From Gemmatimonadota bacterium (lineage in GTDB: Bacteria > 4572-55 > J002): 59,166 nucleotides of DNA. Where the stretch lies: NCBI GenBank assembly GCA_003697105.1, contig RFFQ01000138.1, positions 1 to 59,166 on the forward strand, written 5' to 3'. Below are positions 1 through 59,166 of the stretch, one piece after another. The translations under genes were made by a program, and so were the position numbers. Every line of letters starts with the position of its first letter. Positions within the stretch are counted from its first letter, which is position 1. Under the pieces are notes generated by a model. That model had not been told where the DNA came from and searched no databases. It saw nothing but the letters and a program-made list of their open reading frames with translations.

Positions 1-3000
1 ACCATCAGTTTGACCCACAGCTATGATGCCGACCTCGATATTTATCTGATTAGCCCTGCCGGTACGCGCGTGGAACTCTCCACCGATAATGGCGGGAGTG
101 GTAATGACTATCTCAGCACTGAATTTGATGATGAAGCAAGCACGCCGATTACCAGCGGATCGCCACCCTTTACCGGCACCTTCCGGCCAGAAGGTGCGTT
201 GAGTGCGCTAGATGGGGAATCTATTACCGGGGATTGGACACTAGAAATTACCGACCAATACAACTTGGATGGGGGTACACTAACCATATTTGCCCTCGAC
301 CTCCGTTACATCGACCCGCAACCCGGGACTGCCCTCGATTTTGATGGGATCGATGATGTGGTCACGGTGGCAGATAACAATGTGCTCGATTTAAGTTCCA
401 GCGGAACATTAGAAGCCTGGATTTATCCCACTGTCACCAATAATTATGGCGGGATCATTCATAAAGGGGATCAACCCGATTTTAGCGATGAAGCCTATAC
501 CTTACAACTATGGAATGATGACCGGGTAGCGTTTGCGATTGTCAATTCCGGTGGTACCAGCCAAACCCTATTTTCCACCTCCACATTGACGGCGAACCAG
601 TGGTATCATGTCGCAGCAACGTGGGATGCCAGCGGGATGTCTATCTACTTGAACGGTACATTGGATGCCTCGAACAGTACCGCGATAACGGCACGGAACA
701 GTGCCGGAGGATTGAATATCGGTGCCCAATTGAATGATGCCAGTTATCCCTTTAGCGGGCAAATTGAGGAAGTCCGGTTGTTTAACACCGCCCGCACACA
801 AAGTGAGATTCGCGAAAACATGCATCTGACGTTGGGTGGCTTCGAGACCGGTTTAGTTTCCTATTGGCAGTTGAATGATGCCTCCGGTTCCACTGCCCGC
901 GATGTAAAAAATGCACAGGATGGCACGCTCAACAACATGAACAATGTGGATTGGGTGACCTCAACAGTTGCAACGGGTGGCGGTACCAGCAACACCCAAA
1001 CACCCCCGACTGGTGCCAGTGCTATCACCTTTACCGGCACAGGAATAGTGGCAAATTTTACGGCGAATTCTGCCGCCGACCCCATCGTTGCTACCCGGAT
1101 CAATCTGATGCCATACGCCCCACCAACCGGTCAGGATACCGTTTTTGGCAGTCAGTATTGGGTGATCAATCGCTTTGGGAGTGGCACGTTCAGCGCCAAC
1201 ATGGATTTTACGCTGGCAGATGATCTGAATGCCGTCGATGCCGCCAATCCAAACCGTATCCAACTGTTTGCGCGGGGGAACCGTGAATTTGGTACATGGA
1301 CATTGGTTGCCAACGCCACTGCAGTCAATGAGTTGACCGAAACGGTCACCTTTAACGGGATAACTCAATTTGACCGGCAATTTGTGATCACCCGTTCGAC
1401 AGATATGTATTATGCCAGCAGCACAACAACCCAAAATTCAAATAATGTGTTACAAAACAGTCTCGATCAGCAGATCATTGGGATCGAAATTGTGATGGAT
1501 GGGACAACAAATCCCCTGAGTGTTACCCAGTTTGACCTGAACACCACCGGTACAACGAATACAGCGGACATCGCCAATGCGAAAATCTATTACACCGGTA
1601 CATCCAGCACCTTTTCCACCACCAACCAATTTGGCTCGACCATTGCCGCACCGAACGGTTCGTTTACTATTACGGGGTCTCAGGCACTTAGCGACGGGAC
1701 AAACTACTTCTGGTTGACCTATGATGTTACTGCTGGGGCAACAATCGGGAATCAAATCGATGCGCAGTGTACCGCCTTTGAACTAAACGGTACACGTACC
1801 CCCACGGTCACTGCTCCTGCCGGTGCACGCACCATTGTGGGGACTCCCGATGATTTTCCCGGTTACGCGCTTGATTTTGATGGCGTGGATGATAATGTCC
1901 AAATCCCAGACGATAATTCACTCGATTTAACCAGCACGTACACCGTCGAAGCGTGGATCAATCCGGTCAGTTGGGGTGAAAATAATCGAGGACGGATTGT
2001 AGATAAAAATGTGTACCGGTTTATGCTTCGCAACAATGGCAATTTATGGTGGCGCAGTACAACCGGCGGTTCGGTGCGTACCTCATTTAACAATGTGATT
2101 AATTGGAACCAGTGGCAACATGTGGCGGTCATCTGCGATGGGAGTTCGGTGGAATTCTATGTCAATGGGGTACTTAGCAGTAGCGGACAATCCGCATTAA
2201 CCCTAAGTGCGAGTACCAGTAACCTCTACATCGGCAATAATGGCGGCACTAATAGCACTTTTGAAGGGAAAATTGATGAAGTTCGTATTTGGAATACCGC
2301 CCGCTCGGTGCAAGATTTACGCGAAAATATGCACTTGACCCTCGTAGGGACGGAACCCGGTTTGGTTAGCTACTGGCAGTTTAACGAAGGAACCGGCTCC
2401 ACGACAAGCGACCCCATCAGCGGCAACGATGGTACCCTCAATAACATGGATGCCGCCGATTGGGTAGCTTCTACGGTTGCCACCGGCGCTGGTGCCAGTG
2501 CGACCGCCCAACCAGCAACGGGTGCCAGTACCACCACATTTACTGGGACGGGTGTTTCCATGCGATTCACCACAAACACCGCCTCTGACCCAATTGTGGT
2601 GACCCGAATTGATCGGACACCGAATCTCGTTCCAAGTGGTACGTTCACCGTGTATGATTCGCAATATTGGGTGATCCATCGCTATGGATCCGGCACATTT
2701 GATACCGATTTGATCTTGACCGTTGCCGAAGATTTGACCTCTCTGGAAGCCGCTTACCCCGAACGCCTTAGCCTTTACCGGCGGGATGCCACCTCAGATG
2801 GGGCGTGGACATTAGTCGGTACCGGAACAGAAGTCAATGCGGCAACCGATGAGGTCACGTTTAGCGGTATTACCACCTTTGGGCAATTTTTGGTAGTGCG
2901 AGACATTTATAATGTCAATATTTGTGGGAATGTGACCGCAGATTCCAGTTGGGTTGCAGATACCGTGCGTATCTCCTGTGATGTGACGGTATTGGATGGG

Positions 3001-5775
3001 GTCACATTGACCATTGGCGCCGGTACATACGTGGAATTTCAGGATCATTATAAATTGAATGTCCAAGGGCGACTTTTAGCCAGCGGTACGGCGACGGATT
3101 CGATCACCTTTACCGTGCCGGTAGCCCAGCAAAGTACCGGTTGGCACGGTATCCGGTTCGATCAAACACCCGCAACCAACGATACCTCGCGCATTCAGTA
3201 CTGCAAATTTGAGTACGGTCATGCCACCGATGGGAATCCGAATTATCCCGATACAGAAGATGATCATGGCGGTGCGTTGTTTGTTAAAGGGTTCTCAAAA
3301 TTGATTGTGGAATACTCGCGGTTTGTGAATAATCAAGCTGAATTTGGCGGCGCAATCATGTTGCGTGATACGTCTAACATTGTTATTCGCAATTGTACGA
3401 TTAGCAACAACCAAGCAACCAGTTCCCTGCCGTTTTTTGGATCGATGGGGGGTGGCATTTTTTGCTATCGCTCCAGTCCAATTCTCAGCTATAACACGAT
3501 TGTCAATAATTCGGCAGATTGGCATGGAGGTGGTGTTGTCTGCCATAGCGGATCAAATGCAACGATTACCAACAATACAATCGGGTATAACGTCGCCAAT
3601 GCCTTTTATGGAGGCGGTCTCGCGTGCTTTTTCGATTCCGATCCCGTTTTGACCAATACAATTCTATGGGGCAATACCTCTGCCGCTCTGGATAGTAACG
3701 AGGCATACATTGCCGAATTTGATTCCGATCCGCTCTTCATCAATTGCAACGTACAAGGCGGTATTTTTGACCCCGAAGGACGCCGGATCAAATCCAATCG
3801 AGCCACATTACGAGGAGGACATTTACGCCACGCCGATAATATCGATGCCGACCCCATGTTTGTCCGCCCACCCGCCGGAGCAGGTGTTGATTATAATGGC
3901 TTAGCCGCCGATTGGTCGTTAGTGGCAGAATCCCCCTGTATTGATGCCGGTTTTGAAGGTGATGTGCCACCCCCCGGCGGAGAACCCCGCGTTGATATGG
4001 GTTCGTATGAGTTTGTTCCCGACCGGTCCCAGTCAGTACAGGGCTTGGGCACCTCACTCGATGAAAATTTCATCCGCGGTACCGGATCAGCCATTGCCGC
4101 CACGGCTGGAACAATAGATGCCAACGTGGAATTAGTATTGGAAGACCCCCCGTTGCCGGAGTATCTCCCTCATGTGGCGCGGTTTTGGCGAGTCGAGATC
4201 GATCAGCACTTACGAATATCGCCGTGCGCCTATTTACGATTTTATTATCCAAGGAATGCCTCCGCGGCATTTGAAGGCGCACCTACCATCTATCACCGCC
4301 ACGGTAAAATCTGGTATCCCCTACCGACTTCCACGGAGCAAACCGTCGGACAGTCACATTATGTCCAAACGCTCCAACCCGTTTGTTCGTTTTCTGAATT
4401 TACTGTTGCGGATCAGCCGCCAATGTTTGATATTAGGGTCGATACCGAACCCTTGCTGGATCATCCATCGTCCGGTCAAGTGGAGCATTGTTTAGCCGTT
4501 GAGGTTGATCAACAAGGCATTATCTATGAAACTACCATCACCGACCCGGTTGTCGATGTGAATTACTACGTCTCACCGGATTCTATCGTGAACGTAACGG
4601 ATATGGTGACGGTCAGCGCACCGGCAACGATGGATGGTTTAAGCACCATCTGCCTTATGTATGACTTGAATGACCCTCGCTTGCCGGAAACCGACTACGT
4701 GACCCTACGAGGCGAATTTCAGATAGCTGGGCTGAATTTGTCACCCCAAACAGTTGACTTTCGGATTTTTGTCCTAGATGCCGAGAACGAATTTCAAATT
4801 GCGGATTTCAACGGGGATGGCTGTGTGGAAAGCACAGATTTGCTGACCTTGCTTTACGCTTACGGCTCGCAACCGGCAGATGACAATTGGAATTCGCAGG
4901 TAGATATTGGGGTCGCCGGTGTATATGATGTTATCGGGCGTGATGCCCAAGTGGGCTTTGCGGATTTACTCCGCTTTGCCAGTTACTATGGGATGTGTGA
5001 TAATGCGCCGTTGGTGTGGCACATGGCGCCCGAAATGATGCCGGCAAAACATGCCGGTACAACGAAAAGCGCGCTCCCGCATCTGAATCTGCAACCCCAG
5101 CGGGTCTCCCCCAACCGCATGAGCGTGGATCTGGATGTGGCGGCAGTTACAGACCTGTATGGAGCAAGCCTCAACCTCCACTACCCAGCGGAGCAATTGC
5201 GCGTGGTGCAGGTCACAGAAGGGGATTTCTTGCAGGCAGAGGGTGTCCCAACCTTCTTTTACCAGCAGGCAGAAAATGGTGTCATTCAAATCGATGTCGC
5301 TCGGTTGGGGAATGTGAGCGGCAAGCCGGGAACAGGCACGTTGGCACGGGTCACCTTTGACGTGTTACGTGGCGGCGAATGGTCATTAGAGGTCCAAGCG
5401 GTAAATGCAGTAAATGCGGATTTTCAATCGCTAAACCTGCAAAGCTATCGCTTACAGGGTAATGCCGGTGAGCCGCTAAAACCGGCAATCCCCCAACAGT
5501 ATGGTCTCGCCCAAAATTACCCGAACCCATTCAATCCGGTGACAACAATCCGGTACCAACTCCCGCAGAATGATGTGGTCACGTTGCATGTGTACGATAT
5601 TGCCGGGCGGCTGGTGCGCCGGTTGTTGGAACGCGAAGTTCAGGAGGCGGGCTACTATCGGTTACAATGGGATGGAACGGATGACCGTCACCGCCCGCTT
5701 TCATCGGGTATGTACATTTATCGCTTGGAAACACCGCAGTTTCAATCGACAAAAACCATGATGTTACTCCGTTAA
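1..5775 (+). CDS. Large modular secreted/surface protein, 5' partial (proprotein-convertase P domain, 2x LamG, BNR-associated N-like domain, right-handed beta-helix, dockerin-like, cohesin-like, FlgD-Ig/T9SS-type C-terminal domain)
   Basis: Frame is open from base 1, so the gene starts outside the window. P domain 'DLDIYLISPAGT...GDWTLEITD'; two LamG units 'ALDFDG..D...W.HVA....G.I.EVR'; GGA/GGG-FxxN beta-helix repeats; 'ADFNGDG.V...DL' EF-hand-like pair; C-terminal 'QNYPNPFNP.TTIRY.L...WDG.D..SG.Y.YRL'. Confidence 0.85.
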   Translation, partial: TISLTHSYDADLDIYLISPAGTRVELSTDNGGSGNDYLSTEFDDEASTPITSGSPPFTGTFRPEGALSALDGESITGDWTLEITDQYNLDGGTLTIFALDLRYIDPQPGTALDFDGIDDVVTVADNNVLDLSSSGTLEAWIYPTVTNNYGGIIHKGDQPDFSDEAYTLQLWNDDRVAFAIVNSGGTSQTLFSTSTLTANQWYHVAATWDASGMSIYLNGTLDASNSTAITARNSAGGLNIGAQLNDASYPFSGQIEEVRLFNTARTQSEIRENMHLTLGGFETGLVSYWQLNDASGSTARDVKNAQDGTLNNMNNVDWVTSTVATGGGTSNTQTPPTGASAITFTGTGIVANFTANSAADPIVATRINLMPYAPPTGQDTVFGSQYWVINRFGSGTFSANMDFTLADDLNAVDAANPNRIQLFARGNREFGTWTLVANATAVNELTETVTFNGITQFDRQFVITRSTDMYYASSTTTQNSNNVLQNSLDQQIIGIEIVMDGTTNPLSVTQFDLNTTGTTNTADIANAKIYYTGTSSTFSTTNQFGSTIAAPNGSFTITGSQALSDGTNYFWLTYDVTAGATIGNQIDAQCTAFELNGTRTPTVTAPAGARTIVGTPDDFPGYALDFDGVDDNVQIPDDNSLDLTSTYTVEAWINPVSWGENNRGRIVDKNVYRFMLRNNGNLWWRSTTGGSVRTSFNNVINWNQWQHVAVICDGSSVEFYVNGVLSSSGQSALTLSASTSNLYIGNNGGTNSTFEGKIDEVRIWNTARSVQDLRENMHLTLVGTEPGLVSYWQFNEGTGSTTSDPISGNDGTLNNMDAADWVASTVATGAGASATAQPATGASTTTFTGTGVSMRFTTNTASDPIVVTRIDRTPNLVPSGTFTVYDSQYWVIHRYGSGTFDTDLILTVAEDLTSLEAAYPERLSLYRRDATSDGAWTLVGTGTEVNAATDEVTFSGITTFGQFLVVRDIYNVNICGNVTADSSWVADTVRISCDVTVLDGVTLTIGAGTYVEFQDHYKLNVQGRLLASGTATDSITFTVPVAQQSTGWHGIRFDQTPATNDTSRIQYCKFEYGHATDGNPNYPDTEDDHGGALFVKGFSKLIVEYSRFVNNQAEFGGAIMLRDTSNIVIRNCTISNNQATSSLPFFGSMGGGIFCYRSSPILSYNTIVNNSADWHGGGVVCHSGSNATITNNTIGYNVANAFYGGGLACFFDSDPVLTNTILWGNTSAALDSNEAYIAEFDSDPLFINCNVQGGIFDPEGRRIKSNRATLRGGHLRHADNIDADPMFVRPPAGAGVDYNGLAADWSLVAESPCIDAGFEGDVPPPGGEPRVDMGSYEFVPDRSQSVQGLGTSLDENFIRGTGSAIAATAGTIDANVELVLEDPPLPEYLPHVARFWRVEIDQHLRISPCAYLRFYYPRNASAAFEGAPTIYHRHGKIWYPLPTSTEQTVGQSHYVQTLQPVCSFSEFTVADQPPMFDIRVDTEPLLDHPSSGQVEHCLAVEVDQQGIIYETTITDPVVDVNYYVSPDSIVNVTDMVTVSAPATMDGLSTICLMYDLNDPRLPETDYVTLRGEFQIAGLNLSPQTVDFRIFVLDAENEFQIADFNGDGCVESTDLLTLLYAYGSQPADDNWNSQVDIGVAGVYDVIGRDAQVGFADLLRFASYYGMCDNAPLVWHMAPEMMPAKHAGTTKSALPHLNLQPQRVSPNRMSVDLDVAAVTDLYGASLNLHYPAEQLRVVQVTEGDFLQAEGVPTFFYQQAENGVIQIDVARLGNVSGKPGTGTLARVTFDVLRGGEWSLEVQAVNAVNADFQSLNLQSYRLQGNAGEPLKPAIPQQYGLAQNYPNPFNPVTTIRYQLPQNDVVTLHVYDIAGRLVRRLLEREVQEAGYYRLQWDGTDDRHRPLSSGMYIYRLETPQFQSTKTMMLLR

Positions 5776-5789
5776 TTGAAAGGATAGGC

Positions 5790-7349
5790 ATGGCAAATTA
5801 CCCGTATCAAATCACCACGGAACTGTTTCAAATTCCCCATGAGGATACGTTTTTACTCTATTCCCCCCTCAAGCGGGTGGCATTTCGGGTCAACGAGGCG
5901 ACAATTGACCTGTTAGTGCGTATTCAACGGCAGGAAGAACTTCCACAAACGCCGTCGGTGCAAAAAACCCTCACGTTTTTTGAAGAGATTGGGATTCTGA
6001 ACGGTGAGCCAGACCAACGACCCGCTCATGCCGCCCCACCGGGGAGTGAGTTTCGTCCTACGACCGTAACGCTCTTTCTCACATCGGAATGTAATCTGGG
6101 TTGTGTGTACTGTTATGCCAATGCCGGTGTACAAAAGCTGTTTTTATCGTGGGATATCGCCAAAGCCGCCATTGATTGGGTAATTGAAAATGCACGAGCC
6201 ACGGAAAAAGATAAAATTTTGCTCGATTTTCATGGCGGGGGTGAACCAACCCTCTGTTGGGATGTACTCACGCGGAGTGTGGAATATGCCGAAGCGGAAA
6301 CCCAAAAGTATGGGCTAAAGCTGGATGTATCATTGGCATCGAACGTAATGATCAACCACAAACAGGCACAATGGATTGTAGAACATGTCCACTCCATGAC
6401 CGTTTCGATGGATGGAATGCAAGACATTCAGGACTTACAACGCCCAACAGTTGCCGGAAACGGCTCATTTGAGCGCGTGGTGAGCATCCTTAAGTTTTTT
6501 GATACCCATGATTTTAACTATGGCATCCGAGCAACCATCACCCATTACAATGTGGAGCGAATGACCGAAATGGTGGAATTCTTCGCGGCGACATTCAAAG
6601 CCACTCAATGGAATTTTGAACCCATGTTTGCCGCCGGTCGGGCGTTAGTCACCGGTTCCCCCGAACCGTTTGAAGAGGTGTTTATTCGGGAGTTTCGGCG
6701 GGCACGGGAACGCGCGAAAGAACTGGGACGAAATCTCGCCTATTCCGGGAATATGATCGAACGTATCTCCAACACGTTTTGTGGTGCGCCGGGCAAAAAT
6801 TTCTCGATCACGCCGGATGGCTATATCAGCGCCTGTCACGAAGTCAATAAAGCCACCGACCCCAAAGCCAATCTGTTTATTTATGGGGAGTACGACCCAG
6901 AAAAAAAGACATTTGTGATCCATACCGATAAACTGGATCGCTTGCGCACGTTTACGGTCGATCAGGTCGAATATTGTGACGGCTGCTTTGCCAAATGGCA
7001 CTGCGCTGGAGATTGTGTGGTTAAAGTGGTCAAAACAACGGGGGATTATCACAAACGCACTTCAGAATACCGCTGCCAAATGAACCGGGAATTGACTAAA
7101 GACCGCATTCTGGAACTGGCAAACCACCGGATTATGGTTTCTTTGGAAGAAGATGATGTGTTTTTGCTAAACCCCACAGCGGCTCAGGTACACCAATTGG
7201 TCGAACAAGGCTATCCTCGGGAGGCAATCATCGATGAAATGTGTTCCTTCTATCCAGAGATGTCCCGAGATGTGATCGAGGCAGATGTCGGTGAAATTTT
7301 AGCAGACCTTGCCGAAATTGGTATGTTATCGGATATTTCAACATTGTAA
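5790..7349 (+). CDS. Radical SAM/SPASM peptide maturase with fused C-terminal PqqD/RRE domain
   Basis: CxxxCxxC 'CNLGCVYC', 'FHGGGEP', SPASM cysteines 'C..ITPDG..SAC' and Cx2Cx5Cx3C 'CDGCFAKWHCAGDC'; C-terminal 'LNPTAAQVHQLV...IIDEMCSFY...IEADVGEILADLAEIGML' resembles PqqD; RBS AAGGA. Confidence 0.92.
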   Translation: MANYPYQITTELFQIPHEDTFLLYSPLKRVAFRVNEATIDLLVRIQRQEELPQTPSVQKTLTFFEEIGILNGEPDQRPAHAAPPGSEFRPTTVTLFLTSECNLGCVYCYANAGVQKLFLSWDIAKAAIDWVIENARATEKDKILLDFHGGGEPTLCWDVLTRSVEYAEAETQKYGLKLDVSLASNVMINHKQAQWIVEHVHSMTVSMDGMQDIQDLQRPTVAGNGSFERVVSILKFFDTHDFNYGIRATITHYNVERMTEMVEFFAATFKATQWNFEPMFAAGRALVTGSPEPFEEVFIREFRRARERAKELGRNLAYSGNMIERISNTFCGAPGKNFSITPDGYISACHEVNKATDPKANLFIYGEYDPEKKTFVIHTDKLDRLRTFTVDQVEYCDGCFAKWHCAGDCVVKVVKTTGDYHKRTSEYRCQMNRELTKDRILELANHRIMVSLEEDDVFLLNPTAAQVHQLVEQGYPREAIIDEMCSFYPEMSRDVIEADVGEILADLAEIGMLSDISTL

Positions 7350-7381
7350 CGGGCTGTAACCACCCTAAATTTGAGGTAGGC

Positions 7382-7972
7382 ATGTCTGATGAAAAACGAC
7401 CTGATGATCGGTTAGGTCGCGTTGAAAAATCACGCGCTCCAGCAGATCGTCCGCGGGATCGGCAAACCCCTGCCCCCCCGGAGCAAAAATCGCTAGAGCG
7501 TGACCCGCGCTTACATCGCCGTGAGGAGGAACGGCGCCCCCCCCGCCGGGAGTATATCCGCAAACGCGAACACGACACCAACCCTCGCCGGGATTATCTG
7601 CCGGATTGGCAGGATCAAGATGTCCCGCGTGACCCCAGACAACACCCGGCTTTGGAACGAAACGTAACCCCAGAGCCGTTGGAGCGGGAAGCAGAACCCC
7701 GTCCCGGAGGCCGCCCCCGTTACGAAAAACCAACGGTACGGCGGTATAGCGGTCCCAAACGCGGTGAAGGTGATATCCGGTGCAGTGTTTACTGTGCCAG
7801 TCACGCGGGTGATTGGCAGGTTCCGTGTCCGCCGCAGTGTTTGTCGGTGAACTTTTGCCCCACACAATGCGGATATTATGTTTCCTGCCCCTCTGATGCC
7901 CCGGGCGGCGGCTGCTCTCCACAGGTGATTTGTAGCCCGGATTCATGTAGCCCAGTTTGTGCCTCGAATTAG
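7382..7972 (+). CDS. Putative RiPP precursor peptide (long Arg/Pro/Glu/Asp-rich leader, Cys-rich core)
   Basis: RBS GAGGT; lies 32 bp after the rSAM gene; YxxPx(L/V)-like 'YEKPTV' at 7721-7738; 11 Cys confined to residues 134-193, none in the first 133. Confidence 0.75.
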   Translation: MSDEKRPDDRLGRVEKSRAPADRPRDRQTPAPPEQKSLERDPRLHRREEERRPPRREYIRKREHDTNPRRDYLPDWQDQDVPRDPRQHPALERNVTPEPLEREAEPRPGGRPRYEKPTVRRYSGPKRGEGDIRCSVYCASHAGDWQVPCPPQCLSVNFCPTQCGYYVSCPSDAPGGGCSPQVICSPDSCSPVCASN

Positions 7973-7983
7973 TGGCAACCGTC

Positions 7984-8823
7984 ATGGTGAATCTGTATTT
8001 CCGGTTTTGGGATTTACAACTACGCCTCTGTTTGGGGGATAACCACCTGAAACCCTTTCTGGTGGCACTGTGGGGAATGTATCAAAAAACCGTGTTGCAG
8101 TCCGGTGTGACGACACTAACCTACCATCTCCAAACGGATTCATCCGACGGACGAACACGCTATGCTCTACAAGTTGAGGAGAATGAGCCTAGCCCGTGGG
8201 TCTCTTTTGATGATATTTTTGGGTTATTAAACCATCAATTAAGCTATAACTTGATTAATACCTGTGTGTCCCGGTGCTTGTTTCACAGTTCGGCGATAGT
8301 AACCCCGGACGAACAGGTGATCATGTGTGTGGGCGATGAAGAACAAGGGAAAACATCTCTCGTATTAGGGCTTGTGGAGCGAGGCTATCGCTTTTTTAGT
8401 GATGATATTGTCGCGTTAAACCCTGAAACCACTCAGGTAGAACCCCTTTTAGTCGGTTTGCCGGTGGAAAAGCACACTCTGGAACGATTTCCGTCATTTG
8501 CCGGTCTGAAAACGAAAATGCCGTTTCTCCAGTTGAATCACGGGATTCCCTGTGCCGAACCGGCGGCTTATCCGATTTCCCGTGTGATTTTTGTCGAACG
8601 GGCAATGGAAGGGGAAACGCAACTAAAACCGGTCTCCCTAGCGGAGGCTGCCGGGTTGTGGTTTCAAAATTGGCGCAACCATTATCTCTACCGGCAACCA
8701 CCGCTGGATGTGGTAGCCGGTCTCGCCCAACAGACCCCGGCATTTCGATTAACACAGGTTGATTTGAACCATGCCGTGGAGCAGATCGAACAACTCGAAA
8801 CCGGTAGGGGATTTTTGCCCTAA
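7984..8823 (+). CDS. HPr kinase-related P-loop kinase (lasso-peptide kinase/HprK-related type)
   Basis: 'FHSSAI', Walker A 'GDEEQGKTS', 'GYRFFSDD'. Start is ATG 7984 or GTG 7972, which overlaps the precursor stop. Confidence 0.75.
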   Translation: MVNLYFRFWDLQLRLCLGDNHLKPFLVALWGMYQKTVLQSGVTTLTYHLQTDSSDGRTRYALQVEENEPSPWVSFDDIFGLLNHQLSYNLINTCVSRCLFHSSAIVTPDEQVIMCVGDEEQGKTSLVLGLVERGYRFFSDDIVALNPETTQVEPLLVGLPVEKHTLERFPSFAGLKTKMPFLQLNHGIPCAEPAAYPISRVIFVERAMEGETQLKPVSLAEAAGLWFQNWRNHYLYRQPPLDVVAGLAQQTPAFRLTQVDLNHAVEQIEQLETGRGFLP

Positions 8824-8829
8824 TAACTC

Positions 8830-10071
8830 TTGTTGGGGGTCTATACCCGTGATTTTTACCGCGCCTTTTCCGCCGGGGGTTGGATGTCTGGTCTTGCCCA
8901 AAACCCAGAATTAGCAACGATCTTTTTGCTGGCTCAACCCCAACGCCGTGAAGAGACCTATCAACAGCTTGTTCAATACGTACAAGTGGGATTAAATTGG
9001 CAGCGTTTTTTACGGCAGGTCGAGGTGTTACGGTATGCCGCATGGTGTGGTCATCAATTTGCAGGATATGGTCTGGAGAAAGCAATACCAGCAGACGTTT
9101 TGGCATATATTCGTGACCAATATGTCTGGAATGCCTACCGGGGCAAGGTGCTTCTGAATGCCGCAAACGCGGTGACGGACACGTTGAAATCCGCCGGGTT
9201 AGATGTTCTCTGGTTAAAAGGAATTGCCGCGGCTTCGTTATGTTACGGGGATATACGCCTCCGGCCCATGATGGATGTTGATCTCCTCATCCGGGAGGAC
9301 CAGATACATCTGGCACACGATCTGTTAATAAATGCCGGATGGGGGTATGCGGGAGCACCGCGCGACGTTTGGCACTATCGATCTTATCAGATACATACGT
9401 ATAATCATGCTTATCAACGGGTTGTGCCGGTGGATTCTGGAATGGAGCGGGTTTGGGTGGAACTCCACTGGCGTCCGGCAAGCCAACGGCTTGTCCCCCA
9501 ACTGCCTCCAGACGCATTTTGGGACGCAGTCGGTGTGGCTAAGGATACCCAGCACATGGAAACCCTTTCTCCCGAAAATTTTTTGATACATCTATGTATT
9601 CACCAAGCAAAATCAAATTTTCGCGCGCACTTGAGCCGTTTAGACCTCGCACTGCTGGTGGATCAATATGTCATGGATTGGGATCAAGTTGCCCGCAAAG
9701 CAGAAAAATGGGGATTACAACGGATGGTCACCGCCGCATTAACAGATGTGCAAGTGGTATTCGGAAGTAAGATTCCGCCGATCGACCAATCAGCGAGGCT
9801 ATCGCTTGGGGTGAGATACCTCCAGCAACAAGGACGGAAAGCCACTTACACGTTGTTAGATCGATTTGACATTACCCCCTACCAATTGCTCTTTTTGGAG
9901 AGATGGTCAGACCGATTTCGGTTTTTGGGGTCCGTGTTGTTTTACCCCAATTCACATGACCTAAAGCGATGGGCATTATCCCCCTCAACTCAAATATTAT
10001 ATATGATCATAAAACCGGTTCGTTTATGTGTTACGCTTTTCGTGAGGATTTTTAGCTTTGTATTTCGGTAA
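8830..10071 (+). CDS. Nucleotidyltransferase family protein (NTP_transf_5-like)
   Basis: 'WLKG', 'RPMMDVDLLI' (DxD), 'VELHW', 'HLCIH'. Start uncertain (TTG 8830 or ATG 8884). Confidence 0.85.
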   Translation: MLGVYTRDFYRAFSAGGWMSGLAQNPELATIFLLAQPQRREETYQQLVQYVQVGLNWQRFLRQVEVLRYAAWCGHQFAGYGLEKAIPADVLAYIRDQYVWNAYRGKVLLNAANAVTDTLKSAGLDVLWLKGIAAASLCYGDIRLRPMMDVDLLIREDQIHLAHDLLINAGWGYAGAPRDVWHYRSYQIHTYNHAYQRVVPVDSGMERVWVELHWRPASQRLVPQLPPDAFWDAVGVAKDTQHMETLSPENFLIHLCIHQAKSNFRAHLSRLDLALLVDQYVMDWDQVARKAEKWGLQRMVTAALTDVQVVFGSKIPPIDQSARLSLGVRYLQQQGRKATYTLLDRFDITPYQLLFLERWSDRFRFLGSVLFYPNSHDLKRWALSPSTQILYMIIKPVRLCVTLFVRIFSFVFR

Positions 10072-12520
10072 TGGTAAGAATTATCCAGTAGAAGTCACAA
10101 CATCGTCATATCTTGAGGCGGATTTTGATGTCCGCAAATATGTACGGATGTTGTGGCGACGGCGGTACATCGTATTGCTGTTATTTGTGCTTATTTTTGG
10201 GTTTAGTACTTATCGTGCACTAACCCAAAAAGTAACACCGGTGTATCGATCGACGGTTTATCTCGAAGTGGATGAAAAAGAGACGAATATCCGTCTTTTG
10301 CCGCAGTTCAGTTCGGTGCGGCAACAGTCCATTTATTGGGGGAGTCCGGAAGGAAAAATTATTGCGGAGGTGTTGAGTACTTCTGTCATTGAAGAAGTCG
10401 TTCAAATGCTGGATTTGGATAAAGCCGTGCATTCCATCTCGCCCAATTTATCCTTTTCGATGACGAATATTCAGAGCCACAATGCCCCGTTGGGGACCTA
10501 TCGCGTCCATATTTTAGATAATCAGCATTATGTGGTTTACGATACCGCCAATCGCGAACTGGGGCGAGGCATCAGCGGGGTACCCTTTCAGCATGAATTT
10601 TTTGAGTTTACCATTTCCAACATTGAGGGACCGCCCCAAAGTGAATTTTATTTTACGTTGTACCCGCTTCAGCGAGCGGTCAATTCGGTGAGAGCCGCCA
10701 CCCATGCCCAAGCAACAACACGGGCGGCAATTCAGGATAATGTTGCTGGCGGAGGAATCGCCGGAGCCGCCAGTGCCAAGCGCTCCCGTAAAGATGCGGC
10801 GATTCAGGATGCGGGCATTGTTCAAGTGGATGTGTATTGGCAAGACCCCGAAACGGCTACCCAAATCGCCAATGCTCTGGCAGACGTGATCCGGCATCGC
10901 GAACTCGAAGATAAACGGTTAGAACATACCAAAACTCGGGAATATATCGAACGTCAGTTGAACACTTATACCCAAAAATTGAAGGCGTCAGAAGAAGCAC
11001 TCCAGACCTATAAAGAGCAAAATCGAATCTATGAATTGGATGCAATTGCTCGGGATGTCACCTATAAAGTGTTTGATATTGAAGCTGAAATCAGCCAAAT
11101 TCAAGCCGAACGAGAACGAATTAAGCTCTTTCGGGAAAAAGTTACCAGTGGCTTACAACCGGAAGATTATTTGTTGATTAGTGCGATCCCATTTCAAGAT
11201 GAGGAAGGTTACGGATATTGGGATGTACTCAGCCAATTGACCTCGCAATTGATGGAGCTTGAAATCCAACTTCCGCTAAAGTTAGAGGAAATGACCGAAA
11301 ACCATCCCGACATTATCGCCTTAAAAAATCAGATCCAACAAGTTCGGTTGCGATTGCAACAGCAAGTTGATGCGCGGCTTACGATGCTGGATTCCCGCGA
11401 AGAAAGCCTCCGGCTACAACTGTTGCCGTACCAACAGCAACTGGAAACCTTTCCGTTGAAAGAGGTTGAACTCGCCCGGTTGGAACGCGAATTTCGACTC
11501 AATGAGGAGATTTATTCCCTCCTCACCCGCCAGCATGAACAAACCCGGCTGGCAGAAGCCGCGATTGTTAATGATATTCAGGTGTTAGATTATGCCAGTA
11601 TCCCAACCGCCCCGATTGGTGGGGGACCCAATCGCCAAAAAGCCATTTTACTGGGGGCACTATTGGGGATCGGTGTGGGGTTAGGGGTCGCATTTCTCCT
11701 GGAATTTCTGGATAATACCATCCGTGAAACGGATGAGATTGAACGCCACATCCAATTACCGGTTTACGGTATGATCCCCCAAATAGAATCTATCAAAAAT
11801 GGCCGGCGGACTCATAAAGCAAAAGCAAGATTTGAAACACTGGTTACGCATCTAGCACCAAAATCGATACCGTCTGAAGCGTTCCGATCACTTCGAACGA
11901 ATATTCAATTTTTTGATCTGTCACGCCAGTCCGAAGCAATTTTGATCACCAGTGCCGTTTCAGAAGAGGGAAAATCCACAACGTGTGCTAATTTAGCAAT
12001 TACTACCGCTCAAGTGGGCCGGAAAACGCTTTTAATTGATGGAGACCTGCGTAAACCGGTTATTCATCACCTCTTTGAGGCACCCAGTGAACCCGGTCTG
12101 ACCGATGTCTTATTGGGCCGATACACATGGCAGGAGGTCATTCATTCTACCTCCGTGCCGGGCTTAGATATTATATGTTCCGGGACCCAGCCACCAAACC
12201 CTTCCGAATTGCTGAGTTCACCAGAATTGAAATCCCTGATTACCACCCTTAAAGAGCACTATGATATGATCTTATTCGATTCACCACCGGTAATACCGGT
12301 TGCGGATAGTGTTGCGTTGAGTACCAATGTGGATGGGGTATTATTAGTGGTATCCGCGGGTAAAACAGACCGTCATGCGCTCCAGCGCACACGTGATTTA
12401 TTGCACAATGTAAATGCCCGGATTATGGGAGCTGTGTTGAATAATGTTCGCATCAACGAGATATATGGTTATCAAAAACATTACTATTACTACGACACGA
12501 AAAAACCGGTGAAGGTATAA
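10058..12520 (+). CDS. wzc: Wzc-like polysaccharide co-polymerase / BY-kinase (tyrosine autokinase)
   Basis: Two TM segments around a periplasmic coiled coil; 'EAFRSLRTN', Walker A 'EEGKSTT', A' 'IDGDLRKP', B 'LFDSPP'; C-terminal Tyr cluster 'YGYQKHYYYYD'. Confidence 0.93.
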   Translation: MYFGNGKNYPVEVTTSSYLEADFDVRKYVRMLWRRRYIVLLLFVLIFGFSTYRALTQKVTPVYRSTVYLEVDEKETNIRLLPQFSSVRQQSIYWGSPEGKIIAEVLSTSVIEEVVQMLDLDKAVHSISPNLSFSMTNIQSHNAPLGTYRVHILDNQHYVVYDTANRELGRGISGVPFQHEFFEFTISNIEGPPQSEFYFTLYPLQRAVNSVRAATHAQATTRAAIQDNVAGGGIAGAASAKRSRKDAAIQDAGIVQVDVYWQDPETATQIANALADVIRHRELEDKRLEHTKTREYIERQLNTYTQKLKASEEALQTYKEQNRIYELDAIARDVTYKVFDIEAEISQIQAERERIKLFREKVTSGLQPEDYLLISAIPFQDEEGYGYWDVLSQLTSQLMELEIQLPLKLEEMTENHPDIIALKNQIQQVRLRLQQQVDARLTMLDSREESLRLQLLPYQQQLETFPLKEVELARLEREFRLNEEIYSLLTRQHEQTRLAEAAIVNDIQVLDYASIPTAPIGGGPNRQKAILLGALLGIGVGLGVAFLLEFLDNTIRETDEIERHIQLPVYGMIPQIESIKNGRRTHKAKARFETLVTHLAPKSIPSEAFRSLRTNIQFFDLSRQSEAILITSAVSEEGKSTTCANLAITTAQVGRKTLLIDGDLRKPVIHHLFEAPSEPGLTDVLLGRYTWQEVIHSTSVPGLDIICSGTQPPNPSELLSSPELKSLITTLKEHYDMILFDSPPVIPVADSVALSTNVDGVLLVVSAGKTDRHALQRTRDLLHNVNARIMGAVLNNVRINEIYGYQKHYYYYDTKKPVKV

Positions 12521-12598
12521 TCAATCCCCCCCCTTCGGACTTGCGGCTTCGGGGGGCTTCGTGCCACCGGCGCAACGTGTCAATAATCCCCTCGTATA

Positions 12599-12641
12599 AA
12601 TAAAACCCTTAGGAGAATTGAATACACCTAAGGGTTTTATT
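12599..12641. terminator. Bidirectional intrinsic terminator candidate between wzc and the convergent gene
   Basis: Perfect 15-bp inverted repeat AATAAAACCCTTAGG / CCTAAGGGTTTTATT with A/T-rich outer ends. Confidence 0.7.
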
Positions 12642-12665
12642 ATCAGGGGACTAAGGCATACAAAA

Positions 12666-13952
12666 CTACTTCTGAATAATCTTTTCCTGCCTTAATTCTA
12701 CTTTAATTTTACCGTTATCAACTTCAATGAGGGCGTCATCCGGGTTTTGCCCCGCATCGCGGAGGCGTTGTTCGATGAGGGTTTTGATTTCCGCATCGGT
12801 TTTTCCTTTCAATTCCGCGGGGTCTATCAGCTCTTGGGTGATGTGTAGCTCCGGCTCAGGGGTATCTTCTGCCCCTGCCCCCACAAAGACCCGAACTTCT
12901 TCAGTGTGGACGGTTTGACCCTCATTACCGGTAGAGGAACTAATGGTTTCAATCTGCACATGATCCCCTTTGCGGACGACAATTTGGGGTTCTCCTGCTT
13001 GACCTTCTTCCGTACCGGTCCACTCCCCACCGTTTTGTAACGATTGGGCTTTGAGCCGCTCTGCCACAATCGCCTGAACTTCCGCTTCGGATTTACCTTC
13101 CAAGTCCCCATCATGGAGCATGAGTGAAAATGAATACGCATTTTGCCCATGTTTGGGGTTAGACTCCCCATCCGTGATTGACATCACAATGGTTTGTTGA
13201 CCTTCACGCTCAGGCTGAGGAGGAATCGAAAGCCGCATTCGTCGCTCACCGTTTTCTTCCTCATATTCAACGTGAGCTTCATGAATACCAGCCGCTTCTA
13301 ATTGGCGTTGCATCTCTGCCACCACATCGCTACTGCTCATATGTTGTGTGTTGATTTCGATACGGAATACCGATTTCAGGGCGGCGGCATACATCGGGCG
13401 CGTAACCGTTTCTTGTAAAGGGAGCATTTTTACCTCACTAACTTGGGATAACGATTCTAAATCCTGCCGCCACAATTCCGCTTGTTGGGCGGATACCCCC
13501 ACGGCATTCATCAAATACATTGTGGAGTGCTGACCGTTATTGATATTGTGTGAGACCGACAAATTGGATTCATCCATCCAGTCAAAGTGTGTTACCAGCC
13601 GGTTTGCCGCTTCTGGGGTGTCGTTTACCGTCCATGAAAGGACGTAGCCAACAATATCTTCCTGTTCAACCGGCATGGTGCACGCCACCAAGATCATCAG
13701 CATCAGAACTGCCAAACTGGCAAACCGCAACCGGTGGGATTTAATGTAGGTTATCATAGGGAATGTCCTCCGTTTAAGAGATGATTCGTTCATTCGGGAC
13801 TGATAGGCACTGACCTGACGTAACCAGGCATCCGTTTGGTCAAAGGACGCACGGTGGTCATCATTTTTCAAGGCAGACCAGTACGAACTCCATTTGGAAT
13901 CAGTCCAGTCGCCCGTCGATGTTGACTTTCGCCACCAATTGAAGCGTCTCAT
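12666..13952 (-). CDS. Membrane-anchored/lipoprotein partner (putative anti-sigma factor) of the upstream ECF sigma
   Basis: Overlaps the sigma factor stop; ATG 13952 has AGGAGA; second in-frame ATG 13757 has GGAGG; hydrophobic segment ends in lipobox-like LVAC. Confidence 0.6.
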   Translation of the reverse strand: MRRFNWWRKSTSTGDWTDSKWSSYWSALKNDDHRASFDQTDAWLRQVSAYQSRMNESSLKRRTFPMITYIKSHRLRFASLAVLMLMILVACTMPVEQEDIVGYVLSWTVNDTPEAANRLVTHFDWMDESNLSVSHNINNGQHSTMYLMNAVGVSAQQAELWRQDLESLSQVSEVKMLPLQETVTRPMYAAALKSVFRIEINTQHMSSSDVVAEMQRQLEAAGIHEAHVEYEEENGERRMRLSIPPQPEREGQQTIVMSITDGESNPKHGQNAYSFSLMLHDGDLEGKSEAEVQAIVAERLKAQSLQNGGEWTGTEEGQAGEPQIVVRKGDHVQIETISSSTGNEGQTVHTEEVRVFVGAGAEDTPEPELHITQELIDPAELKGKTDAEIKTLIEQRLRDAGQNPDDALIEVDNGKIKVELRQEKIIQK

Positions 13953-14523
13953 GTTCAATGTCTCCTATCAGGGGTTTAAACGTTGTGGTATGCAACCGTT
14001 GGGACTCTTGAGCCGTCATCCGGCGCCGCATTTTTCGCCGGGCACGGCTCAACCGTGATTTAATGGTGGAGGCGCTCTTTTCCTGCTGAATATGCTGAAT
14101 TTCCTCGATAGAAAATCCGGCGATCTCAAACAGCAAAATTGCCGCACGCTCTTTGTCAGACAAGCTACTGAGGGCTTGCCGCAACATCAGTTTTGTTTCA
14201 TCGGATTCCGCCCGATCATACACTGGGGGCATCTTCGGTAGATTCTCATCATCTGTTGCCGGAAATTCCAGCGGTAAAAATCGCTTCCAGAAGTGACGTC
14301 GTACTACCGAATGAAACTCGTTGGTGATTATCTGAAAGAGCCACGGTTTAAATCGGGTTGGGTCTCGTAAGGTATTAAACTTTTCGTACGCCTTGAGTAG
14401 GGCTTGCTGGAGCACATCTTCTGCTTCTTCCGCCGAAAAACGGGCGCACAAGGAACGGCAATAAGTTAATGCCTCGGAGTAATGTGGCTTTAACGCCTCA
14501 CTAAAGTGATCCACAAGGGACAT
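13900..14523 (-). CDS. ECF sigma-70 family RNA polymerase sigma factor
   Basis: Region 2 'AEDVLQQALLKAY...FKPWLFQI', region 4 'GFSIEEI...STIKSRLSRARR'. Confidence 0.9.
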   Translation of the reverse strand: MSLVDHFSEALKPHYSEALTYCRSLCARFSAEEAEDVLQQALLKAYEKFNTLRDPTRFKPWLFQIITNEFHSVVRRHFWKRFLPLEFPATDDENLPKMPPVYDRAESDETKLMLRQALSSLSDKERAAILLFEIAGFSIEEIQHIQQEKSASTIKSRLSRARRKMRRRMTAQESQRLHTTTFKPLIGDIEHETLQLVAKVNIDGRLD

Positions 14524-14579
14524 GGTTCAAATCCGGATTTGAGTTAAGAGAATCAACGGTTGCTTCTGAACTCACTCTT

Positions 14580-14608
14580 TAGACGAAGAACAGCCTTGAA
14601 AAGTCGCA
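14580..14608 (-). promoter_or_regulatory. Putative ECF-type (autoregulatory) promoter
   Basis: Minus strand TGCGAC-N17-CGTCTA upstream of the ECF gene. Confidence 0.45.
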
Positions 14609-14646
14609 AAAAAATTAACGTGGTTTTTTTGAGGAGGAAAGTTAGG

Positions 14647-17006
14647 TCATCGCGGTTCACAACGCGCTTCTAAATGTGCCATAAAATCGGTAATGGCATG
14701 TTGCGTTTGCTGGTAGCATTCCTGTAAACGCGGTAAAAGAGCTTTTATCTCCGTGATACCGTCCATGTGTTCCGTTTGTTCGCATAAAATGGCTAGACAC
14801 TTCACCCCCAAATTGGAACTGGAGCCTTTTAAGGAATGCAACATCCGGCGGGCGGTTTTGAGATCACCTTCGGCTAGGCTTTTTTCAGTTTTAACTAGAT
14901 ACTCTTCGGCTTCGGGCAAATACATTTGGAGCAGTTCGATCAAAAAATCAGGACTACCATTACCCATGGAAAGGATGTCATCTAGGATATGATAATCTAA
15001 CAGGTCGCGTGGGGGGTGGGGTTTGGCGGTAGCATGGGTGTGGCTCTCAGTGACGTGGTGTCCCCAGCGTTCTAAAACTTGCACCAGTTCCATCAGTTGA
15101 ATAGGCTTACTAAGATAATCATCCATTCCGGCGGCTAAACAGCGCTCCCGGTCTCCCTGCATGGCATTCGCCGTCATGGCAATAATGTGAGGTCGGTTTT
15201 CTGGGGGATATTGTTCAAGGATGCGTTTCGTTGTTTCCAGACCATCCATTTCGGGCATCTGCATATCCATAAAAATAAGGTCATAGGGTTGGCGCTGCAG
15301 TGCCTCTAAAACCTCGATGCCGTTGCCGGCAACATCTGCCCGATAACCCATTTTTTCCAACATTCGCTGTACCAATCGCTGGTTGACGGCATTATCTTCC
15401 GCCAATAGAATATGCATAGGTAGGCGTTTCGCCAACGTTTTGTCAAATCGGGTCTCGACCACCTTTTGCGGTTGGGGGCGGAAAATGCGGGTATCCGCAA
15501 AGACAGCAATAATGGTATCAAATAGTGTGATAATTTCACCGGTTTCGTGATTGCCGCCTGAAATAGCTCACGCATACCACTAGTAAGTGTCGTCGAACTG
15601 AGGAGGATCAGCGGAAGGCGATGTCGAGGGAACGTCTCCCGGATGTGGTGGGCAAGCTCTAACCCGTCCATTCCCGGCATGTGTAAATCAAGAATTGCGA
15701 GGTCAAATACCGCATCCTGAAGGGCTTGAATCGCCTTTTCACCGGATGCCACCGCATGGGGACGCATCTTCCACCGTTCAAATTGGCGTGTTAAAATCCG
15801 GCAATTGGTGGGGTTATCATCCACGATCAGAATGCGTTTACCCGCCAATTCGGGGGCATCATCCACCGGAAACCGGGAAGCTTTGACCTCGGCGGATTGT
15901 GTGGGAAGGGTAAAATAGAAGGTTGATCCACTACCCAGACGGCTCTCCACCCAGATGGTGCCCCCCATCAGTTGAACCAAACGGGAACAAATGGCCAGCC
16001 CCAAACCAGTGCCGCCAAATTTACGGGTGATGGAGGAATCCACTTGCGAAAAGGACTGAAACAACCGGTCAAGCCGGTCTTCTGGAATACCGATTCCAGT
16101 ATCTCGCACGGCAAATTGAAGCACGACACCCGTTTCGGTACGGGAAGCAACCGTGACTGAAACAAACACTTCCCCTTTTTCTGTGAATTTAATCGCATTC
16201 CCCACCAAATTGACCAACACTTGCCGTAGCCGGGTAATGTCACCTGTAATACCGGTCGGAACATCCGAATCGATCAGATACAGCAGATCAAGCCGTTTTT
16301 CTAAGGCTTTGGTAGAGAGGAGATCGAATGTCTCTTCAATGCACTGGTGCAGATCGAAGGGCACATGCTCCAATTCCATTTTGCCGGATTCGATCTTGGA
16401 AAAATCAAGAATATCGTTGATGATCGCCAGCAAGGTTTCACCACTCACCCGGATAGCCTCCACATATTCTTGCTGTTCCGCCGTGAGGGGAGTCCCCCGT
16501 AACAGACTGGTCATGCCGATCACCCCGTTCATGGGGGTGCGGATTTCATGACTCATTGTGGCTAAAAAGCTGGATTTCGCTTTGGTGGCGGCTTCCGCGG
16601 CGGCTTTTGCTTCCCGCAAAGAGGCTTCGATCTGCTGGCGTTCCCGAAGTTCCTGCTCTAAATTTTCGTTCAGTTGCTGGAGCGTACGTGTCCGCTCTTC
16701 TACAAGGTTTTCAAGGTGACGATGTTGTTGCCGTAGTTCTTCCTCCGCTTGCCGGCGATGATAGATATTGTACAGTAGGGCCAGAATCATCAACATAAAG
16801 ACCAAAAACACGCCAATAACATCCCACATCAAATCTTCATAGCGATGAAAGATAAACGTCAGTAGATCGATCAGCCGTTCAACCGGAATTTCGGATATTT
16901 GAGAAGAGTTCCCTCCTGTTTGTGCCTTGCTTGTTGATACTATAGCCAGTAGAATCCAACTAACCCATAACCGCCCAACCTCCCCCATGAAGCGTTGGTT
17001 ATGCAT
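14647..17006 (-). pseudogene. Hybrid sensor histidine kinase (HisKA-HATPase-REC-REC-Hpt) split by a 1-bp frameshift near 15525
   Basis: 'SHEIRTPMNG', 'NLVGNAIKFT', 'DTGIGI', 'GGTGLGL' and first REC in 15306..17006; second REC and Hpt ('HSLKGSS') in 14647..15462. Adding one base at TCACA^CTATTT joins them as ...[16 protein letters not shown]...VETRFDK. Confidence 0.8.
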
Positions 17007-17163
17007 GATATTGACTCCATTATGAAAGAACGGATAATGTCACTTCCCCGGCATTGGGAAAAATGCTTGCCTCTACTATCTTGGTATAGTATCATCCCTA
17101 TGAAACCATGTCAATACCAGAGATTTTGCCAAACATTACAACTTAATTGGATCGGAGAACACG

Positions 17164-18288
17164 ATGTGGAAAATCGATCACCCCACCGGGAAAAGACGTG
17201 TCATTGTGACCAAAGAATTGCCCGGTGAACGTTGGCGCGAAATCCTCCGCGCGGCGGATTGCCGGATCGAGGTCTGCCAATCGCGCAATATTCTCTCTGA
17301 AATGGAAATCCGGCAGCACATTGGAAATCGCTGTGATGGGGCAATTGGGCAACTGACGGAGTTGTGGGGGGAAGTGCTCTTTTCTGCCCTCAAAAACGCG
17401 GGTGGCGTTGTATATAGCAATTACGCCGTTGGCTATAACAACGTGGACGTCGCATCTGCTACAAAATATGGTATTGCGGTAGGCAACACCCCCGGTGTGC
17501 TAACCGAAACCACGGCGGAAATGGCAGTCGCCTTGACCTTTGCCGCAGCCCGGCGAGTCGTGGAAGCGGACTCGTACGTACGCTCGGGGCAATTTACCGG
17601 CTGGCAACCTGACCTATTTTTAGGGAAGCGATTGTACCGGAAAACGGTGGGGGTGATCGGTGCAGGCAGAATCGGCTCGGCATACGCCAAAATGATGGTG
17701 GAAGGGTTCAAAATGAATTTGATTTACCACAATCCAGCGCCCAACGCAGCACTCGAAGCTTATCTAAAACACTACACGGATTTTCGTCACGCTCAAGGTG
17801 ATGATTACCCGACCTTTCGTTATGCCGGTAGCATTGATGAGGTACTCGCACAAGCAGATGTGATTAGCTTACATTGCCCGCTTAATGATGCCACACACCA
17901 CCTTCTCAATGCGGAACGGTTGGCACAAATGAAGCCAAATGCGATCCTGATCAATACCAGCCGGGGTGCCGTGATTGATGAACGTGCCTTGGTGAACCAT
18001 TGCCGGTGCCACCCGGATTTTCGGGTGGGGTTAGACGTGTTTGAAGATGAACCCCGATTGACCCCCGGTCTCGCCGAGTTACCCAATGTGACCATAGTTC
18101 CGCACATTGCCTCTGCTTCCCGCTGGGCTCGGGAAGGGATGGCAACGTTAGCCGCTACCAATGTCGCGGCAATTTTGCGGGGGTTTCCGGTCTGGAATCA
18201 AGAAGATATGTCTCCGTTTGAGGGAGACAACCCGCCTCATGCCGCCCCCAGTATTGTAAATGCTGTAGAATTAGGGCTTTTATCTTGA
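17164..18288 (+). CDS. D-glycerate dehydrogenase / hydroxypyruvate reductase (D-2-hydroxyacid dehydrogenase)
   Basis: 'AVGYNNVD', 'GNTPGVLTETTAE', 'GAGRIG', 'NTSRG', 'LDVFEDEP', 'PHIAS'. Confidence 0.9.
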   Translation: MWKIDHPTGKRRVIVTKELPGERWREILRAADCRIEVCQSRNILSEMEIRQHIGNRCDGAIGQLTELWGEVLFSALKNAGGVVYSNYAVGYNNVDVASATKYGIAVGNTPGVLTETTAEMAVALTFAAARRVVEADSYVRSGQFTGWQPDLFLGKRLYRKTVGVIGAGRIGSAYAKMMVEGFKMNLIYHNPAPNAALEAYLKHYTDFRHAQGDDYPTFRYAGSIDEVLAQADVISLHCPLNDATHHLLNAERLAQMKPNAILINTSRGAVIDERALVNHCRCHPDFRVGLDVFEDEPRLTPGLAELPNVTIVPHIASASRWAREGMATLAATNVAAILRGFPVWNQEDMSPFEGDNPPHAAPSIVNAVELGLLS

Positions 18289-18313
18289 CAATTGGCTACC
18301 GGACATATACCCT
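18285..18313 (+). promoter_or_regulatory. Putative sigma70 promoter for the peptidase-GT2-lptA-lptB run
   Basis: TTGACA-N17-TACCCT. Confidence 0.45.
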
Positions 18314-18362
18314 CAGAAACACGATCAACAATATTTGTCTTCTTTTGCAAGGATGTTGACCC

Positions 18363-20759
18363 ATGAACAAAAGTTTACTTATGGCATTCGGGGGAGTGCT
18401 GGCATTGCTCGGTGTTGGGGTGTATTGGTGGTTTTCCACCCCTCATTCGGCGGCAGAACAACTTGCCCGTGCCACCGCCTATCAGCAAAAAAAAATGGCG
18501 GAACTTGCCGTGTGGGAGGTCCAAGACCCCGAACGATTTGAAGCCACCAAAGACGAGGTGTACCAGAAAATTATCACGGAATACCAACACGTGCAGACTC
18601 GCTTCCCAGAGTCCAATTTGGGAGATGAGGCGCAACTGGCGATTGGTGATTTTTATGCGGATCAACTGGATGACCCAACGGCAGCCCAAGATGCCTACCA
18701 GCAGATCATTGAGCAGTACGCGGGCAGTAATTCCCATGATGACGCCCTCCTCAACATCGCGCGGATCAAAGCATTCCGGCGTGAAGATGATCGCTTAAAA
18801 TTAGAGGCGATCGAAGACTTAAAGACATTGATCCAGACCTTCCCCGATTCCGGACTAGCAGACGACGCCACCTACGACATCGGCCGGATTTACGAAACCA
18901 TTGACGAAGCCGATGCCGCCTTGGAGTGGTATCAGCGAGTGTTGGACGATTACCCAGATTCCGAATGGGCAGATGATGCCCAACTGGCAAAAGCCCGCAT
19001 CTACGAGTTACACAAGGCAGATGCGGAACGAGCCGCAGATGAATACGGCAAACTGGCGAAAGAACACCCGAACAGTGATCTGGCAAAGACCGCTCAGCAA
19101 AAAAAGGATGAACTGAGCCGGAAAGTAATCGAAGATGCCACCCACACTACCCATCCCAGCCGGGGAGGTGGTGGCGGTAGAATGCCCTTCGACTTTATGC
19201 ACCAGATGGAAGCCGCCGAAGTCCTGCGAAATGAAATTATTGCCGCCCAAAAATTGGATGTGTTGGCCTATGACCTCGATATTAAACTCGACCCCAATGC
19301 CAATTCCCTGCACGGTACCGCAAGGGTTACATTGCAAAATCAGGGTGACGAAAAGGACGAGATCAGCCTTAAATTTTGTCAAGGCATCACGATATTGTCG
19401 ATCCGGAACGGTGACCAATTGCTGGATTTTGAACACGAATACGATAAAGTTGCCATCAACCTGCCGGTACCCCTACCCCCCGGAGAAACCTTAACGCTGG
19501 AATTTAATTACAGCGGTGTGGAAAATGACGCCCCCAGTTGGTCTGGGGATCAGATCGACCCCCACGGAAGTTATTTGCGCTTTGAGTCCAAGTGGTACCC
19601 CCAAAGCCATTGGGGAGACCTGTTCACCGTGAATTTGACCCTTTCCGTGCCGCAACCGTACACCGGCGTCAGTATTGGACGCAAAATCAGTGAAACAAAT
19701 ACGGACGGCACGCATACCAGCATCTGGCAAATGGACCAGCCGGTCTTTGCCATTGTGGTGGCAGCGGCGGAATATGAGATTCAAAAAGGGAATTTTGCCG
19801 GTACGCCCCTCACGGTCTATCTGTTTAAGGAGGATAAAGATAAGCTTGGCGATTATCTGCAGCATACCAAACGTATTTTCCGGTTTTATACGGAAACATT
19901 TGGGGATTATCCCTTTGCAAAGTTTGATGTGGTGGAAATCCCATTTTTCCCTGGCGGGTATGGACCGCCTTCAATGGTGATGATCACCGAAAAGTCAGTC
20001 AAAAAGGGGGACGACGCGATTCCACTGCTGGCGCACGAGATCGCGCATCAATGGTGGGGCAACAAGGTTTCCATCACCATGACTGACGATAGTATTCCGT
20101 GGTTGAACGAAGGCTTTGCCACCTATTCCGATGCCCTTTACTTGGAATCGCAGGGAGACCGGGATGACCTCGTTCAAAAATTGGATGAATTGACTGCGGT
20201 TTATTTCAAGGCAATCAAATTTCAGGAAGATGAACCCATTGCCACTTGCAAATGGGGCAACCCCGCTTACCAGCCAATTGTCTATTACAAAGGGGCTAAG
20301 GTGCTGGATATGTTGCGCTTTGTGATGGGAGACAAAACCTTTTTTGAGGTCATGCGTACCTTCGCCGACCGACATACCTTCCAAAATGTGGGGGTAGCCG
20401 ATTTCCGCACAACGTGCGAGACGGTTTATGGGGATTCCCTGAATTGGTTTTTTGAGCAATGGCTTTACCAACCCGGCGCGTTAGCACTGGAGATCGATTC
20501 CACGCAAGTGACGAAGCAAGACGGACAATATCAAATTGAGGTGGTCATCCACCAAGACCCGCCCTATTTTAAGATGCCGCTGGATGTGAAAATCGATCCG
20601 AACATCGCCGAACGGGTCTGGATTGAAACAGGAGATTTGCACTTGCACTTCCGTTCCCCGAAAAAACCGAAAACAATGACCGTTGATGGTGAGAATTGGC
20701 TGTTGAAAATGCCTTCCCAACAGCATCTGAAGCGAGATTTAAGTAACGACGTTTCCTAA
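18363..20759 (+). CDS. Membrane-anchored TPR-repeat M1 family zinc metallopeptidase
   Basis: N-terminal TM; TPR repeats 'YP.S..ADDA'; 'HEIAHQWWG' plus 'WLNEGFATY'; 'YYKG'. Confidence 0.85.
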   Translation: MNKSLLMAFGGVLALLGVGVYWWFSTPHSAAEQLARATAYQQKKMAELAVWEVQDPERFEATKDEVYQKIITEYQHVQTRFPESNLGDEAQLAIGDFYADQLDDPTAAQDAYQQIIEQYAGSNSHDDALLNIARIKAFRREDDRLKLEAIEDLKTLIQTFPDSGLADDATYDIGRIYETIDEADAALEWYQRVLDDYPDSEWADDAQLAKARIYELHKADAERAADEYGKLAKEHPNSDLAKTAQQKKDELSRKVIEDATHTTHPSRGGGGGRMPFDFMHQMEAAEVLRNEIIAAQKLDVLAYDLDIKLDPNANSLHGTARVTLQNQGDEKDEISLKFCQGITILSIRNGDQLLDFEHEYDKVAINLPVPLPPGETLTLEFNYSGVENDAPSWSGDQIDPHGSYLRFESKWYPQSHWGDLFTVNLTLSVPQPYTGVSIGRKISETNTDGTHTSIWQMDQPVFAIVVAAAEYEIQKGNFAGTPLTVYLFKEDKDKLGDYLQHTKRIFRFYTETFGDYPFAKFDVVEIPFFPGGYGPPSMVMITEKSVKKGDDAIPLLAHEIAHQWWGNKVSITMTDDSIPWLNEGFATYSDALYLESQGDRDDLVQKLDELTAVYFKAIKFQEDEPIATCKWGNPAYQPIVYYKGAKVLDMLRFVMGDKTFFEVMRTFADRHTFQNVGVADFRTTCETVYGDSLNWFFEQWLYQPGALALEIDSTQVTKQDGQYQIEVVIHQDPPYFKMPLDVKIDPNIAERVWIETGDLHLHFRSPKKPKTMTVDGENWLLKMPSQQHLKRDLSNDVS

Positions 20760-20799
20760 CCTTAAACCGGACGTTGCTCTTTTACCCCCCCCTTAAACT

Positions 20800-21462
20800 G
20801 TGAACATTTTTATTCTTATTCCGGCGTACAATGCGGCGAAAACACTGCCCGATGTGATAGATCGCCTCTCACAAGTGGTCTCCCCCCACCAACTCATTGT
20901 TGTGGATGATGGTTCGACGGATAACACCGCCACAGTCCTTCAACATTACGGCGTGGTAGTTCTCTCCCACCCACAAAATCAAGGAAAAGGCGCGGCACTC
21001 CGTACGGGGATGGACTACGCCCTACGCCACGGTGCCCGAGCAGTAATTACCCTAGATGCCGACGGTCAACACGACCCGCAGGAACTGCCGCAATTTTTGA
21101 AGCATTCATCCGCAGACCTCGTCATCGGTACCCGGGAACATACCCTGAAAAGTACCCCGTTTCATCGTTACCTTTCCAACAGCATTACCTCACTGATCTT
21201 ATCTCTGGTAGCGAAACAGCGCATCCGGGACAGCCAATCCGGCTACCGGTTGCTCTCTGCCCGGGTGATGCGAACAATCAACTTGGTAACCCACCGGTAC
21301 GAAACCGAGTCCGAAATCCTGATCAAAGCGGGGCGACGGGGTTTCTCTATTGACGCTCTGCCTATTCAAACGGTATATTCACGGGAAAATATCAGCCACA
21401 TTCAACCATTGCGAGACACATGGCGCTTTATCGTTCTCATTTTTCGCAGTTTTTTCTGGTGA
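20800..21462 (+). CDS. Glycosyltransferase family 2 (DPM1-like)
   Basis: 'IPAYN', 'VDDGSTD', 'GKGAAL', 'DADGQH', 'DSQSGYR'. Confidence 0.92.
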   Translation: MNIFILIPAYNAAKTLPDVIDRLSQVVSPHQLIVVDDGSTDNTATVLQHYGVVVLSHPQNQGKGAALRTGMDYALRHGARAVITLDADGQHDPQELPQFLKHSSADLVIGTREHTLKSTPFHRYLSNSITSLILSLVAKQRIRDSQSGYRLLSARVMRTINLVTHRYETESEILIKAGRRGFSIDALPIQTVYSRENISHIQPLRDTWRFIVLIFRSFFW

Positions 21463-22583
21463 TGCTCCTTTTTGCGGCGCGTCTGCTCTACGCCCAACCC
21501 GAAGAGGAGACATGGGATGAGCTAGAATACTTCCAGAACCGGAATGAACCCTATCATATTTTTGCGGATTCGCTGGATTCCCGCGAGCAGTGGAATCAAG
21601 AACGGCTGACAACATTAGTTGGTAATGTCCGGTTAGTGCAAGGTGATTTAACCCTCAAAGCCGATAAAGCGTGGATTTACCATAAAGCAGAACGAACGTT
21701 ATTAGAAGGCAATGTGCACATCATCGATGAGCGGGGAGAAATTACCGCCGACTATGGGACGTATGATCGGGCGAAACGGTTTGCCCGGCTACGTGGCAAT
21801 GTTCACGCCGCTGATTCGGTTTACTCGATAACATCTCAGTTTGCCACGTATGATCAGCCCTCTCAGGTGGCTGTGGCGGATAAACAGGTGCAGTTGACGG
21901 ATACCCAAAATCATATCACCCTCACCGGTGACCGGTTGCGTTACGAACGTACCTTGCAATATGCGGTCATGACGGGCTCTCCCAAATTAGTACGGCACGC
22001 GCCAGAAGATACCAGCACGATCACGATCACGGCTGAAAAAATGGAGTTATTTCAAACTGAGCGCAAAGCCGTCGCCACGGGGAATGTCGTCATTGAGCGG
22101 GATGAGATGACAGCGACATGTCTGGTCGCCACATACTATGATACTGACGAACGGCTGGTGCTGGCTGGCAAACCACAGGCAAAACAGGGACAAAACGAGA
22201 TGGCGGCGGATGAAATCCGTTTCTTTTTTGCGGATCGACATCTAAAACGCGTGGAATTACAGGGGAACAGTCAAGCATTTTATCTACCGGCGGATTCATT
22301 GGCGGGGGAGATTCCACCCAGTACGGTTGCCGGAGATTCCATCGGAATTTTATTTGAAAATGATCAAATTCAGCAGATTGACATTGCCGGACATGCTCTG
22401 AGTGTCTATTTCCCGGATGATCCGGATCAGCGGGGCAATTGGAATCGCTCCCAAGGTGAACACATCCGCTTGCTCATGCAAGACGGCAAGCCAGAGCGGA
22501 TCAAAATTGAGGGAGGTGCGGCAGGAACTTATCAGTTTTTGGAAAAAGGTAATCATGAACGAAACGGCAAATCTCCGTTGTGA
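21420..22583 (+). CDS. LptA/OstA-like beta-jellyroll LPS transport protein
   Basis: Signal peptide; repeated 'GNV....' OstA-like strands; directly upstream of lptB. Confidence 0.8.
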
Positions 22584-23286
22584 AAAGCTGGTTAAAGTTT
22601 ACCGTAAACGGACGGTAGTGCGCGAGGTCAGTATAGAGGTCAAGCAAGGTGAAATTGTGGGGCTGCTCGGTCCCAACGGCGCCGGTAAAACCACCACCTT
22701 TTACATGATTGTCGGTATGATTCGCCCCAACCGGGGTAAAGTACTCCTCGATGAAACAGACATCACCAAATTGCCCATGTACCGACGGGCACGGCTGGGG
22801 ATTGGTTATTTAGCCCAAGAATCCTCCATTTTCCGCAAAATGACGGTCAAAGATAACATTTTGGCGATTTTGGAGACGATGCCGCTCTCCCGTTCCGAGC
22901 GAAAACAACGGCTGGAAGAATTGCTGGAAGAGCTTTCCATTGGACATCTGGTCAATAGTAAAGCATACACGCTCTCTGGGGGAGAACGCCGCCGGGTGGA
23001 AATCACCCGGGTACTGGCAACCAAGCCTAAATTTATCCTGCTGGATGAACCTTTTGCGGGCATTGACCCCATCGCCGTGGAAGATATTCAGCAGATCGTC
23101 TCCGAACTGGCAGGGAAAGGGTTGGGGATTTTGATCACAGATCATAACGTGCGCGAAACGCTCTCGATCACGGATCGAGCTTACATTTTATCGGAAGGAC
23201 AAATTCGGCGTAGCGGCACAGCGGAATTTTTAGCGAATGACCCCGAAACCCGCAAGATTTATCTCGGCGAAAAATTCAGATTGTAA
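22555..23286 (+). CDS. lptB: LPS export ABC transporter ATP-binding protein
   Basis: '[13 protein letters not shown]', '[11 protein letters not shown]', '[10 protein letters not shown]', '[10 protein letters not shown]'; likely ATG at 22555. Confidence 0.95.
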
Positions 23287-23354
23287 GCGTTCAGCTTGAA
23301 ATAAAAACTCCGAAGCCATTCGCCGAGAGGCGATAACCCCGGAGTATCTGGGAT

Positions 23355-23384
23355 TGAGTATTGAGAGGAGGTTCTCAATGCTCA
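23355..23384. terminator. Hairpin between convergent lptB and the repair gene
   Basis: TGAGTATTGAGA-N6-TCTCAATGCTCA stem. Confidence 0.4.
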
Positions 23385-24053
23385 TTTTTTCTTTCGGGCA
23401 CGTCCTTTTTGGATATATTCCACCGCTGATGGCGTTTTACAGCCGGTCTCTCCGTGATCTACTGCGACGGTACCGATACGTTCTGCCACAGCAATAGCTT
23501 TCTCTGCTAAGGCATCACTCCGCAGCCCGAGGGCAATCAAGGCGCCGTTCATCGCGTAACGTATCCGGTTTTTGCTCTGATGAATGCGTGCTTCGATCTG
23601 CGGAAGATACGCTTCAAAATACGCATCGGGTAATTTTTTGTCTTTCATTGCCAAATGTGCCAGCACATTCCAACCGGTTGAGCCAATCCATTCCTCTTCC
23701 GCCAAAACCCACTGTTCCATTTTGGTTTGTGCCAACGCCGTTTTAGCAACATACGCTGATAAGGCATCACAGATAACGTAATTGTTCAAATCCGTCACCC
23801 ACTGGTCCAGTAATGTGTCATCGGCTTGTTGGGGATCGGCGATTTTGGTTGCCAATACTCGGGCATCATGATTACCACTTGCCCACAATGCCGTAGCTAA
23901 GGCATGATCGACCTTAATCTGCTTTTTCAGTTTATCCAGATTGGCGTAACTGACCCCGAACACCGGTTCAGGTACACCGTGCCGCTGATAAACTTTACGG
24001 TTTTGGGCGGTACCGGCGGCTTCCAAGGCATGCATGGCTTCTTCGTAGGTCAT
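23382..24053 (-). CDS. DNA alkylation repair protein (AlkD-like HEAT family)
   Basis: 'FGVS...L.K.IK.DH.LA.ALW.SGN.DAR.LA' and C-terminal 'GCKTP.A..YI'. Confidence 0.8.
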   Translation of the reverse strand: MTYEEAMHALEAAGTAQNRKVYQRHGVPEPVFGVSYANLDKLKKQIKVDHALATALWASGNHDARVLATKIADPQQADDTLLDQWVTDLNNYVICDALSAYVAKTALAQTKMEQWVLAEEEWIGSTGWNVLAHLAMKDKKLPDAYFEAYLPQIEARIHQSKNRIRYAMNGALIALGLRSDALAEKAIAVAERIGTVAVDHGETGCKTPSAVEYIQKGRARKKK

Positions 24054-24069
24054 GATTTTCCTCTAGCTT

Positions 24070-26556
24070 TTAATCGAATTGAATCGGACAAGGTTTAATT
24101 CCCCAAATTTCCGCCGCATATTGCCGGATGGTGCGGTCGGTGGTGAATTTGCCGGAGTTTGCCACATTCAAAATCGACATACGAGTCCAGCGCGGTTCAT
24201 CCTGATATGCCTTTTCCACCTCTGCCTGACATGCCACATACGCGGCGTAATCTGCCAATAAGCAATAATAATCGCCATCGTGCAACAGGGAATTGACAAT
24301 CGGATGGAACAGATCGCGCTGTTGGGTGCAAAACATCCCGTCTGCGATGCTATCAATCACCCTTTTGAGTTCTGGATTGGACTGATAATATTCCCAAGGA
24401 TTGTAACCATTGTTACGGAGTTCCCGCACTTCGTTTGCTTTTAAGCCGAAGATGAACATATTATCCTCCCCGACTTCCTCCAGAATTTCCACATTTGCAC
24501 CATCCAGCGTCCCAATGGTGACCGCTCCGTTGAGCATGAATTTCATGTTCCCCGTGCCGGAAGCTTCCATGCCGGCGGTGGAAATCTGTTCGGAGAGGTC
24601 CGCGCCCGGGAAGAGAATCTGCGCTTGGGAGACGTTATAATTGGGCACAAACGCCACCCGTAATTTGCCGAGGGTATCGGGGTCGCGGTTGACCACTTCC
24701 GCTACCGAATTTATCAATTTGATGATCAATTTTGCCATATAGTAACCGGGAGCGGCTTTACCCCCGAAAATAACCGTACGCGGTTGAAACGGGGCTTGCG
24801 GGTTCGCTTTGAGGCGGTGATAGAGCGTGATCACATGAAGTACGTTCAGCAGTTGGCGTTTATACTCGTGCATCCGCTTAATTTGAATGTCAAACATGGA
24901 TGCCGGATCGACCTGCACGGCGCATTTCAGTTGGATATGTTTTGCTAAATCCACCTTATTTTGGTATTTCACCTGACGCCACGCCTGCTGAAATTCGACA
25001 TCATCGGCATACGGGATCAACTCTTTCAGTTTATTCAAGTCACGAATCCATCCATCGCCGATAGTATCCGTAATTAAGGCAGATAAGCGTGGATTGGCGA
25101 GGAGCAACCAACGCCGGTGGGTAATTCCGTTGGTTTTATTATTGAATTTTGCCGGAAAAAATTCATGAAAATAGGGGAATACCTCATTTTTGATGATCTG
25201 GGTATGCAGTTCTGCCACACCATTGACGGAATGGCTACCGATAATGCAGAGATTCGCCATCCGCACCCGTTTTTCGTCCCCTTCTTCAATGATGGACATC
25301 TCCCGCAAGCGGTCCACATCGCCCGGATAACGGACATTGATACGATCCAAGAAGCGCTGGTTGATTTCATAAATAATTTGCAGGTGGCGGGGAAGCATTC
25401 GCTCAATGAGCGGCACGCGCCACCGTTCGAGGGCTTCCGGCAATACGGTGTGATTGGTGTAGCCAAAGGTGCGGGTGGTAATGTCCCATGCTTTATCCCA
25501 CGGCACCGCTTCCCCATCGACGAGACGCCGCATCAGTTCCGGGATGGCTAATGCGGGATGAGTATCGTTCAGTTGGACGGATATTTTTTCTGGAAATTTA
25601 TCAAAGGTGTCGTATTTTTTCCGGTAACGCCGGATGATGTCTTGCAATGTTGCCGAAACAAAGAAATATTCTTGCTTGAGGCGTAACTCTTTCCCTCGCA
25701 AAACGGTATCATTGGGGTACAATACGCGGGTAATGTTCTCCGTCTCGTTTTTGTGTTCTACAGCGCCCACATAATCCCCGGCGTTAAAATCGCTGAAATC
25801 AAACTCTCGTGTTGATTTTGCCGCCCACAGTCGCATGGTATTGACCGTGTTACAGCCATAGCCGGCAATGGGCACATCGTATGCCATTGCCATGACATTT
25901 TCGGTATCGACCCATTGGTTATGTATCCGCCCATGAGCATCGCTGTACTGGTGAACTCGCCCGTAAAATTGTACGGGATACAGATATTCCGGGCGTGGAA
26001 ATTCCCAGACATTGCCATAGCGTAGCCAATTATCGGGGGATTCGGTTTGGTACCCATTTTCGATATGCTGGTTGAAAATCCCGTATTCGTAGCGGATGGT
26101 GTAGCCGTATGCGGGCAGTTCTAAGGTTGCCATGGAGTCCAAAAAACAGGCGGCGAGCCGTCCCAAACCACCATTTCCAAGCCCGGCGTCGTTTTCCATC
26201 TGGCGAATGTCTTCTAACCGGTAGCCTAACTCCTGCAATGCCTGTTCGACCTGTTTAAAAATCCCTAAATTGATCAAATTATTACCCAACAATCGCCCGA
26301 TTAAGAATTCTAAGGATAGATAGTAAACCCGTTTTACATCTTGATCGTAATAGGCTTGTTGGGTTTTAATCCAGCGTTCCACCAACAGGTCTCGCACCGC
26401 AAGCGCCACACTCTGATAGCGATCTAAGGCGGTCGCAGAGTACTCATCTTTCGCGATGGAAAAGGTGAGGCGATTGATAAAGGACTGTTTGAGCGACGCG
26501 ACATCCATTTGATGCCGCTTGGGTTGGGGGTATGCTGACTTCGACGCGTTTTTCAT
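24070..26556 (-). CDS. glgP: Glycogen phosphorylase
   Basis: 'GLGNGGLGRLAAC', 'QLNDTHP', 'KRMHEYKRQ', PLP site 'EASGTGNMK'. Confidence 0.97.
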   Translation of the reverse strand: MKNASKSAYPQPKRHQMDVASLKQSFINRLTFSIAKDEYSATALDRYQSVALAVRDLLVERWIKTQQAYYDQDVKRVYYLSLEFLIGRLLGNNLINLGIFKQVEQALQELGYRLEDIRQMENDAGLGNGGLGRLAACFLDSMATLELPAYGYTIRYEYGIFNQHIENGYQTESPDNWLRYGNVWEFPRPEYLYPVQFYGRVHQYSDAHGRIHNQWVDTENVMAMAYDVPIAGYGCNTVNTMRLWAAKSTREFDFSDFNAGDYVGAVEHKNETENITRVLYPNDTVLRGKELRLKQEYFFVSATLQDIIRRYRKKYDTFDKFPEKISVQLNDTHPALAIPELMRRLVDGEAVPWDKAWDITTRTFGYTNHTVLPEALERWRVPLIERMLPRHLQIIYEINQRFLDRINVRYPGDVDRLREMSIIEEGDEKRVRMANLCIIGSHSVNGVAELHTQIIKNEVFPYFHEFFPAKFNNKTNGITHRRWLLLANPRLSALITDTIGDGWIRDLNKLKELIPYADDVEFQQAWRQVKYQNKVDLAKHIQLKCAVQVDPASMFDIQIKRMHEYKRQLLNVLHVITLYHRLKANPQAPFQPRTVIFGGKAAPGYYMAKLIIKLINSVAEVVNRDPDTLGKLRVAFVPNYNVSQAQILFPGADLSEQISTAGMEASGTGNMKFMLNGAVTIGTLDGANVEILEEVGEDNMFIFGLKANEVRELRNNGYNPWEYYQSNPELKRVIDSIADGMFCTQQRDLFHPIVNSLLHDGDYYCLLADYAAYVACQAEVEKAYQDEPRWTRMSILNVANSGKFTTDRTIRQYAAEIWGIKPCPIQFD

Positions 26557-26585
26557 AAAAGCTATTCCTCATTTGGATGGTAAAC

Positions 26586-27056
26586 TCAAATTAACAAAGC
26601 ACCTTCGTGGCGTAATAGCCACTCTTTGCGCCACAAGCCACCCGCATAACCGGTCAGTTTGCCGTTGCTACCAATAACGCGATGGCAAGGGATGACAATT
26701 GAAATTTTGTTTTTGCCGTTTGCCGCTCCCACGGCACGAATCGCTTTGAGATTTCCGAATTGCAAGGCAATATCTTTATAGGTTCGGGTTTCTCCATAAG
26801 GGATTTGGCGCACAATTTCCCACACCTTCTGCTGAAACTTAGTACCATTCAGGACAAGATTCATCTCAAATTCGCGCCGTTTCCCCTGAAAATATTCGTC
26901 TAATTGCAACACATACGGTTCCAAACTGGGGTGCTGTTGGGTATGGTCTACATATTTGCTCTGGACAAAATTCAGCGCCTGCAGGGCATATTCATTACCT
27001 TCCAATTCAATCAGCCCGATGGGTGACGCATAGTACGTTTTATAGGTCGCATCCAT
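26586..27056 (-). CDS. ogt: Methylated-DNA--protein-cysteine methyltransferase
   Basis: 'RAVG.ANG.N....IPCHRV'; likely start MDATYK at 27056. Confidence 0.93.
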   Translation of the reverse strand: MDATYKTYYASPIGLIELEGNEYALQALNFVQSKYVDHTQQHPSLEPYVLQLDEYFQGKRREFEMNLVLNGTKFQQKVWEIVRQIPYGETRTYKDIALQFGNLKAIRAVGAANGKNKISIVIPCHRVIGSNGKLTGYAGGLWRKEWLLRHEGALLI

Positions 27057-27082
27057 ATTTGAGAACCTCAAAAATCTCAATG

Positions 27083-27140
27083 ACCCCGCCTGTTAGCGGG
27101 GGGATGGCAGGTGTTTCGGCGCGGGTTTGTCTCCCGCGCC
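27083..27140. terminator. Two GC-rich hairpins between OPT and ogt
   Basis: CCCCGC..GCGGGG and GGCGCGGG-N7-CCCGCGCC; no clear U tract. Confidence 0.3.
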
Positions 27141-27144
27141 ACGC

Positions 27145-29100
27145 CTATGTCTCAGTAGAATTTAGACTACTTTTCGCAATCCGCCAAAGCGAGAAGGTTA
27201 AGATGGTAAACGCGAATACTGAGAACAATTTTGCGGTGACTTCTGCTTCCAGCCCAACGATTGCCCCTAAATGGGCAATCCAGCCATCGGCAAATTCCAA
27301 ATTGAACGCACCCAGCCACTGTTCATTTTGCATCCAAGCAATCAGCGCAATTAATACGCCCATCAAGCCTTCGCCCGCGATTAACCCGGAGCTATACAAG
27401 ATGCCTTTTTCAGTCAGGTCTTCTGTTTCCTCCGCGTCATCCTGATCATTTTTGCGATGGAGCACCCATTTGACCAACCCACCAATCATGATCGGTGTAC
27501 TGAGGTGGATGGGCAAATACAACCCGACCGCAAAAGGTAGCACCGGGATACCCAGCAATTCGACGACTAATCCGATGAACACCCCGATAAAGACCAGTGC
27601 CCACGGTAGATTGCCGTTGACGATGCCTTCCACAACCAGTTTCATCAAGGTGGCTTGCGGTGCCGCCAATTCTTTGGAACCAAAGCCGTAGGTGGAATGG
27701 AGCAGATGTAGCACCCAGCCAATCGTCAATGCGGAAACGATCACCCCAATGACCTCACCCACTTGCTGGCGATGGGGTGTTGCACCGACCAAAAATCCCG
27801 TTTTCAAATCTTGTGAAGTATCTCCGGCGATAGAAGCCGCTACACAGATGATCGCACCCACACTGAGCGAGGCGACCATACATTCCATGCCCGTTAAGCC
27901 GGTCATCTTGAAGATAATGGTCGAAAACAACAATGTTGCAATGGTCATTCCCGAAACCGGTAGAGAGGAGCCACCGACAATCCCGACTAACTCGGAAGAA
28001 ACCGTCACAAAGAAGAAACCAAACAATGCCACCATTGCCGCACCCCAAAACCCGATGGGGAACACCGGTGCAATAGCAATCAAAGCGATAATCAAACCCG
28101 TACCGATGATAACCCAAATCATGGGCATATCGCTATCGGTGCGGAGCGAATCACTTTGGGCAAATCCCTGCTTGATACCCCCCAATGCGGTTTGAAAGGC
28201 ATTAATAATGATGGGCAGGGCTTTAATTAGGCTGATAATCCCCCCGAATGCCACCGCACCCGCCCCAATATACCGAATGTAATAATTCCAGATACTCCAA
28301 TGATCCAGTTGGCCGAGTGGCTCGGTCGCGGGGTAAATGGCTTCTGGTACATACTGCCCCAAATAATGAATGGCGGGAATGAGTACCAGCCACCCCAATA
28401 CCGCCCCCGAAAGTAGATATGCACTGATCCGGGCACCGATGATATAACCAACGCCTAATAATGCCGGAATCAAATCGCCGCCAACAACCGCTTTCTCGTA
28501 CTGGGGAATCGGTAACGCCTGATCCACCTCTGAGTGAATCAGTTTGATGCCGGTCAAAAACTTATAAAACATCCCCACCCCTAATCCGACAAATACGGTT
28601 TTGGCACTCACGCCGCCTTTTTCCCCGGCGAGGAGCACTTCCGCACAAGCCGTACCTTCTGGGTAGGGTAACCGGTGATGTTCTTGGATGATCAAAAACC
28701 GGCGCAAGGGTACCATCATCAGGACACCAATAAGCCCACCGGTGAGTCCGATCAGGGCAATGCGCGTCAAGCCGGGGTCAAAATGCCAGAGGAATAAGGC
28801 GGGTACGGTGAAGATGATCCCGGCGGCAAGTGATTCCCCGGCAGAACCAATGGTTTGTACCATGTTGTTTTCAAGGATAGAATCCCGGCGGAGGAACCCG
28901 CGAATAATCGCCATTGAAATCACGGCCGCCGGAATCGAGGCACTGACGGTCATCCCCACTTTTAAGCCAAGATAGGCATTGGCGGCACCAAATACCACCG
29001 CCAGCAACAACCCCACAATTAACGCCGTAGGGGTGAATTCTTTCGGGCTTTCATGGGGGGACACATACGGTTGGATACCAGGGTCTTTATGCGTTGCCAT
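27145..29100 (-). CDS. OPT family oligopeptide transporter
   Basis: 'NAYLGLKVG.TVSASIPAAVIS', 'YPEGTACAEVL', 'QDLKTG', 'APQATLM'. Confidence 0.93.
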   Translation of the reverse strand: MATHKDPGIQPYVSPHESPKEFTPTALIVGLLLAVVFGAANAYLGLKVGMTVSASIPAAVISMAIIRGFLRRDSILENNMVQTIGSAGESLAAGIIFTVPALFLWHFDPGLTRIALIGLTGGLIGVLMMVPLRRFLIIQEHHRLPYPEGTACAEVLLAGEKGGVSAKTVFVGLGVGMFYKFLTGIKLIHSEVDQALPIPQYEKAVVGGDLIPALLGVGYIIGARISAYLLSGAVLGWLVLIPAIHYLGQYVPEAIYPATEPLGQLDHWSIWNYYIRYIGAGAVAFGGIISLIKALPIIINAFQTALGGIKQGFAQSDSLRTDSDMPMIWVIIGTGLIIALIAIAPVFPIGFWGAAMVALFGFFFVTVSSELVGIVGGSSLPVSGMTIATLLFSTIIFKMTGLTGMECMVASLSVGAIICVAASIAGDTSQDLKTGFLVGATPHRQQVGEVIGVIVSALTIGWVLHLLHSTYGFGSKELAAPQATLMKLVVEGIVNGNLPWALVFIGVFIGLVVELLGIPVLPFAVGLYLPIHLSTPIMIGGLVKWVLHRKNDQDDAEETEDLTEKGILYSSGLIAGEGLMGVLIALIAWMQNEQWLGAFNLEFADGWIAHLGAIVGLEAEVTAKLFSVFAFTILTFSLWRIAKSSLNSTET

Positions 29101-29142
29101 TGTTCCATCCAATCTAATCTGGGGGTGATAAAATAAGATGTT

Positions 29143-30456
29143 TTATCCGGTGGTTTTGTTGTACAAGTGTTTCAACACATCCGTGCGAGTGATGATCCCG
29201 ACTAATTGGCCGGCATCTAGGACGGGGAGGCGTCCGATGTTATGCATGATCATCAGGGCTTCCGCTTTATCCAGCGTATCCTGCGGGGAAATCGTTTTGA
29301 TCTGTTTCGTCATAAACCCTTTCACGGGAGCATGCATCAATTGGTTGACTCGGGCTTTTTCCACATCCGTCTTGGAGATAATACCCACCAATTCTCCTTG
29401 ATCATTCGTGATCGGCAACCCGTGAATCTGGTTTTTTTCCATGAAATTTTCAACTTCCGAAATGGGTGTATCTATCGAGATACGAGAGACCGGAGAGGTC
29501 ATAATTTCCCCAACCGTAAGTGGGCTAACCGTCACTTTTTTGAGCTGCTGGTACAGCCGGGCTTTTAGGGCAGTCAACGTTCCTTTGGGGATTTGGGCGG
29601 ATGCCGCTCGGGCATGCCCGCCGCCCCCAAAGCCCGTCATCAGTTTACCCACATCGATATTATCGGTCTGACTTTTGGCGATGATGTAAACAATATCGCG
29701 TTGCTGGTCATAATAAAAACAAAAAACAGCATCCGCCTCTTCGATATCGGCTAACCGTTGTGTGACCAACGTCAGGTCATCGATATAATGTTCAATTTCA
29801 ACAGCCCCAATCATGATTTTGTTATTGTTGACTGAAAACTTAACGGCGGAACGAATCAAACGATAAAGTATTCGTTTTTGATCCTGCGTAAAAATGACTT
29901 TCAGGAAGCGTCGGATCGCCGTCACATCTGCGCCTTGGCGGAATAGATAAGCGACGGCTTCCACATCTTCGGCAGTGGTGCGGTTGTAGGTCAAGTTACC
30001 GGTGTCGGCATAAATTCCTAGCGCCATTGCCGTGGCTTCAATCGGAGTAAGCGGGATATTTTTTTCCTTCAGCAACTGGACTAGGATTGTGGTTGTGGCA
30101 CCGACGTTACGAATGATCGCTTCATTTGCTTGGATGGCATGTTCCGGGCGAGGATGGTGATCGTAAATAATAACATCGACATCCCTCTTTGTCAGGATCG
30201 GGGCTAAATTTTCCACGATGGAGAGCGTACTCGTATCCACCAAAATAATGCGGTGAATGCGATCCACGGGAATTCGCTGAATGGGTTGAAACCGGAATAT
30301 ATCGCGGTGTAAGGAAAGGAATTTTTTAACATTCGGTTGGAACGAGCGGAGTCGTACCGGAATGGCATCGGGGTAAAGCTTGTGGGCGGCAATCATCGAT
30401 GCCATTCCATCAAAGTCAATCTTTGTATGGGTGGTGATAATTTCCACAAGAAACAC
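29143..30456 (-). CDS. DHH/DHHA1 phosphoesterase with CBS pair (resembles the N-terminal half of multidomain A/CCA-adding enzymes)
   Basis: 'THTKIDFDG', 'LVDT', 'YDHH', 'GIYADTG', 'GGGGHARAAS', then two CBS domains ending 'GIITRTDVL'. Confidence 0.88.
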   Translation of the reverse strand: MFLVEIITTHTKIDFDGMASMIAAHKLYPDAIPVRLRSFQPNVKKFLSLHRDIFRFQPIQRIPVDRIHRIILVDTSTLSIVENLAPILTKRDVDVIIYDHHPRPEHAIQANEAIIRNVGATTTILVQLLKEKNIPLTPIEATAMALGIYADTGNLTYNRTTAEDVEAVAYLFRQGADVTAIRRFLKVIFTQDQKRILYRLIRSAVKFSVNNNKIMIGAVEIEHYIDDLTLVTQRLADIEEADAVFCFYYDQQRDIVYIIAKSQTDNIDVGKLMTGFGGGGHARAASAQIPKGTLTALKARLYQQLKKVTVSPLTVGEIMTSPVSRISIDTPISEVENFMEKNQIHGLPITNDQGELVGIISKTDVEKARVNQLMHAPVKGFMTKQIKTISPQDTLDKAEALMIMHNIGRLPVLDAGQLVGIITRTDVLKHLYNKTTG

Positions 30457-30504
30457 CTTTGAAGAAGGCTCTAAACAGACCTATGGTGAATATGGAAGGT
30501 GAGA

Positions 30505-30789
30505 TTATTCCTCTTGATGGGTTTTAATTAAAGATTTACTACATTTAAACTTGATCATTTTTGTAGCGGGGATATCCACCAACGTGCCTTTTTGAATATT
30601 CCGCCCTTTACGCTGGGGGGTATCTTTTACTTTAAACGTACCCAATCCGCGTAACTCAATGTCTTCAGCGTTGACAACCGATCGTTTCAAGACATCGATA
30701 ATGGCATCTACGGCTCGCTTTGCCTCGTACTTTTTCAGATTGCACTCTTCGGCAATGGCTTCTGCGATATCCTTTTTTGTTAGATTCAT
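30505..30789 (-). CDS. HU/IHF family DNA-binding protein
   Basis: 'IELRGLGTF...RKGRN..G..V.IPA...KFK'; RBS GGAGG before ATG 30789. Confidence 0.9.
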   Translation of the reverse strand: MNLTKKDIAEAIAEECNLKKYEAKRAVDAIIDVLKRSVVNAEDIELRGLGTFKVKDTPQRKGRNIQKGTLVDIPATKMIKFKCSKSLIKTHQEE

Positions 30790-30837
30790 TTTTTCCTCCA
30801 TAGCCAAATGTTTCCATAAAAATTAGTGTCGCCGGGT

Positions 30838-32052
30838 CTAATCTTCCGGCATTTGCGAAGAGAACGCATATAATTTCTGGTCATCGCACCCGAGATATAA
30901 CCGGTTTTGAATGATGACCGGTGATGCTTCAATGGGACCTCCTAATGTGATGGAATCCATAAGTTCCCCCCGCTGTCGATCCAGCACATATAAATGATGA
31001 TCGTAAGACCCAATGAACAGATGAGTTGCGGTTACTGCCGGGGAACTGGTGATAATCCCACCGGTTTGGAACGACCACAACAACATTCCTGTAAACCGGT
31101 TAAAGGCGTAAACCGCCCCATCATTACACCCAACGTAAAGTGCCTCGTCAAAAACCGTAGGTGTTGAAAATATCCGATCGCCCAAATCAACACGCCAGCG
31201 AAGTTCCCCGTTCTGGCGGGCTAATGCCCGAACCGTTTTATCATAACTGCTGATATAAATTAAGGAATCCGTCACAGCGGGGGCACTATAAATACTTCCC
31301 TCAGTTTCGTAGGACCAACGTAACATCCCGTCGGCAAGATTCAACACATACAATCGATTATCCAAAGAACCTACACAAACCAGATCACGATCGATGACCA
31401 CCGGTGCCCGAATGGCGTCATCTGCCTGAAATGTCCATTTTAAATCACCGGTTTGCGTGGTGAAACACGAAACTAGCCCATGTTCATCACCGGTTACAAC
31501 ACGCGAACCTCCAATTGCCGCACTGGATTGCACATCCGGCATCTCTACCCCCCATAAATGCTCGCCGGTTGCCGCATCAAGCGCATAAAATGTATTTTCA
31601 GGGGTCTGAATGCCAATATATACGATATTATCTTGGACAACGGGAGAACCGGTAATAATGCCGGCATACCGGTTGCGCCAAATCGTCTCACCGGTAAAGC
31701 GGTTCGTGGCATATATGAATCGACCCAGCGTTGCCCAGTAAATAACATCGCCAGCCACCGCCGGAGAGGAGATCACTTTACCCCCACCTTTGACAACCCA
31801 TGATATTTCTAATGGAGGTAGAAGCGTCGCCTCAATGCTACCCGTATGTGCTGGGTCACATTGAAAATTAGACCAAACACCGGGAGATACCTCCCCCGAG
31901 TTCGTTTGCGGGACCACCATCGGAGAAGGTAAAATGCGACATCCCACAATAAAAAGAGCCATGCAAATGAACCCGCAAAAAAAACACATCTGAGGTCTCA
32001 GATATGTTTTATCTCCAGTGATTATCTTTCGTATGTTGTTGCAAAATAACAT
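30838..32052 (-). CDS. PQQ-type beta-propeller lipoprotein (BamB-like)
   Basis: Repeated 'SSP.V....Y.G..D..LYA....G...W' blades; lipobox IVGC; true start probably downstream of 32052. Confidence 0.8.
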   Translation of the reverse strand: MLFCNNIRKIITGDKTYLRPQMCFFCGFICMALFIVGCRILPSPMVVPQTNSGEVSPGVWSNFQCDPAHTGSIEATLLPPLEISWVVKGGGKVISSPAVAGDVIYWATLGRFIYATNRFTGETIWRNRYAGIITGSPVVQDNIVYIGIQTPENTFYALDAATGEHLWGVEMPDVQSSAAIGGSRVVTGDEHGLVSCFTTQTGDLKWTFQADDAIRAPVVIDRDLVCVGSLDNRLYVLNLADGMLRWSYETEGSIYSAPAVTDSLIYISSYDKTVRALARQNGELRWRVDLGDRIFSTPTVFDEALYVGCNDGAVYAFNRFTGMLLWSFQTGGIITSSPAVTATHLFIGSYDHHLYVLDRQRGELMDSITLGGPIEASPVIIQNRLYLGCDDQKLYAFSSQMPED

Positions 32053-32153
32053 TTTTTGCAGATGTTGTCAATGAGATTTTTACCGTATCCAGTATCAAGG
32101 AAGTAATTTACATTCTAACAAAAAACTATACCTAAGCCAGAACACTACTTATT

Positions 32154-32909
32154 TTAAGGAGTATCTTTCCAAACTTTCCGCGCCCGAAGTTGTGCCTCGG
32201 CAGCTTGCACTTTTGCCCGATTATCAAGCCCCATCACTTCAAATGGATCCTCAATTTTGACCGCACGAATCGACTTTCCGGCTCGGGAAAAAATCTCGAT
32301 GGTATCGGTCAGATACATTTCACCTTGCTGATTTTGAGCATTGATGTGTTGGAGTGCCTCAAACAACTCTGGGGTCCGAAAGCAGATAATACCGGTATTG
32401 ATTTCGGTGATGGCCAGTTCCTCTGGGGAGGCATCGGCATGTTCTACAATTCGGGCAACATGACCATTCGGCAGGCGCACAATCCGCCCGTAGCGAGTCG
32501 GGTCGGGCATATCGACAGTTAAAATGGTCGCGGTGGCGTTTTCTTTTTGATGAACATCGACCAACCGGTGGAGGGTTTCGGGGCGAATAAATGGAACATC
32601 ACCATAAAGCACAACCGTATCGCCGGTAAACTGGCGCAATACCGGTTCTGCCTGCTGGACAGCATGACCCGTCCCATTTTGCGGCTCTTGCCGTACAAAT
32701 GTGGCAGATACCCCGGCAATTTCCGCCTGTACGACCTCGGCGCGATACCCGACCACGATTACGACCGGCTGAAACTGCAATTGCTTAACCGTCTCTAACA
32801 CATGGTGGATCATAGGCTTGCCGCCAACGGGTATCAGCACTTTTGGGAGGTCTGATTTCATACGGGTGCCTTTACCCGCCGCTAAAATTATGGTTGCAAC
32901 AGGTTTCAT
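32154..32909 (-). CDS. UDP-GlcNAc pyrophosphorylase, uridyltransferase domain only (GlmU N-terminal-like)
   Basis: 'LAAGKGTRMKS.LPKVL', 'GTGHAV', 'YGDVP', 'EINTG', 'YLTD'; ends before any hexapeptide acetyltransferase domain. Confidence 0.85.
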   Translation of the reverse strand: MKPVATIILAAGKGTRMKSDLPKVLIPVGGKPMIHHVLETVKQLQFQPVVIVVGYRAEVVQAEIAGVSATFVRQEPQNGTGHAVQQAEPVLRQFTGDTVVLYGDVPFIRPETLHRLVDVHQKENATATILTVDMPDPTRYGRIVRLPNGHVARIVEHADASPEELAITEINTGIICFRTPELFEALQHINAQNQQGEMYLTDTIEIFSRAGKSIRAVKIEDPFEVMGLDNRAKVQAAEAQLRARKVWKDTP

Positions 32910-32918
32910 CGTTTATTC

Positions 32919-34070
32919 CTAGAATTTGAGTTGGGTCAAAACGGATTCCAAGCGATCCAAATCATCGCCGTTGTTGAAAAAATGGGGCGAAAACCGGAGA
33001 TGACCATCTCGCAGGGAAATATCCACTTGATGGTCACGGAATTGGTGATAGATAGCTGTCGTATCCCCGGGGGCGGCAACCCGTAAAATTTGGGATCGTT
33101 CATGGGCGGCACGGGGTCCGGCATAGCGGAATCCGTAGGATTCCAACAACGATATTAATTCATGAGTATAGTCCGAGAGGTAGGCTTCAATGTGAGGAAC
33201 ACCTAACGGCAGAAAATAATCGTGCAAAATGGTCTCAAATGCGGCGATAGCAGTATGGGGGAGTGTTCCAACTTCGTAGCGACTGGCATCTGGGCGTAGT
33301 TGGCGGTCTAAAGATCGAAAATCGGTAAAATCTCCCCAATCATAGGCGAGCCACCCCACAAATTGGGGATGGATTTGGGAAAATGCTTCTCGCCGGATAT
33401 AGGCAAAACCGATTCCAAACGGCGTCAACAGCCATTTGGGTCCGCCGCACGTGAGCAGATCAATCTGTGCCGCCCGGACGTTCAATTCTTTAACCCCGAT
33501 ACCCTGAATACCATCCACCACAAACAGGATATTTCGCCGGTGACATTCCGCCCCAATTCGTGCCACATCCATGCAATAACCGGTGGCATAGTCCACAAAA
33601 CTGACTGAGACCACCCGTGTTTGAGGGGTGATCGCGTTTAGAATATCATCCGTCGTGCAATGCTGGAACGTACCCGCAAACTGAATCTCAAATTCATGAC
33701 GGCGGGCATGTTCCAACCACGGGTAGATGTTGCAAGGGAAATCATTTTTAGGCAGAACAACCGTATCCGTGGGTTGCAAATCGATCCCATTCAGCGCAAT
33801 GTTGATTCCCACGGAAGTATTGGGGATAATCGCAATTTCATCCGGTTGGGCGTGGATCAGTTGGGCAAGGTGAGTTTTGAGGTGGAGATAATGTTCTTCC
33901 AAAATCTGGATACGGGGCAGAACCGCATCAATCAGATTCTCCTGATAAAACTGTTGCAATCGCCGATATGCTCCTAGCGGTAACGGGGATTTTGCCCCAC
34001 AATTAAAAAATACGGTCTGTTCGGTCAGTGGGAATTGGTCCCGGAAATGACCGGTCAATGAGGTTCTCAT
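32919..34070 (-). CDS. Class V PLP-dependent aminotransferase / cysteine desulfurase-like
   Basis: 'VDGIQGIG', 'GPKWL..P.G.G', 'RYEVGT', 'RFSPHFFN'; likely start MRTS at 34070. Confidence 0.85.
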   Translation of the reverse strand: MRTSLTGHFRDQFPLTEQTVFFNCGAKSPLPLGAYRRLQQFYQENLIDAVLPRIQILEEHYLHLKTHLAQLIHAQPDEIAIIPNTSVGINIALNGIDLQPTDTVVLPKNDFPCNIYPWLEHARRHEFEIQFAGTFQHCTTDDILNAITPQTRVVSVSFVDYATGYCMDVARIGAECHRRNILFVVDGIQGIGVKELNVRAAQIDLLTCGGPKWLLTPFGIGFAYIRREAFSQIHPQFVGWLAYDWGDFTDFRSLDRQLRPDASRYEVGTLPHTAIAAFETILHDYFLPLGVPHIEAYLSDYTHELISLLESYGFRYAGPRAAHERSQILRVAAPGDTTAIYHQFRDHQVDISLRDGHLRFSPHFFNNGDDLDRLESVLTQLKF

Positions 34071-34077
34071 AAACCGG

Positions 34078-34479
34078 CTATTCCTCTTCATCGTCACCCA
34101 AGTGCACATCTTCTGCCGCACCCAAGCGTCCATCTTCTGCCATTTGTTGTAAAATAGCTTCGGCTTTACTGACATCTTCTGGGGCAACGAGTACCCGCAC
34201 AATGCTGAAACCGCCGATGGTGGTGACCAACCAATGATCGCGCTGGGAATACATTGTGGCTTCGATCCCCTCTTCCGCGAGAGCTTCGATGACAAATCCA
34301 GCTTCAATTTCCGTACGTGCCAAATATACTGCTACTTGACCTTCAATTAGGGGGTATTCTCCTTTATACAGCACTCGAATATCCACTTCGACTTCTTGAC
34401 CGTCCCTCAGATTTAGGTCTTGATCGAGTTCAATGATGTTACCACTTCGGTATGTGCCACGTACTTTTAATTTCGGCAT
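34078..34479 (-). CDS. Fusion of AF2212/DUF104-like antitoxin module and DUF2007-like domain
   Basis: N-term 'VRGTY..G.I.L...L.L.DG.EV.V.I'; C-term 'EA..I..AL.EEGI....VRVLV.PED...AE.IL'; RBS GAGGAG. Confidence 0.55.
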   Translation of the reverse strand: MPKLKVRGTYRSGNIIELDQDLNLRDGQEVEVDIRVLYKGEYPLIEGQVAVYLARTEIEAGFVIEALAEEGIEATMYSQRDHWLVTTIGGFSIVRVLVAPEDVSKAEAILQQMAEDGRLGAAEDVHLGDDEEE

Positions 34480-34578
34480 GATAATATCTCCTCAAAAGGG
34501 TGAAAACAGAGGCTATCTAAATGATATTCAGCAGATTAGCATAAATGGACAGGGTTTGTCAAGCGCAAACGTTCCCGC

Positions 34579-34716
34579 CCAGCCCTGAAGAATACCTATG
34601 AAACGTGTGCTATATTAAGTGTTTCACGCAGGTATGAAAAAAATGTTTTCGCGCTATTTTGATCTTTTGCCCTTAATATAAGCGATTTCGGGTCAAATAG
34701 TATTCTTCAGGGCAGG
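34579..34716. mobile_element. 138-bp MITE-like element
   Basis: 17-bp terminal inverted repeats with 1 mismatch (CCAGCCCTGAAGAATAC / GTATTCTTCAGGGCAGG), flanked by the direct repeat TTCCCGC (34572-34578, 34717-34723); no ORF. Confidence 0.7.
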
Positions 34717-34879
34717 TTCCCGCTATTGGAATTAAAACCGCTTTCATCTGCCAGGGAGTACAGAATACGACAAAATACCCGCCAAAGGCTAAAAAACTCT
34801 TGCTGAATAGTAAAATCCAGTTTAAGTTAAGTTTTATAGTATGCTACTCGTTTTGTCACTCTTGAGATGTGATAGTACG

Positions 34880-36019
34880 ATGAAAACAATTCTTGCCATA
34901 GAAGATGAATACGCCATTCGGGAAGCGATAAAAAGTGTCCTTTCCTATGAAGGATTTGATGTTATCAGTGCCCGGAATGGCTTGGAAGGGGTTGAACTTG
35001 CCAAAAAATACCTACCGGATTTGATTTTATGCGACATCATGATGCCGGGTTTAGACGGGTATGAAGTCATTGCGGAACTCCAGAAATTTCAGGCAACGGC
35101 TACTATCCCTTTTGTTTTTTTGACAGCGAGAGTCGATAAAACAGACCTCCGGCGCGGAATGGAATTAGGCGCAGATGATTATCTGATGAAACCGTTTCGG
35201 GCAGATGAGCTTCTCGCAGCAGTCCGCACGCGTTTAGAAAAGAAAGAGACCTTGATCCAAAATGGCGAGCGCAAACTAAAAACGTTGCGCGGGAACATCA
35301 TCCATGCGTTACCCCACGAGCTCCGCACGCCTTTGACCTCAATTTTGGGATTCTCCAATTTGCTGGTTGAAAACAGTGAGATGCTCGAACCGAGTCAAAT
35401 CAAAGAGATGTCAAAGTCGATCCGCAATGCCGCCCGAAATCTGGAACGGCTTATTCAAAACTTCCTGACCTATGCCCAAATTGAATTGACTTTGGAAGAT
35501 GAAGCTAAACTTACCTACTTGCGAAACCAATATATTGAAAATCCGGTACTAACTATTACAGAACCGTGCCAGCAAAAAGCCGTCGAATTTGGTCGAGGAG
35601 ATGACCTGACACTGGATATTGAGCATGTACCTATCTGGATCGCCAGTAGTGATCTAAAAAAAGTAATATGGGAACTCATGGATAATGCGTTTAAGTTCTC
35701 TACCGCAGGAACACCCATTGTAGTGACCGCTAAATTGGAAACAGGGAATGAGAAGCCCGCCCCAACAGAGCCTAAATATGTAATTGAAATCACAAACCGG
35801 GGACGGGGAATGACGCCGGATCAAATTGCTAATATTGGCGCCTACATGCAATTTGAACGCGCCTTCTACGAGCAAAAGGGGCAAGGAATGGGGCTAATCA
35901 TCGCCAAACGCTTAATCGAATTGCATGAAGGAACATTGCGAATTTTCAGTGTTCCAGAATCGGAAACAACCGTGCAAATCAAATTAAACCCAAAATTGAA
36001 GGACAAAAGCACTTGCTAA
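34880..36019 (+). CDS. Response regulator-histidine kinase hybrid (REC-HisKA-HATPase)
   Basis: 'CDIMMPGLDG', 'KPF', 'HELRTPL', 'DNAFKFS', 'G.GMGL'; likely start MKTIL at 34880. Confidence 0.92.
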   Translation: MKTILAIEDEYAIREAIKSVLSYEGFDVISARNGLEGVELAKKYLPDLILCDIMMPGLDGYEVIAELQKFQATATIPFVFLTARVDKTDLRRGMELGADDYLMKPFRADELLAAVRTRLEKKETLIQNGERKLKTLRGNIIHALPHELRTPLTSILGFSNLLVENSEMLEPSQIKEMSKSIRNAARNLERLIQNFLTYAQIELTLEDEAKLTYLRNQYIENPVLTITEPCQQKAVEFGRGDDLTLDIEHVPIWIASSDLKKVIWELMDNAFKFSTAGTPIVVTAKLETGNEKPAPTEPKYVIEITNRGRGMTPDQIANIGAYMQFERAFYEQKGQGMGLIIAKRLIELHEGTLRIFSVPESETTVQIKLNPKLKDKSTC

Positions 36020-36053
36020 GCGGTATGAAACAGCCCAGGTCCCCCCAACAGAA

Positions 36054-36091
36054 GAAACCCCCCTTTCAGATGCGGCTGAAGGGGGGGTTTC
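36054..36091. terminator. Bidirectional intrinsic terminator
   Basis: GAAACCCCCCTTTCAG-N6-CTGAAGGGGGGGTTTC between convergent genes. Confidence 0.75.
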
Positions 36092-36112
36092 ATGTTGGAA
36101 TGGCAAATATGT

Positions 36113-37408
36113 TTAAATATAATTGCATGATTGGGCATATTCCAACAGTTCATCCCGAAAATCAGGATGAGCGATTTCTACCAGCGCATTCACCCGTTCT
36201 CGGATGCTTTTGCCATGCAAATAGGCAATTCCAAACTCGGTAACAATGTAATGGACATCCCCTCGAGAAGTCACCACGCCAGCTCCCGGTTTGAGTTTAG
36301 GGACAATCCGGGAAACAGTGCCATTTTTGGCGGTTGAGGGCAAGGCAATAATCGGTTTACCCCCTTTCGAGCGAGCGGCGCCCCGAATAAAATCCACCTG
36401 ACCGCCAATACCGCTGTAAAACCGGCATCCCATTGAATCCGCGCATACCTGACCGGTAATATCCACCTCAATAGCAGAGTTGATCGCAACCATTTTATGA
36501 TTTTGACTTATGATAAACGGGTCATTGACATACTGGGTGGGGTGCATTTCAATAATAGGATTATCATCAATATAATCATAAACACGTTTGGTTCCCAGCA
36601 CAAACCCAGCAACAATTTTGCCCGGGTGTAATGTCTTTTTTTCATTATTTATAATGCCATTATCCACTAGATCAATCACACCATCAGAGAACATCTCCGA
36701 ATGAACCCCTAAATCTTTTTTATCGTTCAAATAGAGCAAAACCCCATCGGGGATACCACCGATGCCCATCTGCAAGGTTGAGCCATCTTCGATTAGGGAA
36801 GCTACATTTTGCCCGATTTTCTTTTGCAGTTCGGAAGGTTGCCCTTGAGGCAGTTCGGAAAGCGGGCTTGATGTTTCCACACAATAATGAATTTTACTGA
36901 CATGAATAAAGCTATCCCCGTGACAACGAGGCATCTGATCATTAATTTCGGCAATAATAACTTTTGCGGACTGAGCGGCGGGCATTGTGACCCCGACTTC
37001 AATCCCAAAACAACAAAACCCGTGTTCATCTGGAGGCGAAACGTTTATGAGTGCCACATCAATGGGCAAATGTCCTTCCAGAAATAAGCTAGGAACTTCA
37101 CTTAGGAAAATTGGAACATAATCGGAGCGTCCTTCTTGCACCGCCTTACGCACGTTCCCCCCGATAAATAAATTCCGAACATGAAAGCTATCGGCATATT
37201 TTTCACTGACATAGTCTGCTTCTCCGACAGTTAAAATATGCACAATTTCCACATCGTTAAGTTCCGGAGCTCGCTGTGTCAGGGCATCTACCAACACATG
37301 GGGCATGGCACAGCCCGCTCCGACATAGACACGTTGCCCGGATTTAATCACTTGAACCGCTTCTTCCGCCGTTACTCGTCGCTCTTGATAGCGTTGATAC
37401 CATCCCAT
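36113..37408 (-). CDS. Acetyl-CoA hydrolase/transferase family (4-hydroxybutyrate CoA-transferase-like)
   Basis: 'LQMGIG.IP', 'HSEM', 'SGIGGQVDF', 'VTEFG.A.L.GK'; start MGWY at 37408 with AAGGAGG. Confidence 0.9.
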   Translation of the reverse strand: MGWYQRYQERRVTAEEAVQVIKSGQRVYVGAGCAMPHVLVDALTQRAPELNDVEIVHILTVGEADYVSEKYADSFHVRNLFIGGNVRKAVQEGRSDYVPIFLSEVPSLFLEGHLPIDVALINVSPPDEHGFCCFGIEVGVTMPAAQSAKVIIAEINDQMPRCHGDSFIHVSKIHYCVETSSPLSELPQGQPSELQKKIGQNVASLIEDGSTLQMGIGGIPDGVLLYLNDKKDLGVHSEMFSDGVIDLVDNGIINNEKKTLHPGKIVAGFVLGTKRVYDYIDDNPIIEMHPTQYVNDPFIISQNHKMVAINSAIEVDITGQVCADSMGCRFYSGIGGQVDFIRGAARSKGGKPIIALPSTAKNGTVSRIVPKLKPGAGVVTSRGDVHYIVTEFGIAYLHGKSIRERVNALVEIAHPDFRDELLEYAQSCNYI

Positions 37409-37422
37409 ATCGACCTCCTTCT

Positions 37423-38538
37423 TTAGCGCAAAACATCTGTCAGCGGTTGGTAAGAAACATTTATGGCTTTTGCCATACTTTCGTTGGTGGCATAACCTTG
37501 GTAGGTAAAAACACAATTTGCAAAATAGGGTACTTGCGCAATGACATCCCCCAAACCACAGTCTGCTAATGCCACAACGAATGGGAGCAACGCATTGTTT
37601 AAGGCATGTGTCGCCGTTCGTGCCACCACGGACGGAATATTCGGTACACAGAAATGGATCACATCATGTTTGACATACGTCGGCTCTTCCCACGACGTGG
37701 GGCGGCTTGTTTCAGAACATCCGCCTTGATCGATAGCGACATCCACAAAAACAGATTTGGGTTTCATGGATTTAATCATCTCTTCAGTGAGGACTAACGG
37801 CGCGCGCTGTCCTCGCCGCAAAACAGCACCGATCAGAATGTTCGCAAACTGGACACTTTTACCAATGGTCACGGGGTTCGCATAACTGGTGGTCACCCGA
37901 TGTTGGGTTAGGGCTTCTAATTTCCGCAACTTTTCAACATCGTTATCCAGAACAATCACTTGCGCCGCGTGCATGGCTTTTAAAGCGGCATGTTGTCCGA
38001 CGACACCAGCACCTAAAATTACGACAATCGCCCGAGGAACACCAGCAACACCGTCTAGCAAAATCCCACGACCACCGTAATTATTTTGTAAATATTGCGC
38101 CCCAATTTGAATGCTCAGTGCCCCCGCAATTTCGCTCATTGCATTTAGAATCGGAAAATTTCCATCCTGATCCTGTAATAGTTCGTAACCAAACGTGGTT
38201 ACGTTTTTATCTAACAACCCTTTAACTAACTCTTTTGGTGCAATGGAAAGGTGCATGGCAGACCCGATCATCTGCCCGTCACGAATAAATTCCAAATCTG
38301 GCACCGTCAATGGGGAAATTTTGAGGAGGATATCCGAACGTCTGAAGATTTCCTCTTTGGAGTACACGATTTTCGCACCGGCGGCAATATACTGATCATT
38401 CAGGAAGCCACTTTGTAAGCCGGCATCTTTTTCGACATATACTTCGTGCCCATGCGAGGTCAATACTTGAACTCCCGTTGGTGTCAACGGAACGCGGGCT
38501 TCATGGTGGTGATGCTCCTTAGCAAGTCCAATAATCAT
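37423..38538 (-). CDS. ald: Alanine dehydrogenase
   Basis: 'KE....EARV.LTP', 'MSEIAG', 'GAGVVG', 'DVAIDQGGC.ET', 'VPNIP'. Confidence 0.88.
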   Translation of the reverse strand: MIIGLAKEHHHHEARVPLTPTGVQVLTSHGHEVYVEKDAGLQSGFLNDQYIAAGAKIVYSKEEIFRRSDILLKISPLTVPDLEFIRDGQMIGSAMHLSIAPKELVKGLLDKNVTTFGYELLQDQDGNFPILNAMSEIAGALSIQIGAQYLQNNYGGRGILLDGVAGVPRAIVVILGAGVVGQHAALKAMHAAQVIVLDNDVEKLRKLEALTQHRVTTSYANPVTIGKSVQFANILIGAVLRRGQRAPLVLTEEMIKSMKPKSVFVDVAIDQGGCSETSRPTSWEEPTYVKHDVIHFCVPNIPSVVARTATHALNNALLPFVVALADCGLGDVIAQVPYFANCVFTYQGYATNESMAKAINVSYQPLTDVLR

Positions 38539-38598
38539 TCGTCGGCTCCTTTCACAAAATACAAATCGCCTTTAAAATAGAGTGAAATACTATCTGGG

Positions 38599-38627
38599 AG
38601 TTTAGCTTAACTTTTGGTTTCTGTCAA
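38599..38627 (-). promoter_or_regulatory. sigma70 promoter of ald
   Basis: TTGACA-N17-TAAACT on the minus strand. Confidence 0.6.
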
Positions 38628-38751
38628 GTATAAATGATAAAAAAGTCTTTTTTTCTAGGCAGGAGAACCACACCGTTTGTGAGGCTCTCAAAAACAGGTT
38701 ATATCAGGGATGGGACAATGTTTGAAAAGAGACGCTTGGGTAGGTTCACTC

Positions 38752-38788
38752 AAAAAAAAACACCAACGTTGGTGGTTTGCGTTGGTGT
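38752..38788 (-). terminator. Intrinsic terminator (minus strand)
   Basis: ACACCAACG..CGTTGGTGT stem followed by a U-run (A-run at 38752-38760 on +). Confidence 0.7.
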
Positions 38789-39128
38789 GGTAAATGAACA
38801 TTCTGTGAAAAGGTCGATTTGCTCGGGGCTTGCTTTGAAAGGAGAAGGCACCGTCATTTCTCAGCAAAGAGGTTGTAGGAGAAGGCGTGAGCACATCGAC
38901 CTTCCTCACAGAATTTTGTCATGCGAAGAGAATTCCCCAGGGAGGAGAGATTACCGTTTTGCCGGGGGATAAAAGCGGTAATCGAGGAATTCTCGTTCGC
39001 ATAGGTTGTGAAAGAACTTACATTGGGAGAAACCGTCAGGGGATTCCGCATGGGAGGGTCGTCCGCCATAACATCCACTCCCGCTGTTCCTTCAAGAAAC
39101 GCCCCCTGACGGTGTCTTACCGTCAGGG
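38752..39128 (-). ncRNA. Candidate structured RNA / long structured 3' UTR
   Basis: Three consecutive long hairpins (39032-39113, 38921-39002, 38800-38914) ending in an intrinsic terminator. Confidence 0.5.
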
Positions 39129-39590
39129 TGTGGTTTTACTGGCATACATCTCGACCGGATCGGTACTATCGGCGATTCCAGCAGGGGAAGCACCGGTCCG
39201 GTCATCCAGTTCCAAGTCCGTTTCATCCAGAACACGCACCACCAATTCACTAAGCCGGCTCATGGAAAACGGTTTGTAGATGTATTCATCAACACCCAAA
39301 TCTCGGATTCGTTGTTCCATTTTGTGGACATTGTAGGCGGTCATCAAAATGACTTTTGTTTGGGGACTCACCTTTTTTGCAACCGAGATAAATTCCAACC
39401 CACTAATGCCCGGCAATTTCAAGTCCGAAATCAGCAAATCATAGGTCTGATGTTGCATCATTTTCAAGGCATCTTCACCACTATGGGTTGTATGAACCAC
39501 ATAATTTGGGTTTTCGCTCAACTCTTCGGCGAGCAAAAAGGTGAAGATTCGCTCATCATCTATAATCAAGATATATTTCGATGTTTGCAT
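39123..39590 (-). CDS. Single-domain response regulator (REC with short acidic tail)
   Basis: 'IIDDE', 'SDLKLPG.SG', 'MTAY', 'KPF'. Confidence 0.88.
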   Translation of the reverse strand: MQTSKYILIIDDERIFTFLLAEELSENPNYVVHTTHSGEDALKMMQHQTYDLLISDLKLPGISGLEFISVAKKVSPQTKVILMTAYNVHKMEQRIRDLGVDEYIYKPFSMSRLSELVVRVLDETDLELDDRTGASPAGIADSTDPVEMYASKTTP

Positions 39591-39649
39591 TGCAACCCCT
39601 CAATTCATATCAGTTGAACGGGTATTCGTCGATCTGTAAATTGGCAGAT

Positions 39650-39666
39650 TGCAATGCCTATACCAG
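39650..39666 (-). promoter_or_regulatory. sigma54 -24/-12 promoter
   Basis: Minus strand CTGGTATAGGCATTGCA with exact GG-N10-GC spacing, about 60 bp upstream of the REC gene. Confidence 0.75.
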
Positions 39667-39693
39667 ATTTTTGGAAGGAAGATTCGTAATTAC

Positions 39694-39706
39694 TAACTTA
39701 CTGATA
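39694..39706 (-). promoter_or_regulatory. IHF-type binding site
   Basis: TATCAG-TAAG-TTA fits WATCAR-N4-TTR, located between the sigma54 promoter and the putative UAS. Confidence 0.55.
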
Positions 39707-39751
39707 TAGTTGATGTTATTGGGATTGGTAAACGGCGTGAGAGGGATAATA

Positions 39752-39790
39752 GGGGCTGAATTTCATTGAAAAGGAAAATTATTCAGCCCC
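39752..39790. promoter_or_regulatory. Putative upstream activator sequence
   Basis: Perfect 10-bp inverted repeat GGGGCTGAAT-N19-ATTCAGCCCC, about 110-150 bp upstream of the predicted start site. Confidence 0.45.
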
Positions 39791-39888
39791 AAAGTCGTAG
39801 GAAGGAAACCTTCTATAGGGTATAACCCTTTATTTATCAGACAAATAAATCGTCTGAAAAAAAGTTAAAAGGTTTGAAAAGATATTTT

Positions 39889-41385
39889 TCAGACATCGTC
39901 GTTCTCATCGCTGTCCATAATATCTTGACTGCGGATACCGAATTTGTTCATCCGGTAGCGGAAGGATTGGCGGGACACTCCGACTAATTTCGCCGCTCGA
40001 ACCTGATTACCGTGGGTTAAGGCTAAAGCTTGTTCCACAATGGCGCGTTCGGCGATTTCCATCATCTCATTGAATGGCATTCCTTTTTCCGGCAGCCGCA
40101 CATGTACCGGTGTATTTTCATCCAGATAAATGCCTGTGGATTCCGTTTCCTCGGATAAAGCTAAAATGGTATCCGTAGAGGGATGGCTTTCGATTTCAAT
40201 CGGTATCGTTGCCGTATCCAAAAATAGGTGCTCGGGACCAATTTCCGACCCGCTGCACAAAATCACGGCGCGTTCAATCACATTTTTTAATTCGCGGATA
40301 TTGCCGGGCCAGTTATATTCCAGCATTACTTTTTTTGCCGCCTCCGTGAAGCCCCGAATGGTGCGGCCTACCGCTTTGGAGCGTTCATCTAAAAAGGCAC
40401 GGGCAACCAGCAAAATATCTTCTTTCCGGTCTCGTAGAGGGGGCAACTGAATCGGCATAACGTTAAGCCGGTAATACAAATCTTCCCGAAATTCATTGAG
40501 GCGCACCGCCTCTTTTAGATCGCGGTTGGTGGCGGCAATGATCCGCAGATTGACATAAACATCTTTTGTCCCTCCGACCCGCTTGAACTTGCGAGTTTCC
40601 AACACGCGCAATAATTTCACTTGTACATTCGGGTGCATATCGCCGATTTCATCCAGAAAGAGGGTACCCCCATCCGCCAGTTCTAACAGCCCCAATTTCC
40701 GGCGCTTGGCGCCCGTGAAGGCACCCGGTTCATAGCCGAAAAGTTCACTTTCCAGCAAATTTTCCGGGATGGCAGCGCAGTTGATCTCTAAAAAGGCTTG
40801 TTCCGCACGAGGGCTTTGGTAGTGAACTAAATTGGCAATCAGTTCCTTACCGGTGCCACTTTCTCCTTGAATGAGTACCGTCGTGGTGTCGCTCCGCGCT
40901 ACTTTTGCCACGATGTCATACACATACTCCATATTTTTAGAGCGACCGACCACATAATCCATCCCAATTTTGATCTTGCCCCGTTTTTCTTCCCGGAGAT
41001 ACTCCACTTCACGGCGCAGTTTTTCCTTCTCCAGCAATTGCTGAATTGTGATTTTAAGTTTATCTAAATCAAACGGTTTTTCCAGATAGTCAACCGCACC
41101 GATTTTGGTGGCTTGGACAGCACTCCGCACTGAGCCGTGCGCCGTCATGATAATCACTTGGGAATCCAAATGATTGTCTTTGATCTGTTTTAGCACCTCA
41201 ATACCATTCATTCCCGGCAGGACCAGATCGAGCAAAATCACATCTGGGACAATCTTTTTGGCGATTTCAACAGCGTCTTCGCCCGTACCGGCCCCGACGA
41301 CTTCATATTCCAACTGTTTGAGATACCGCTCCAAATTCAACCGGAACGATTCTTTATCATCTACGACCAAAATAACCGGTGACAT
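39889..41385 (-). CDS. sigma54-dependent response regulator (NtrC/AtoC-type bEBP)
   Basis: REC, 'GESGTGKE', 'ESELFG..GAFTGA', 'FLDEIG', 'WPGNIREL', Fis-type HTH. Confidence 0.95.
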   Translation of the reverse strand: MSPVILVVDDKESFRLNLERYLKQLEYEVVGAGTGEDAVEIAKKIVPDVILLDLVLPGMNGIEVLKQIKDNHLDSQVIIMTAHGSVRSAVQATKIGAVDYLEKPFDLDKLKITIQQLLEKEKLRREVEYLREEKRGKIKIGMDYVVGRSKNMEYVYDIVAKVARSDTTTVLIQGESGTGKELIANLVHYQSPRAEQAFLEINCAAIPENLLESELFGYEPGAFTGAKRRKLGLLELADGGTLFLDEIGDMHPNVQVKLLRVLETRKFKRVGGTKDVYVNLRIIAATNRDLKEAVRLNEFREDLYYRLNVMPIQLPPLRDRKEDILLVARAFLDERSKAVGRTIRGFTEAAKKVMLEYNWPGNIRELKNVIERAVILCSGSEIGPEHLFLDTATIPIEIESHPSTDTILALSEETESTGIYLDENTPVHVRLPEKGMPFNEMMEIAERAIVEQALALTHGNQVRAAKLVGVSRQSFRYRMNKFGIRSQDIMDSDENDDV

Positions 41386-41396
41386 ACATTATCCCC

Positions 41397-42239
41397 CTAT
41401 GGTGTTACCTTGATATAATTTTTTTCCCAAAGATAGTGCAAGATCGGCTCGATGTGATGATAGGGCTGATTCAGAGCCGTGGCAATTTCTTCCCCTGTTT
41501 TTTGACCACGGAGATGAAACAACAAATCGATGCCGGTATTTCCAAATTGTTGGTGATAAGATTGGTAGCTGGGGCTTGTGGGATTCGCCAACTCAAAAGC
41601 GGAGGGGTCACGTACCAAAATTGACGCTCGGAAGTCAATGGTTTGAGGTACGGCGGGACTTGATGGTACGGTTTCAGGCGCTTGGGATGGGGTTGCAAAC
41701 ACGACCATCTGCATATCCGGTTGTTGTGTCATTTCATCTGGGGGTTTAATCGGCAACAATTCAGGGTCATCGTCCCGAAACAGCCCGATCACCCGTCCCA
41801 TTTCCGCAAAAATAACCGCGACATGGGACCCATGTTCCAGACGGATAGCACCACTGCCTTGATTTGCCAGCAATAGCCCCATTTGTAATGGATAATCTCC
41901 GTGGGGATAGTGAACTCCCGGTACAGAAAACAATTTGCGGCAATGATGTGCCACCTCAGGCGATAGCTCATAAAAGGTGACCTCACCCGAACGATGTTGC
42001 GCTTGTGCCAATATCTCGGGTTGCAAAGTTTTTGAAACCTGACGGTTTCCGCTATCTTCCAGAACAGACCCGCCGATGTCGCCCCGGTCAATCAAAATGA
42101 GACTTTCATCAGCCCCGTACTGGAACCTCAAATACCCTGAAAACGCAATCAATTTTAATTTTTTTAAGGTTCGTTCCAGATGAATATAGCGAGTTTCCAA
42201 TCCGGTGTGAAGGACGGTTCCACGTGGTAAAAAAGGCAT
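41397..42239 (-). CDS. Hypothetical protein with DUF4388/PATAN-like repeats
   Basis: 'LPRG..L...L.T.YI.L...L..L....FSGYL.F....LI..G' followed by a second similar unit. Confidence 0.5.
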   Translation of the reverse strand: MPFLPRGTVLHTGLETRYIHLERTLKKLKLIAFSGYLRFQYGADESLILIDRGDIGGSVLEDSGNRQVSKTLQPEILAQAQHRSGEVTFYELSPEVAHHCRKLFSVPGVHYPHGDYPLQMGLLLANQGSGAIRLEHGSHVAVIFAEMGRVIGLFRDDDPELLPIKPPDEMTQQPDMQMVVFATPSQAPETVPSSPAVPQTIDFRASILVRDPSAFELANPTSPSYQSYHQQFGNTGIDLLFHLRGQKTGEEIATALNQPYHHIEPILHYLWEKNYIKVTP

Positions 42240-42254
42240 GGTTTTCGTGCCACC

Positions 42255-42857
42255 TTATGCTTTTGCACGATAAATATCGATCAGACAATCCGTTTTTTCA
42301 ATTAATGCGATGATCGGGCTTAAATCCGTTGAAATTTGCCGGTTGGATAGGTGGTATCCGCCCAATAGCTCCCCTTCATTTAACAAAATGCAGGCAATCA
42401 CCCGGTCATTTTGGGCGCACCGGACACATCCGGTGAACGTTTTCTGGTGCAGGGTATGGATCAACGCCGGTAATTCGACCAACTCACTCTCCAGTCCCAC
42501 TTGAACCGGCTCATTGTGGAACAAGGTATATAACGGTGAGATTTTATCGGGGGAGAGTTCACATAGATCAACGACGGCGTGTTCACTTGGGGAATGCAAC
42601 CGGTCGGATTGGTCGATCTCATTGATCGCTTTGATAAATGCCCGTTGACCGACCACCGTCTGGGTACCATACCGGTAATAAATGCCGGGCATATTGCCGG
42701 ACTTGAATAAGATCAGGGCTTCTTCATGAGTGCTGTGGTAATGGATATAGCCGGAAAAGCGCTGTTCGCCCATGTGTGCCACAAATTTACGAAAATCTAC
42801 AAAATCCACATCCAGGTGCTCAAAAAGGATATGTTCCCGCGGCAGGAGAAGCATCAT
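42255..42857 (-). CDS. Hypothetical protein with two DUF4388/PATAN-like repeats (paralog of the neighbouring gene)
   Basis: Two units 'L....V....I..L....F[ST]G.....IL...G'. Confidence 0.5.
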   Translation of the reverse strand: MMLLLPREHILFEHLDVDFVDFRKFVAHMGEQRFSGYIHYHSTHEEALILFKSGNMPGIYYRYGTQTVVGQRAFIKAINEIDQSDRLHSPSEHAVVDLCELSPDKISPLYTLFHNEPVQVGLESELVELPALIHTLHQKTFTGCVRCAQNDRVIACILLNEGELLGGYHLSNRQISTDLSPIIALIEKTDCLIDIYRAKA

Positions 42858-43766
42858 TTATCCCAATCGAATTCGTTTGTTGAGGTAGGCAGTCAGGGCA
42901 AAATCAAAGGGAGTACGTGTGGTCAAGGGAATATAATCAATGGCTTGTTCGCGGCATTCCCGTTGGTACATCGATTTCATCGCGTTAATTTGTTCCCGAT
43001 ATTCTTTCCGGATAGTCCACGGTTGTGTTAAAATCTCTTCGCCGGTTTCCATATCGCGGAAAATGGCTTCCTGCTGAAAAGGAAATTCCACTTCATCATG
43101 ATCCAGAATATGAAATACAATAACCTCATGGTGTTTGTGACGAAAATGCTTCAATCCCAATAACACCTGTTCCGGGTCATCGAAAAAGTCGGAGATAACA
43201 ATGATCAACCCTCGCCGCTTGATGCGCTCTGCCAATTCGTGGAACGCCACCGAAGCATTCGTGGTTTCACTAGGTTGTAACTGTTCCAATGCCACCAGCA
43301 ACACATGCAAATGGCTGCGAATAGAACGCGGGGGAATGTATTGCCGGACATGGTTGTCAAACGTAAGCAACCCGACAGCATCTTGTTGTTTAATTAGCAG
43401 ATACGCTAATGACGCCGCCAAATACGATCCGTACTCTAATTTGCTGACCGTTTTAGGCGCATGATAGCCCATCGATGCACTCGAATCCAACAAAATATAG
43501 GCTTTAAGATTTGTCTCTTCTTCGTATTCTTTGATATAAAATCGATCCGTCTTGCCAAAAACTTTCCAGTCGATATGTTTCAGCGGGTCCCCCGGCATAT
43601 ATTGCCGGTGCTCGGCAAATTCAACACTAAACCCATGATAGGGACTTTTGTGTAAACCCGTGACAAAGCCTTCCACAACTAAACGCGCACGGAGTTCCAT
43701 ATTGCGCAATTTGGAGACAACCTCCGGATCAAGATACTTACGACTGGCATCGTTAGTTTTTGACAT
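42858..43766 (-). CDS. DUF58 family VWA-like protein (MoxR-associated)
   Basis: 'G.H.S...G.S.EF.EHR.Y.PGD....IDWK', 'DSSASM', 'ISDF'. Confidence 0.92.
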   Translation of the reverse strand: MSKTNDASRKYLDPEVVSKLRNMELRARLVVEGFVTGLHKSPYHGFSVEFAEHRQYMPGDPLKHIDWKVFGKTDRFYIKEYEEETNLKAYILLDSSASMGYHAPKTVSKLEYGSYLAASLAYLLIKQQDAVGLLTFDNHVRQYIPPRSIRSHLHVLLVALEQLQPSETTNASVAFHELAERIKRRGLIIVISDFFDDPEQVLLGLKHFRHKHHEVIVFHILDHDEVEFPFQQEAIFRDMETGEEILTQPWTIRKEYREQINAMKSMYQRECREQAIDYIPLTTRTPFDFALTAYLNKRIRLG

Positions 43767-43785
43767 GCTATTCCTTGAGTGTCTA

Positions 43786-43847
43786 AGGGATCAGGGTTTA
43801 GGGATCAGGAGTTAGAGATTCAAATTTAAACCTTGATCCGTAAACCT
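43786..43847. repeat. Heptamer tandem repeat with a downstream inverted copy
   Basis: AGGGATC-AGGGTTT-AGGGATC-AGGAGTT-AGAGATT followed by the roughly complementary AAACCTTGATCCGTAAACCT. Confidence 0.5.
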
Positions 43848-43878
43848 CAATAAAGGTGAAATAAATTTTGTCTTTGGG

Positions 43879-43907
43879 ATAATATGAGATAGAGTACGGA
43901 TTGTCAA
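43879..43907 (-). promoter_or_regulatory. sigma70 promoter of the DUF58-bEBP operon
   Basis: TTGACA-N17-TATTAT on the minus strand. Confidence 0.7.
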
Positions 43908-44023
43908 TCGTAAAGTCATCGGGCACACCATCAATTTTAAGTTGGATTCGTGTTTTTATCGGTTGACACGGATTCTCTTCTGTATTACCGTTGGGAAAAA
44001 TTTACCCCAGTTAAAGATAGATT

Positions 44024-45709
44024 ATGTTTTTACCGAGCATTCAGGGCACTTTTCGAGGAATTCGCGACTTACGGCGGGCACAAACCATTTTAGGCGTGCT
44101 TGTCAGCTATGGTTTTGGTTGGTTAGTCGAACGGATCACCCCCGGTTGGCGTGCCAAAAAGGCGTACCCCCTTGAAGAGGACGTGACAAAATTAACGCCA
44201 CCTCAGCGTGTTCGGCGAATGATGGAAGCGCTCGGTCCCTCCTTCATCAAGTTGGGACAAATGCTCAGTTCTCGACCCGACCTCGTTCCCCCGGATTATG
44301 CCGAAGAATTCAAACATTTACAAGCCCATACCACCCCTTTTCCATACCATCAAGTGAAGGAGATCATCCAGAGAGAGTTTAACCAACCTGTGGAAAACTT
44401 GTTTCAGGAGTTTGAGGTCAAACCGTTTTCAGCCGCATCAATTTCACAAGTCCATCGGGCGGTATTGCATTCTGGGGAGCGGGTGGTAGTCAAGGTACAA
44501 CGTCCGAACATCGAACACCTCATGATGTCCGACATTAGTATCGTACGGCGACTGGCGGAATTGATAGAAAAACTCGACCTGTATGAACTCAGTCACTATA
44601 ACCTGACCGGCATTGTTGACGAATTTGAAAAAGTCACTCGCCGGGAGTTGGATTTCACCGTTGAAGGGAAAAATGGTGACCGGTTTCGCGCCAATTTTGC
44701 TGGAAATCCAGCGGTCTATTTCCCCAAAGTATTCTGGGAGCGTACCACGGAGCGGGTGCTGACCGTTGAAGAAATCCGAGGCCAACATCTTTCCGAGGTG
44801 ACCCACTTACTACCATCAGAAAAACGCACGATCACAACCCAACTTGCTCAACTTAGTCTAACACAATTATTTAAACATGGTTTTTTTCATGCCGATCCCC
44901 ATCATGGGAATATTTTTTTGCTCCCCGATAATGTGATCGTGTTGATTGATTTTGGTATGACCGGACGGATCGATTACATGATGATGGACCGGTTAGCAGA
45001 TTTGTTCCTTGGCGTGATGGATCAGGACGCTCACATGTGCGCCCGGGTGGTCGTTGAAGTCGGTGACCCCAACGGAAATGTGGAGATAGACCACCACCGC
45101 TTACGGCTCGACATTGCCGATATGCTAGACCGGCATGCCAGCGGTAGTCTGGATCAACTGAATATTAACCAAATCATCACCGAAACCCTAAACACGATCC
45201 GTAAATATCGCCTTAAACCCCCACCCGAACTGGTGTTGATGAGCCGGGCTTTACTTACATTAGAAGGTGTTGCCCATGATTTTTACCCGGAATTTAATCT
45301 GTTTGAAGAGTTAATCCCTTTTGCCAAAGAGATCATCGCCCGCCGTTATTCCCCCAAACGGTTGGTGAAAAATGCCGGTTACACCGCGTATGATGTGAGC
45401 CAATTACTCCAGATTTTACCGTATGAACTGCGGCAACTCCTGCGAAAATTCCGGCAAGGGTCTATCCGGCAAGAAATCGAACTGCGCGACCTGCGAAAAA
45501 TTTTGAGTGAATTAGAACTCATCACCACCCGGCTCGTGTTTGGTATGATTTTATCGGCACTGATCATCGGCTTTTCACTGATTTTTGCCAGTGGAAAAAT
45601 CAGTGGTGTGCTGGACTTATTCACTTCCATCGGTAGCATCGGGTTTTTGATTGTGACCGTCTTAGGGTTATGGCTGATTATTTCCATCTTACGAGGTGGT
45701 AAAATCTGA
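44024..45709 (+). CDS. ubiB: ABC1/AarF/UbiB family kinase
   Basis: 'LGPSFIKLGQ.LS.RPD', 'AASISQVH', 'VKVQRP', 'HADPH.GN', 'DFGM.G'; C-terminal TMs. Confidence 0.9.
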   Translation: MFLPSIQGTFRGIRDLRRAQTILGVLVSYGFGWLVERITPGWRAKKAYPLEEDVTKLTPPQRVRRMMEALGPSFIKLGQMLSSRPDLVPPDYAEEFKHLQAHTTPFPYHQVKEIIQREFNQPVENLFQEFEVKPFSAASISQVHRAVLHSGERVVVKVQRPNIEHLMMSDISIVRRLAELIEKLDLYELSHYNLTGIVDEFEKVTRRELDFTVEGKNGDRFRANFAGNPAVYFPKVFWERTTERVLTVEEIRGQHLSEVTHLLPSEKRTITTQLAQLSLTQLFKHGFFHADPHHGNIFLLPDNVIVLIDFGMTGRIDYMMMDRLADLFLGVMDQDAHMCARVVVEVGDPNGNVEIDHHRLRLDIADMLDRHASGSLDQLNINQIITETLNTIRKYRLKPPPELVLMSRALLTLEGVAHDFYPEFNLFEELIPFAKEIIARRYSPKRLVKNAGYTAYDVSQLLQILPYELRQLLRKFRQGSIRQEIELRDLRKILSELELITTRLVFGMILSALIIGFSLIFASGKISGVLDLFTSIGSIGFLIVTVLGLWLIISILRGGKI

Positions 45710-45728
45710 CAGCTCACCAAAATTTATA

Positions 45729-45757
45729 TTGACTTTGGCGAGCCAATCTTCTACAAT
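45729..45757 (+). promoter_or_regulatory. sigma70 promoter
   Basis: TTGACT-N17-TACAAT. Confidence 0.6.
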
Positions 45758-45878
45758 CATTGAAACTCAATACGTTATGTCGCTTTATTTTTGGTGGGTG
45801 GAATGCGTATCCGCTTTAAACCAACAAATGAGGGGGCTTTAGTATTTTTAGGACTATTGAACCCAACATGATTACACC

Positions 45879-46952
45879 ATGAAAATAAAAATAATATTCT
45901 GCTTACTCAGCATCTGGATTCTCTCTTCTTGCAATCCGCGCTTGCCCAAGGACGAAAAAACCGGTAAGCCCATGTCCGTTGGGAGTTATGATCGCATTCT
46001 CGTCCTGATGGATAACGCCGAATGGAATGAGTATGGCGAGGAAATCACTCGCATACTAAGTAAGCCGGTCTATCTTTCCCCCGGACAGTACAATTATGAA
46101 ACCGTATATGACATTATTCGCGGTGATAATTATCAGCTTAAAAATTATCTCGTCCGCAAAAATATGTTCTGGTTTTGTACACTGGATTCAGATGGTCCGG
46201 TTTCCCAACGAGTGCGCGATATTGTGGATGATGGGACGTTAGCTAGAGCGGAGCAACAGGGGGGTCAATTGTTTATCCAACGGGATGCGTGGGCCGCGGA
46301 TCAATTGATGTTTATCTTGATTGCCCGTAATGCCGATCTGCTGATGAAAGCGTTTCACCAATATTATCCCAAAATCGATGAAATTATGGAAGAGGCTTAC
46401 CGGCAGCGTACCCTTGCCGGACTGTATAATTACGGGGAACAGACCGAATTTGCCCGGCATTTTCAATACCAGTACGGGTGGCATCTTCGTATCCCGCGGG
46501 GATATGTCAAGATGAATGAAGTTGTTACGCCTGAAACCGCGGAACACCAACGCGGGTTCACTTGGTTTCGGAAGCGCGTACCGGGGTTAGACCGGATACT
46601 CTTTGTCTATTGGGAGGAAGCCGATAGTACCACGCTAACCCCCGACTACTGTTTCAACAAACGGGACGAACTAACCGGAACATACTATGAAGGGGATAAA
46701 CTGGATCGGGAAATCTCTACAGTTGATACCGTCACCTTTTTAGGAAAACGAGGGTATAAAATCGAGGGATTTTGGGTCAATGAACAGTATGTCATTGGGG
46801 GTCCCATGCGCTCCTACACGTTTTACTCGCCCGAAGATAGGCGCATTTACATGATCGATCTGTGTCTTTATGCCCCCGGTGAAGATAAATACCTAGCCAT
46901 GACCCGGTTAGACTTGATTGCCCATACCTTTTCTACCCAACCCATTCCCTAA
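45879..46952 (+). CDS. DUF4837-like lipoprotein
   Basis: Lipobox LSSC; 'D.WA..Q', 'G.W.....GGP...Y', 'YAPG.DK'. Confidence 0.7.
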   Translation: MKIKIIFCLLSIWILSSCNPRLPKDEKTGKPMSVGSYDRILVLMDNAEWNEYGEEITRILSKPVYLSPGQYNYETVYDIIRGDNYQLKNYLVRKNMFWFCTLDSDGPVSQRVRDIVDDGTLARAEQQGGQLFIQRDAWAADQLMFILIARNADLLMKAFHQYYPKIDEIMEEAYRQRTLAGLYNYGEQTEFARHFQYQYGWHLRIPRGYVKMNEVVTPETAEHQRGFTWFRKRVPGLDRILFVYWEEADSTTLTPDYCFNKRDELTGTYYEGDKLDREISTVDTVTFLGKRGYKIEGFWVNEQYVIGGPMRSYTFYSPEDRRIYMIDLCLYAPGEDKYLAMTRLDLIAHTFSTQPIP

Positions 46953-46969
46953 CATTAAGGATTGACGAT

Positions 46970-47914
46970 ATGAATATTCTCATCACCGGTGGTGCCGGAT
47001 TTATCGGTTCTAATGTCGCGGATGCTTTTTTGGCAGAAGGGCATCGTGTCATTATTGTGGATAATCTAAGTACCGGCAAGCGGGAAAATCTGCCACCGGA
47101 AGCGATCTTTTACGAAGTGGATATACGGGATGCAGATCAATTGGAAGCCGTATTTAAACGCGAATCCATCGACATTATTGATCACCATGCCGCTCAGATG
47201 AGCGTTCCGGCATCGGTGGCGGACCCCGTGTACGATGCCAATGTAAATGTCATCGGGTTACTCAACTTGATGCAGTGCGCAGTCAAATACGGCGTGAAAA
47301 AAGTCATTTTTATCTCATCGGGTGGCGCGATTTACGGGGAAAGCGAGACCTTCCCCATTACAGAAGATATGCCGGTTCAACCCGTTTCCCCGTATGCGAT
47401 CACCAAATACGTCTCAGAGCATTATTTGCGTTTCTATTGGCATCAATACAATCTTCCGTACACTATTTTGCGCTATGCCAATGTGTATGGTCCCCGCCAA
47501 ATTCCACATGGCGAAGCGGGTGTAGTTGCCATTTTTATCGAAGCTTTGCTCGCTAACAAAACCCCGAAAATTTTCACCTTCCCGGATATGCCGGAAGGGA
47601 TGATCCGAGATTATGTTTTTGTCGGTGATGTCGTTCAGGCGAATTTACGGGTACTCCAGCATGGGGATGGGGAAGCCTATAATATAGGCACGGGAATCCA
47701 AACCACAACCTTAACCCTTCTGAAAACGATTCAGAATGCAATCGGTACCGGGATAACACCTGTTTTTTCGGAGGCTCGTGCCGGAGATTTGCGCTGTAGC
47801 CAACTAGATATTACCAAAGCCGCCCAACATCTGGGTTGGCAACCGGAATATGACCTTAAAACGGGCATCCAAAAGACCGTAAATTATTATCGAAAGGAGG
47901 AACATCTTCCCTAA
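46970..47914 (+). CDS. NAD-dependent epimerase (UDP-glucose 4-epimerase-like)
   Basis: 'TGGAGFIGS', YxxxK 'YAITK', 'RYANVYGPRQ', 'RDYV.V.DV'. Confidence 0.9.
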   Translation: MNILITGGAGFIGSNVADAFLAEGHRVIIVDNLSTGKRENLPPEAIFYEVDIRDADQLEAVFKRESIDIIDHHAAQMSVPASVADPVYDANVNVIGLLNLMQCAVKYGVKKVIFISSGGAIYGESETFPITEDMPVQPVSPYAITKYVSEHYLRFYWHQYNLPYTILRYANVYGPRQIPHGEAGVVAIFIEALLANKTPKIFTFPDMPEGMIRDYVFVGDVVQANLRVLQHGDGEAYNIGTGIQTTTLTLLKTIQNAIGTGITPVFSEARAGDLRCSQLDITKAAQHLGWQPEYDLKTGIQKTVNYYRKEEHLP

Positions 47915-47957
47915 GCGTTTAACACATCAGGAGTTGGATATTGAGGTGCTAAACCAG

Positions 47958-49241
47958 ATGGGGTTTATCACCGAGGAAACAATTGCATTTATTGAAGCGG
48001 TCAGCATCGTCTCTGTGGAAACCGGTATTGCCGCCTATGCCGTCGGGGGATTTGTCCGCGAGCTTTTTCTGGGGGAAAAAAATGAAGATATTGACATCAC
48101 GGTGGAAGGGGATGCCATCCAATTTGCCAAACAAGTTGCCCGATTATTAAACCTGACAAATGTTCAAACCCATCCCCAATTTCAGACCGCCTCAGTACAA
48201 GCACCCAGTGAAGGATGGATTGATATTGTCACGGCGCGATCCGAATACTATCCCTACCCGGGAGCGTTGCCGGTAGTTAAATCAAGCAATATTACGGAGG
48301 ACCTCCGGCGGCGGGATTTCACCTTTAACGCAATGGCGATCCCCATTCGGGAGCGGAAAATGCTGCCTCTGGTCGATCCATTTTCAGGCTTAAAAGACCT
48401 GCAAAAGGGTCTTATTCGTATTATGCACCCCAAAAGTTTTCATGATGACCCGACACGGATTTTTCGGGCAGTACGCTACCAAACTCGATTGAACTTCCAA
48501 CTGGAAGCGGAAACCAAAGAGGCAATGCAAACCGCCTTAAAGGCAAACGTCTTGGAAACCATTTCCAATGACCGCATCCGTAATGAGCTTATTGCCATCT
48601 TGCACGAGCAATGCCCAAACAATGCCCTGCGTTTATTGGATGAATGGAATATTTTAAAATATATCCATCCGGGATTGACTGCCGTTCATGCCTATAACGG
48701 GCTTATTAGCCAGATTCAGTCCAGCCTGACCCAATTTGCCCTATTGATACCGTTCTATAAAATCGTGAGCTGGGAAGTCTATTTGCTGGGGTTGATCAGC
48801 ATTTTGCAACCGGATGATGCCCAAAATTTTTTAGAACGCTATCATTTCCCCCGGTCGGTTCAAAATAAAATTGATGAATTGCGGGTGGTGCAAGAACGTG
48901 ACTTAATCAATATTTTGGAACAACACGACCATTTAAAACCAAGCCGTCTGGTGGAGTTGCTAGATGGGCTATCCAAAGAGACCTTGCTCTGGTTAATGGC
49001 AAAGGTTTCTACACCGCAAGCGCGGTTTCATATTTCGCTCTATTTACGAACGTTGCGTCATGTTAAACCTCAAATCAACGGGCACACGCTGTTGAAAATG
49101 GGCATGAAACCGGGTAAGGCTGTCGGCGATGTTCTACGCGCGATTCGCAAGGAAAAACTTGACGGTAGATTAATCACGCTTGACGATGAAAAGACGTATG
49201 CTAAAAAATGGATCGATACATACTTAACTGATGGGACATAA
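47958..49241 (+). CDS. cca: Class II tRNA nucleotidyltransferase (CCA/A-adding), catalytic part without DHH-CBS
   Basis: 'VGGFVR....DID', 'TARSEYY.YPGALP', 'DL.RRDFT.NAMA', 'SF.DDPTR..RA.RY'; likely ATG 47958 after GAGGTG (ORF open from 47934). Confidence 0.88.
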   Translation: MGFITEETIAFIEAVSIVSVETGIAAYAVGGFVRELFLGEKNEDIDITVEGDAIQFAKQVARLLNLTNVQTHPQFQTASVQAPSEGWIDIVTARSEYYPYPGALPVVKSSNITEDLRRRDFTFNAMAIPIRERKMLPLVDPFSGLKDLQKGLIRIMHPKSFHDDPTRIFRAVRYQTRLNFQLEAETKEAMQTALKANVLETISNDRIRNELIAILHEQCPNNALRLLDEWNILKYIHPGLTAVHAYNGLISQIQSSLTQFALLIPFYKIVSWEVYLLGLISILQPDDAQNFLERYHFPRSVQNKIDELRVVQERDLINILEQHDHLKPSRLVELLDGLSKETLLWLMAKVSTPQARFHISLYLRTLRHVKPQINGHTLLKMGMKPGKAVGDVLRAIRKEKLDGRLITLDDEKTYAKKWIDTYLTDGT

Positions 49242-49253
49242 GGAGGAGGTTAC

Positions 49254-50528
49254 ATGCACCGCGTGCTTGGTATTATTCTGGCTGGTGGCGAAGGTAGCCG
49301 GCTGAATATTCTTTCCGAAAAACGGGCAAAACCTGCCATGCCGTTTGGTGGCAAATACCGCATTATTGATTTTACACTCAGTAACTGTGTCAATTCGGGC
49401 ATTTATAATATTCAAGTGATGACCCAATATCGCCCTCGATCTTTAGATGATCATATTGGTGCCGGTGACCCGTGGGATCTCAACCGATTATATACCGGTG
49501 TGGAACTCTTACAACCGGCTCGCGGTTACGAGGGCGGTTTAGGGGGTTGGTATCGAGGTACGGCGGATGCCATCTATCAAAACATCCAATATGTACGTGA
49601 AAAACCGTGCAGTGATGTGCTCGTCCTCTCCGGCGACCATATCTATAAGATGAATTACGCGAAAATGGTCGATCTACACCGGAAAAAACAGGCAGATTTG
49701 ACCGTCGCGGTGATTCCCGTTCCCCTCAAAGAAGCCTCACGCTTTGGTATTATGCAAACCAATGCAGAGGGCCAGATTATCGACTTTGAGGAAAAACCCA
49801 AACACCCCAAAAGTAATCTGGCATCCATGGGTATTTATGTGTTTGATAAAGAAACGTTACTTCAGGAACTACGTGAGGATGCCCATAAAGAAGGCAGCTC
49901 TCACGATTTTGGCAAAGATATTATTCCCAAGTTAGTCCGGGAACAAAAGCGGATTTTCACCTACCACTTTGAAGGGTACTGGCGCGATGTCGGGACAATT
50001 CAATCCTATTGGGAAGCAAACATGGATTTACTAGCACCTGCCCCAGAACTAAACTTGCATGATCAATCTTGGGTGATCCATACCCGCAGTGAGGAAAAAC
50101 CACCGGTACGGTTGGTGGGGCAGAATGCCGCCATTCGGGAAAGTCTGGTGTCCAATGGGTCTGTGGTACGTGGTAAAGTGGAAAACAGCGTCCTTTCACC
50201 CGGGGTAGTTGTAGAAGAAGGCGCCGTAGTAAAACATTCCATTATTATGAACAACACTCAAATCGGTAAAAATTGTGTGGTGGACCATGCCATTTTGGAC
50301 AAACATATTGTGGTACACCCCAATAGCCGAATTGGGTACGGTGACGATATGACCTCCAATTACCTGTACCCCTCGCACCTGAACACGGGTATCACCATTG
50401 TGGGAAAAAATGCTCACATCCCCGAAGGCATTACCATCGGGCGAAATTGCCGTATCGGTACAGACGTCCAACATGCCGACTTTCAGGGCAAAACCTTGAT
50501 CGCTTCTGGGCAAACGATAGGAGTCTAA
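49254..50528 (+). CDS. glgC: Glucose-1-phosphate adenylyltransferase
   Basis: 'LAGG.GSRL....RAKPA.PFGG.YR', 'GTADA', 'EEKP', 'DFGKD', 'YWRDVGT'. Confidence 0.95.
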
Positions 50529-50618
50529 TGGCTGGCCGGACGGTACGTGCCCCAGTCCAACTAAACATAATAGAGAATGTGATCTATAAAAACCAACTAA
50601 AAAGTATCGAAAAAAATA

Positions 50619-50647
50619 TTGACAAACGCGGCAAAAACCGCTATTAT
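50619..50647 (+). promoter_or_regulatory. sigma70 promoter of the tRNA cluster
   Basis: TTGACA-N17-TATTAT with an A-rich upstream region. Confidence 0.8.
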
Positions 50648-50678
50648 AGCCCACCTCAAAATGAGCTATTTGAACTGT

Positions 50679-50754
50679 GCCTAGGTAGCTCAGTTGGTAG
50701 AGCAGCTGATTTGTAATCAGCCGGTCGTAGGTTCGAGTCCTATCCTAGGCTCCA
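50679..50754 (+). tRNA. tRNA-Thr(UGU)
   Basis: Acceptor GCCTAGG/CCTAGGC, anticodon arm GCTGA-TTTGTAA-TCAGC, T loop TTCGAGT, encoded CCA. Confidence 0.97.
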
Positions 50755-50774
50755 CAAAAAGATGATCCATGTGT

Positions 50775-50860
50775 GGGTAGGTGGCCGAGTGGTTAAAGGC
50801 GGCAGACTGTAAATCTGCTCTCGAATGAGTACGGGGGTTCAAATCCCTCCCTGCCCACCA
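50775..50860 (+). tRNA. tRNA-Tyr(GUA)
   Basis: Acceptor GGGTAGG/CCTGCCC, anticodon arm GCAGA-CTGTAAA-TCTGC, long variable arm, encoded CCA. Confidence 0.97.
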
Positions 50861-50887
50861 TTTCTATTTTTTGGAAGCACTCCACAC

Positions 50888-50964
50888 GCGGGAGTAGCTC
50901 AGTTGGCTAGAGCATCAGCCTTCCAAGCTGAGGGTCGCGGGTTCGAATCCCGTCTCCCGCTCCA
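50888..50964 (+). tRNA. tRNA-Gly(UCC)
   Basis: Acceptor GCGGGAG/CTCCCGC, anticodon arm TCAGC-CTTCCAA-GCTGA, encoded CCA. Confidence 0.97.
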
Positions 50965-51011
50965 CTCCTTACATTTCCCTCTTATATATTTAGATAACAT
51001 TCATTGCACTC

Positions 51012-51770
51012 ATGGCAAGCCCTCGCATTGTTTTTGGTAACCACAGCGTTAAAGCATTGATCAAGTCTCGCCCCGACCGGATTAACGAACTGCATGTGTT
51101 ATTGATTCATGAGGAGTTGGGTTTCTACCGGAAACATGCCAAACGCCACCGTATTAAGCTGGTTGAACACGTTAAACCCAAAGAACTGGATCGCCTGATT
51201 GGCCATGCGGCGAATCATCAAGGGGTAGTGGCAATTGCCGCCCCGTTTCGATATGTGGAACTGGATGATCTGATCCAGAAATGCCGCCAAAGCCAGCACC
51301 ATCCCACTCTAATTTTACTGGACGGTATTACGGACCCCCAAAATTTAGGTGCGATTCTTCGTTCTGCCGGATTTTACGGAGTTGATGGCATTTTATTACC
51401 TCAAGACCGCTCCGCTTCTGTCACCGATACGGTGTTGAAGATTGCTTCCGGGGCGGCAGAGCACGTCCCCGTCGCTCGCGTCAAAAATGTGATACGCACA
51501 ATGGACATCCTCAAAGATCAGGGCTTTTGGATGGTGGGGTTGGCAGACCGTGCCAAAACCGCCATTTATGAGATCGATTTAAACATGGATACAGTGATTA
51601 TCATTGGCAGTGAAGGCAAAGGTATCCGTCGCTTAGTGCGGGAACATTGCGATTTTTGGGTCAACCTACCCGGTGAAGGCTCTATTTCTTCCTTAAACGC
51701 CGCCACAGCCACCAGTATCGCCCTTTACGAAATTTACCGGCAACGCACCCTTCTACGCAAATCTTCTTGA
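51012..51770 (+). CDS. rlmB: 23S rRNA (Gm2251) 2'-O-methyltransferase
   Basis: 'HQGVVA', 'DP.NLGAI.RSA', 'GSEG.G', 'SLNA..A'. Confidence 0.93.
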   Translation: MASPRIVFGNHSVKALIKSRPDRINELHVLLIHEELGFYRKHAKRHRIKLVEHVKPKELDRLIGHAANHQGVVAIAAPFRYVELDDLIQKCRQSQHHPTLILLDGITDPQNLGAILRSAGFYGVDGILLPQDRSASVTDTVLKIASGAAEHVPVARVKNVIRTMDILKDQGFWMVGLADRAKTAIYEIDLNMDTVIIIGSEGKGIRRLVREHCDFWVNLPGEGSISSLNAATATSIALYEIYRQRTLLRKSS

Positions 51771-51888
51771 TTTTTGCCGTCTTTTGCCGGCATATCAGCA
51801 ATGAGTTTAAACCCGGTACCTCTTTTCGGGTCAAATCAAGTAGATCGATAACATCCATTTTCCCCCGAATGTTGAAGACACCGAGTCT

Positions 51889-52449
51889 GTGATGGTCAGT
51901 GATGAAACGCTTGTTTCCCAATTCCAGAACGGAAATGAACAGGCATTTAATGAACTGGTTAATCGCTATCGCGAAAAAGCGTACCAAATTGCCTATCGCA
52001 TGGTGCGAAATCAGGATGATGCCCTAGATTTAGCACAGGATGCCTTTGTCCGGGCTTATAAAGGTTTACGCAACTTTAAGGGAAACTCCAAGTTTTATAC
52101 CTGGTTTTATCGAATTGTGACCAACCTCTGTATCAATTTTAAAACCCGGAATCGATTTAAAGATGCGGTGTCGCTAGACAACGAAGACGTGCATCTACCA
52201 CTGGAATCCAAAACACGGAGTCCATTGAAAGACGTGATCAATCAGGAACTTAAACAAAAAATTGCCGAAGCCATCGCTCAGTTACCCGCACAACAGCGAA
52301 CCGTTTTTATTTTGCGCTATTACGAAGGATTGACCCATCAGGAAATTGCGAATATCTTAGGCAAATCCGAAGGGGGCATTAAAGCAAATTACTTTCATGC
52401 CGTCAAAAAATTACAATCGTTGCTGGCGGCATACCAGCACGGTTTATAG
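51889..52449 (+). CDS. ECF sigma factor
   Basis: 'DALDLAQDAFVRAY...F.TW.YRI..N', region 4 'EIA.ILG..EG..K'. Confidence 0.92.
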   Translation: MMVSDETLVSQFQNGNEQAFNELVNRYREKAYQIAYRMVRNQDDALDLAQDAFVRAYKGLRNFKGNSKFYTWFYRIVTNLCINFKTRNRFKDAVSLDNEDVHLPLESKTRSPLKDVINQELKQKIAEAIAQLPAQQRTVFILRYYEGLTHQEIANILGKSEGGIKANYFHAVKKLQSLLAAYQHGL

Positions 52450-52463
52450 AGAGGTGTTGAGTC

Positions 52464-53102
52464 ATGAATCATATCTCAACCGACGATTTAATCGAATTTA
52501 TTGAAGAAACCTTGACTGCCGAACGAATGCGTGTTGTGGAAGAACACATAAAAACGTGCGCGCAATGTCAAAATGCACTTGCCGGATTAAAGCGGACATT
52601 CGATTTGCTGGCACTAGATGAAGTCCCGGAGCTTTCACCCGTACAACTGGGTAATTTTGTACCGCACATCCGGCAAAAAGTGAACACCGAACCGGTCTGG
52701 AAAGCATGGCTACCCCGCGTGATCCCCTCTGTGGGACTGGTGATGGTCTTTTTGCTGGTCTTTACGGTAATCATCCGGCAATACCCGCACTCCCTCCCCG
52801 AACCCGTAAATATTGCCACGATTCCGGATTCGATTTGGGAAAGCTATTTGATCGACTCCGACGTGTTTGCGGGCATTGTGTTGGATACAGAAACACTCCC
52901 GAATGTTTTGACCACCGAAACGTGGGTCGATACCACCGAAACGGACGAACTGTTGGACAATGTAATTGATCCAACCTTTGTACAAAGCATCGATGAGATC
53001 GAGTTTTTTGATGACCCATTTGCCACATTCAATAGCTATTTTGATGATCTAACCGAACCTGAAATAAAATTGATACTCCAACAATTGAACCAACACGGTT
53101 AA
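52464..53102 (+). CDS. Zinc-binding (zf-HC2/ZAS) membrane anti-sigma factor
   Basis: Hx3Cx2C 'HIKTCAQC' plus one TM helix. Confidence 0.85.
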   Translation: MNHISTDDLIEFIEETLTAERMRVVEEHIKTCAQCQNALAGLKRTFDLLALDEVPELSPVQLGNFVPHIRQKVNTEPVWKAWLPRVIPSVGLVMVFLLVFTVIIRQYPHSLPEPVNIATIPDSIWESYLIDSDVFAGIVLDTETLPNVLTTETWVDTTETDELLDNVIDPTFVQSIDEIEFFDDPFATFNSYFDDLTEPEIKLILQQLNQHG

Positions 53103-53114
53103 AGGAGGGTTGCG

Positions 53115-53657
53115 ATGAAATTCAAACCGGTGTTTTTTGTCATATTTTTTTTAATGGGGGTATGGGGGAGCAGTGTTCTGGCTCAACCACCAGTCGATGA
53201 TATGAGCGGACCTCCCGATAACCATCGTGAACGTCTGCGACAGTGGGTCCAATTCCGCTTGGTGCAGGAATTGGATATGTCCGAAGAACAAAGTTTAAAG
53301 TTTTTCCCTCGCTTCAACGCCTTAGATGATCACCGACAGGAAACCCACAAACAGAAACAACAAAAATTACGCGAATTACACAATTTGCTAAGCACCATTG
53401 TTGATCCGGATCAGCCGGGTGAAGATATGGAACGTCAGATTATAACCGCATTGGAAGAATTGGATACCCTAGAGCAAGAGGCGTTAAAAAAACGGAATGA
53501 ACTCCGCGCGGAAATGATGGAGGTGCTGACCCCGGTCCAAAAGGCGAAATATGTGATTTTTGAAGCGCGTTTTGAACGGGAAATTCGTGAAATGATTCAA
53601 GATGTGCGCAGGCACCGGGGCGGACGCGGGCACGGTTACAATAGAACACAGGATTGA
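53115..53657 (+). CDS. Spy/CpxP-like periplasmic protein
   Basis: Signal peptide, 'L.MSEEQ' and 'VLTPVQ' (LTxxQ), helical. Confidence 0.75.
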   Translation: MKFKPVFFVIFFLMGVWGSSVLAQPPVDDMSGPPDNHRERLRQWVQFRLVQELDMSEEQSLKFFPRFNALDDHRQETHKQKQQKLRELHNLLSTIVDPDQPGEDMERQIITALEELDTLEQEALKKRNELRAEMMEVLTPVQKAKYVIFEARFEREIREMIQDVRRHRGGRGHGYNRTQD

Positions 53658-53687
53658 GCGGATTGCTGGTAAAACCGGTGATATGGA

Positions 53688-53724
53688 AAAAAGGTGCTCC
53701 TCATTTTTTAGGAGCACCTTTTTT
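53688..53724. terminator. Bidirectional intrinsic terminator
   Basis: AAAAAGGTGCTCCT..AGGAGCACCTTTTT. Confidence 0.8.
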
Positions 53725-53896
53725 AAGATTCATCGGAAAGGTAAGACACATCGTGTTGTGGGGTGGCGGAATGGCAGCGACACCCGGAGCGGCACGTTCC
53801 ACTTTTTGGATTCGACCGGCGCCACGCCTCACTAAGCCGCATGATAGAGTATCCCGCAGCGCCGAAAACGATCACCATCACCAGAAACTCTTGCAT
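53723..53896 (-). CDS. FeoB-associated small Cys-rich membrane protein
   Basis: ATG 53896 with GGAGGT right after feoB; TM segment then 'CRSGCRC'. Confidence 0.7.
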   Translation of the reverse strand: MQEFLVMVIVFGAAGYSIMRLSEAWRRSNPKSGTCRSGCRCHSATPQHDVSYLSDES

Positions 53897-53898
53897 GA

Positions 53899-56067
53899 TT
53901 AACCTCCCCAACCAAGCAATTGCCCGCCTTGATAAACGACCAAGGCTCCGATATAGGCGAGTACCGACATGTAGCCGAACATAAAAAGCGGCCATTTCCA
54001 CGAACCGGTCTCACGCCGCACGACAGCCAACGTGGACATACACTGGCACGCTAAGACAAAGAAAACCATTACGGAAACCGCCGTCAGGGTGGAATAATCC
54101 TGCCGCAAATGCTCGCGCAGGTCGGTCGATTCTTCGTCGGCATCCCCAATGCTGTAGATCGTACCCAACGTCGAGACCATTACTTCCCGTGCGGCAAAGG
54201 CGGCAATAATCCCCACACCCAACTTCCAATCATACCCCAACGGCTCAATTACCGGTTCAATCACTTTGCCCAGCCGCCCCGCAAAACTATGGGCGAGGTC
54301 TTCCGCCGCTTGCTGAGCCTCTAACTGCTGAATTTGCATCGCCAGTTGGTCTGGATTCGCCGCCGCGGGTAATTGATCGGTTAAAACACGAATTTGCGTG
54401 GGATAATCCACAGAATACTGCTCTACTTGCGGGTAAGTTGCCAGTGCCCAGAGCACAATGGTTAAGGTCAAGATAATCGTTCCGGCATTCACCAGAAACG
54501 CGCGAGATTGGACCCACATTAAAATAAGCGCGGACTTGAGCGAAGGCAACCGGTAAGAGGGTAATTCGATAATCATGGCCGGTGCTTCGCCTTTCACCAG
54601 CCATTTTCTGAAGAGAATCGCCATCAAAATAGCCGCGACGATACCGGTCAAATACATCCCCAACAGGGTCAATCCCGCTACGGTGAAAATGCCCAATACC
54701 CGCTGATTCGGGATGAAGGTTCCGATAAAAATTACATAGACCGGCATCCGGGCAGAACAACTCATTAATGGGGCAATTAAAATGGTCAAAAGCCGGTCGC
54801 GCTGGTTTTCAATGGTGCGCGTCGCCATAATACCCGGAATGGCGCACGCAAACGAACTGAGCAACGGCACGACAGCCTTCCCTTGTAAGCCAAATTTGCG
54901 CATGACGCCATCCATCATTAGTGCCGCCCGTGGCATATAACCGCTATCTTCCAGCAAAGCCAGAAAGAAAAACAAGAGCAAAATCTGGGGTAAAAAAATC
55001 ACCACGTTGCCAACACCCCCGATCACGCCATCGACAATCAATCCCTGAAGGACACCCTCCGGTAAAACCCCATGGATAATACCGCTCAGCCAACCGAAAA
55101 AGCCATCAATGATGTCCATCGGAAAACTGGCCCAACTGTAAATGGACTGAAATACGAGTGCCATCATACCGATGAAAATCAGGGGACCCGCAACCGGATG
55201 AATCAACACTTGGTCGAGTTTATCGCTTTTGTGGGGCGTCATCCCCACCTCGTACCGGAGAGTCTCTTGACAAATACCCCGTACCCAAGTGTACCGTCCG
55301 GTGATTTCTGCAGATTTCCAATTCACCTCTTGTGATTTGAGGCTTTCTCGCAACTGGAATACACGTTCCCGTAGTTCGCTCGTTTTACCCCCCCACAACT
55401 CCAGCGCACTATCATTGGTGAGAATATACAACGCCTGCGAAAAACAGGCACCCGGTTTCAGGTTCGTGTGTTCGGCAAACCATTTTGTCAGAGATTCACA
55501 GGCGCTCTCCACCTCTGGATGCAAGTTCCATTGCCGCTTTGGCGGAATTTGTTGGTTCAGGTGCTGAATTGCCGCTTTTAACTCCTCAATACCCTTACCC
55601 TTTTTGGCGATAAGCGGTACAACCGGCACCCCTAACGTTGCCGATAATTTATCCAAATCGACCTGAATGTGCCGCCGTTCCACTACATCCATCATATTGA
55701 GAGCAAGAATAGTGGGAATTTCTAAATCCATAATTTGGGTAAACAAAAATAAGTTGCGTTCCAAATTGCTGGCATCAATCACCACGACCACACCATCCGG
55801 CATGGCGGTCCCTTTTTCCCGACCGGTAAGGACATCAAACGCAACTTGTTCATCTATGGATTTCGGATTTAGACTGTATAAGCCGGGGAGATCGACCACT
55901 TCCACGGTACCCGAAGGTAGGGTCATCTGCCCAGTTTTTTTCTCGACCGTCACACCGGGGTAATTTCCGACCTTCTGCTGTAACCCGGTCAGGGCATTAA
56001 AAACAGTTGTTTTGCCGGAATTGGGATTACCGGCGATGGCTATCGTATGTAATTGTGTTGTTGACAT
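53899..56067 (-). CDS. feoB: Ferrous iron transporter B
   Basis: 'GNPNSGKT', 'GNYPGVTVE', 'DLPG', 'NMMD', gate motifs; likely start MSTT at 56067. Confidence 0.96.
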   Translation of the reverse strand: MSTTQLHTIAIAGNPNSGKTTVFNALTGLQQKVGNYPGVTVEKKTGQMTLPSGTVEVVDLPGLYSLNPKSIDEQVAFDVLTGREKGTAMPDGVVVVIDASNLERNLFLFTQIMDLEIPTILALNMMDVVERRHIQVDLDKLSATLGVPVVPLIAKKGKGIEELKAAIQHLNQQIPPKRQWNLHPEVESACESLTKWFAEHTNLKPGACFSQALYILTNDSALELWGGKTSELRERVFQLRESLKSQEVNWKSAEITGRYTWVRGICQETLRYEVGMTPHKSDKLDQVLIHPVAGPLIFIGMMALVFQSIYSWASFPMDIIDGFFGWLSGIIHGVLPEGVLQGLIVDGVIGGVGNVVIFLPQILLLFFFLALLEDSGYMPRAALMMDGVMRKFGLQGKAVVPLLSSFACAIPGIMATRTIENQRDRLLTILIAPLMSCSARMPVYVIFIGTFIPNQRVLGIFTVAGLTLLGMYLTGIVAAILMAILFRKWLVKGEAPAMIIELPSYRLPSLKSALILMWVQSRAFLVNAGTIILTLTIVLWALATYPQVEQYSVDYPTQIRVLTDQLPAAANPDQLAMQIQQLEAQQAAEDLAHSFAGRLGKVIEPVIEPLGYDWKLGVGIIAAFAAREVMVSTLGTIYSIGDADEESTDLREHLRQDYSTLTAVSVMVFFVLACQCMSTLAVVRRETGSWKWPLFMFGYMSVLAYIGALVVYQGGQLLGWGG

Positions 56068-56161
56068 CCTCAATTGCCCAAATGGAAGATTAAAAATATA
56101 AGAAAGCCACAAAGCAGAAAACAACCTTGTGGCTTGCGAAAAATAAAATCGCGAAGGAAAC

Positions 56162-56395
56162 CTATTTTAAGCGATAGGCGGAAATCTGAGAGGCTAAATC
56201 CCGTTGGATGCCCAAACGGGTTTCACCGACACGTAGTACCATCGGGTCCGAGCTTTTTAAGATTTGTACTTCCGTGCCTTCTAAAAAGCCTAGCTCTTGT
56301 AAGCGCAACATATCATTCGCATTTTCGGATTGGATCGCACCGATCCGTAAATGCTGACCGGTTGTACCGGTGGAAAGTGGCATGGTTTGAATCAT
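56162..56395 (-). CDS. feoA: Ferrous iron transport protein A
   Basis: 'RLQELGF.EG..V.I....DP...V...L.I'; upstream of feoB. Confidence 0.88.
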   Translation of the reverse strand: MIQTMPLSTGTTGQHLRIGAIQSENANDMLRLQELGFLEGTEVQILKSSDPMVLRVGETRLGIQRDLASQISAYRLK

Positions 56396-56620
56396 TGATG
56401 AGTCCCTTTATTATACCGTGTTTATAATTGTTTGGGTTATCAAACTTGCGTTATATCTAATCAACTGAAGCGATATTGTCAAGAGAAAAAACGATAAAAA
56501 TAGAGATAAAATTCTTTTTTTAGCGATGGTAGCTGCAGATAAGGCAGGAAGGAGAACAGGCAGTCATGTAACCCCAATATCCCATAACGCGGACACTTCG
56601 TAAATAATCAAAATCACGGG

Positions 56621-57889
56621 CTAAACGGATTGATTCCGGACGGTATCACCTAACAGATGGATGCTCTCGATCAATTGATCATCCGAAAGATAGGGTGCGG
56701 GACCGAGCCGCAAAATATTCGCCCGCACATCCGTCAAGAGACCGCGATCATGTAATTTGCGCTGGATTTCCGTTGCCTGAGGTGAAGTCAGCGCTAAAAA
56801 TCCACCTAACTGGGAACGCGGAATGTCGCGGTTACGGTCGATCTGGGCGGGGTCCAGATCAAGCTGGTCAAATTGGTCGATTAACACACCGATCTGATGT
56901 TGGCTCACCTCGCGTAAAAATTCCGGTGTCAAATTGAGTTCCTCAAAAAAATGGAAGACTTCTGCAGCGCGATAATGGCTGGTGGGGTCATAGGTCGCTC
57001 CGGCAAAACGGAGACCACTATTGCCGTAGAGCACGCGAGAGTTGCGCTTTCCCTGAGATAACTGGTCAAATTCAGCGAACCAACCGGTGATAATGGGGCG
57101 TAATTGGCAATCCGGTGGTGTCCGCAAAAAGCAGTTGCCTTCCCCCAATTGGCAATATTTGTAACCACCCCCCAGTACAAACGCCGCTTCCAACCCTTGT
57201 TGGGGGAGGGAAAAGGGCACCACATTCAAGGCATGGTAGGCATCAATCAGGAGTTCCGCCCCCAGATGCTGGCAGCGTTCTAACACACCAGCTAAATCCG
57301 GTACAATTTCCGCCGATTGAAACAACACTGCGGAAACCAACACCACCGCCGTTTTTTCATCGATCTCGTCAACCAATCGTTGGGCAAGCTCATTCGCTGG
57401 GGAGGCCGGCACCCGGACGATTTCTAACAGAGATTCTTCTGCGAACCGGTCTATCTGCCGCCGGATGGTATGAAATTCCCCATCGGTGGTGATGATTTTA
57501 GGACGGTGCATCAGGGGCAAAGCAGATAAAAACCGGATCAGGAGATCGTGCGTGTTGGGGGCAAGGGAGTACCAGCCGCCGGAGTCATCTAGCAGGCGAG
57601 CAAAACCGCGTTGTACCCGTTCCGCCATGTGGAACGCACGCTCCCACTTGTCATCGACGTAGTCCGCGGCATCTTTCCACGCATGTAAATGCCCGATGAG
57701 GGCGACATCGGGCCACGCTTGATGAGAATGTCCTGTAAGGAGCAATCGTTTGTGGACGCGAAACTGGGAATAAGCAGGGGCTAACCGGTTCGGAGATTGG
57801 CGGATCGTCTCCAGCGTGATATGTGCGGGGTCCGGTTTAACAAATTGGTCATACATTTGGGCGACAAAACTGCGTACCGTTGTACTCAT
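56621..57889 (-). CDS. kynU: Kynureninase-like PLP enzyme
   Basis: 'LTGHSHQAWPD', 'DAYH', 'GGGYKY.QLGEG', 'GWFA.F', 'LRLGPAPY'. Confidence 0.8.
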   Translation of the reverse strand: MSTTVRSFVAQMYDQFVKPDPAHITLETIRQSPNRLAPAYSQFRVHKRLLLTGHSHQAWPDVALIGHLHAWKDAADYVDDKWERAFHMAERVQRGFARLLDDSGGWYSLAPNTHDLLIRFLSALPLMHRPKIITTDGEFHTIRRQIDRFAEESLLEIVRVPASPANELAQRLVDEIDEKTAVVLVSAVLFQSAEIVPDLAGVLERCQHLGAELLIDAYHALNVVPFSLPQQGLEAAFVLGGGYKYCQLGEGNCFLRTPPDCQLRPIITGWFAEFDQLSQGKRNSRVLYGNSGLRFAGATYDPTSHYRAAEVFHFFEELNLTPEFLREVSQHQIGVLIDQFDQLDLDPAQIDRNRDIPRSQLGGFLALTSPQATEIQRKLHDRGLLTDVRANILRLGPAPYLSDDQLIESIHLLGDTVRNQSV

Positions 57890-58647
57890 CAGACCTTCCT
57901 CCAGATAGTGCGCAACCGGGTGATTTCCTGATCATCTTCTTTTCGCCGTACCTGATGCAAAAAATGATGCCCATCCGGTTGGGGCAGATGCTGGCATTGC
58001 GAGATCACCCGATCCCCGTAAAAACATTCCGCCCGAAAGTGAACTTCCACCGCCCGGAGTTGGTGATACTCCCAAATGAGCGGCGGTACGGCTTCCATTG
58101 CCCAGTCGATATAGCTGACGTGATTGACATGCTGATTGACATCCAGATCGCTGTGGCGCACGGTAAATACTCGATGATGATCGACTTGATTCAGTTGAGG
58201 TAATTTAGGGAAGGAATCATCTATTGCTCGTCCGCGGAATGTCTCCGCAGCGTCTTCCACCTGTGGTGGAATGCGCACGGGACGCCGCGTTTCTAAATTG
58301 AACATCGCCCATGCGGTGGTGGCGCGCCCCAAAAGGGTGCCTGTTTTATCCCGGATGCGAAAATCACGGATGCCATATAATCGATTGGCACCGGAGGGCC
58401 ATGTTTCGACGGTTAGCAGCTCTTTCCACTGCGGATATCGCTCCATCTGAACATGCAAGCGTGAAAGCACCCACGTTCGTTTTTTATCCAGCATGTTGTT
58501 CATGGAAAACCCCAGATGGAAGGCGTTATTTTCTGCCACGTCCTGCAAATAATTACAAATCGTCAAGATAGACGCCTGTCCGGTAGGGTCAAGTTCGTAT
58601 GTACGTACCGTAAAGTGCTCTTGCCAAATGGGTTTTTCGGTGCTCAT
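57889..58647 (-). CDS. Acyl-ACP thioesterase
   Basis: 'VR.YE.D', 'WVLSR', 'DLDVNQHVN..SY..W..E', 'F..EC'. Confidence 0.9.
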   Translation of the reverse strand: MSTEKPIWQEHFTVRTYELDPTGQASILTICNYLQDVAENNAFHLGFSMNNMLDKKRTWVLSRLHVQMERYPQWKELLTVETWPSGANRLYGIRDFRIRDKTGTLLGRATTAWAMFNLETRRPVRIPPQVEDAAETFRGRAIDDSFPKLPQLNQVDHHRVFTVRHSDLDVNQHVNHVSYIDWAMEAVPPLIWEYHQLRAVEVHFRAECFYGDRVISQCQHLPQPDGHHFLHQVRRKEDDQEITRLRTIWRKV

Positions 58648-58692
58648 GGGGAACTTCCTTTTATCTTCGGAGACCGGTTTGTGCAAACTCGC

Positions 58693-59166
58693 TTATGATG
58701 CGGCATCATTCGCTAACGGGAGACAAATCTCAAAATAGTGCTGGTTCGGGGTAGTTTCATGGGTCATTTCTCCACCGTGTAGCTCCACAATGCGTCGTGC
58801 CAACCGTAGTCCCAAATGCATCGGGAGGTCGTCATTGGCAGGCACGTAACCGCTACTTTCTAGCCGCAATTTGTACACGTCGTACTGGGCATGACCCTTA
58901 ACTTGCAGCAGGGAGCCTTCAGGCGATCTTTCCAGAAGCAGGTCGGTTAATTCCACAACCAATTTACCCAGATTATTTTTGGAAATCGCCACCGTTGCCG
59001 GTGTGAGGTCTAATGCTAAATCTGCTTGGCGATGCTGATCATAGGCACGTTGGCGGCAATAGTGAGCAATAATTTTGTCCGGCTGAGATGTCGCATGTTG
59101 CCGCAAGTTCGCTATTTTTTCGGGATTAAGCGCAACCATTCTAAAAAGGCGTAGTATTGGTAGTTA
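58693..59166 (-). pseudogene. 3' part of a degenerate HATPase/histidine-kinase-like gene, with a frameshift near 59140; gene continues outside the window
   Basis: Aligns with the C-terminal half of 34880..36019; the upstream alternate frame reads NYQYYAFLE (compare NFLTYAQIE); 'LGLRLARRIVELHGG'. Confidence 0.6.

Follow-up and report, generated by a model that had tools for sequence, protein, structure and literature searches.

Kinases related to HprK and nucleotidyltransferases of the PF14907 (NTP_transf_5) family tailor lasso peptides of the paeninodin/pseudomycoidin type (PadeK/PsmK, PsmN). PsmK is reported to put one to three phosphates on a Ser residue, and PsmN to be needed for a +162 Da hexose addition on the phosphate (PMC6993621). 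A lasso-independent peptide family from capsule loci, whose clusters combine an RRE with an HprK-like kinase and a nucleotidyltransferase (NTase), has been in print since 2026; according to that report, LppK places phosphate on Ser3 in a linear peptide, and LppN showed no activity in the heterologous system used (PMC13381572). Two uncharacterised cassettes, HPr-rel-A (TIGR04352 and TIGR04353) and SynChlorMet (ScmC/D/E/F), likewise pair an HprK-related protein and a PqqD chaperone, and the latter also contains radical SAM/SPASM enzymes. Ranthipeptide/SCIFF-type maturases (CteB, PapB, QhpD) combine an RRE-like domain at the N-terminus with a CxxxCxxC motif and a seven-Cys SPASM region, and a Cys-rich substrate is encoded next to them.

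Here we describe a locus with features of all these systems on a 59,166-nucleotide contig of a Gemmatimonadota bacterium (the window). An earlier note on this DNA had proposed a new peptide system made of five genes and had overlooked the lasso-independent family of capsule loci described in PMC13381572. Its radical SAM-precursor pair and its kinase and NTase family assignments hold; its link to SynChlorMet, its operon extent and its view of the PqqD domain as the sole RRE do not. The product that it put forward, crosslinked, phosphorylated and then nucleotidylated or glycosylated, is still hypothetical. On balance, we favor reading the locus as a hybrid RiPP-type operon, in which two normally separate modules act as one pathway on one precursor inside a Wza...Wzc polysaccharide-export locus.

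Extent and setting of the operon

Five plus-strand open reading frames, encoding a radical SAM (rSAM) enzyme, a Cys-rich protein, an HprK-like protein, an NTase and Wzc, follow one another with spacings of +32 bp, −16 bp (+11 bp if the kinase starts at ATG 7984), +6 bp and −14 bp. The tiny gaps and overlaps, the shared direction and the terminator reported before were all found again. The terminator is an intrinsic hairpin with a U-run between convergent genes (12601..12644, no strand assigned); its 13-bp stem at 12601-12639 precedes the U-run and folds with a dG of −24.1 kcal/mol (z −4.7), and none of 200 shuffles folds as well. A promoter/terminator consensus scan, whose site count was not above that of shuffled sequence, overlooked this hairpin because its loop is 13 nt long.

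The unit is longer than these five genes, and the 5′ limit formerly set at 5790 was wrong, since a large open reading frame ends just 14 bp before the rSAM gene, at 5775. Through a unique 99-bp overlap, the window joins a second contig (C48) that supplies genes for a Wza-like exporter and two PqqD proteins as well as the 5′ end of a gene for a giant secreted protein, all upstream on the same strand; this extension to the Wza-like gene and the two further PqqD genes had been missed. One of these stand-alone PqqD proteins (89 aa) scores 34.1 bits against the ScmD model, whose cut-off is 100. The giant protein is a predicted secreted surface protein of ~2235 aa whose 3′ 1924 codons occupy 1..5775 (+). 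It begins with a signal peptide followed by two P-domains, and its domains include, besides the P-domain, two LamG domains, BNR_assoc_N, a beta-helix, a cohesin-like domain and a T9SS C-terminal sorting domain. The idea that a subtilisin-type protease precedes the P-domain was considered and rejected, as the signal peptide and two P-domains come without a protease domain.

At the other end lies the Wzc gene (10058..12520, +), which overlaps the NTase stop by 14 bp. Its product scores 195.6 bits against TIGR01007 (cut-off 108), and a C-terminal Tyr cluster, YGYQKHYYYY, can be read off the sequence. Judged by its sequence, it is a Wzc-type PCP-2a polysaccharide co-polymerase/BY-kinase, with a predicted Wzz and GNVR periplasmic part, a P-loop autokinase and the Tyr cluster. 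Domain scans of the five genes detected no cyclase, peptidase or transporter, in agreement with the earlier note, which had seen no lasso cyclase, peptidase or exporter in the operon. Scans that also took in the upstream genes detected no leader peptidase, peptide exporter, lasso cyclase or B2 protease.

A radical SAM maturase and its Cys-rich partner

The rSAM gene (5790..7349, +) encodes a putative radical SAM/SPASM peptide maturase of 519 aa that matches Pfam Radical_SAM at 38.4 bits (cut-off 29.5). Its CxxxCxxC cluster motif (C101, C105 and C108; 6090..6113, +) is invariant in 23 of 23 aligned homologues, as are the seven Cys of the SPASM region (C331, C349, C396, C399, C405, C409 and C429; 6780..7076, +), where G344 is a further invariant column. 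We take this seven-Cys/G344 pattern to be the SPASM motif for two auxiliary clusters. Among solved structures, 5wgg (E 6.7e-28), presumably that of CteB, is the closest, and the best NCBIfam matches are to SCIFF, nif11, PapB and QhpD maturases. The enzyme thus shares the architecture of the ranthipeptide/SCIFF-type maturases but scores far under the cut-offs of every named RiPP family that it matches in NCBIfam, including PapB (NF047865, 128.9 bits, cut-off 340) and SCIFF (TIGR03974, 129.2 bits, cut-off 425). It also differs from SCIFF and PapB systems in its precursor family, which has a [KR]P[DN]DR leader, and from CteB, PapB and QhpD in carrying an extra C-terminal PqqD domain.

The structure model places two recognition-type domains at opposite ends of this protein. 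Residues ~1-85 (5790..6044, +) form a predicted RRE-like domain with strands at 13-17, 20-25 and 30-34 and helices at 36-46 and 55-66 (pLDDT 83-95); Y24 and P26 are invariant in the homologue alignment. Separate from this strand-strand-strand-helix-helix unit is a helical C-terminal PqqD domain (7131..7328, +), which was also found by genome search and which Pfam detects at residues 448-513 with 37.5 bits (cut-off 23.4). In NCBIfam it is matched best, in both cases below cut-off, by NF033530, a model for lasso PqqD proteins (26 bits), and by TIGR04353 (20.1 bits against 35). Among the 120 homologues listed from a word search that retrieved 191 at E<=1e-10, the fusion occurs once, in the window's own protein. 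The C-terminal PqqD is therefore an add-on to the maturase and not, as proposed earlier, its sole recognition element, given that the model suggests an N-terminal RRE-like domain of its own, as in its homologues.

The neighboring gene (7382..7972, +) encodes a 196-aa candidate precursor. KRPDDR stands at residues 5-10, a ~100-aa insert rich in Arg, Pro and Glu occupies the middle, YEKPTV follows at residues 114-119 (7721..7738, +), and an 11-Cys core begins at residue 134 and runs to a Ser-Asn C-terminus. YEKPTV aligns with the F-x-R-P-G-L / F-K-P-G-M block of the precursor family, and it fits the [Y/W]xxPx[L/V/I/F/A] motif given for lasso-type RREs (PMC13381572). The LPP leader published in that report is YxxPxVLxHQxIxFETxxS, of which the window precursor has the YxxPxV part only. 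When a complex of PqqD residues 437-519 and precursor residues 100-145 was predicted, the score was 0.32, the mark being 0.34; a control in which another chain took the place of chain 1 reached 0.44.

A scan of species-representative genomes confirmed 536 relatives of the maturase, ranging from gut Coriobacteriia to Acidobacteriota and archaea; the best 80 loci, which span many phyla, served for comparison. Three of these were truncated. In 42 of the 77 assessable loci (32 with a short product and 10 with a long one), the next plus-strand gene encodes five or more Cys within the C-terminal 60 residues, while 35 fail this rule. The pairing suggested in the earlier note thus stands up to the check set for it, namely whether the nearest homologues lack an adjacent Cys-rich open reading frame. 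Like the window precursor, those of the closest homologues have [KR]P[DN]DR in an N-terminal leader, and 20 of 28 aligned precursors, with that of the window counted, contain [DN]DR close to the N-terminus. Family cores are built of CxC repeats, many ending in CxCVPVH; CxC repeats with a CxCxP[VI] ending occur in 29 of the 42 members but are absent from the window core. The family also contains proteins of 450-1300 aa with the same C-terminal Cys motif. By this sequence conservation, the rSAM enzyme and the Cys-rich protein are a genuine, conserved pair of predicted maturase and precursor.

Pfam and NCBIfam hold no model for the precursor family, and our literature search returned no description of rSAM enzymes with [KR]P[DN]DR-leader/CxC-repeat precursors; a mention of CxC in PMC10288494 concerns an MftC-like group. 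The family is widespread and seemingly undescribed, and thus a large class of probably crosslinked peptides and proteins that has been left untouched. An ESM Atlas search with a canonical precursor gave nothing usable (best score 0.75). No second precursor copy was found in the same genome, and a search of 40 other genomes gave chance-level matches only. Two genomes of the same class had no rSAM homologue and weak PF14907 matches only.

The kinase and nucleotidyltransferase module

The HprK-like peptide kinase candidate (7957..8823, +) has 288 aa, or 279 aa from ATG 7984, with a Walker A motif, GDEEQGKT, followed by an SDD motif. Its family match is weak, at 46.1 bits against TIGR04352 (cut-off 200) and 19.9 bits against Pfam Hpr_kinase_C (cut-off 33.3). 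The family comprises 743 representatives at E<=1e-3; a word search retrieved only the protein itself, and its sole close relative (P0133) is 31% identical. The next gene (8830..10071, +) encodes a nucleotidyltransferase-fold protein that matches PF14907 at 2e-44. Its sole close relative (P0123, 38% identity) keeps the G131...D149-x-D151 signature, and both the kinase Walker A and the NTase DxD motif are retained. Scanning metagenomes with the NTase pair yielded a single distant locus (22% identity), whose context was uninformative.

The domain calls made earlier were borne out, with clear matches for Radical_SAM, PqqD, NTP_transf_5, Wzz, GNVR and BY-kinase and the weak one for HprK. The kinase and NTase do fall in the families that tailor paeninodin-type lasso peptides, as had been stated (PMC6993621, PMC13381572). 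The suggested link to SynChlorMet was not upheld, as ScmE is matched at 47.1 bits against a cut-off of 400 and the kinase has no ScmC match; the locus likewise differs from HPr-rel-A, both of whose models (TIGR04352 and TIGR04353) are matched under cut-off.

The closest characterised relatives of this module are the paeninodin/pseudomycoidin lasso tailoring sets and the linear polyphosphorylated peptides of 2026. It resembles the former in its two enzyme families but lacks the lasso cyclase (C) and B2 protease, and its precursor ends in Ser-Asn instead of Ser (PMC6993621). With the lpp cluster of Paenibacillus alginolyticus, as described in PMC13381572, it shares an RRE, an HprK-like kinase and an NTP transferase without a lasso cyclase, a polysaccharide locus and a YxxPxV in the leader. 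It departs from that description in that its RRE is part of a radical SAM enzyme instead of discrete, its kinase match is weak, and the genes scanned include neither an SpI-type leader peptidase nor an MsbA-type exporter (PMC13381572).

The kinase and NTase might instead have their target in the polysaccharide pathway (a sugar, a lipid carrier or Wzc) and not in a peptide. The Cys-rich protein would then be crosslinked for a structural or metal-binding role, and no small natural product would be cleaved from it or exported. The bracketing of the locus by Wza and Wzc agrees with this, as do the lack of a leader peptidase or peptide exporter among the genes scanned, the long family members, which imply that the rSAM enzyme can act on whole proteins, and the report that LppN had no detectable peptide activity (PMC13381572). 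We nevertheless consider it quite unlikely: PsmK, LppK and PadeK, as cited, all phosphorylate a peptide Ser (PMC6993621, PMC13381572), PqqD domains are peptide-binding, and the window Wzc already brings a complete autokinase domain and a Tyr cluster.

Relation between the two modules

Elsewhere, the two gene sets hardly meet. Within the best 80 of the 536 rSAM loci, the HprK-like HMM matches one (L054) and the NTase HMM none, PqqD occurs in two and Wzc in one. Conversely, the rSAM family is present in 0 of 40 surveyed PF14907 loci, of which six have a Wzc-like gene within ~10 kb on the same strand and four a Wza-like gene. The HprK-like kinase, the PF14907 NTase and PqqD are thus a second, separately mobile module. 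In the window, the two modules are interleaved: the rSAM enzyme carries PqqD at its C-terminus, and the precursor gene separates this domain from the kinase gene. Gaps of no more than 32 bp, or overlaps, and a single terminator at the end of the set likewise point to integration. That modules almost never together elsewhere are interleaved here argues for one pathway; because they are otherwise independent, their adjacency could also be recent and not yet functional.

These counts bear on a further explanation, that two independent systems stand side by side: the rSAM enzyme and its peptide would be self-contained, and the PqqD/HprK/NTase trio would serve another substrate within the Wza-Wzc locus, such as a ligand of the two stand-alone PqqD proteins encoded upstream. 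The trio is absent from 79 of the best 80 rSAM loci and the rSAM family from all 40 PF14907 loci, the PF14907/HprK set recurs by Wzc without an rSAM enzyme (6 of 40 loci), the maturase model already includes an RRE-like domain, and two further PqqD genes adjoin Wza. Against these observations stand the covalent fusion and the position of the precursor gene, a layout that chance adjacency does not yield, the fit of YEKPTV to the motif of lasso-type RREs (PMC13381572), and the fact that no other candidate small substrate open reading frame was seen in 5790-12520. We regard independent systems as possible but unlikely.

Under the hybrid operon that we favor, the N-terminal recognition domain of the maturase would bind the precursor leader (KRPDDR, YEKPTV), and the enzyme would most likely install Cys-derived thioether crosslinks in the 11-Cys core, by analogy with CteB, PapB and QhpD. 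The extra lasso/LPP-type PqqD at its C-terminus may then hold the same precursor for the HprK-like kinase, which would (poly)phosphorylate a Ser of the precursor, and the PF14907 enzyme would attach a further group, hexose or nucleotide, to the phosphate. The NTase step is the weakest, since LppN was inactive in the published system (PMC13381572). Also counting against the hybrid reading are the core's lack of CxC repeats and of the CxCxP[VI] ending, the low scores against all named RiPP families, the failure to find a peptidase or peptide exporter among the genes scanned, and the two same-class genomes with no rSAM homologue. Any parts played by Wza, Wzc, the upstream PqqD proteins and the giant protein are likewise putative. 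The locus can be seen as a natural experiment in pathway fusion, in which a second recognition domain on a radical SAM maturase would let one precursor pass to two unrelated chemistries.

A bolder extension, which we hold to be very unlikely, is that the crosslinked, Ser-phosphorylated peptide serves as acceptor for a phosphodiester-linked glycan built by the PF14907 enzyme and the polysaccharide machinery, a bacterial 'proteophosphoglycan' (a polymer capped or primed by the peptide) leaving through Wza-Wzc. If true, it would account both for the recurrence of PqqD/HprK/PF14907 sets at polysaccharide-export loci and for the lack of a peptide exporter or leader peptidase gene in this one.

The locus adds a Gram-negative-type, Wza/Wzc-bracketed case to the kinase/NTase peptide pathways of capsule loci, and its small gene set makes it possible to test what such peptides do for the polysaccharide. 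The host described for LPP belongs to Bacillota, whereas that of the window belongs to a Gram-negative-type hot-spring lineage (PMC13381572 for the former).

Extent of the operon and its upstream continuation

We examined the layout of the five co-directional genes described in the earlier note. In the ORF listing, the rSAM gene (5790-7349), the 196-aa Cys-rich ORF (7382-7972), the HprK-like gene (7957-8823; its database form is 279 aa from the ATG at 7984), the PF14907 gene (8830-10071), and the Wzc-like gene (10058-12520) all lie on the plus strand with intergenic spacings of +32, -16 (or +11), +6, and -14 bp. By eye, a purine-rich Shine-Dalgarno-like stretch stands 7-8 bp 5' of both the rSAM and the precursor starts. 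Downstream of Wzc, an intrinsic terminator at 12601-12639 folds into a 13-bp stem followed by a U-run (dG -24.1 kcal/mol, z -4.7). None of 200 shuffles folds equally well, and the hairpin is a strong terminator. Its 13-nt loop explains why the consensus scan does not list it; promoter- and terminator-like sites in that scan show no excess over shuffled sequence. Pfam and NCBIfam searches uphold the domain assignments of the operon genes, the weakest being that of the kinase (TIGR04352, 46 bits, where the cut-off is 200). The earlier observation of five co-directional genes closed by a terminator is confirmed. Convergent with the operon, the minus strand at 12666-17006 encodes a 430-aa protein that fits no known family, an ECF-type sigma factor, and, by eye, a response regulator and a hybrid histidine kinase, which are possible regulators.

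The operon as first delimited did not hold at its upstream end. The window starts at base 1 of its contig (C14), inside a large ORF ending at 5775, and genome searches for PqqD and Poly_export both led to the start of a second contig of the assembly, C48. Window 1-99 is identical to the reverse complement of C48:1-99, the 99-mer has no further copy in the 4.18-Mb assembly, and the reading frame is continuous over the join, with 33 codons in common. From two DNA runs of one hot-spring study, one Logan contig (run X1) spans window 1-13000 plus the 7873 bases upstream of it, and a 2108-base contig of run X2 has these 99 bases at its start. Beyond the five genes, the locus continues upstream onto C48. 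In the window direction, it comprises an AT-rich gap of ~320 bp, a 258-aa Wza-like exporter (Poly_export and SLBB; TIGR03027 at 109 bits, below its cut-off of 180), a 147-aa protein with a PqqD domain and a hydrophobic N-terminus that looks Tat-like by eye (TRRGALKY), an 89-aa ScmD-like PqqD protein, a 124-bp gap, a secreted protein of ~2235 aa (window 1-5775 plus L092:1-1032, L092 being the C48 region that joins the window), and the five operon genes with their terminator. The two PqqD genes directly follow the exporter at L092 1157-2673, minus strand, upstream of the ~2235-aa protein.

The ~2235-aa protein carries a signal peptide, two P-domains, an Ig-like domain, two LamG domains, a beta-helix, a cohesin-like domain, and a T9SS tail, and contains no protease domain. 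Its P-domains are of the proprotein-convertase type, and a BNR_assoc_N domain is also present. Since the genome holds several such genes (three full-length Wzc paralogues and two Wza genes), the Wza/Wzc pair of the locus could be dedicated to it; no glycosyltransferase, flippase, or polymerase lies between the two. The genome's fourth PqqD domain is an 87-aa open frame on another contig, C9 (region L093, 1195-3866, minus strand). It adjoins an ATP-grasp protein and a PLP-dependent decarboxylase, and the region may be a separate peptide-modification cluster.

In a second sample, which comes from the same hot-spring study and is not independent of habitat, 694-11025 is found on one contig with 23 differences and no insertions or deletions, so the operon is intact in a close variant. 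In run X2, 15 base differences cluster at 1092-1188, within the gene for the ~2235-aa protein.

The rSAM family and its Cys-rich partner

A word search with a limit of E<=1e-10 found 191 rSAM homologues. Those listed, 119 apart from the query, share 31-45% identity with it and mostly measure 440-480 aa, and a profile built from 23 homologues has C101/C105/C108 and seven SPASM cysteines invariant. Scanning species-representative genomes, we confirmed 536 relatives, the best 80 of which lie in loci spanning Acidobacteriota, Verrucomicrobiota, Coriobacteriia, Chloroflexota, Bacteroidota, Pseudomonadota, Patescibacteria, and archaea. The rSAMs searched fall short of every NCBIfam cut-off.

The pairing of maturase and precursor proposed for the window recurs in these homologues. 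Among the best 80 of 536 loci, the gene beginning at or just past the rSAM stop has a Cys-rich tail (at least 5 Cys within the last 60 residues) in 42 of 77 assessable cases, with 35 failing this rule and 3 cut by a contig end. Most of the Cys-tailed partners (32) stay under 260 aa and the other 10 exceed that length; 29 of the 42 end in CxCxP[VI], typically CxCVPVH. All five closest assessable loci (L012-L016) share the leader start M..[KG]PDDR, as does the window ORF (MSDEKRPDDR), and [DN]DR occurs within the first 45 residues of 20/28 aligned precursors. Some 25-30 residues further on, a block of the form aromatic-x(1-2)-P-x-hydrophobic follows in most precursors, in variants such as F-x-R-P-G-L-E-T-Y-F or F-K-P-G-M-K-T-Y-F. 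On this sequence evidence, pairing of the rSAM with the Cys-rich ORF is conserved. No Pfam or NCBIfam model matches four canonical precursors or that of the window.

The window precursor is treated as a divergent member of the family, since its core of 11 Cys is atypical, with CxxxC-like spacing and without CxC repeats. Its YEKPTV aligns with the aromatic/Pro block, shifted by a ~100-aa Arg/Pro/Glu-rich insert. Directly before the Cys-rich core, an RR-x-SGPK stretch (7760-7780) is common to the window precursor and two from Actinomycetota (L025 and L036), in the forms RRYSGPK, RRLSGPK, and KRVSGPK. Phosphorylation or cleavage could take place at this stretch; in neither L025 nor L036 did an HprK-like gene turn up within 10 kb.

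In many loci, the rSAM partner is a protein of 450-1300 aa, not a short peptide (L019, L021, L024, L026, L028, L031, L034, L035, L040, L058, L059, L062, L066, and L074). The N-terminus of these long partners is conserved (P-x-F-x-L-x-R-V..DG....EI.PV); they also contain an RRGFLG segment, Tat-like or transmembrane, and repeats that by eye resemble WD40. Several end in a ...PCG.PIP.GA.CTCNCVPG...CTC..ICTCVPV tail, so whole proteins, too, seem to be substrates of this enzyme family. Those of L021, L026, L031, and L074 share the N-terminus and are without the Cys tail.

The best NCBIfam matches of the window rSAM are SCIFF, nif11-type, PapB, and QhpD maturases, and its closest solved structure is 5wgg (E 6.7e-28), which we take to be the thioether-forming SCIFF maturase CteB. 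The maturase would accordingly be one that installs thioether crosslinks in the Cys-rich core, a best guess from homology that we hold at slightly better than even. In an AlphaFold model (pLDDT 88), residues 13-66 form three strands followed by helices, and this predicted fold has the shape of an N-terminal RiPP recognition element. Beyond a linker that is poorly modelled, residues 462-509 fold separately in the same model as a PqqD domain of three helices. C-terminal PF05402 is present in 1 of 120 listed family proteins, the window's own, and a separate PqqD gene is absent from 78 of the best 80 of 536 loci; judged by these homologues, the N-terminal RRE-like domain must suffice for the family. 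What stands out most is how large the undescribed precursor family is, together with this fused double-RRE architecture.

The kinase, NTase, and PqqD module

PF14907 is common, being present in 126 of 401 sampled genomes. We surveyed the best match in each of the first 40 distinct genomes listed, skipping second matches per genome and reaching up to 9.5 kb on each side, with several stretches ending at contig ends. By profiles plus single-sequence searches, 20 of the 40 loci have an HprK-like gene, 12 a PqqD gene (sought with low sensitivity), 6 a Wzc-like gene, always on the NTase strand, and 4 a Wza-like gene. These counts bear out the association of PF14907 with PqqD and HprK-like genes, at times beside a Wzc-like one. 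The kinase family is large, with 743 representatives at E<=1e-3, but at E<=1e-30 it has only P0133 (31% identity) besides the window kinase itself, which by these matches is divergent. It has a Walker A motif, GDEEQGKT, followed by an SDD motif. The NTase residues G131...D149-x-D151 are kept in its one close relative, P0123 (38% identity). The fused PqqD domain best matches lasso-type NF033530 (26 bits) and TIGR04353 (20 bits), both below cut-off.

For pseudomycoidin, the kinase PsmK places one to three phosphates on a Ser, a +162 Da hexose on the phosphate requires the NTase PsmN, and a D134A/D136A mutant is inactive (PMC6993621). A 2026 report describes linear polyphosphorylated peptides (LPP) as a lasso-independent family with a leader motif YxxPxV..., a polyphosphorylated core Ser3, and an NTase silent in the heterologous host (PMC13381572). 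By analogy, this literature supports a peptide-tailoring reading of the module.

The HprK-like kinase would then act on the Cys-rich precursor. Alternatively, rSAM/precursor and kinase/NTase/PqqD belong to separate pathways whose modules are separately mobile, as suggested by their distribution: among the best 80 of 536 rSAM-family loci, one has an HprK-like gene (L054) and none an NTase, and the rSAM family is found in none of the 40 surveyed NTase loci. The layout of the window argues against such a separation, however, because the two sets are interleaved: the rSAM carries the PqqD of the trio as a fused domain, and the precursor gene stands between this domain and the kinase. Moreover, the operon genes overlap or stand a few bp apart, and the window precursor bears a motif of the kind read by lasso-type RREs. 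With moderate confidence, we favor action of the window kinase on the window precursor. The RiPP reading of the earlier note is supported for the rSAM-precursor pair, while kinase and NTase steps on the peptide are plausible and unproven. None of the named families tested includes the locus; its workings come closest to those of a ranthipeptide-type maturase combined with tailoring enzymes of the LPP type.

L054 (5671-9200), from a Thiotrichaceae MAG, is the only other locus with an HprK-like gene among the best 80 of 536. A PF14907 gene is absent from it, and its order is rSAM, an 80-aa Cys-free peptide, HprK-like, and an 88-aa PqqD. The peptide has the leader P.F.L..V...I.PV, and the HprK-like protein matches the kinase profile at 4e-47.

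Follow-up and report, generated by a model that had tools for sequence, protein, structure and literature searches.

The analysed window, a stretch of 59,166 nucleotides, carries a four-gene unit on its forward strand in the order radical SAM/SPASM maturase with a PqqD domain, precursor, HprK-related kinase, and PF14907 nucleotidyltransferase. The precursor ORF (7382..7972, + strand) encodes 196 amino acids plus a stop codon and starts 33 nt past the maturase stop on the same strand. A Shine-Dalgarno-like GAGG (7373..7376, + strand), recognized from the sequence, lies 6 nt 5' of the ATG, and the only Met of the translation is found at position 1. Residues 1-113 had been described in a sequence-only reading as a charged R/P/E/D stretch without Cys or internal Met, followed by YEKPTV from nt 7721 and a core from nt 7781 with 11 Cys, 10 Ser, four CxxxC, and three CSP motifs. 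Translation bears out each of these positions and counts. R, P, E, and D account for 63% of residues 1-113 (26, 19, 14, and 12 residues, respectively; Cys 0). The repetition in this stretch is weak: LER[DNE] occurs three times (residues 38, 91, and 100), RDPR twice (40 and 83), and PRR[ED]Y twice (54 and 68). At the DNA level the gene contains six two-copy repeats of 12-16 nt, and Tandem Repeats Finder detected no array in the precursor. Promoter and terminator scans at the locus gave matches at chance level only.

Since an antisense ORF (7365-7985, 206 codons) is also open and no Pfam or NCBIfam family matches the precursor, the ORF could be suspected of having arisen by chance in low-complexity, G+C-rich DNA. 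A Protein Atlas search with the precursor as query returned nothing (top feature score 0.77). Such a chance origin is extremely improbable, given the tight fit of the ORF in a row of same-strand genes, the GAGG before its ATG, and the fact that the sole variant within it among public contigs is synonymous in the precursor frame (H45, CAT>CAC). Across positions 5700-10100 these contigs show 5 synonymous, 1 intergenic, and 1 non-synonymous variant, the last in the kinase, and 0 indels. Moreover, the cysteine pattern and both leader motifs are kept in two homologues, and because of this the sequence evidence indicates that the ORF is a real gene.

The two homologues, P0123 and P0124, are metagenomic and were the only ones found. 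BLASTP against P0123 gave 41% identity over residues 113-195 (E 6e-15 in a single pairwise comparison). In both homologues the N-terminus and the cysteine pattern are retained, as are the Y-x-x-P-x-(V/I)-x-x-Y motif and the SCSPVC(A/S)S tail, so the YxxP motif and the Cys pattern are conserved in 3/3 family members. Residues 1-14 of the three form a gap-free alignment with 7 identical positions. When the whole precursor was used as query in a word-based search, it recovered only itself among 263 candidates, and scanning metagenomes with the precursor alignment gave 8 matching stretches, of which 0 were confirmed. Among three genomes of the phylum, the precursor was found in the source genome alone and was absent from the other two. 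One further candidate, P0122 (476 aa, repetitive, and Cys-free), was matched by phmmer with the C-terminal 87 residues (E 3e-5) and was dropped as a compositional match. The leader of the precursor comprises 133 residues, as against about 75 in both homologues. The long charged extension had been proposed to be a solubility or targeting module with no obvious precedent; because the homologues carry the shorter leaders, it is by sequence comparison an insertion particular to this lineage and not a conserved module. Nor is its length singular, as LPP precursors of 35-200 aa and an N-terminal domain in CrpA are described (PMC13381572; PMC13692751).

The maturase (5790..7349, + strand, 519 aa) matches Pfam Radical_SAM (38.4 bits), Fer4_12, and, at residues 448-513, PqqD (37.5 bits). 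Its top NCBIfam matches are the SCIFF, PapB, and nif11 maturases at about 129 bits, all under cut-off (129.2/425, 128.9/340, and 129.1/518.7, respectively); TIGR04463 scores 66.2 (cut-off 525) and the CXXX-repeat maturase family 74.8 (cut-off 350). In fact, the kinase, the PqqD domain, and the maturase each fall under the curated cut-offs of every named NCBIfam family. The best PDB match of the maturase profile is CteB (5wgg, E 1.9e-47), and Foldseek with the AF2 model (pLDDT 86.4) also places CteB first (5why, E 2.9e-23; alignments of 450-462 columns on 418-440 target residues). C101, C105, and C108 of the CxxxCxxC motif and the SPASM-region cysteines C331, C349, C396, C399, C405, C409, and C429 are invariant in 20 aligned homologues. 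The enzyme thus combines CxxxCxxC and SPASM cysteines with an adjoining 11-Cys precursor, two of the features by which radical SAM/SPASM thioether RiPPs are recognized.

Two RRE-like domains can be proposed for this enzyme. At the N-terminus (residues 1-92; 5790..6065, + strand), the AF2 model and Foldseek point to an RRE-like fold with strands at 13-17, 20-25, and 30-34 followed by helices at 36-46 and 55-66; this domain alone had no NCBIfam match. The fused C-terminal PqqD/RRE domain (residues 448-513; 7131..7328, + strand) scores 41.6 bits with PF05402 in the genome search, and its NCBIfam matches are lasso_PqqD_Strm (26 bits, cut-off 70) and PqqD_rel_X (20 bits, cut-off 35). Its best solved relative is the lasso RRE TbiB1 (5v1u, E 0.003). 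AF2 confidence is low at residues 447-462, where RRE strands are expected.

The Cys-rich core (residues 134-196; 7781..7969, + strand) is 63 residues long, with cysteines at positions 134, 138, 149, 153, 159, 163, 169, 178, 184, 189, and 193. Six of these 11 belong to C-x-x-(D/E/N/Q) units, against 1.5 expected, and 0/5000 shuffles reach six. Each of the three homologous cores contains six such units versus 1.5-2.1 expected (p 0/5000, 0.005, and 0.004), and 18 related precursors together hold 94 versus 27.5 expected. The enrichment of D/E/N/Q after Cys is confined to position +3, with none at +1, +2, +4, or +5. CxxxC had been stressed in the earlier reading, but the statistically marked unit is C-x-x-(D/E/N/Q), and from the sequence the core appears better read in these terms. 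A C-X-X-Q/D motif was noted in CrpA, where a SPASM radical SAM enzyme installs ranthionines (PMC13692751); by analogy, the spacing seen in the core corresponds to that described for ranthionine thioether cross-links. The proposal that the cysteines are radical SAM substrates is therefore indirectly supported at the sequence level by the CteB-like family of the enzyme, the Cys-rich precursors beside its relatives, and the C-x-x-[DENQ] enrichment.

C-x-x-C-type spacing could serve metal binding or disulfides instead. With its four CxxxC motifs and numerous Cys-Pro pairs, the core is reminiscent of metal-binding or disulfide-rich peptides, and the LPP system of linear polyphosphorylated peptides needs no radical SAM enzyme (PMC13381572). 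Only the RRE, kinase, and nucleotidyltransferase might then act on the precursor, in the manner of LPP, with the radical SAM enzyme uninvolved. This is highly improbable, since the RRE and the radical SAM enzyme form one protein, Cys-rich precursors directly adjoin relatives of that enzyme, and the enrichment is restricted to +3. One leader family accounts for the Cys-rich precursors next to maturase relatives in 19/80 loci.

The second half of the leader contains YEKPTVRRY (residues 114-122; 7721..7747, + strand), a candidate RRE-docking site in which Y114, P117, and Y122 are invariant in 3/3 family members, as is Y-x-x-P-x-(V/I). The form Y..P.[IV]..[YF] arose in 0.07% of 50,000 composition-preserving leader shuffles and turns up 8 times in a background of six-frame segments totalling 1.06 million residues; a YxxPxV-type motif of this kind exceeds chance. 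A relaxed expression that allowed V was noisy, and its contingency table was left out. Crystal structures show that LPP and lasso RREs bind [Y/W]xxPx[L/V/I] leaders, and Y-16A and P-13A lower the binding (PMC13381572). Docking of the motif on the PqqD/RRE, as first suggested from the letters of the sequence, is strengthened by its conservation in 3/3 members, its recurrence in leaders of kinase- and PqqD-linked peptides, and the TbiB1-like RRE, from all of which an interaction is predicted. Complex prediction with PqqD residues 430-519 and precursor residues 100-140 scored 0.40 versus 0.01 for the best of 3 controls, with at least 81% of contacts in agreement between runs and partner pLDDT of at least 51. 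In the benchmark, the mark was reached by 116/157 solved complexes and 2/215 mismatched pairs, and scores of 0.60 or less among passes comprised 18/157 solved complexes plus both passing mismatches. The modelled complex thus favours docking over the controls but has a score in the weak band, which may also reflect memory of lasso and LPP structures, as like complexes are already solved.

An additional conserved motif of the form RP..RL, missed in the earlier reading, is found at the N-terminus of the leader as KRPDDRL (residues 5-11; 7394..7414, + strand). Scored against the N-terminal motif of the wider radical SAM-linked precursor family, it gave p = 0.0003 with composition-preserving shuffles. 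In CrpA, for comparison, residues 1-5 make up the RRE recognition sequence (PMC13692751). Profile searches put the precursor leader in neither related leader family: it was not among the matches of the class-A leader HMM at E<=10 or of the short-peptide HMM (P0123, E 0.059; P0124, rank 35), and the second-motif PSSM chose another site in it (p 0.23).

The kinase (7984..8823, + strand) has 279 aa from the ATG at 7984, and a TTG at 7957 is also open. It scores 46.1 bits with TIGR04352 HprK_rel_A (cut-off 200) and 19.9 bits with Pfam Hpr_kinase_C, under cut-off, and contains a Walker-A-like GDEEQGKT followed by SDD. Its structural neighbours in the Atlas are named HprK-related kinase A (TM 0.77-0.79). 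The SCSPVCASN tail of the precursor (7943..7969, + strand), in which S188, C189, S190, P191, V192, C193, and S195 are invariant in 3/3 members, offers candidate sites. Phosphorylation of serines, including the penultimate one, had been proposed; as judged by sequence conservation this is plausible, with the invariant S188, S190, and S195 as candidates. In the LPP system, LppK polyphosphorylates a core Ser, and the target is core Ser3, not the C-terminal Ser (PMC13381572). The nucleotidyltransferase (8830..10071, + strand, 413 aa; Pfam NTP_transf_5, 152.5 bits) is the sole copy above cut-off in the genome. The end of its gene is overlapped by the start of a Wzc-like polysaccharide tyrosine autokinase gene (10058..12520, + strand; Pfam Wzz, GNVR, and AAA_31; NCBIfam eps_fam, 195.6 bits).

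This overlap, together with a Poly_export-like ORF that follows on the opposite strand, raises the question of whether the kinase and nucleotidyltransferase belong to a Wzc/Wza polysaccharide locus, with the peptide a substrate of the radical SAM enzyme alone. With the window kinase as query, no kinase was found in 79/80 related radical SAM loci, and a PF14907 homologue was found in 0/80. A metagenome scan with the kinase alignment yielded 3 loci from 594 pattern matches; these HprK-like genes have large ORFs as neighbours, and 0/3 loci contain a radical SAM enzyme or motif peptide. However, genes for radical SAM enzyme, peptide, kinase, and PqqD protein follow one another in this order in the loci L014, L105, and L106, as do peptide, kinase, and PF14907 in L104. 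Furthermore, LPP clusters act on peptides even though they lie within capsular polysaccharide loci (PMC13381572), and the leader bears the motif bound by such RREs. A peptide acted on by the radical SAM enzyme alone is therefore judged unlikely, while the link of precursor, kinase, and nucleotidyltransferase is suggested by a single locus and by analogy.

The peptides of L014, L105, and L106 are 42-44 aa long, carry Y..P.I..Y, and are encoded with a radical SAM enzyme, an HprK-like kinase, and a PqqD protein. More generally, the Y..P.I..Y leader motif is found in peptides of 42-51 residues, 20-22 residues before the first Cys. The motif form is present in 9 kinase-linked short peptides, of which seven contain CSP within the last six residues, and the spacing from motif to first Cys is 20-21 in the precursor family versus 21-22 in these peptides. 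Such a short peptide occurs in 10/55 genomes of the order to which those loci belong. For the L014 PqqD protein the top match is ScmD (41 bits), and for the kinases HprK_rel_A, all under cut-off; the fused PqqD domain is 35% identical to the kinase-linked PqqD of L106 over 57 aa (E 7e-8). Searching L003-L083 by tblastn with the kinase, nucleotidyltransferase, PqqD, and precursor gave nothing at 1e-3. Its sensitivity was too low, because PF05402 and a purpose-built HMM later found PqqD-like ORFs adjoining the maturase in 23/80 loci, and phmmer recovered the L014 kinase and PqqD. The idea that loci without the second motif also lack PqqD was ruled out by a divergent upstream RRE-like ORF in L019 and L024.

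No leader peptidase or exporter is present among the Pfam matches of the four-gene unit, and neither an SpI-like (SipW-type) peptidase nor an MsbA-like exporter was among those of 43 window ORFs, a scan restricted beyond 20 kb to ORFs of at least 150 aa. Pfam families for the lasso B2 protease and cyclase were likewise absent among neighbouring ORFs. The lack of a peptidase or exporter in the unit, the 196-residue length, and the protein-sized SPASM radical SAM substrate CrpA (PMC13692751) would suit a small modified protein whose charged N-terminal part is not cleaved off and fulfils a role in the mature molecule. Outside the two motifs, however, this part is poorly conserved and variable in length (133 vs about 75 residues), and so a leader or spacer fits better than a functional domain. 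Short peptides of the related loci also adjoin Peptidase_C25 genes. An uncleaved product is thus considered distinctly unlikely.

Taken together, the precursor is probably, although far from certainly, the substrate of a four-gene maturation unit that combines radical SAM cross-linking with kinase phosphorylation. The model is built on the gene, its conservation and motifs, the domain identities, and synteny elsewhere, and proposes from these the chemical steps, the docking, the order of events, and the fate of the leader. The leader would be bipartite, with an N-terminal RP..RL motif common to wider radical SAM-family precursors and Y-x-x-P-x-(V/I)-x-x-Y 20 residues before the first Cys. The latter would dock, as in lasso leaders, on the B1-like PqqD/RRE fused to the maturase, and RP..RL may serve the maturase's own N-terminal RRE. 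The CteB-like enzyme would link core cysteines, most likely as thioethers to D/E/N/Q at +3 (ranthionine type). The HprK-related kinase would phosphorylate serine, with candidates in the tail, and the nucleotidyltransferase may decorate the serine phosphate.

A stricter division of labour, in which RP..RL addresses the N-terminal RRE for the formation of several Cys-to-(D/E/N/Q) thioethers and YxxPxV addresses the fused RRE of lasso/LPP type, which passes this substrate on to the kinase and nucleotidyltransferase, is possible but doubtful. If correct, the variable charged stretch would be a spacer, with both RREs holding one chain. The result would be a mini-protein of 63 residues with multiple cross-links and phospho(glyco)sylation, perhaps attached to the cell envelope or exopolysaccharide of a thermophile from a phylum of three known species.

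If the four-gene model is true, one ribosomal peptide would receive both thioether cross-links from a radical SAM enzyme and serine (poly)phosphorylation guided by an RRE, possibly with glycosylation. Both chemistries have so far been described in separate systems, and here the recognition domain is fused to the radical SAM enzyme. The locus would therefore be a compact test case for one leader that addresses two recognition domains. The L014, L105, and L106 loci would be a simpler experimental entry, with a one-cysteine peptide. Moreover, the C-x-x-(D/E/N/Q) rule is common to the precursor family and to the widespread unnamed precursor family of the 19/80 related loci, and it would give a concrete cross-link prediction for many orphan radical SAM/SPASM maturases.

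Among known systems, the NCBIfam cassettes HPr-rel-A, SynChlorMet, and GeoRSP contain the same kinds of parts, namely HprK-related, PqqD, and radical SAM/SPASM proteins. The cut-offs of the first two lie above the scores obtained here (HprK_rel_A 46.1/200, PqqD_rel_X 20/35, ScmE 47.1/400). No paper on these three cassettes was found, nor one on a radical SAM/SPASM enzyme combined with HPr kinase, PqqD, and PF14907, in a search with thin coverage of subscription journals. Of the radical SAM/SPASM thioether maturases of sactipeptides and ranthipeptides, which include CteB/SCIFF and PapB, CteB matches best in sequence and fold; features in common are an N-terminal RRE-like domain, three sets of Fe-S cysteines, and an adjoining Cys-rich core. 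The present enzyme differs in scoring 129 bits against cut-offs of 340-519 and in its second, C-terminal RRE, and its unit in the 196-aa precursor with a 133-residue leader, the kinase, and the nucleotidyltransferase. CrpC/CrpA (TIGR04463) is similar in its SPASM radical SAM enzyme and its long Cys-rich substrate with C-X-X-Q/D repeats, which is recognized through its extreme N-terminus (Dieter et al., 2026; PMC13692751). As described there, however, CrpC/CrpA is archaeal, CrpA consists of a folded N-terminal domain and ten repeats of 17 residues, and neither a kinase nor PqqD is part of the cluster.

For the phosphorylated and phosphoglycosylated lasso peptides paeninodin and pseudomycoidin, YxxPxL is recognized by a B1-type RRE, the linear precursor is the substrate of an HPr-kinase homologue, and a nucleotidyltransferase attaches hexose to the phosphate (PMC8498205), a set of parts that the present unit resembles. 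In contrast, the unit described here is without B2 protease or cyclase, and the core is without lasso features. Lasso kinases are reported to target a C-terminal Ser (PMC8498205), whereas members of the precursor family end in Asn or Tyr.

The closest characterized system is the LPP family (Popov et al., 2026; PMC13381572), which comprises an RRE, an HprK-like kinase, and an NTP transferase. Genes of the latter two kinds, an RRE/PqqD domain, and YxxPxV in the leader are also present in the unit. In LPP systems, described in Bacillota, the RRE is a separate protein and the cluster encodes an SpI-like leader peptidase and an MsbA-like exporter, while here the RRE/PqqD is fused to the radical SAM C-terminus and neither of the other two is adjacent. 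"Radical SAM" has 0 occurrences in the main text of that article, and PF14907 is not named there. The LPP consensus YxxPxVLxHQxIxFETxxS lies near the N-terminus of a 27-residue leader, whereas YxxPxV alone, followed by RRYSGPKRGEG, stands here 113 residues into the leader and precedes a Cys-rich core unlike that of LPPs (PMC13381572). The unit can be viewed as a rare mix of two known peptide-tailoring systems, in which the radical SAM enzyme probably links cysteines of the precursor and the kinase probably adds phosphate to it.

The precursor ORF (7382-7972, + strand) is a gene. It encodes 196 residues with a single Met, at position 1; it starts 33 nt past the preceding gene's stop, with GAGG 6 nt ahead of its ATG, and ends 12 nt ahead of the next ATG. 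The sequence-only reading had described this protein in detail (composition, recurring motifs, motif position and a Cys- and Ser-rich core), and each of its numbers was reproduced by script. Residues 1-113 are 63% Arg, Pro, Glu and Asp and contain no Cys, the leader carries LER[DNE] three times and RDPR and PRR[ED]Y twice each, YEKPTV begins at nt 7721, and the 63-residue core from nt 7781 holds 11 Cys, 10 Ser, four CxxxC and three CSP motifs. The same reading called the leader charged and repetitive. Tandem Repeats Finder detected no array, and at the DNA level only six repeats occur, each of two copies and 12-16 nt. The leader is of low complexity, not truly repetitive.

Run in full against 1.84 billion representatives, HMMER with the last 87 residues turned up a single true relative, P0123 (134 aa, E 1.8e-4); P0122, from the same pass, was dropped as a compositional false match. 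P0124 (140 aa) came from a profile search of 5.8 billion clusters, bringing the family to three members among 401 candidates scored. The precursor is rare (three among ~15 billion proteins), and the window's phylum comprises three species genomes. In a single BLASTP comparison, residues 113-195 are 41% identical to P0123 (E 6e-15). The three-way alignment leaves R113, Y114, P117, Y122, K126, E129, G130 and R133 invariant in the leader and, in the core, ten cysteine columns together with S188, C189, S190, P191, V192, C193 and S195. The YxxP motif and the cysteine pattern, conservation of which had been put forward as a check, are kept in all three members. The first 14 residues, into which MAFFT placed gaps, share seven identities of the form MS...RP..RL.R when read ungapped. 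About 58 leader residues of the window protein are missing from both P0123 and P0124, and because of this absence the stretch is a lineage-specific insertion between two conserved motifs, not a conserved module.

Logan contigs from two runs of one hot-spring metagenome study, possibly the window's own source and so not independent, span 5700-10100 without an indel. Their seven differences from the window are five synonymous (one in the precursor, at H45), one intergenic and one non-synonymous, the last being L228P in the kinase (window 8639, run X1). A 206-codon ORF (7365-7985, - strand) is open antisense to the entire precursor gene and is probably a by-product of composition.

The unit that stands out statistically in the core is a Cys with D, E, N or Q at +3. 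There are six per core in all three members against 1.5-2.1 expected (0 of 5000 shuffles, p 0.005 and p 0.004), with no excess of these residues at +1, +2, +4 or +5 from Cys. The same count is 94 against 27.5 expected in 18 cores of class A, a leader family of precursors encoded beside related maturases. CrpA, whose ranthionine links are put in place by the SPASM enzyme CrpC, is noted to contain a C-X-X-Q/D motif (PMC13692751), and from the sequence pattern we infer Cys-to-(D/E/N/Q) thioethers in the core studied here.

The precursor lies between a 519-aa radical SAM/SPASM maturase (5790-7349, + strand), residues 448-513 of which form a Pfam PqqD domain, and an HprK-related protein that follows it directly. 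On TIGR04352 the latter reaches 46 bits (cut-off 200), and it has a Walker-A-like loop (GDEEQGKT) followed by SDD; in the Atlas its structural neighbours (TM 0.77-0.79) are clusters that bear the name HprK-related kinase A, and one neighbouring cluster has PqqD in 59% of its members. Next come a nucleotidyltransferase (PF14907, 152 bits), a Wzc-like gene overlapping its end, and a Poly_export-like ORF on the opposite strand. Neither a peptidase nor an exporter is present in the four-gene unit, and the remaining window holds housekeeping genes. Upstream, a protein of at least 1921 residues (10-5775, + strand), possibly cut by the contig start, ends 15 nt ahead of the maturase gene; it opens with a proprotein-convertase P-domain, contains Laminin_G_3, BNR-associated and beta-helix domains, and carries a type IX secretion tail at the C-terminus. 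On the other side, 12666-17006 (- strand) encodes the Poly_export-like ORF, an ECF-type sigma factor, a response regulator with an Hpt domain and a hybrid histidine kinase, which could regulate the polysaccharide/peptide region. Elsewhere in the same genome, contig C48 (L087:1-2673) carries neighbours of the same kinds as the window's: a protein with a P_proprotein domain, a tandem pair of PqqD ORFs, of which one is extended by a hydrophobic stretch at the N-terminus, and a Poly_export gene. Contig C9 (L088:434-2341) encodes an ATP-grasp protein, a PqqD and a Haem_bd protein.

The maturase is a CteB-like thioether enzyme that falls under every named family's cut-off. With the SCIFF, nif11 and PapB maturase models it reaches ~129 bits, well short of each cut-off, and a profile of 20 homologues matched CteB (5wgg) at E 1.9e-47. 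The AF2 model (pLDDT 86.4) has CteB as its best Foldseek match (E 2.9e-23, 450-462 columns) and includes an N-terminal domain of three strands plus helices resembling CteB's RRE. At E<=1e-20, 179 proteins match the maturase (best identity 44%), and among 120 matches listed only the window's protein carries PF05402. Genome loci were fetched for 80 maturase relatives. A PqqD-like ORF, usually just upstream, adjoins the maturase in 23 of them, including 17 of the 19 class-A loci; it is therefore normal for this enzyme family to be paired with a separate RRE, an arrangement of which the fusion in the window is a rearranged version.

A precursor of the widespread class A follows the maturase in those 19 loci, all within L004-L083 (L005:7335-7703, L006:7361-7744, L020:7301-7648 and L021:1963-2346 are examples). 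Its layout is an N-terminal KPDDR-type motif, a strand-like block, F/Y-x-R/K-P-x-L/M-x-T-Y/F and C-x-C-(N/Q/D/E) repeats, with PVH at the C-terminus, and no Pfam or NCBIfam model covers it. The window leader is not a statistical member of class A, since the class-A leader HMM does not list it; its KRPDDRLG does match the N-terminal motif, with p = 0.0003 in composition-preserving shuffles (p = 0.02-0.03 for P0123 and P0124). The PqqD-like ORFs upstream of class-A maturases (L004:5314-5874, L005:5522-5974, L006:5492-5986, L020:5483-5977) start with a twin-arginine-like RR.FL signal and a hydrophobic stretch, which is odd in a cytoplasmic peptide chaperone. Two precursors (L019:3861-4235, L024:7257-7739) keep the N-terminal KP(D/N)DR, but their second motif is a different one, IPDKE.HLM, and their last residues are YWYPN. 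The RRE-like ORFs upstream of them diverge as well, a hint that the RRE changes along with the leader motif.

At E<0.01 the fused PqqD has a single solved relative, the lasso RRE TbiB1 (5v1u/5v1v; E 0.003, residues 18-84 of 91). Lasso and LPP (linear polyphosphorylated peptide) RREs bind [Y/W]xxPx[L/V/I/F/A] leaders; in the crystal structures (9x8z, 9x90) pockets accommodate the side chains of Tyr/Trp, Pro and Val/Leu, and less complex forms with Y-16A or with P-13A (PMC13381572). Complex prediction with PqqD (430-519) and precursor residues 100-140, which had been suggested as a check, scored 0.40 against 0.01 for the best of three controls, with runs sharing at least 81% of contacts and partner pLDDT of at least 51. 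Of 157 solved complexes, 116 passed the mark, as did 2 of 215 mismatches, and scores <=0.60 include just 18 of those 157 plus both passing mismatches. The prediction weakly supports docking of YxxPxV on PqqD; the pass may be memory, because like complexes are solved. AF2 is unsure at maturase residues 447-462, where RRE strands are expected.

Kinases accompany related peptides elsewhere. In L014 (a Thiotrichaceae MAG), the one locus found by phmmer, three genes come after the maturase: those of a 42-residue peptide, an HprK-related kinase (TIGR04352, 67 bits) and a PqqD protein (ScmD, 41 bits). The peptide also follows the maturase in L013, and it was found in 10 of 55 genomes of L014's order, with as many as five sites in one genome; maturase, peptide, kinase and PqqD come in this order in L105 and L106 as well. 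A further locus (L104:4836-12931, G046:C58) combines a short Y..P.I..Y peptide, an HprK-like kinase, PF14907 and Peptidase_C25, the kinase gene being interrupted by a group II intron (reverse transcriptase/maturase/HNH ORF at 5819-7816). Peptidase_C25 is also upstream in L014 and is a candidate leader peptidase of the Y..P.I..Y family. Nine distinct kinase-linked peptides bear Y/F-x-x-P-x-(I/V)-x-x-Y/F, the form found in the window family; their first Cys lies 21-22 residues past the motif's first residue (20-21 in the window family), and seven of the nine have CSP within the last six residues, a motif also contained in the window family's tail. This likeness is at motif level only: against 12,176 unrelated segments, an HMM of the nine ranked P0123 first at only E 0.059 and P0124 35th, and did not list the window protein. 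The kinase-linked PqqD of L106 is nearer in sequence to the window's PqqD domain (35% identity over 57 aa, E 7e-8) than is an upstream PqqD of class A, which matches over 33 aa at E 0.002.

The likeliest pathway is as follows; every chemical step in it is inferential, and the leader-family relationships draw on short motifs. The fused B1-like RRE would hold the leader by YxxPxV, and the maturase's own RRE perhaps by the N-terminal motif; the recognition sequence of CrpA is its first 5 residues (PMC13692751). The maturase would then cross-link core cysteines, and the kinase would phosphorylate a serine, with invariant S188, S190 and S195 as candidates; LppK targets core Ser3 (PMC13381572). The nucleotidyltransferase may add to the serine phosphate, as in pseudomycoidin (PMC8498205).

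LPP systems are defined by an SpI peptidase, an exporter and an extended motif, and all three are absent from the unit; it has a radical SAM enzyme, which LPP systems lack. In the LPP paper, 'radical SAM' is absent from the main text and appears once, as a column header of one supplementary table (PMC13381572). A literature search, with most subscription journals outside its reach, found no paper pairing a radical SAM/SPASM enzyme with an HPr-kinase homologue and none on the HPr-rel-A, SynChlorMet or GeoRSP cassettes. These three NCBIfam cassettes, defined by HMMs, are built from the same kinds of parts as the window, whose scores on their models are all under cut-off. The unit is a rare variant of known tailoring kinds.
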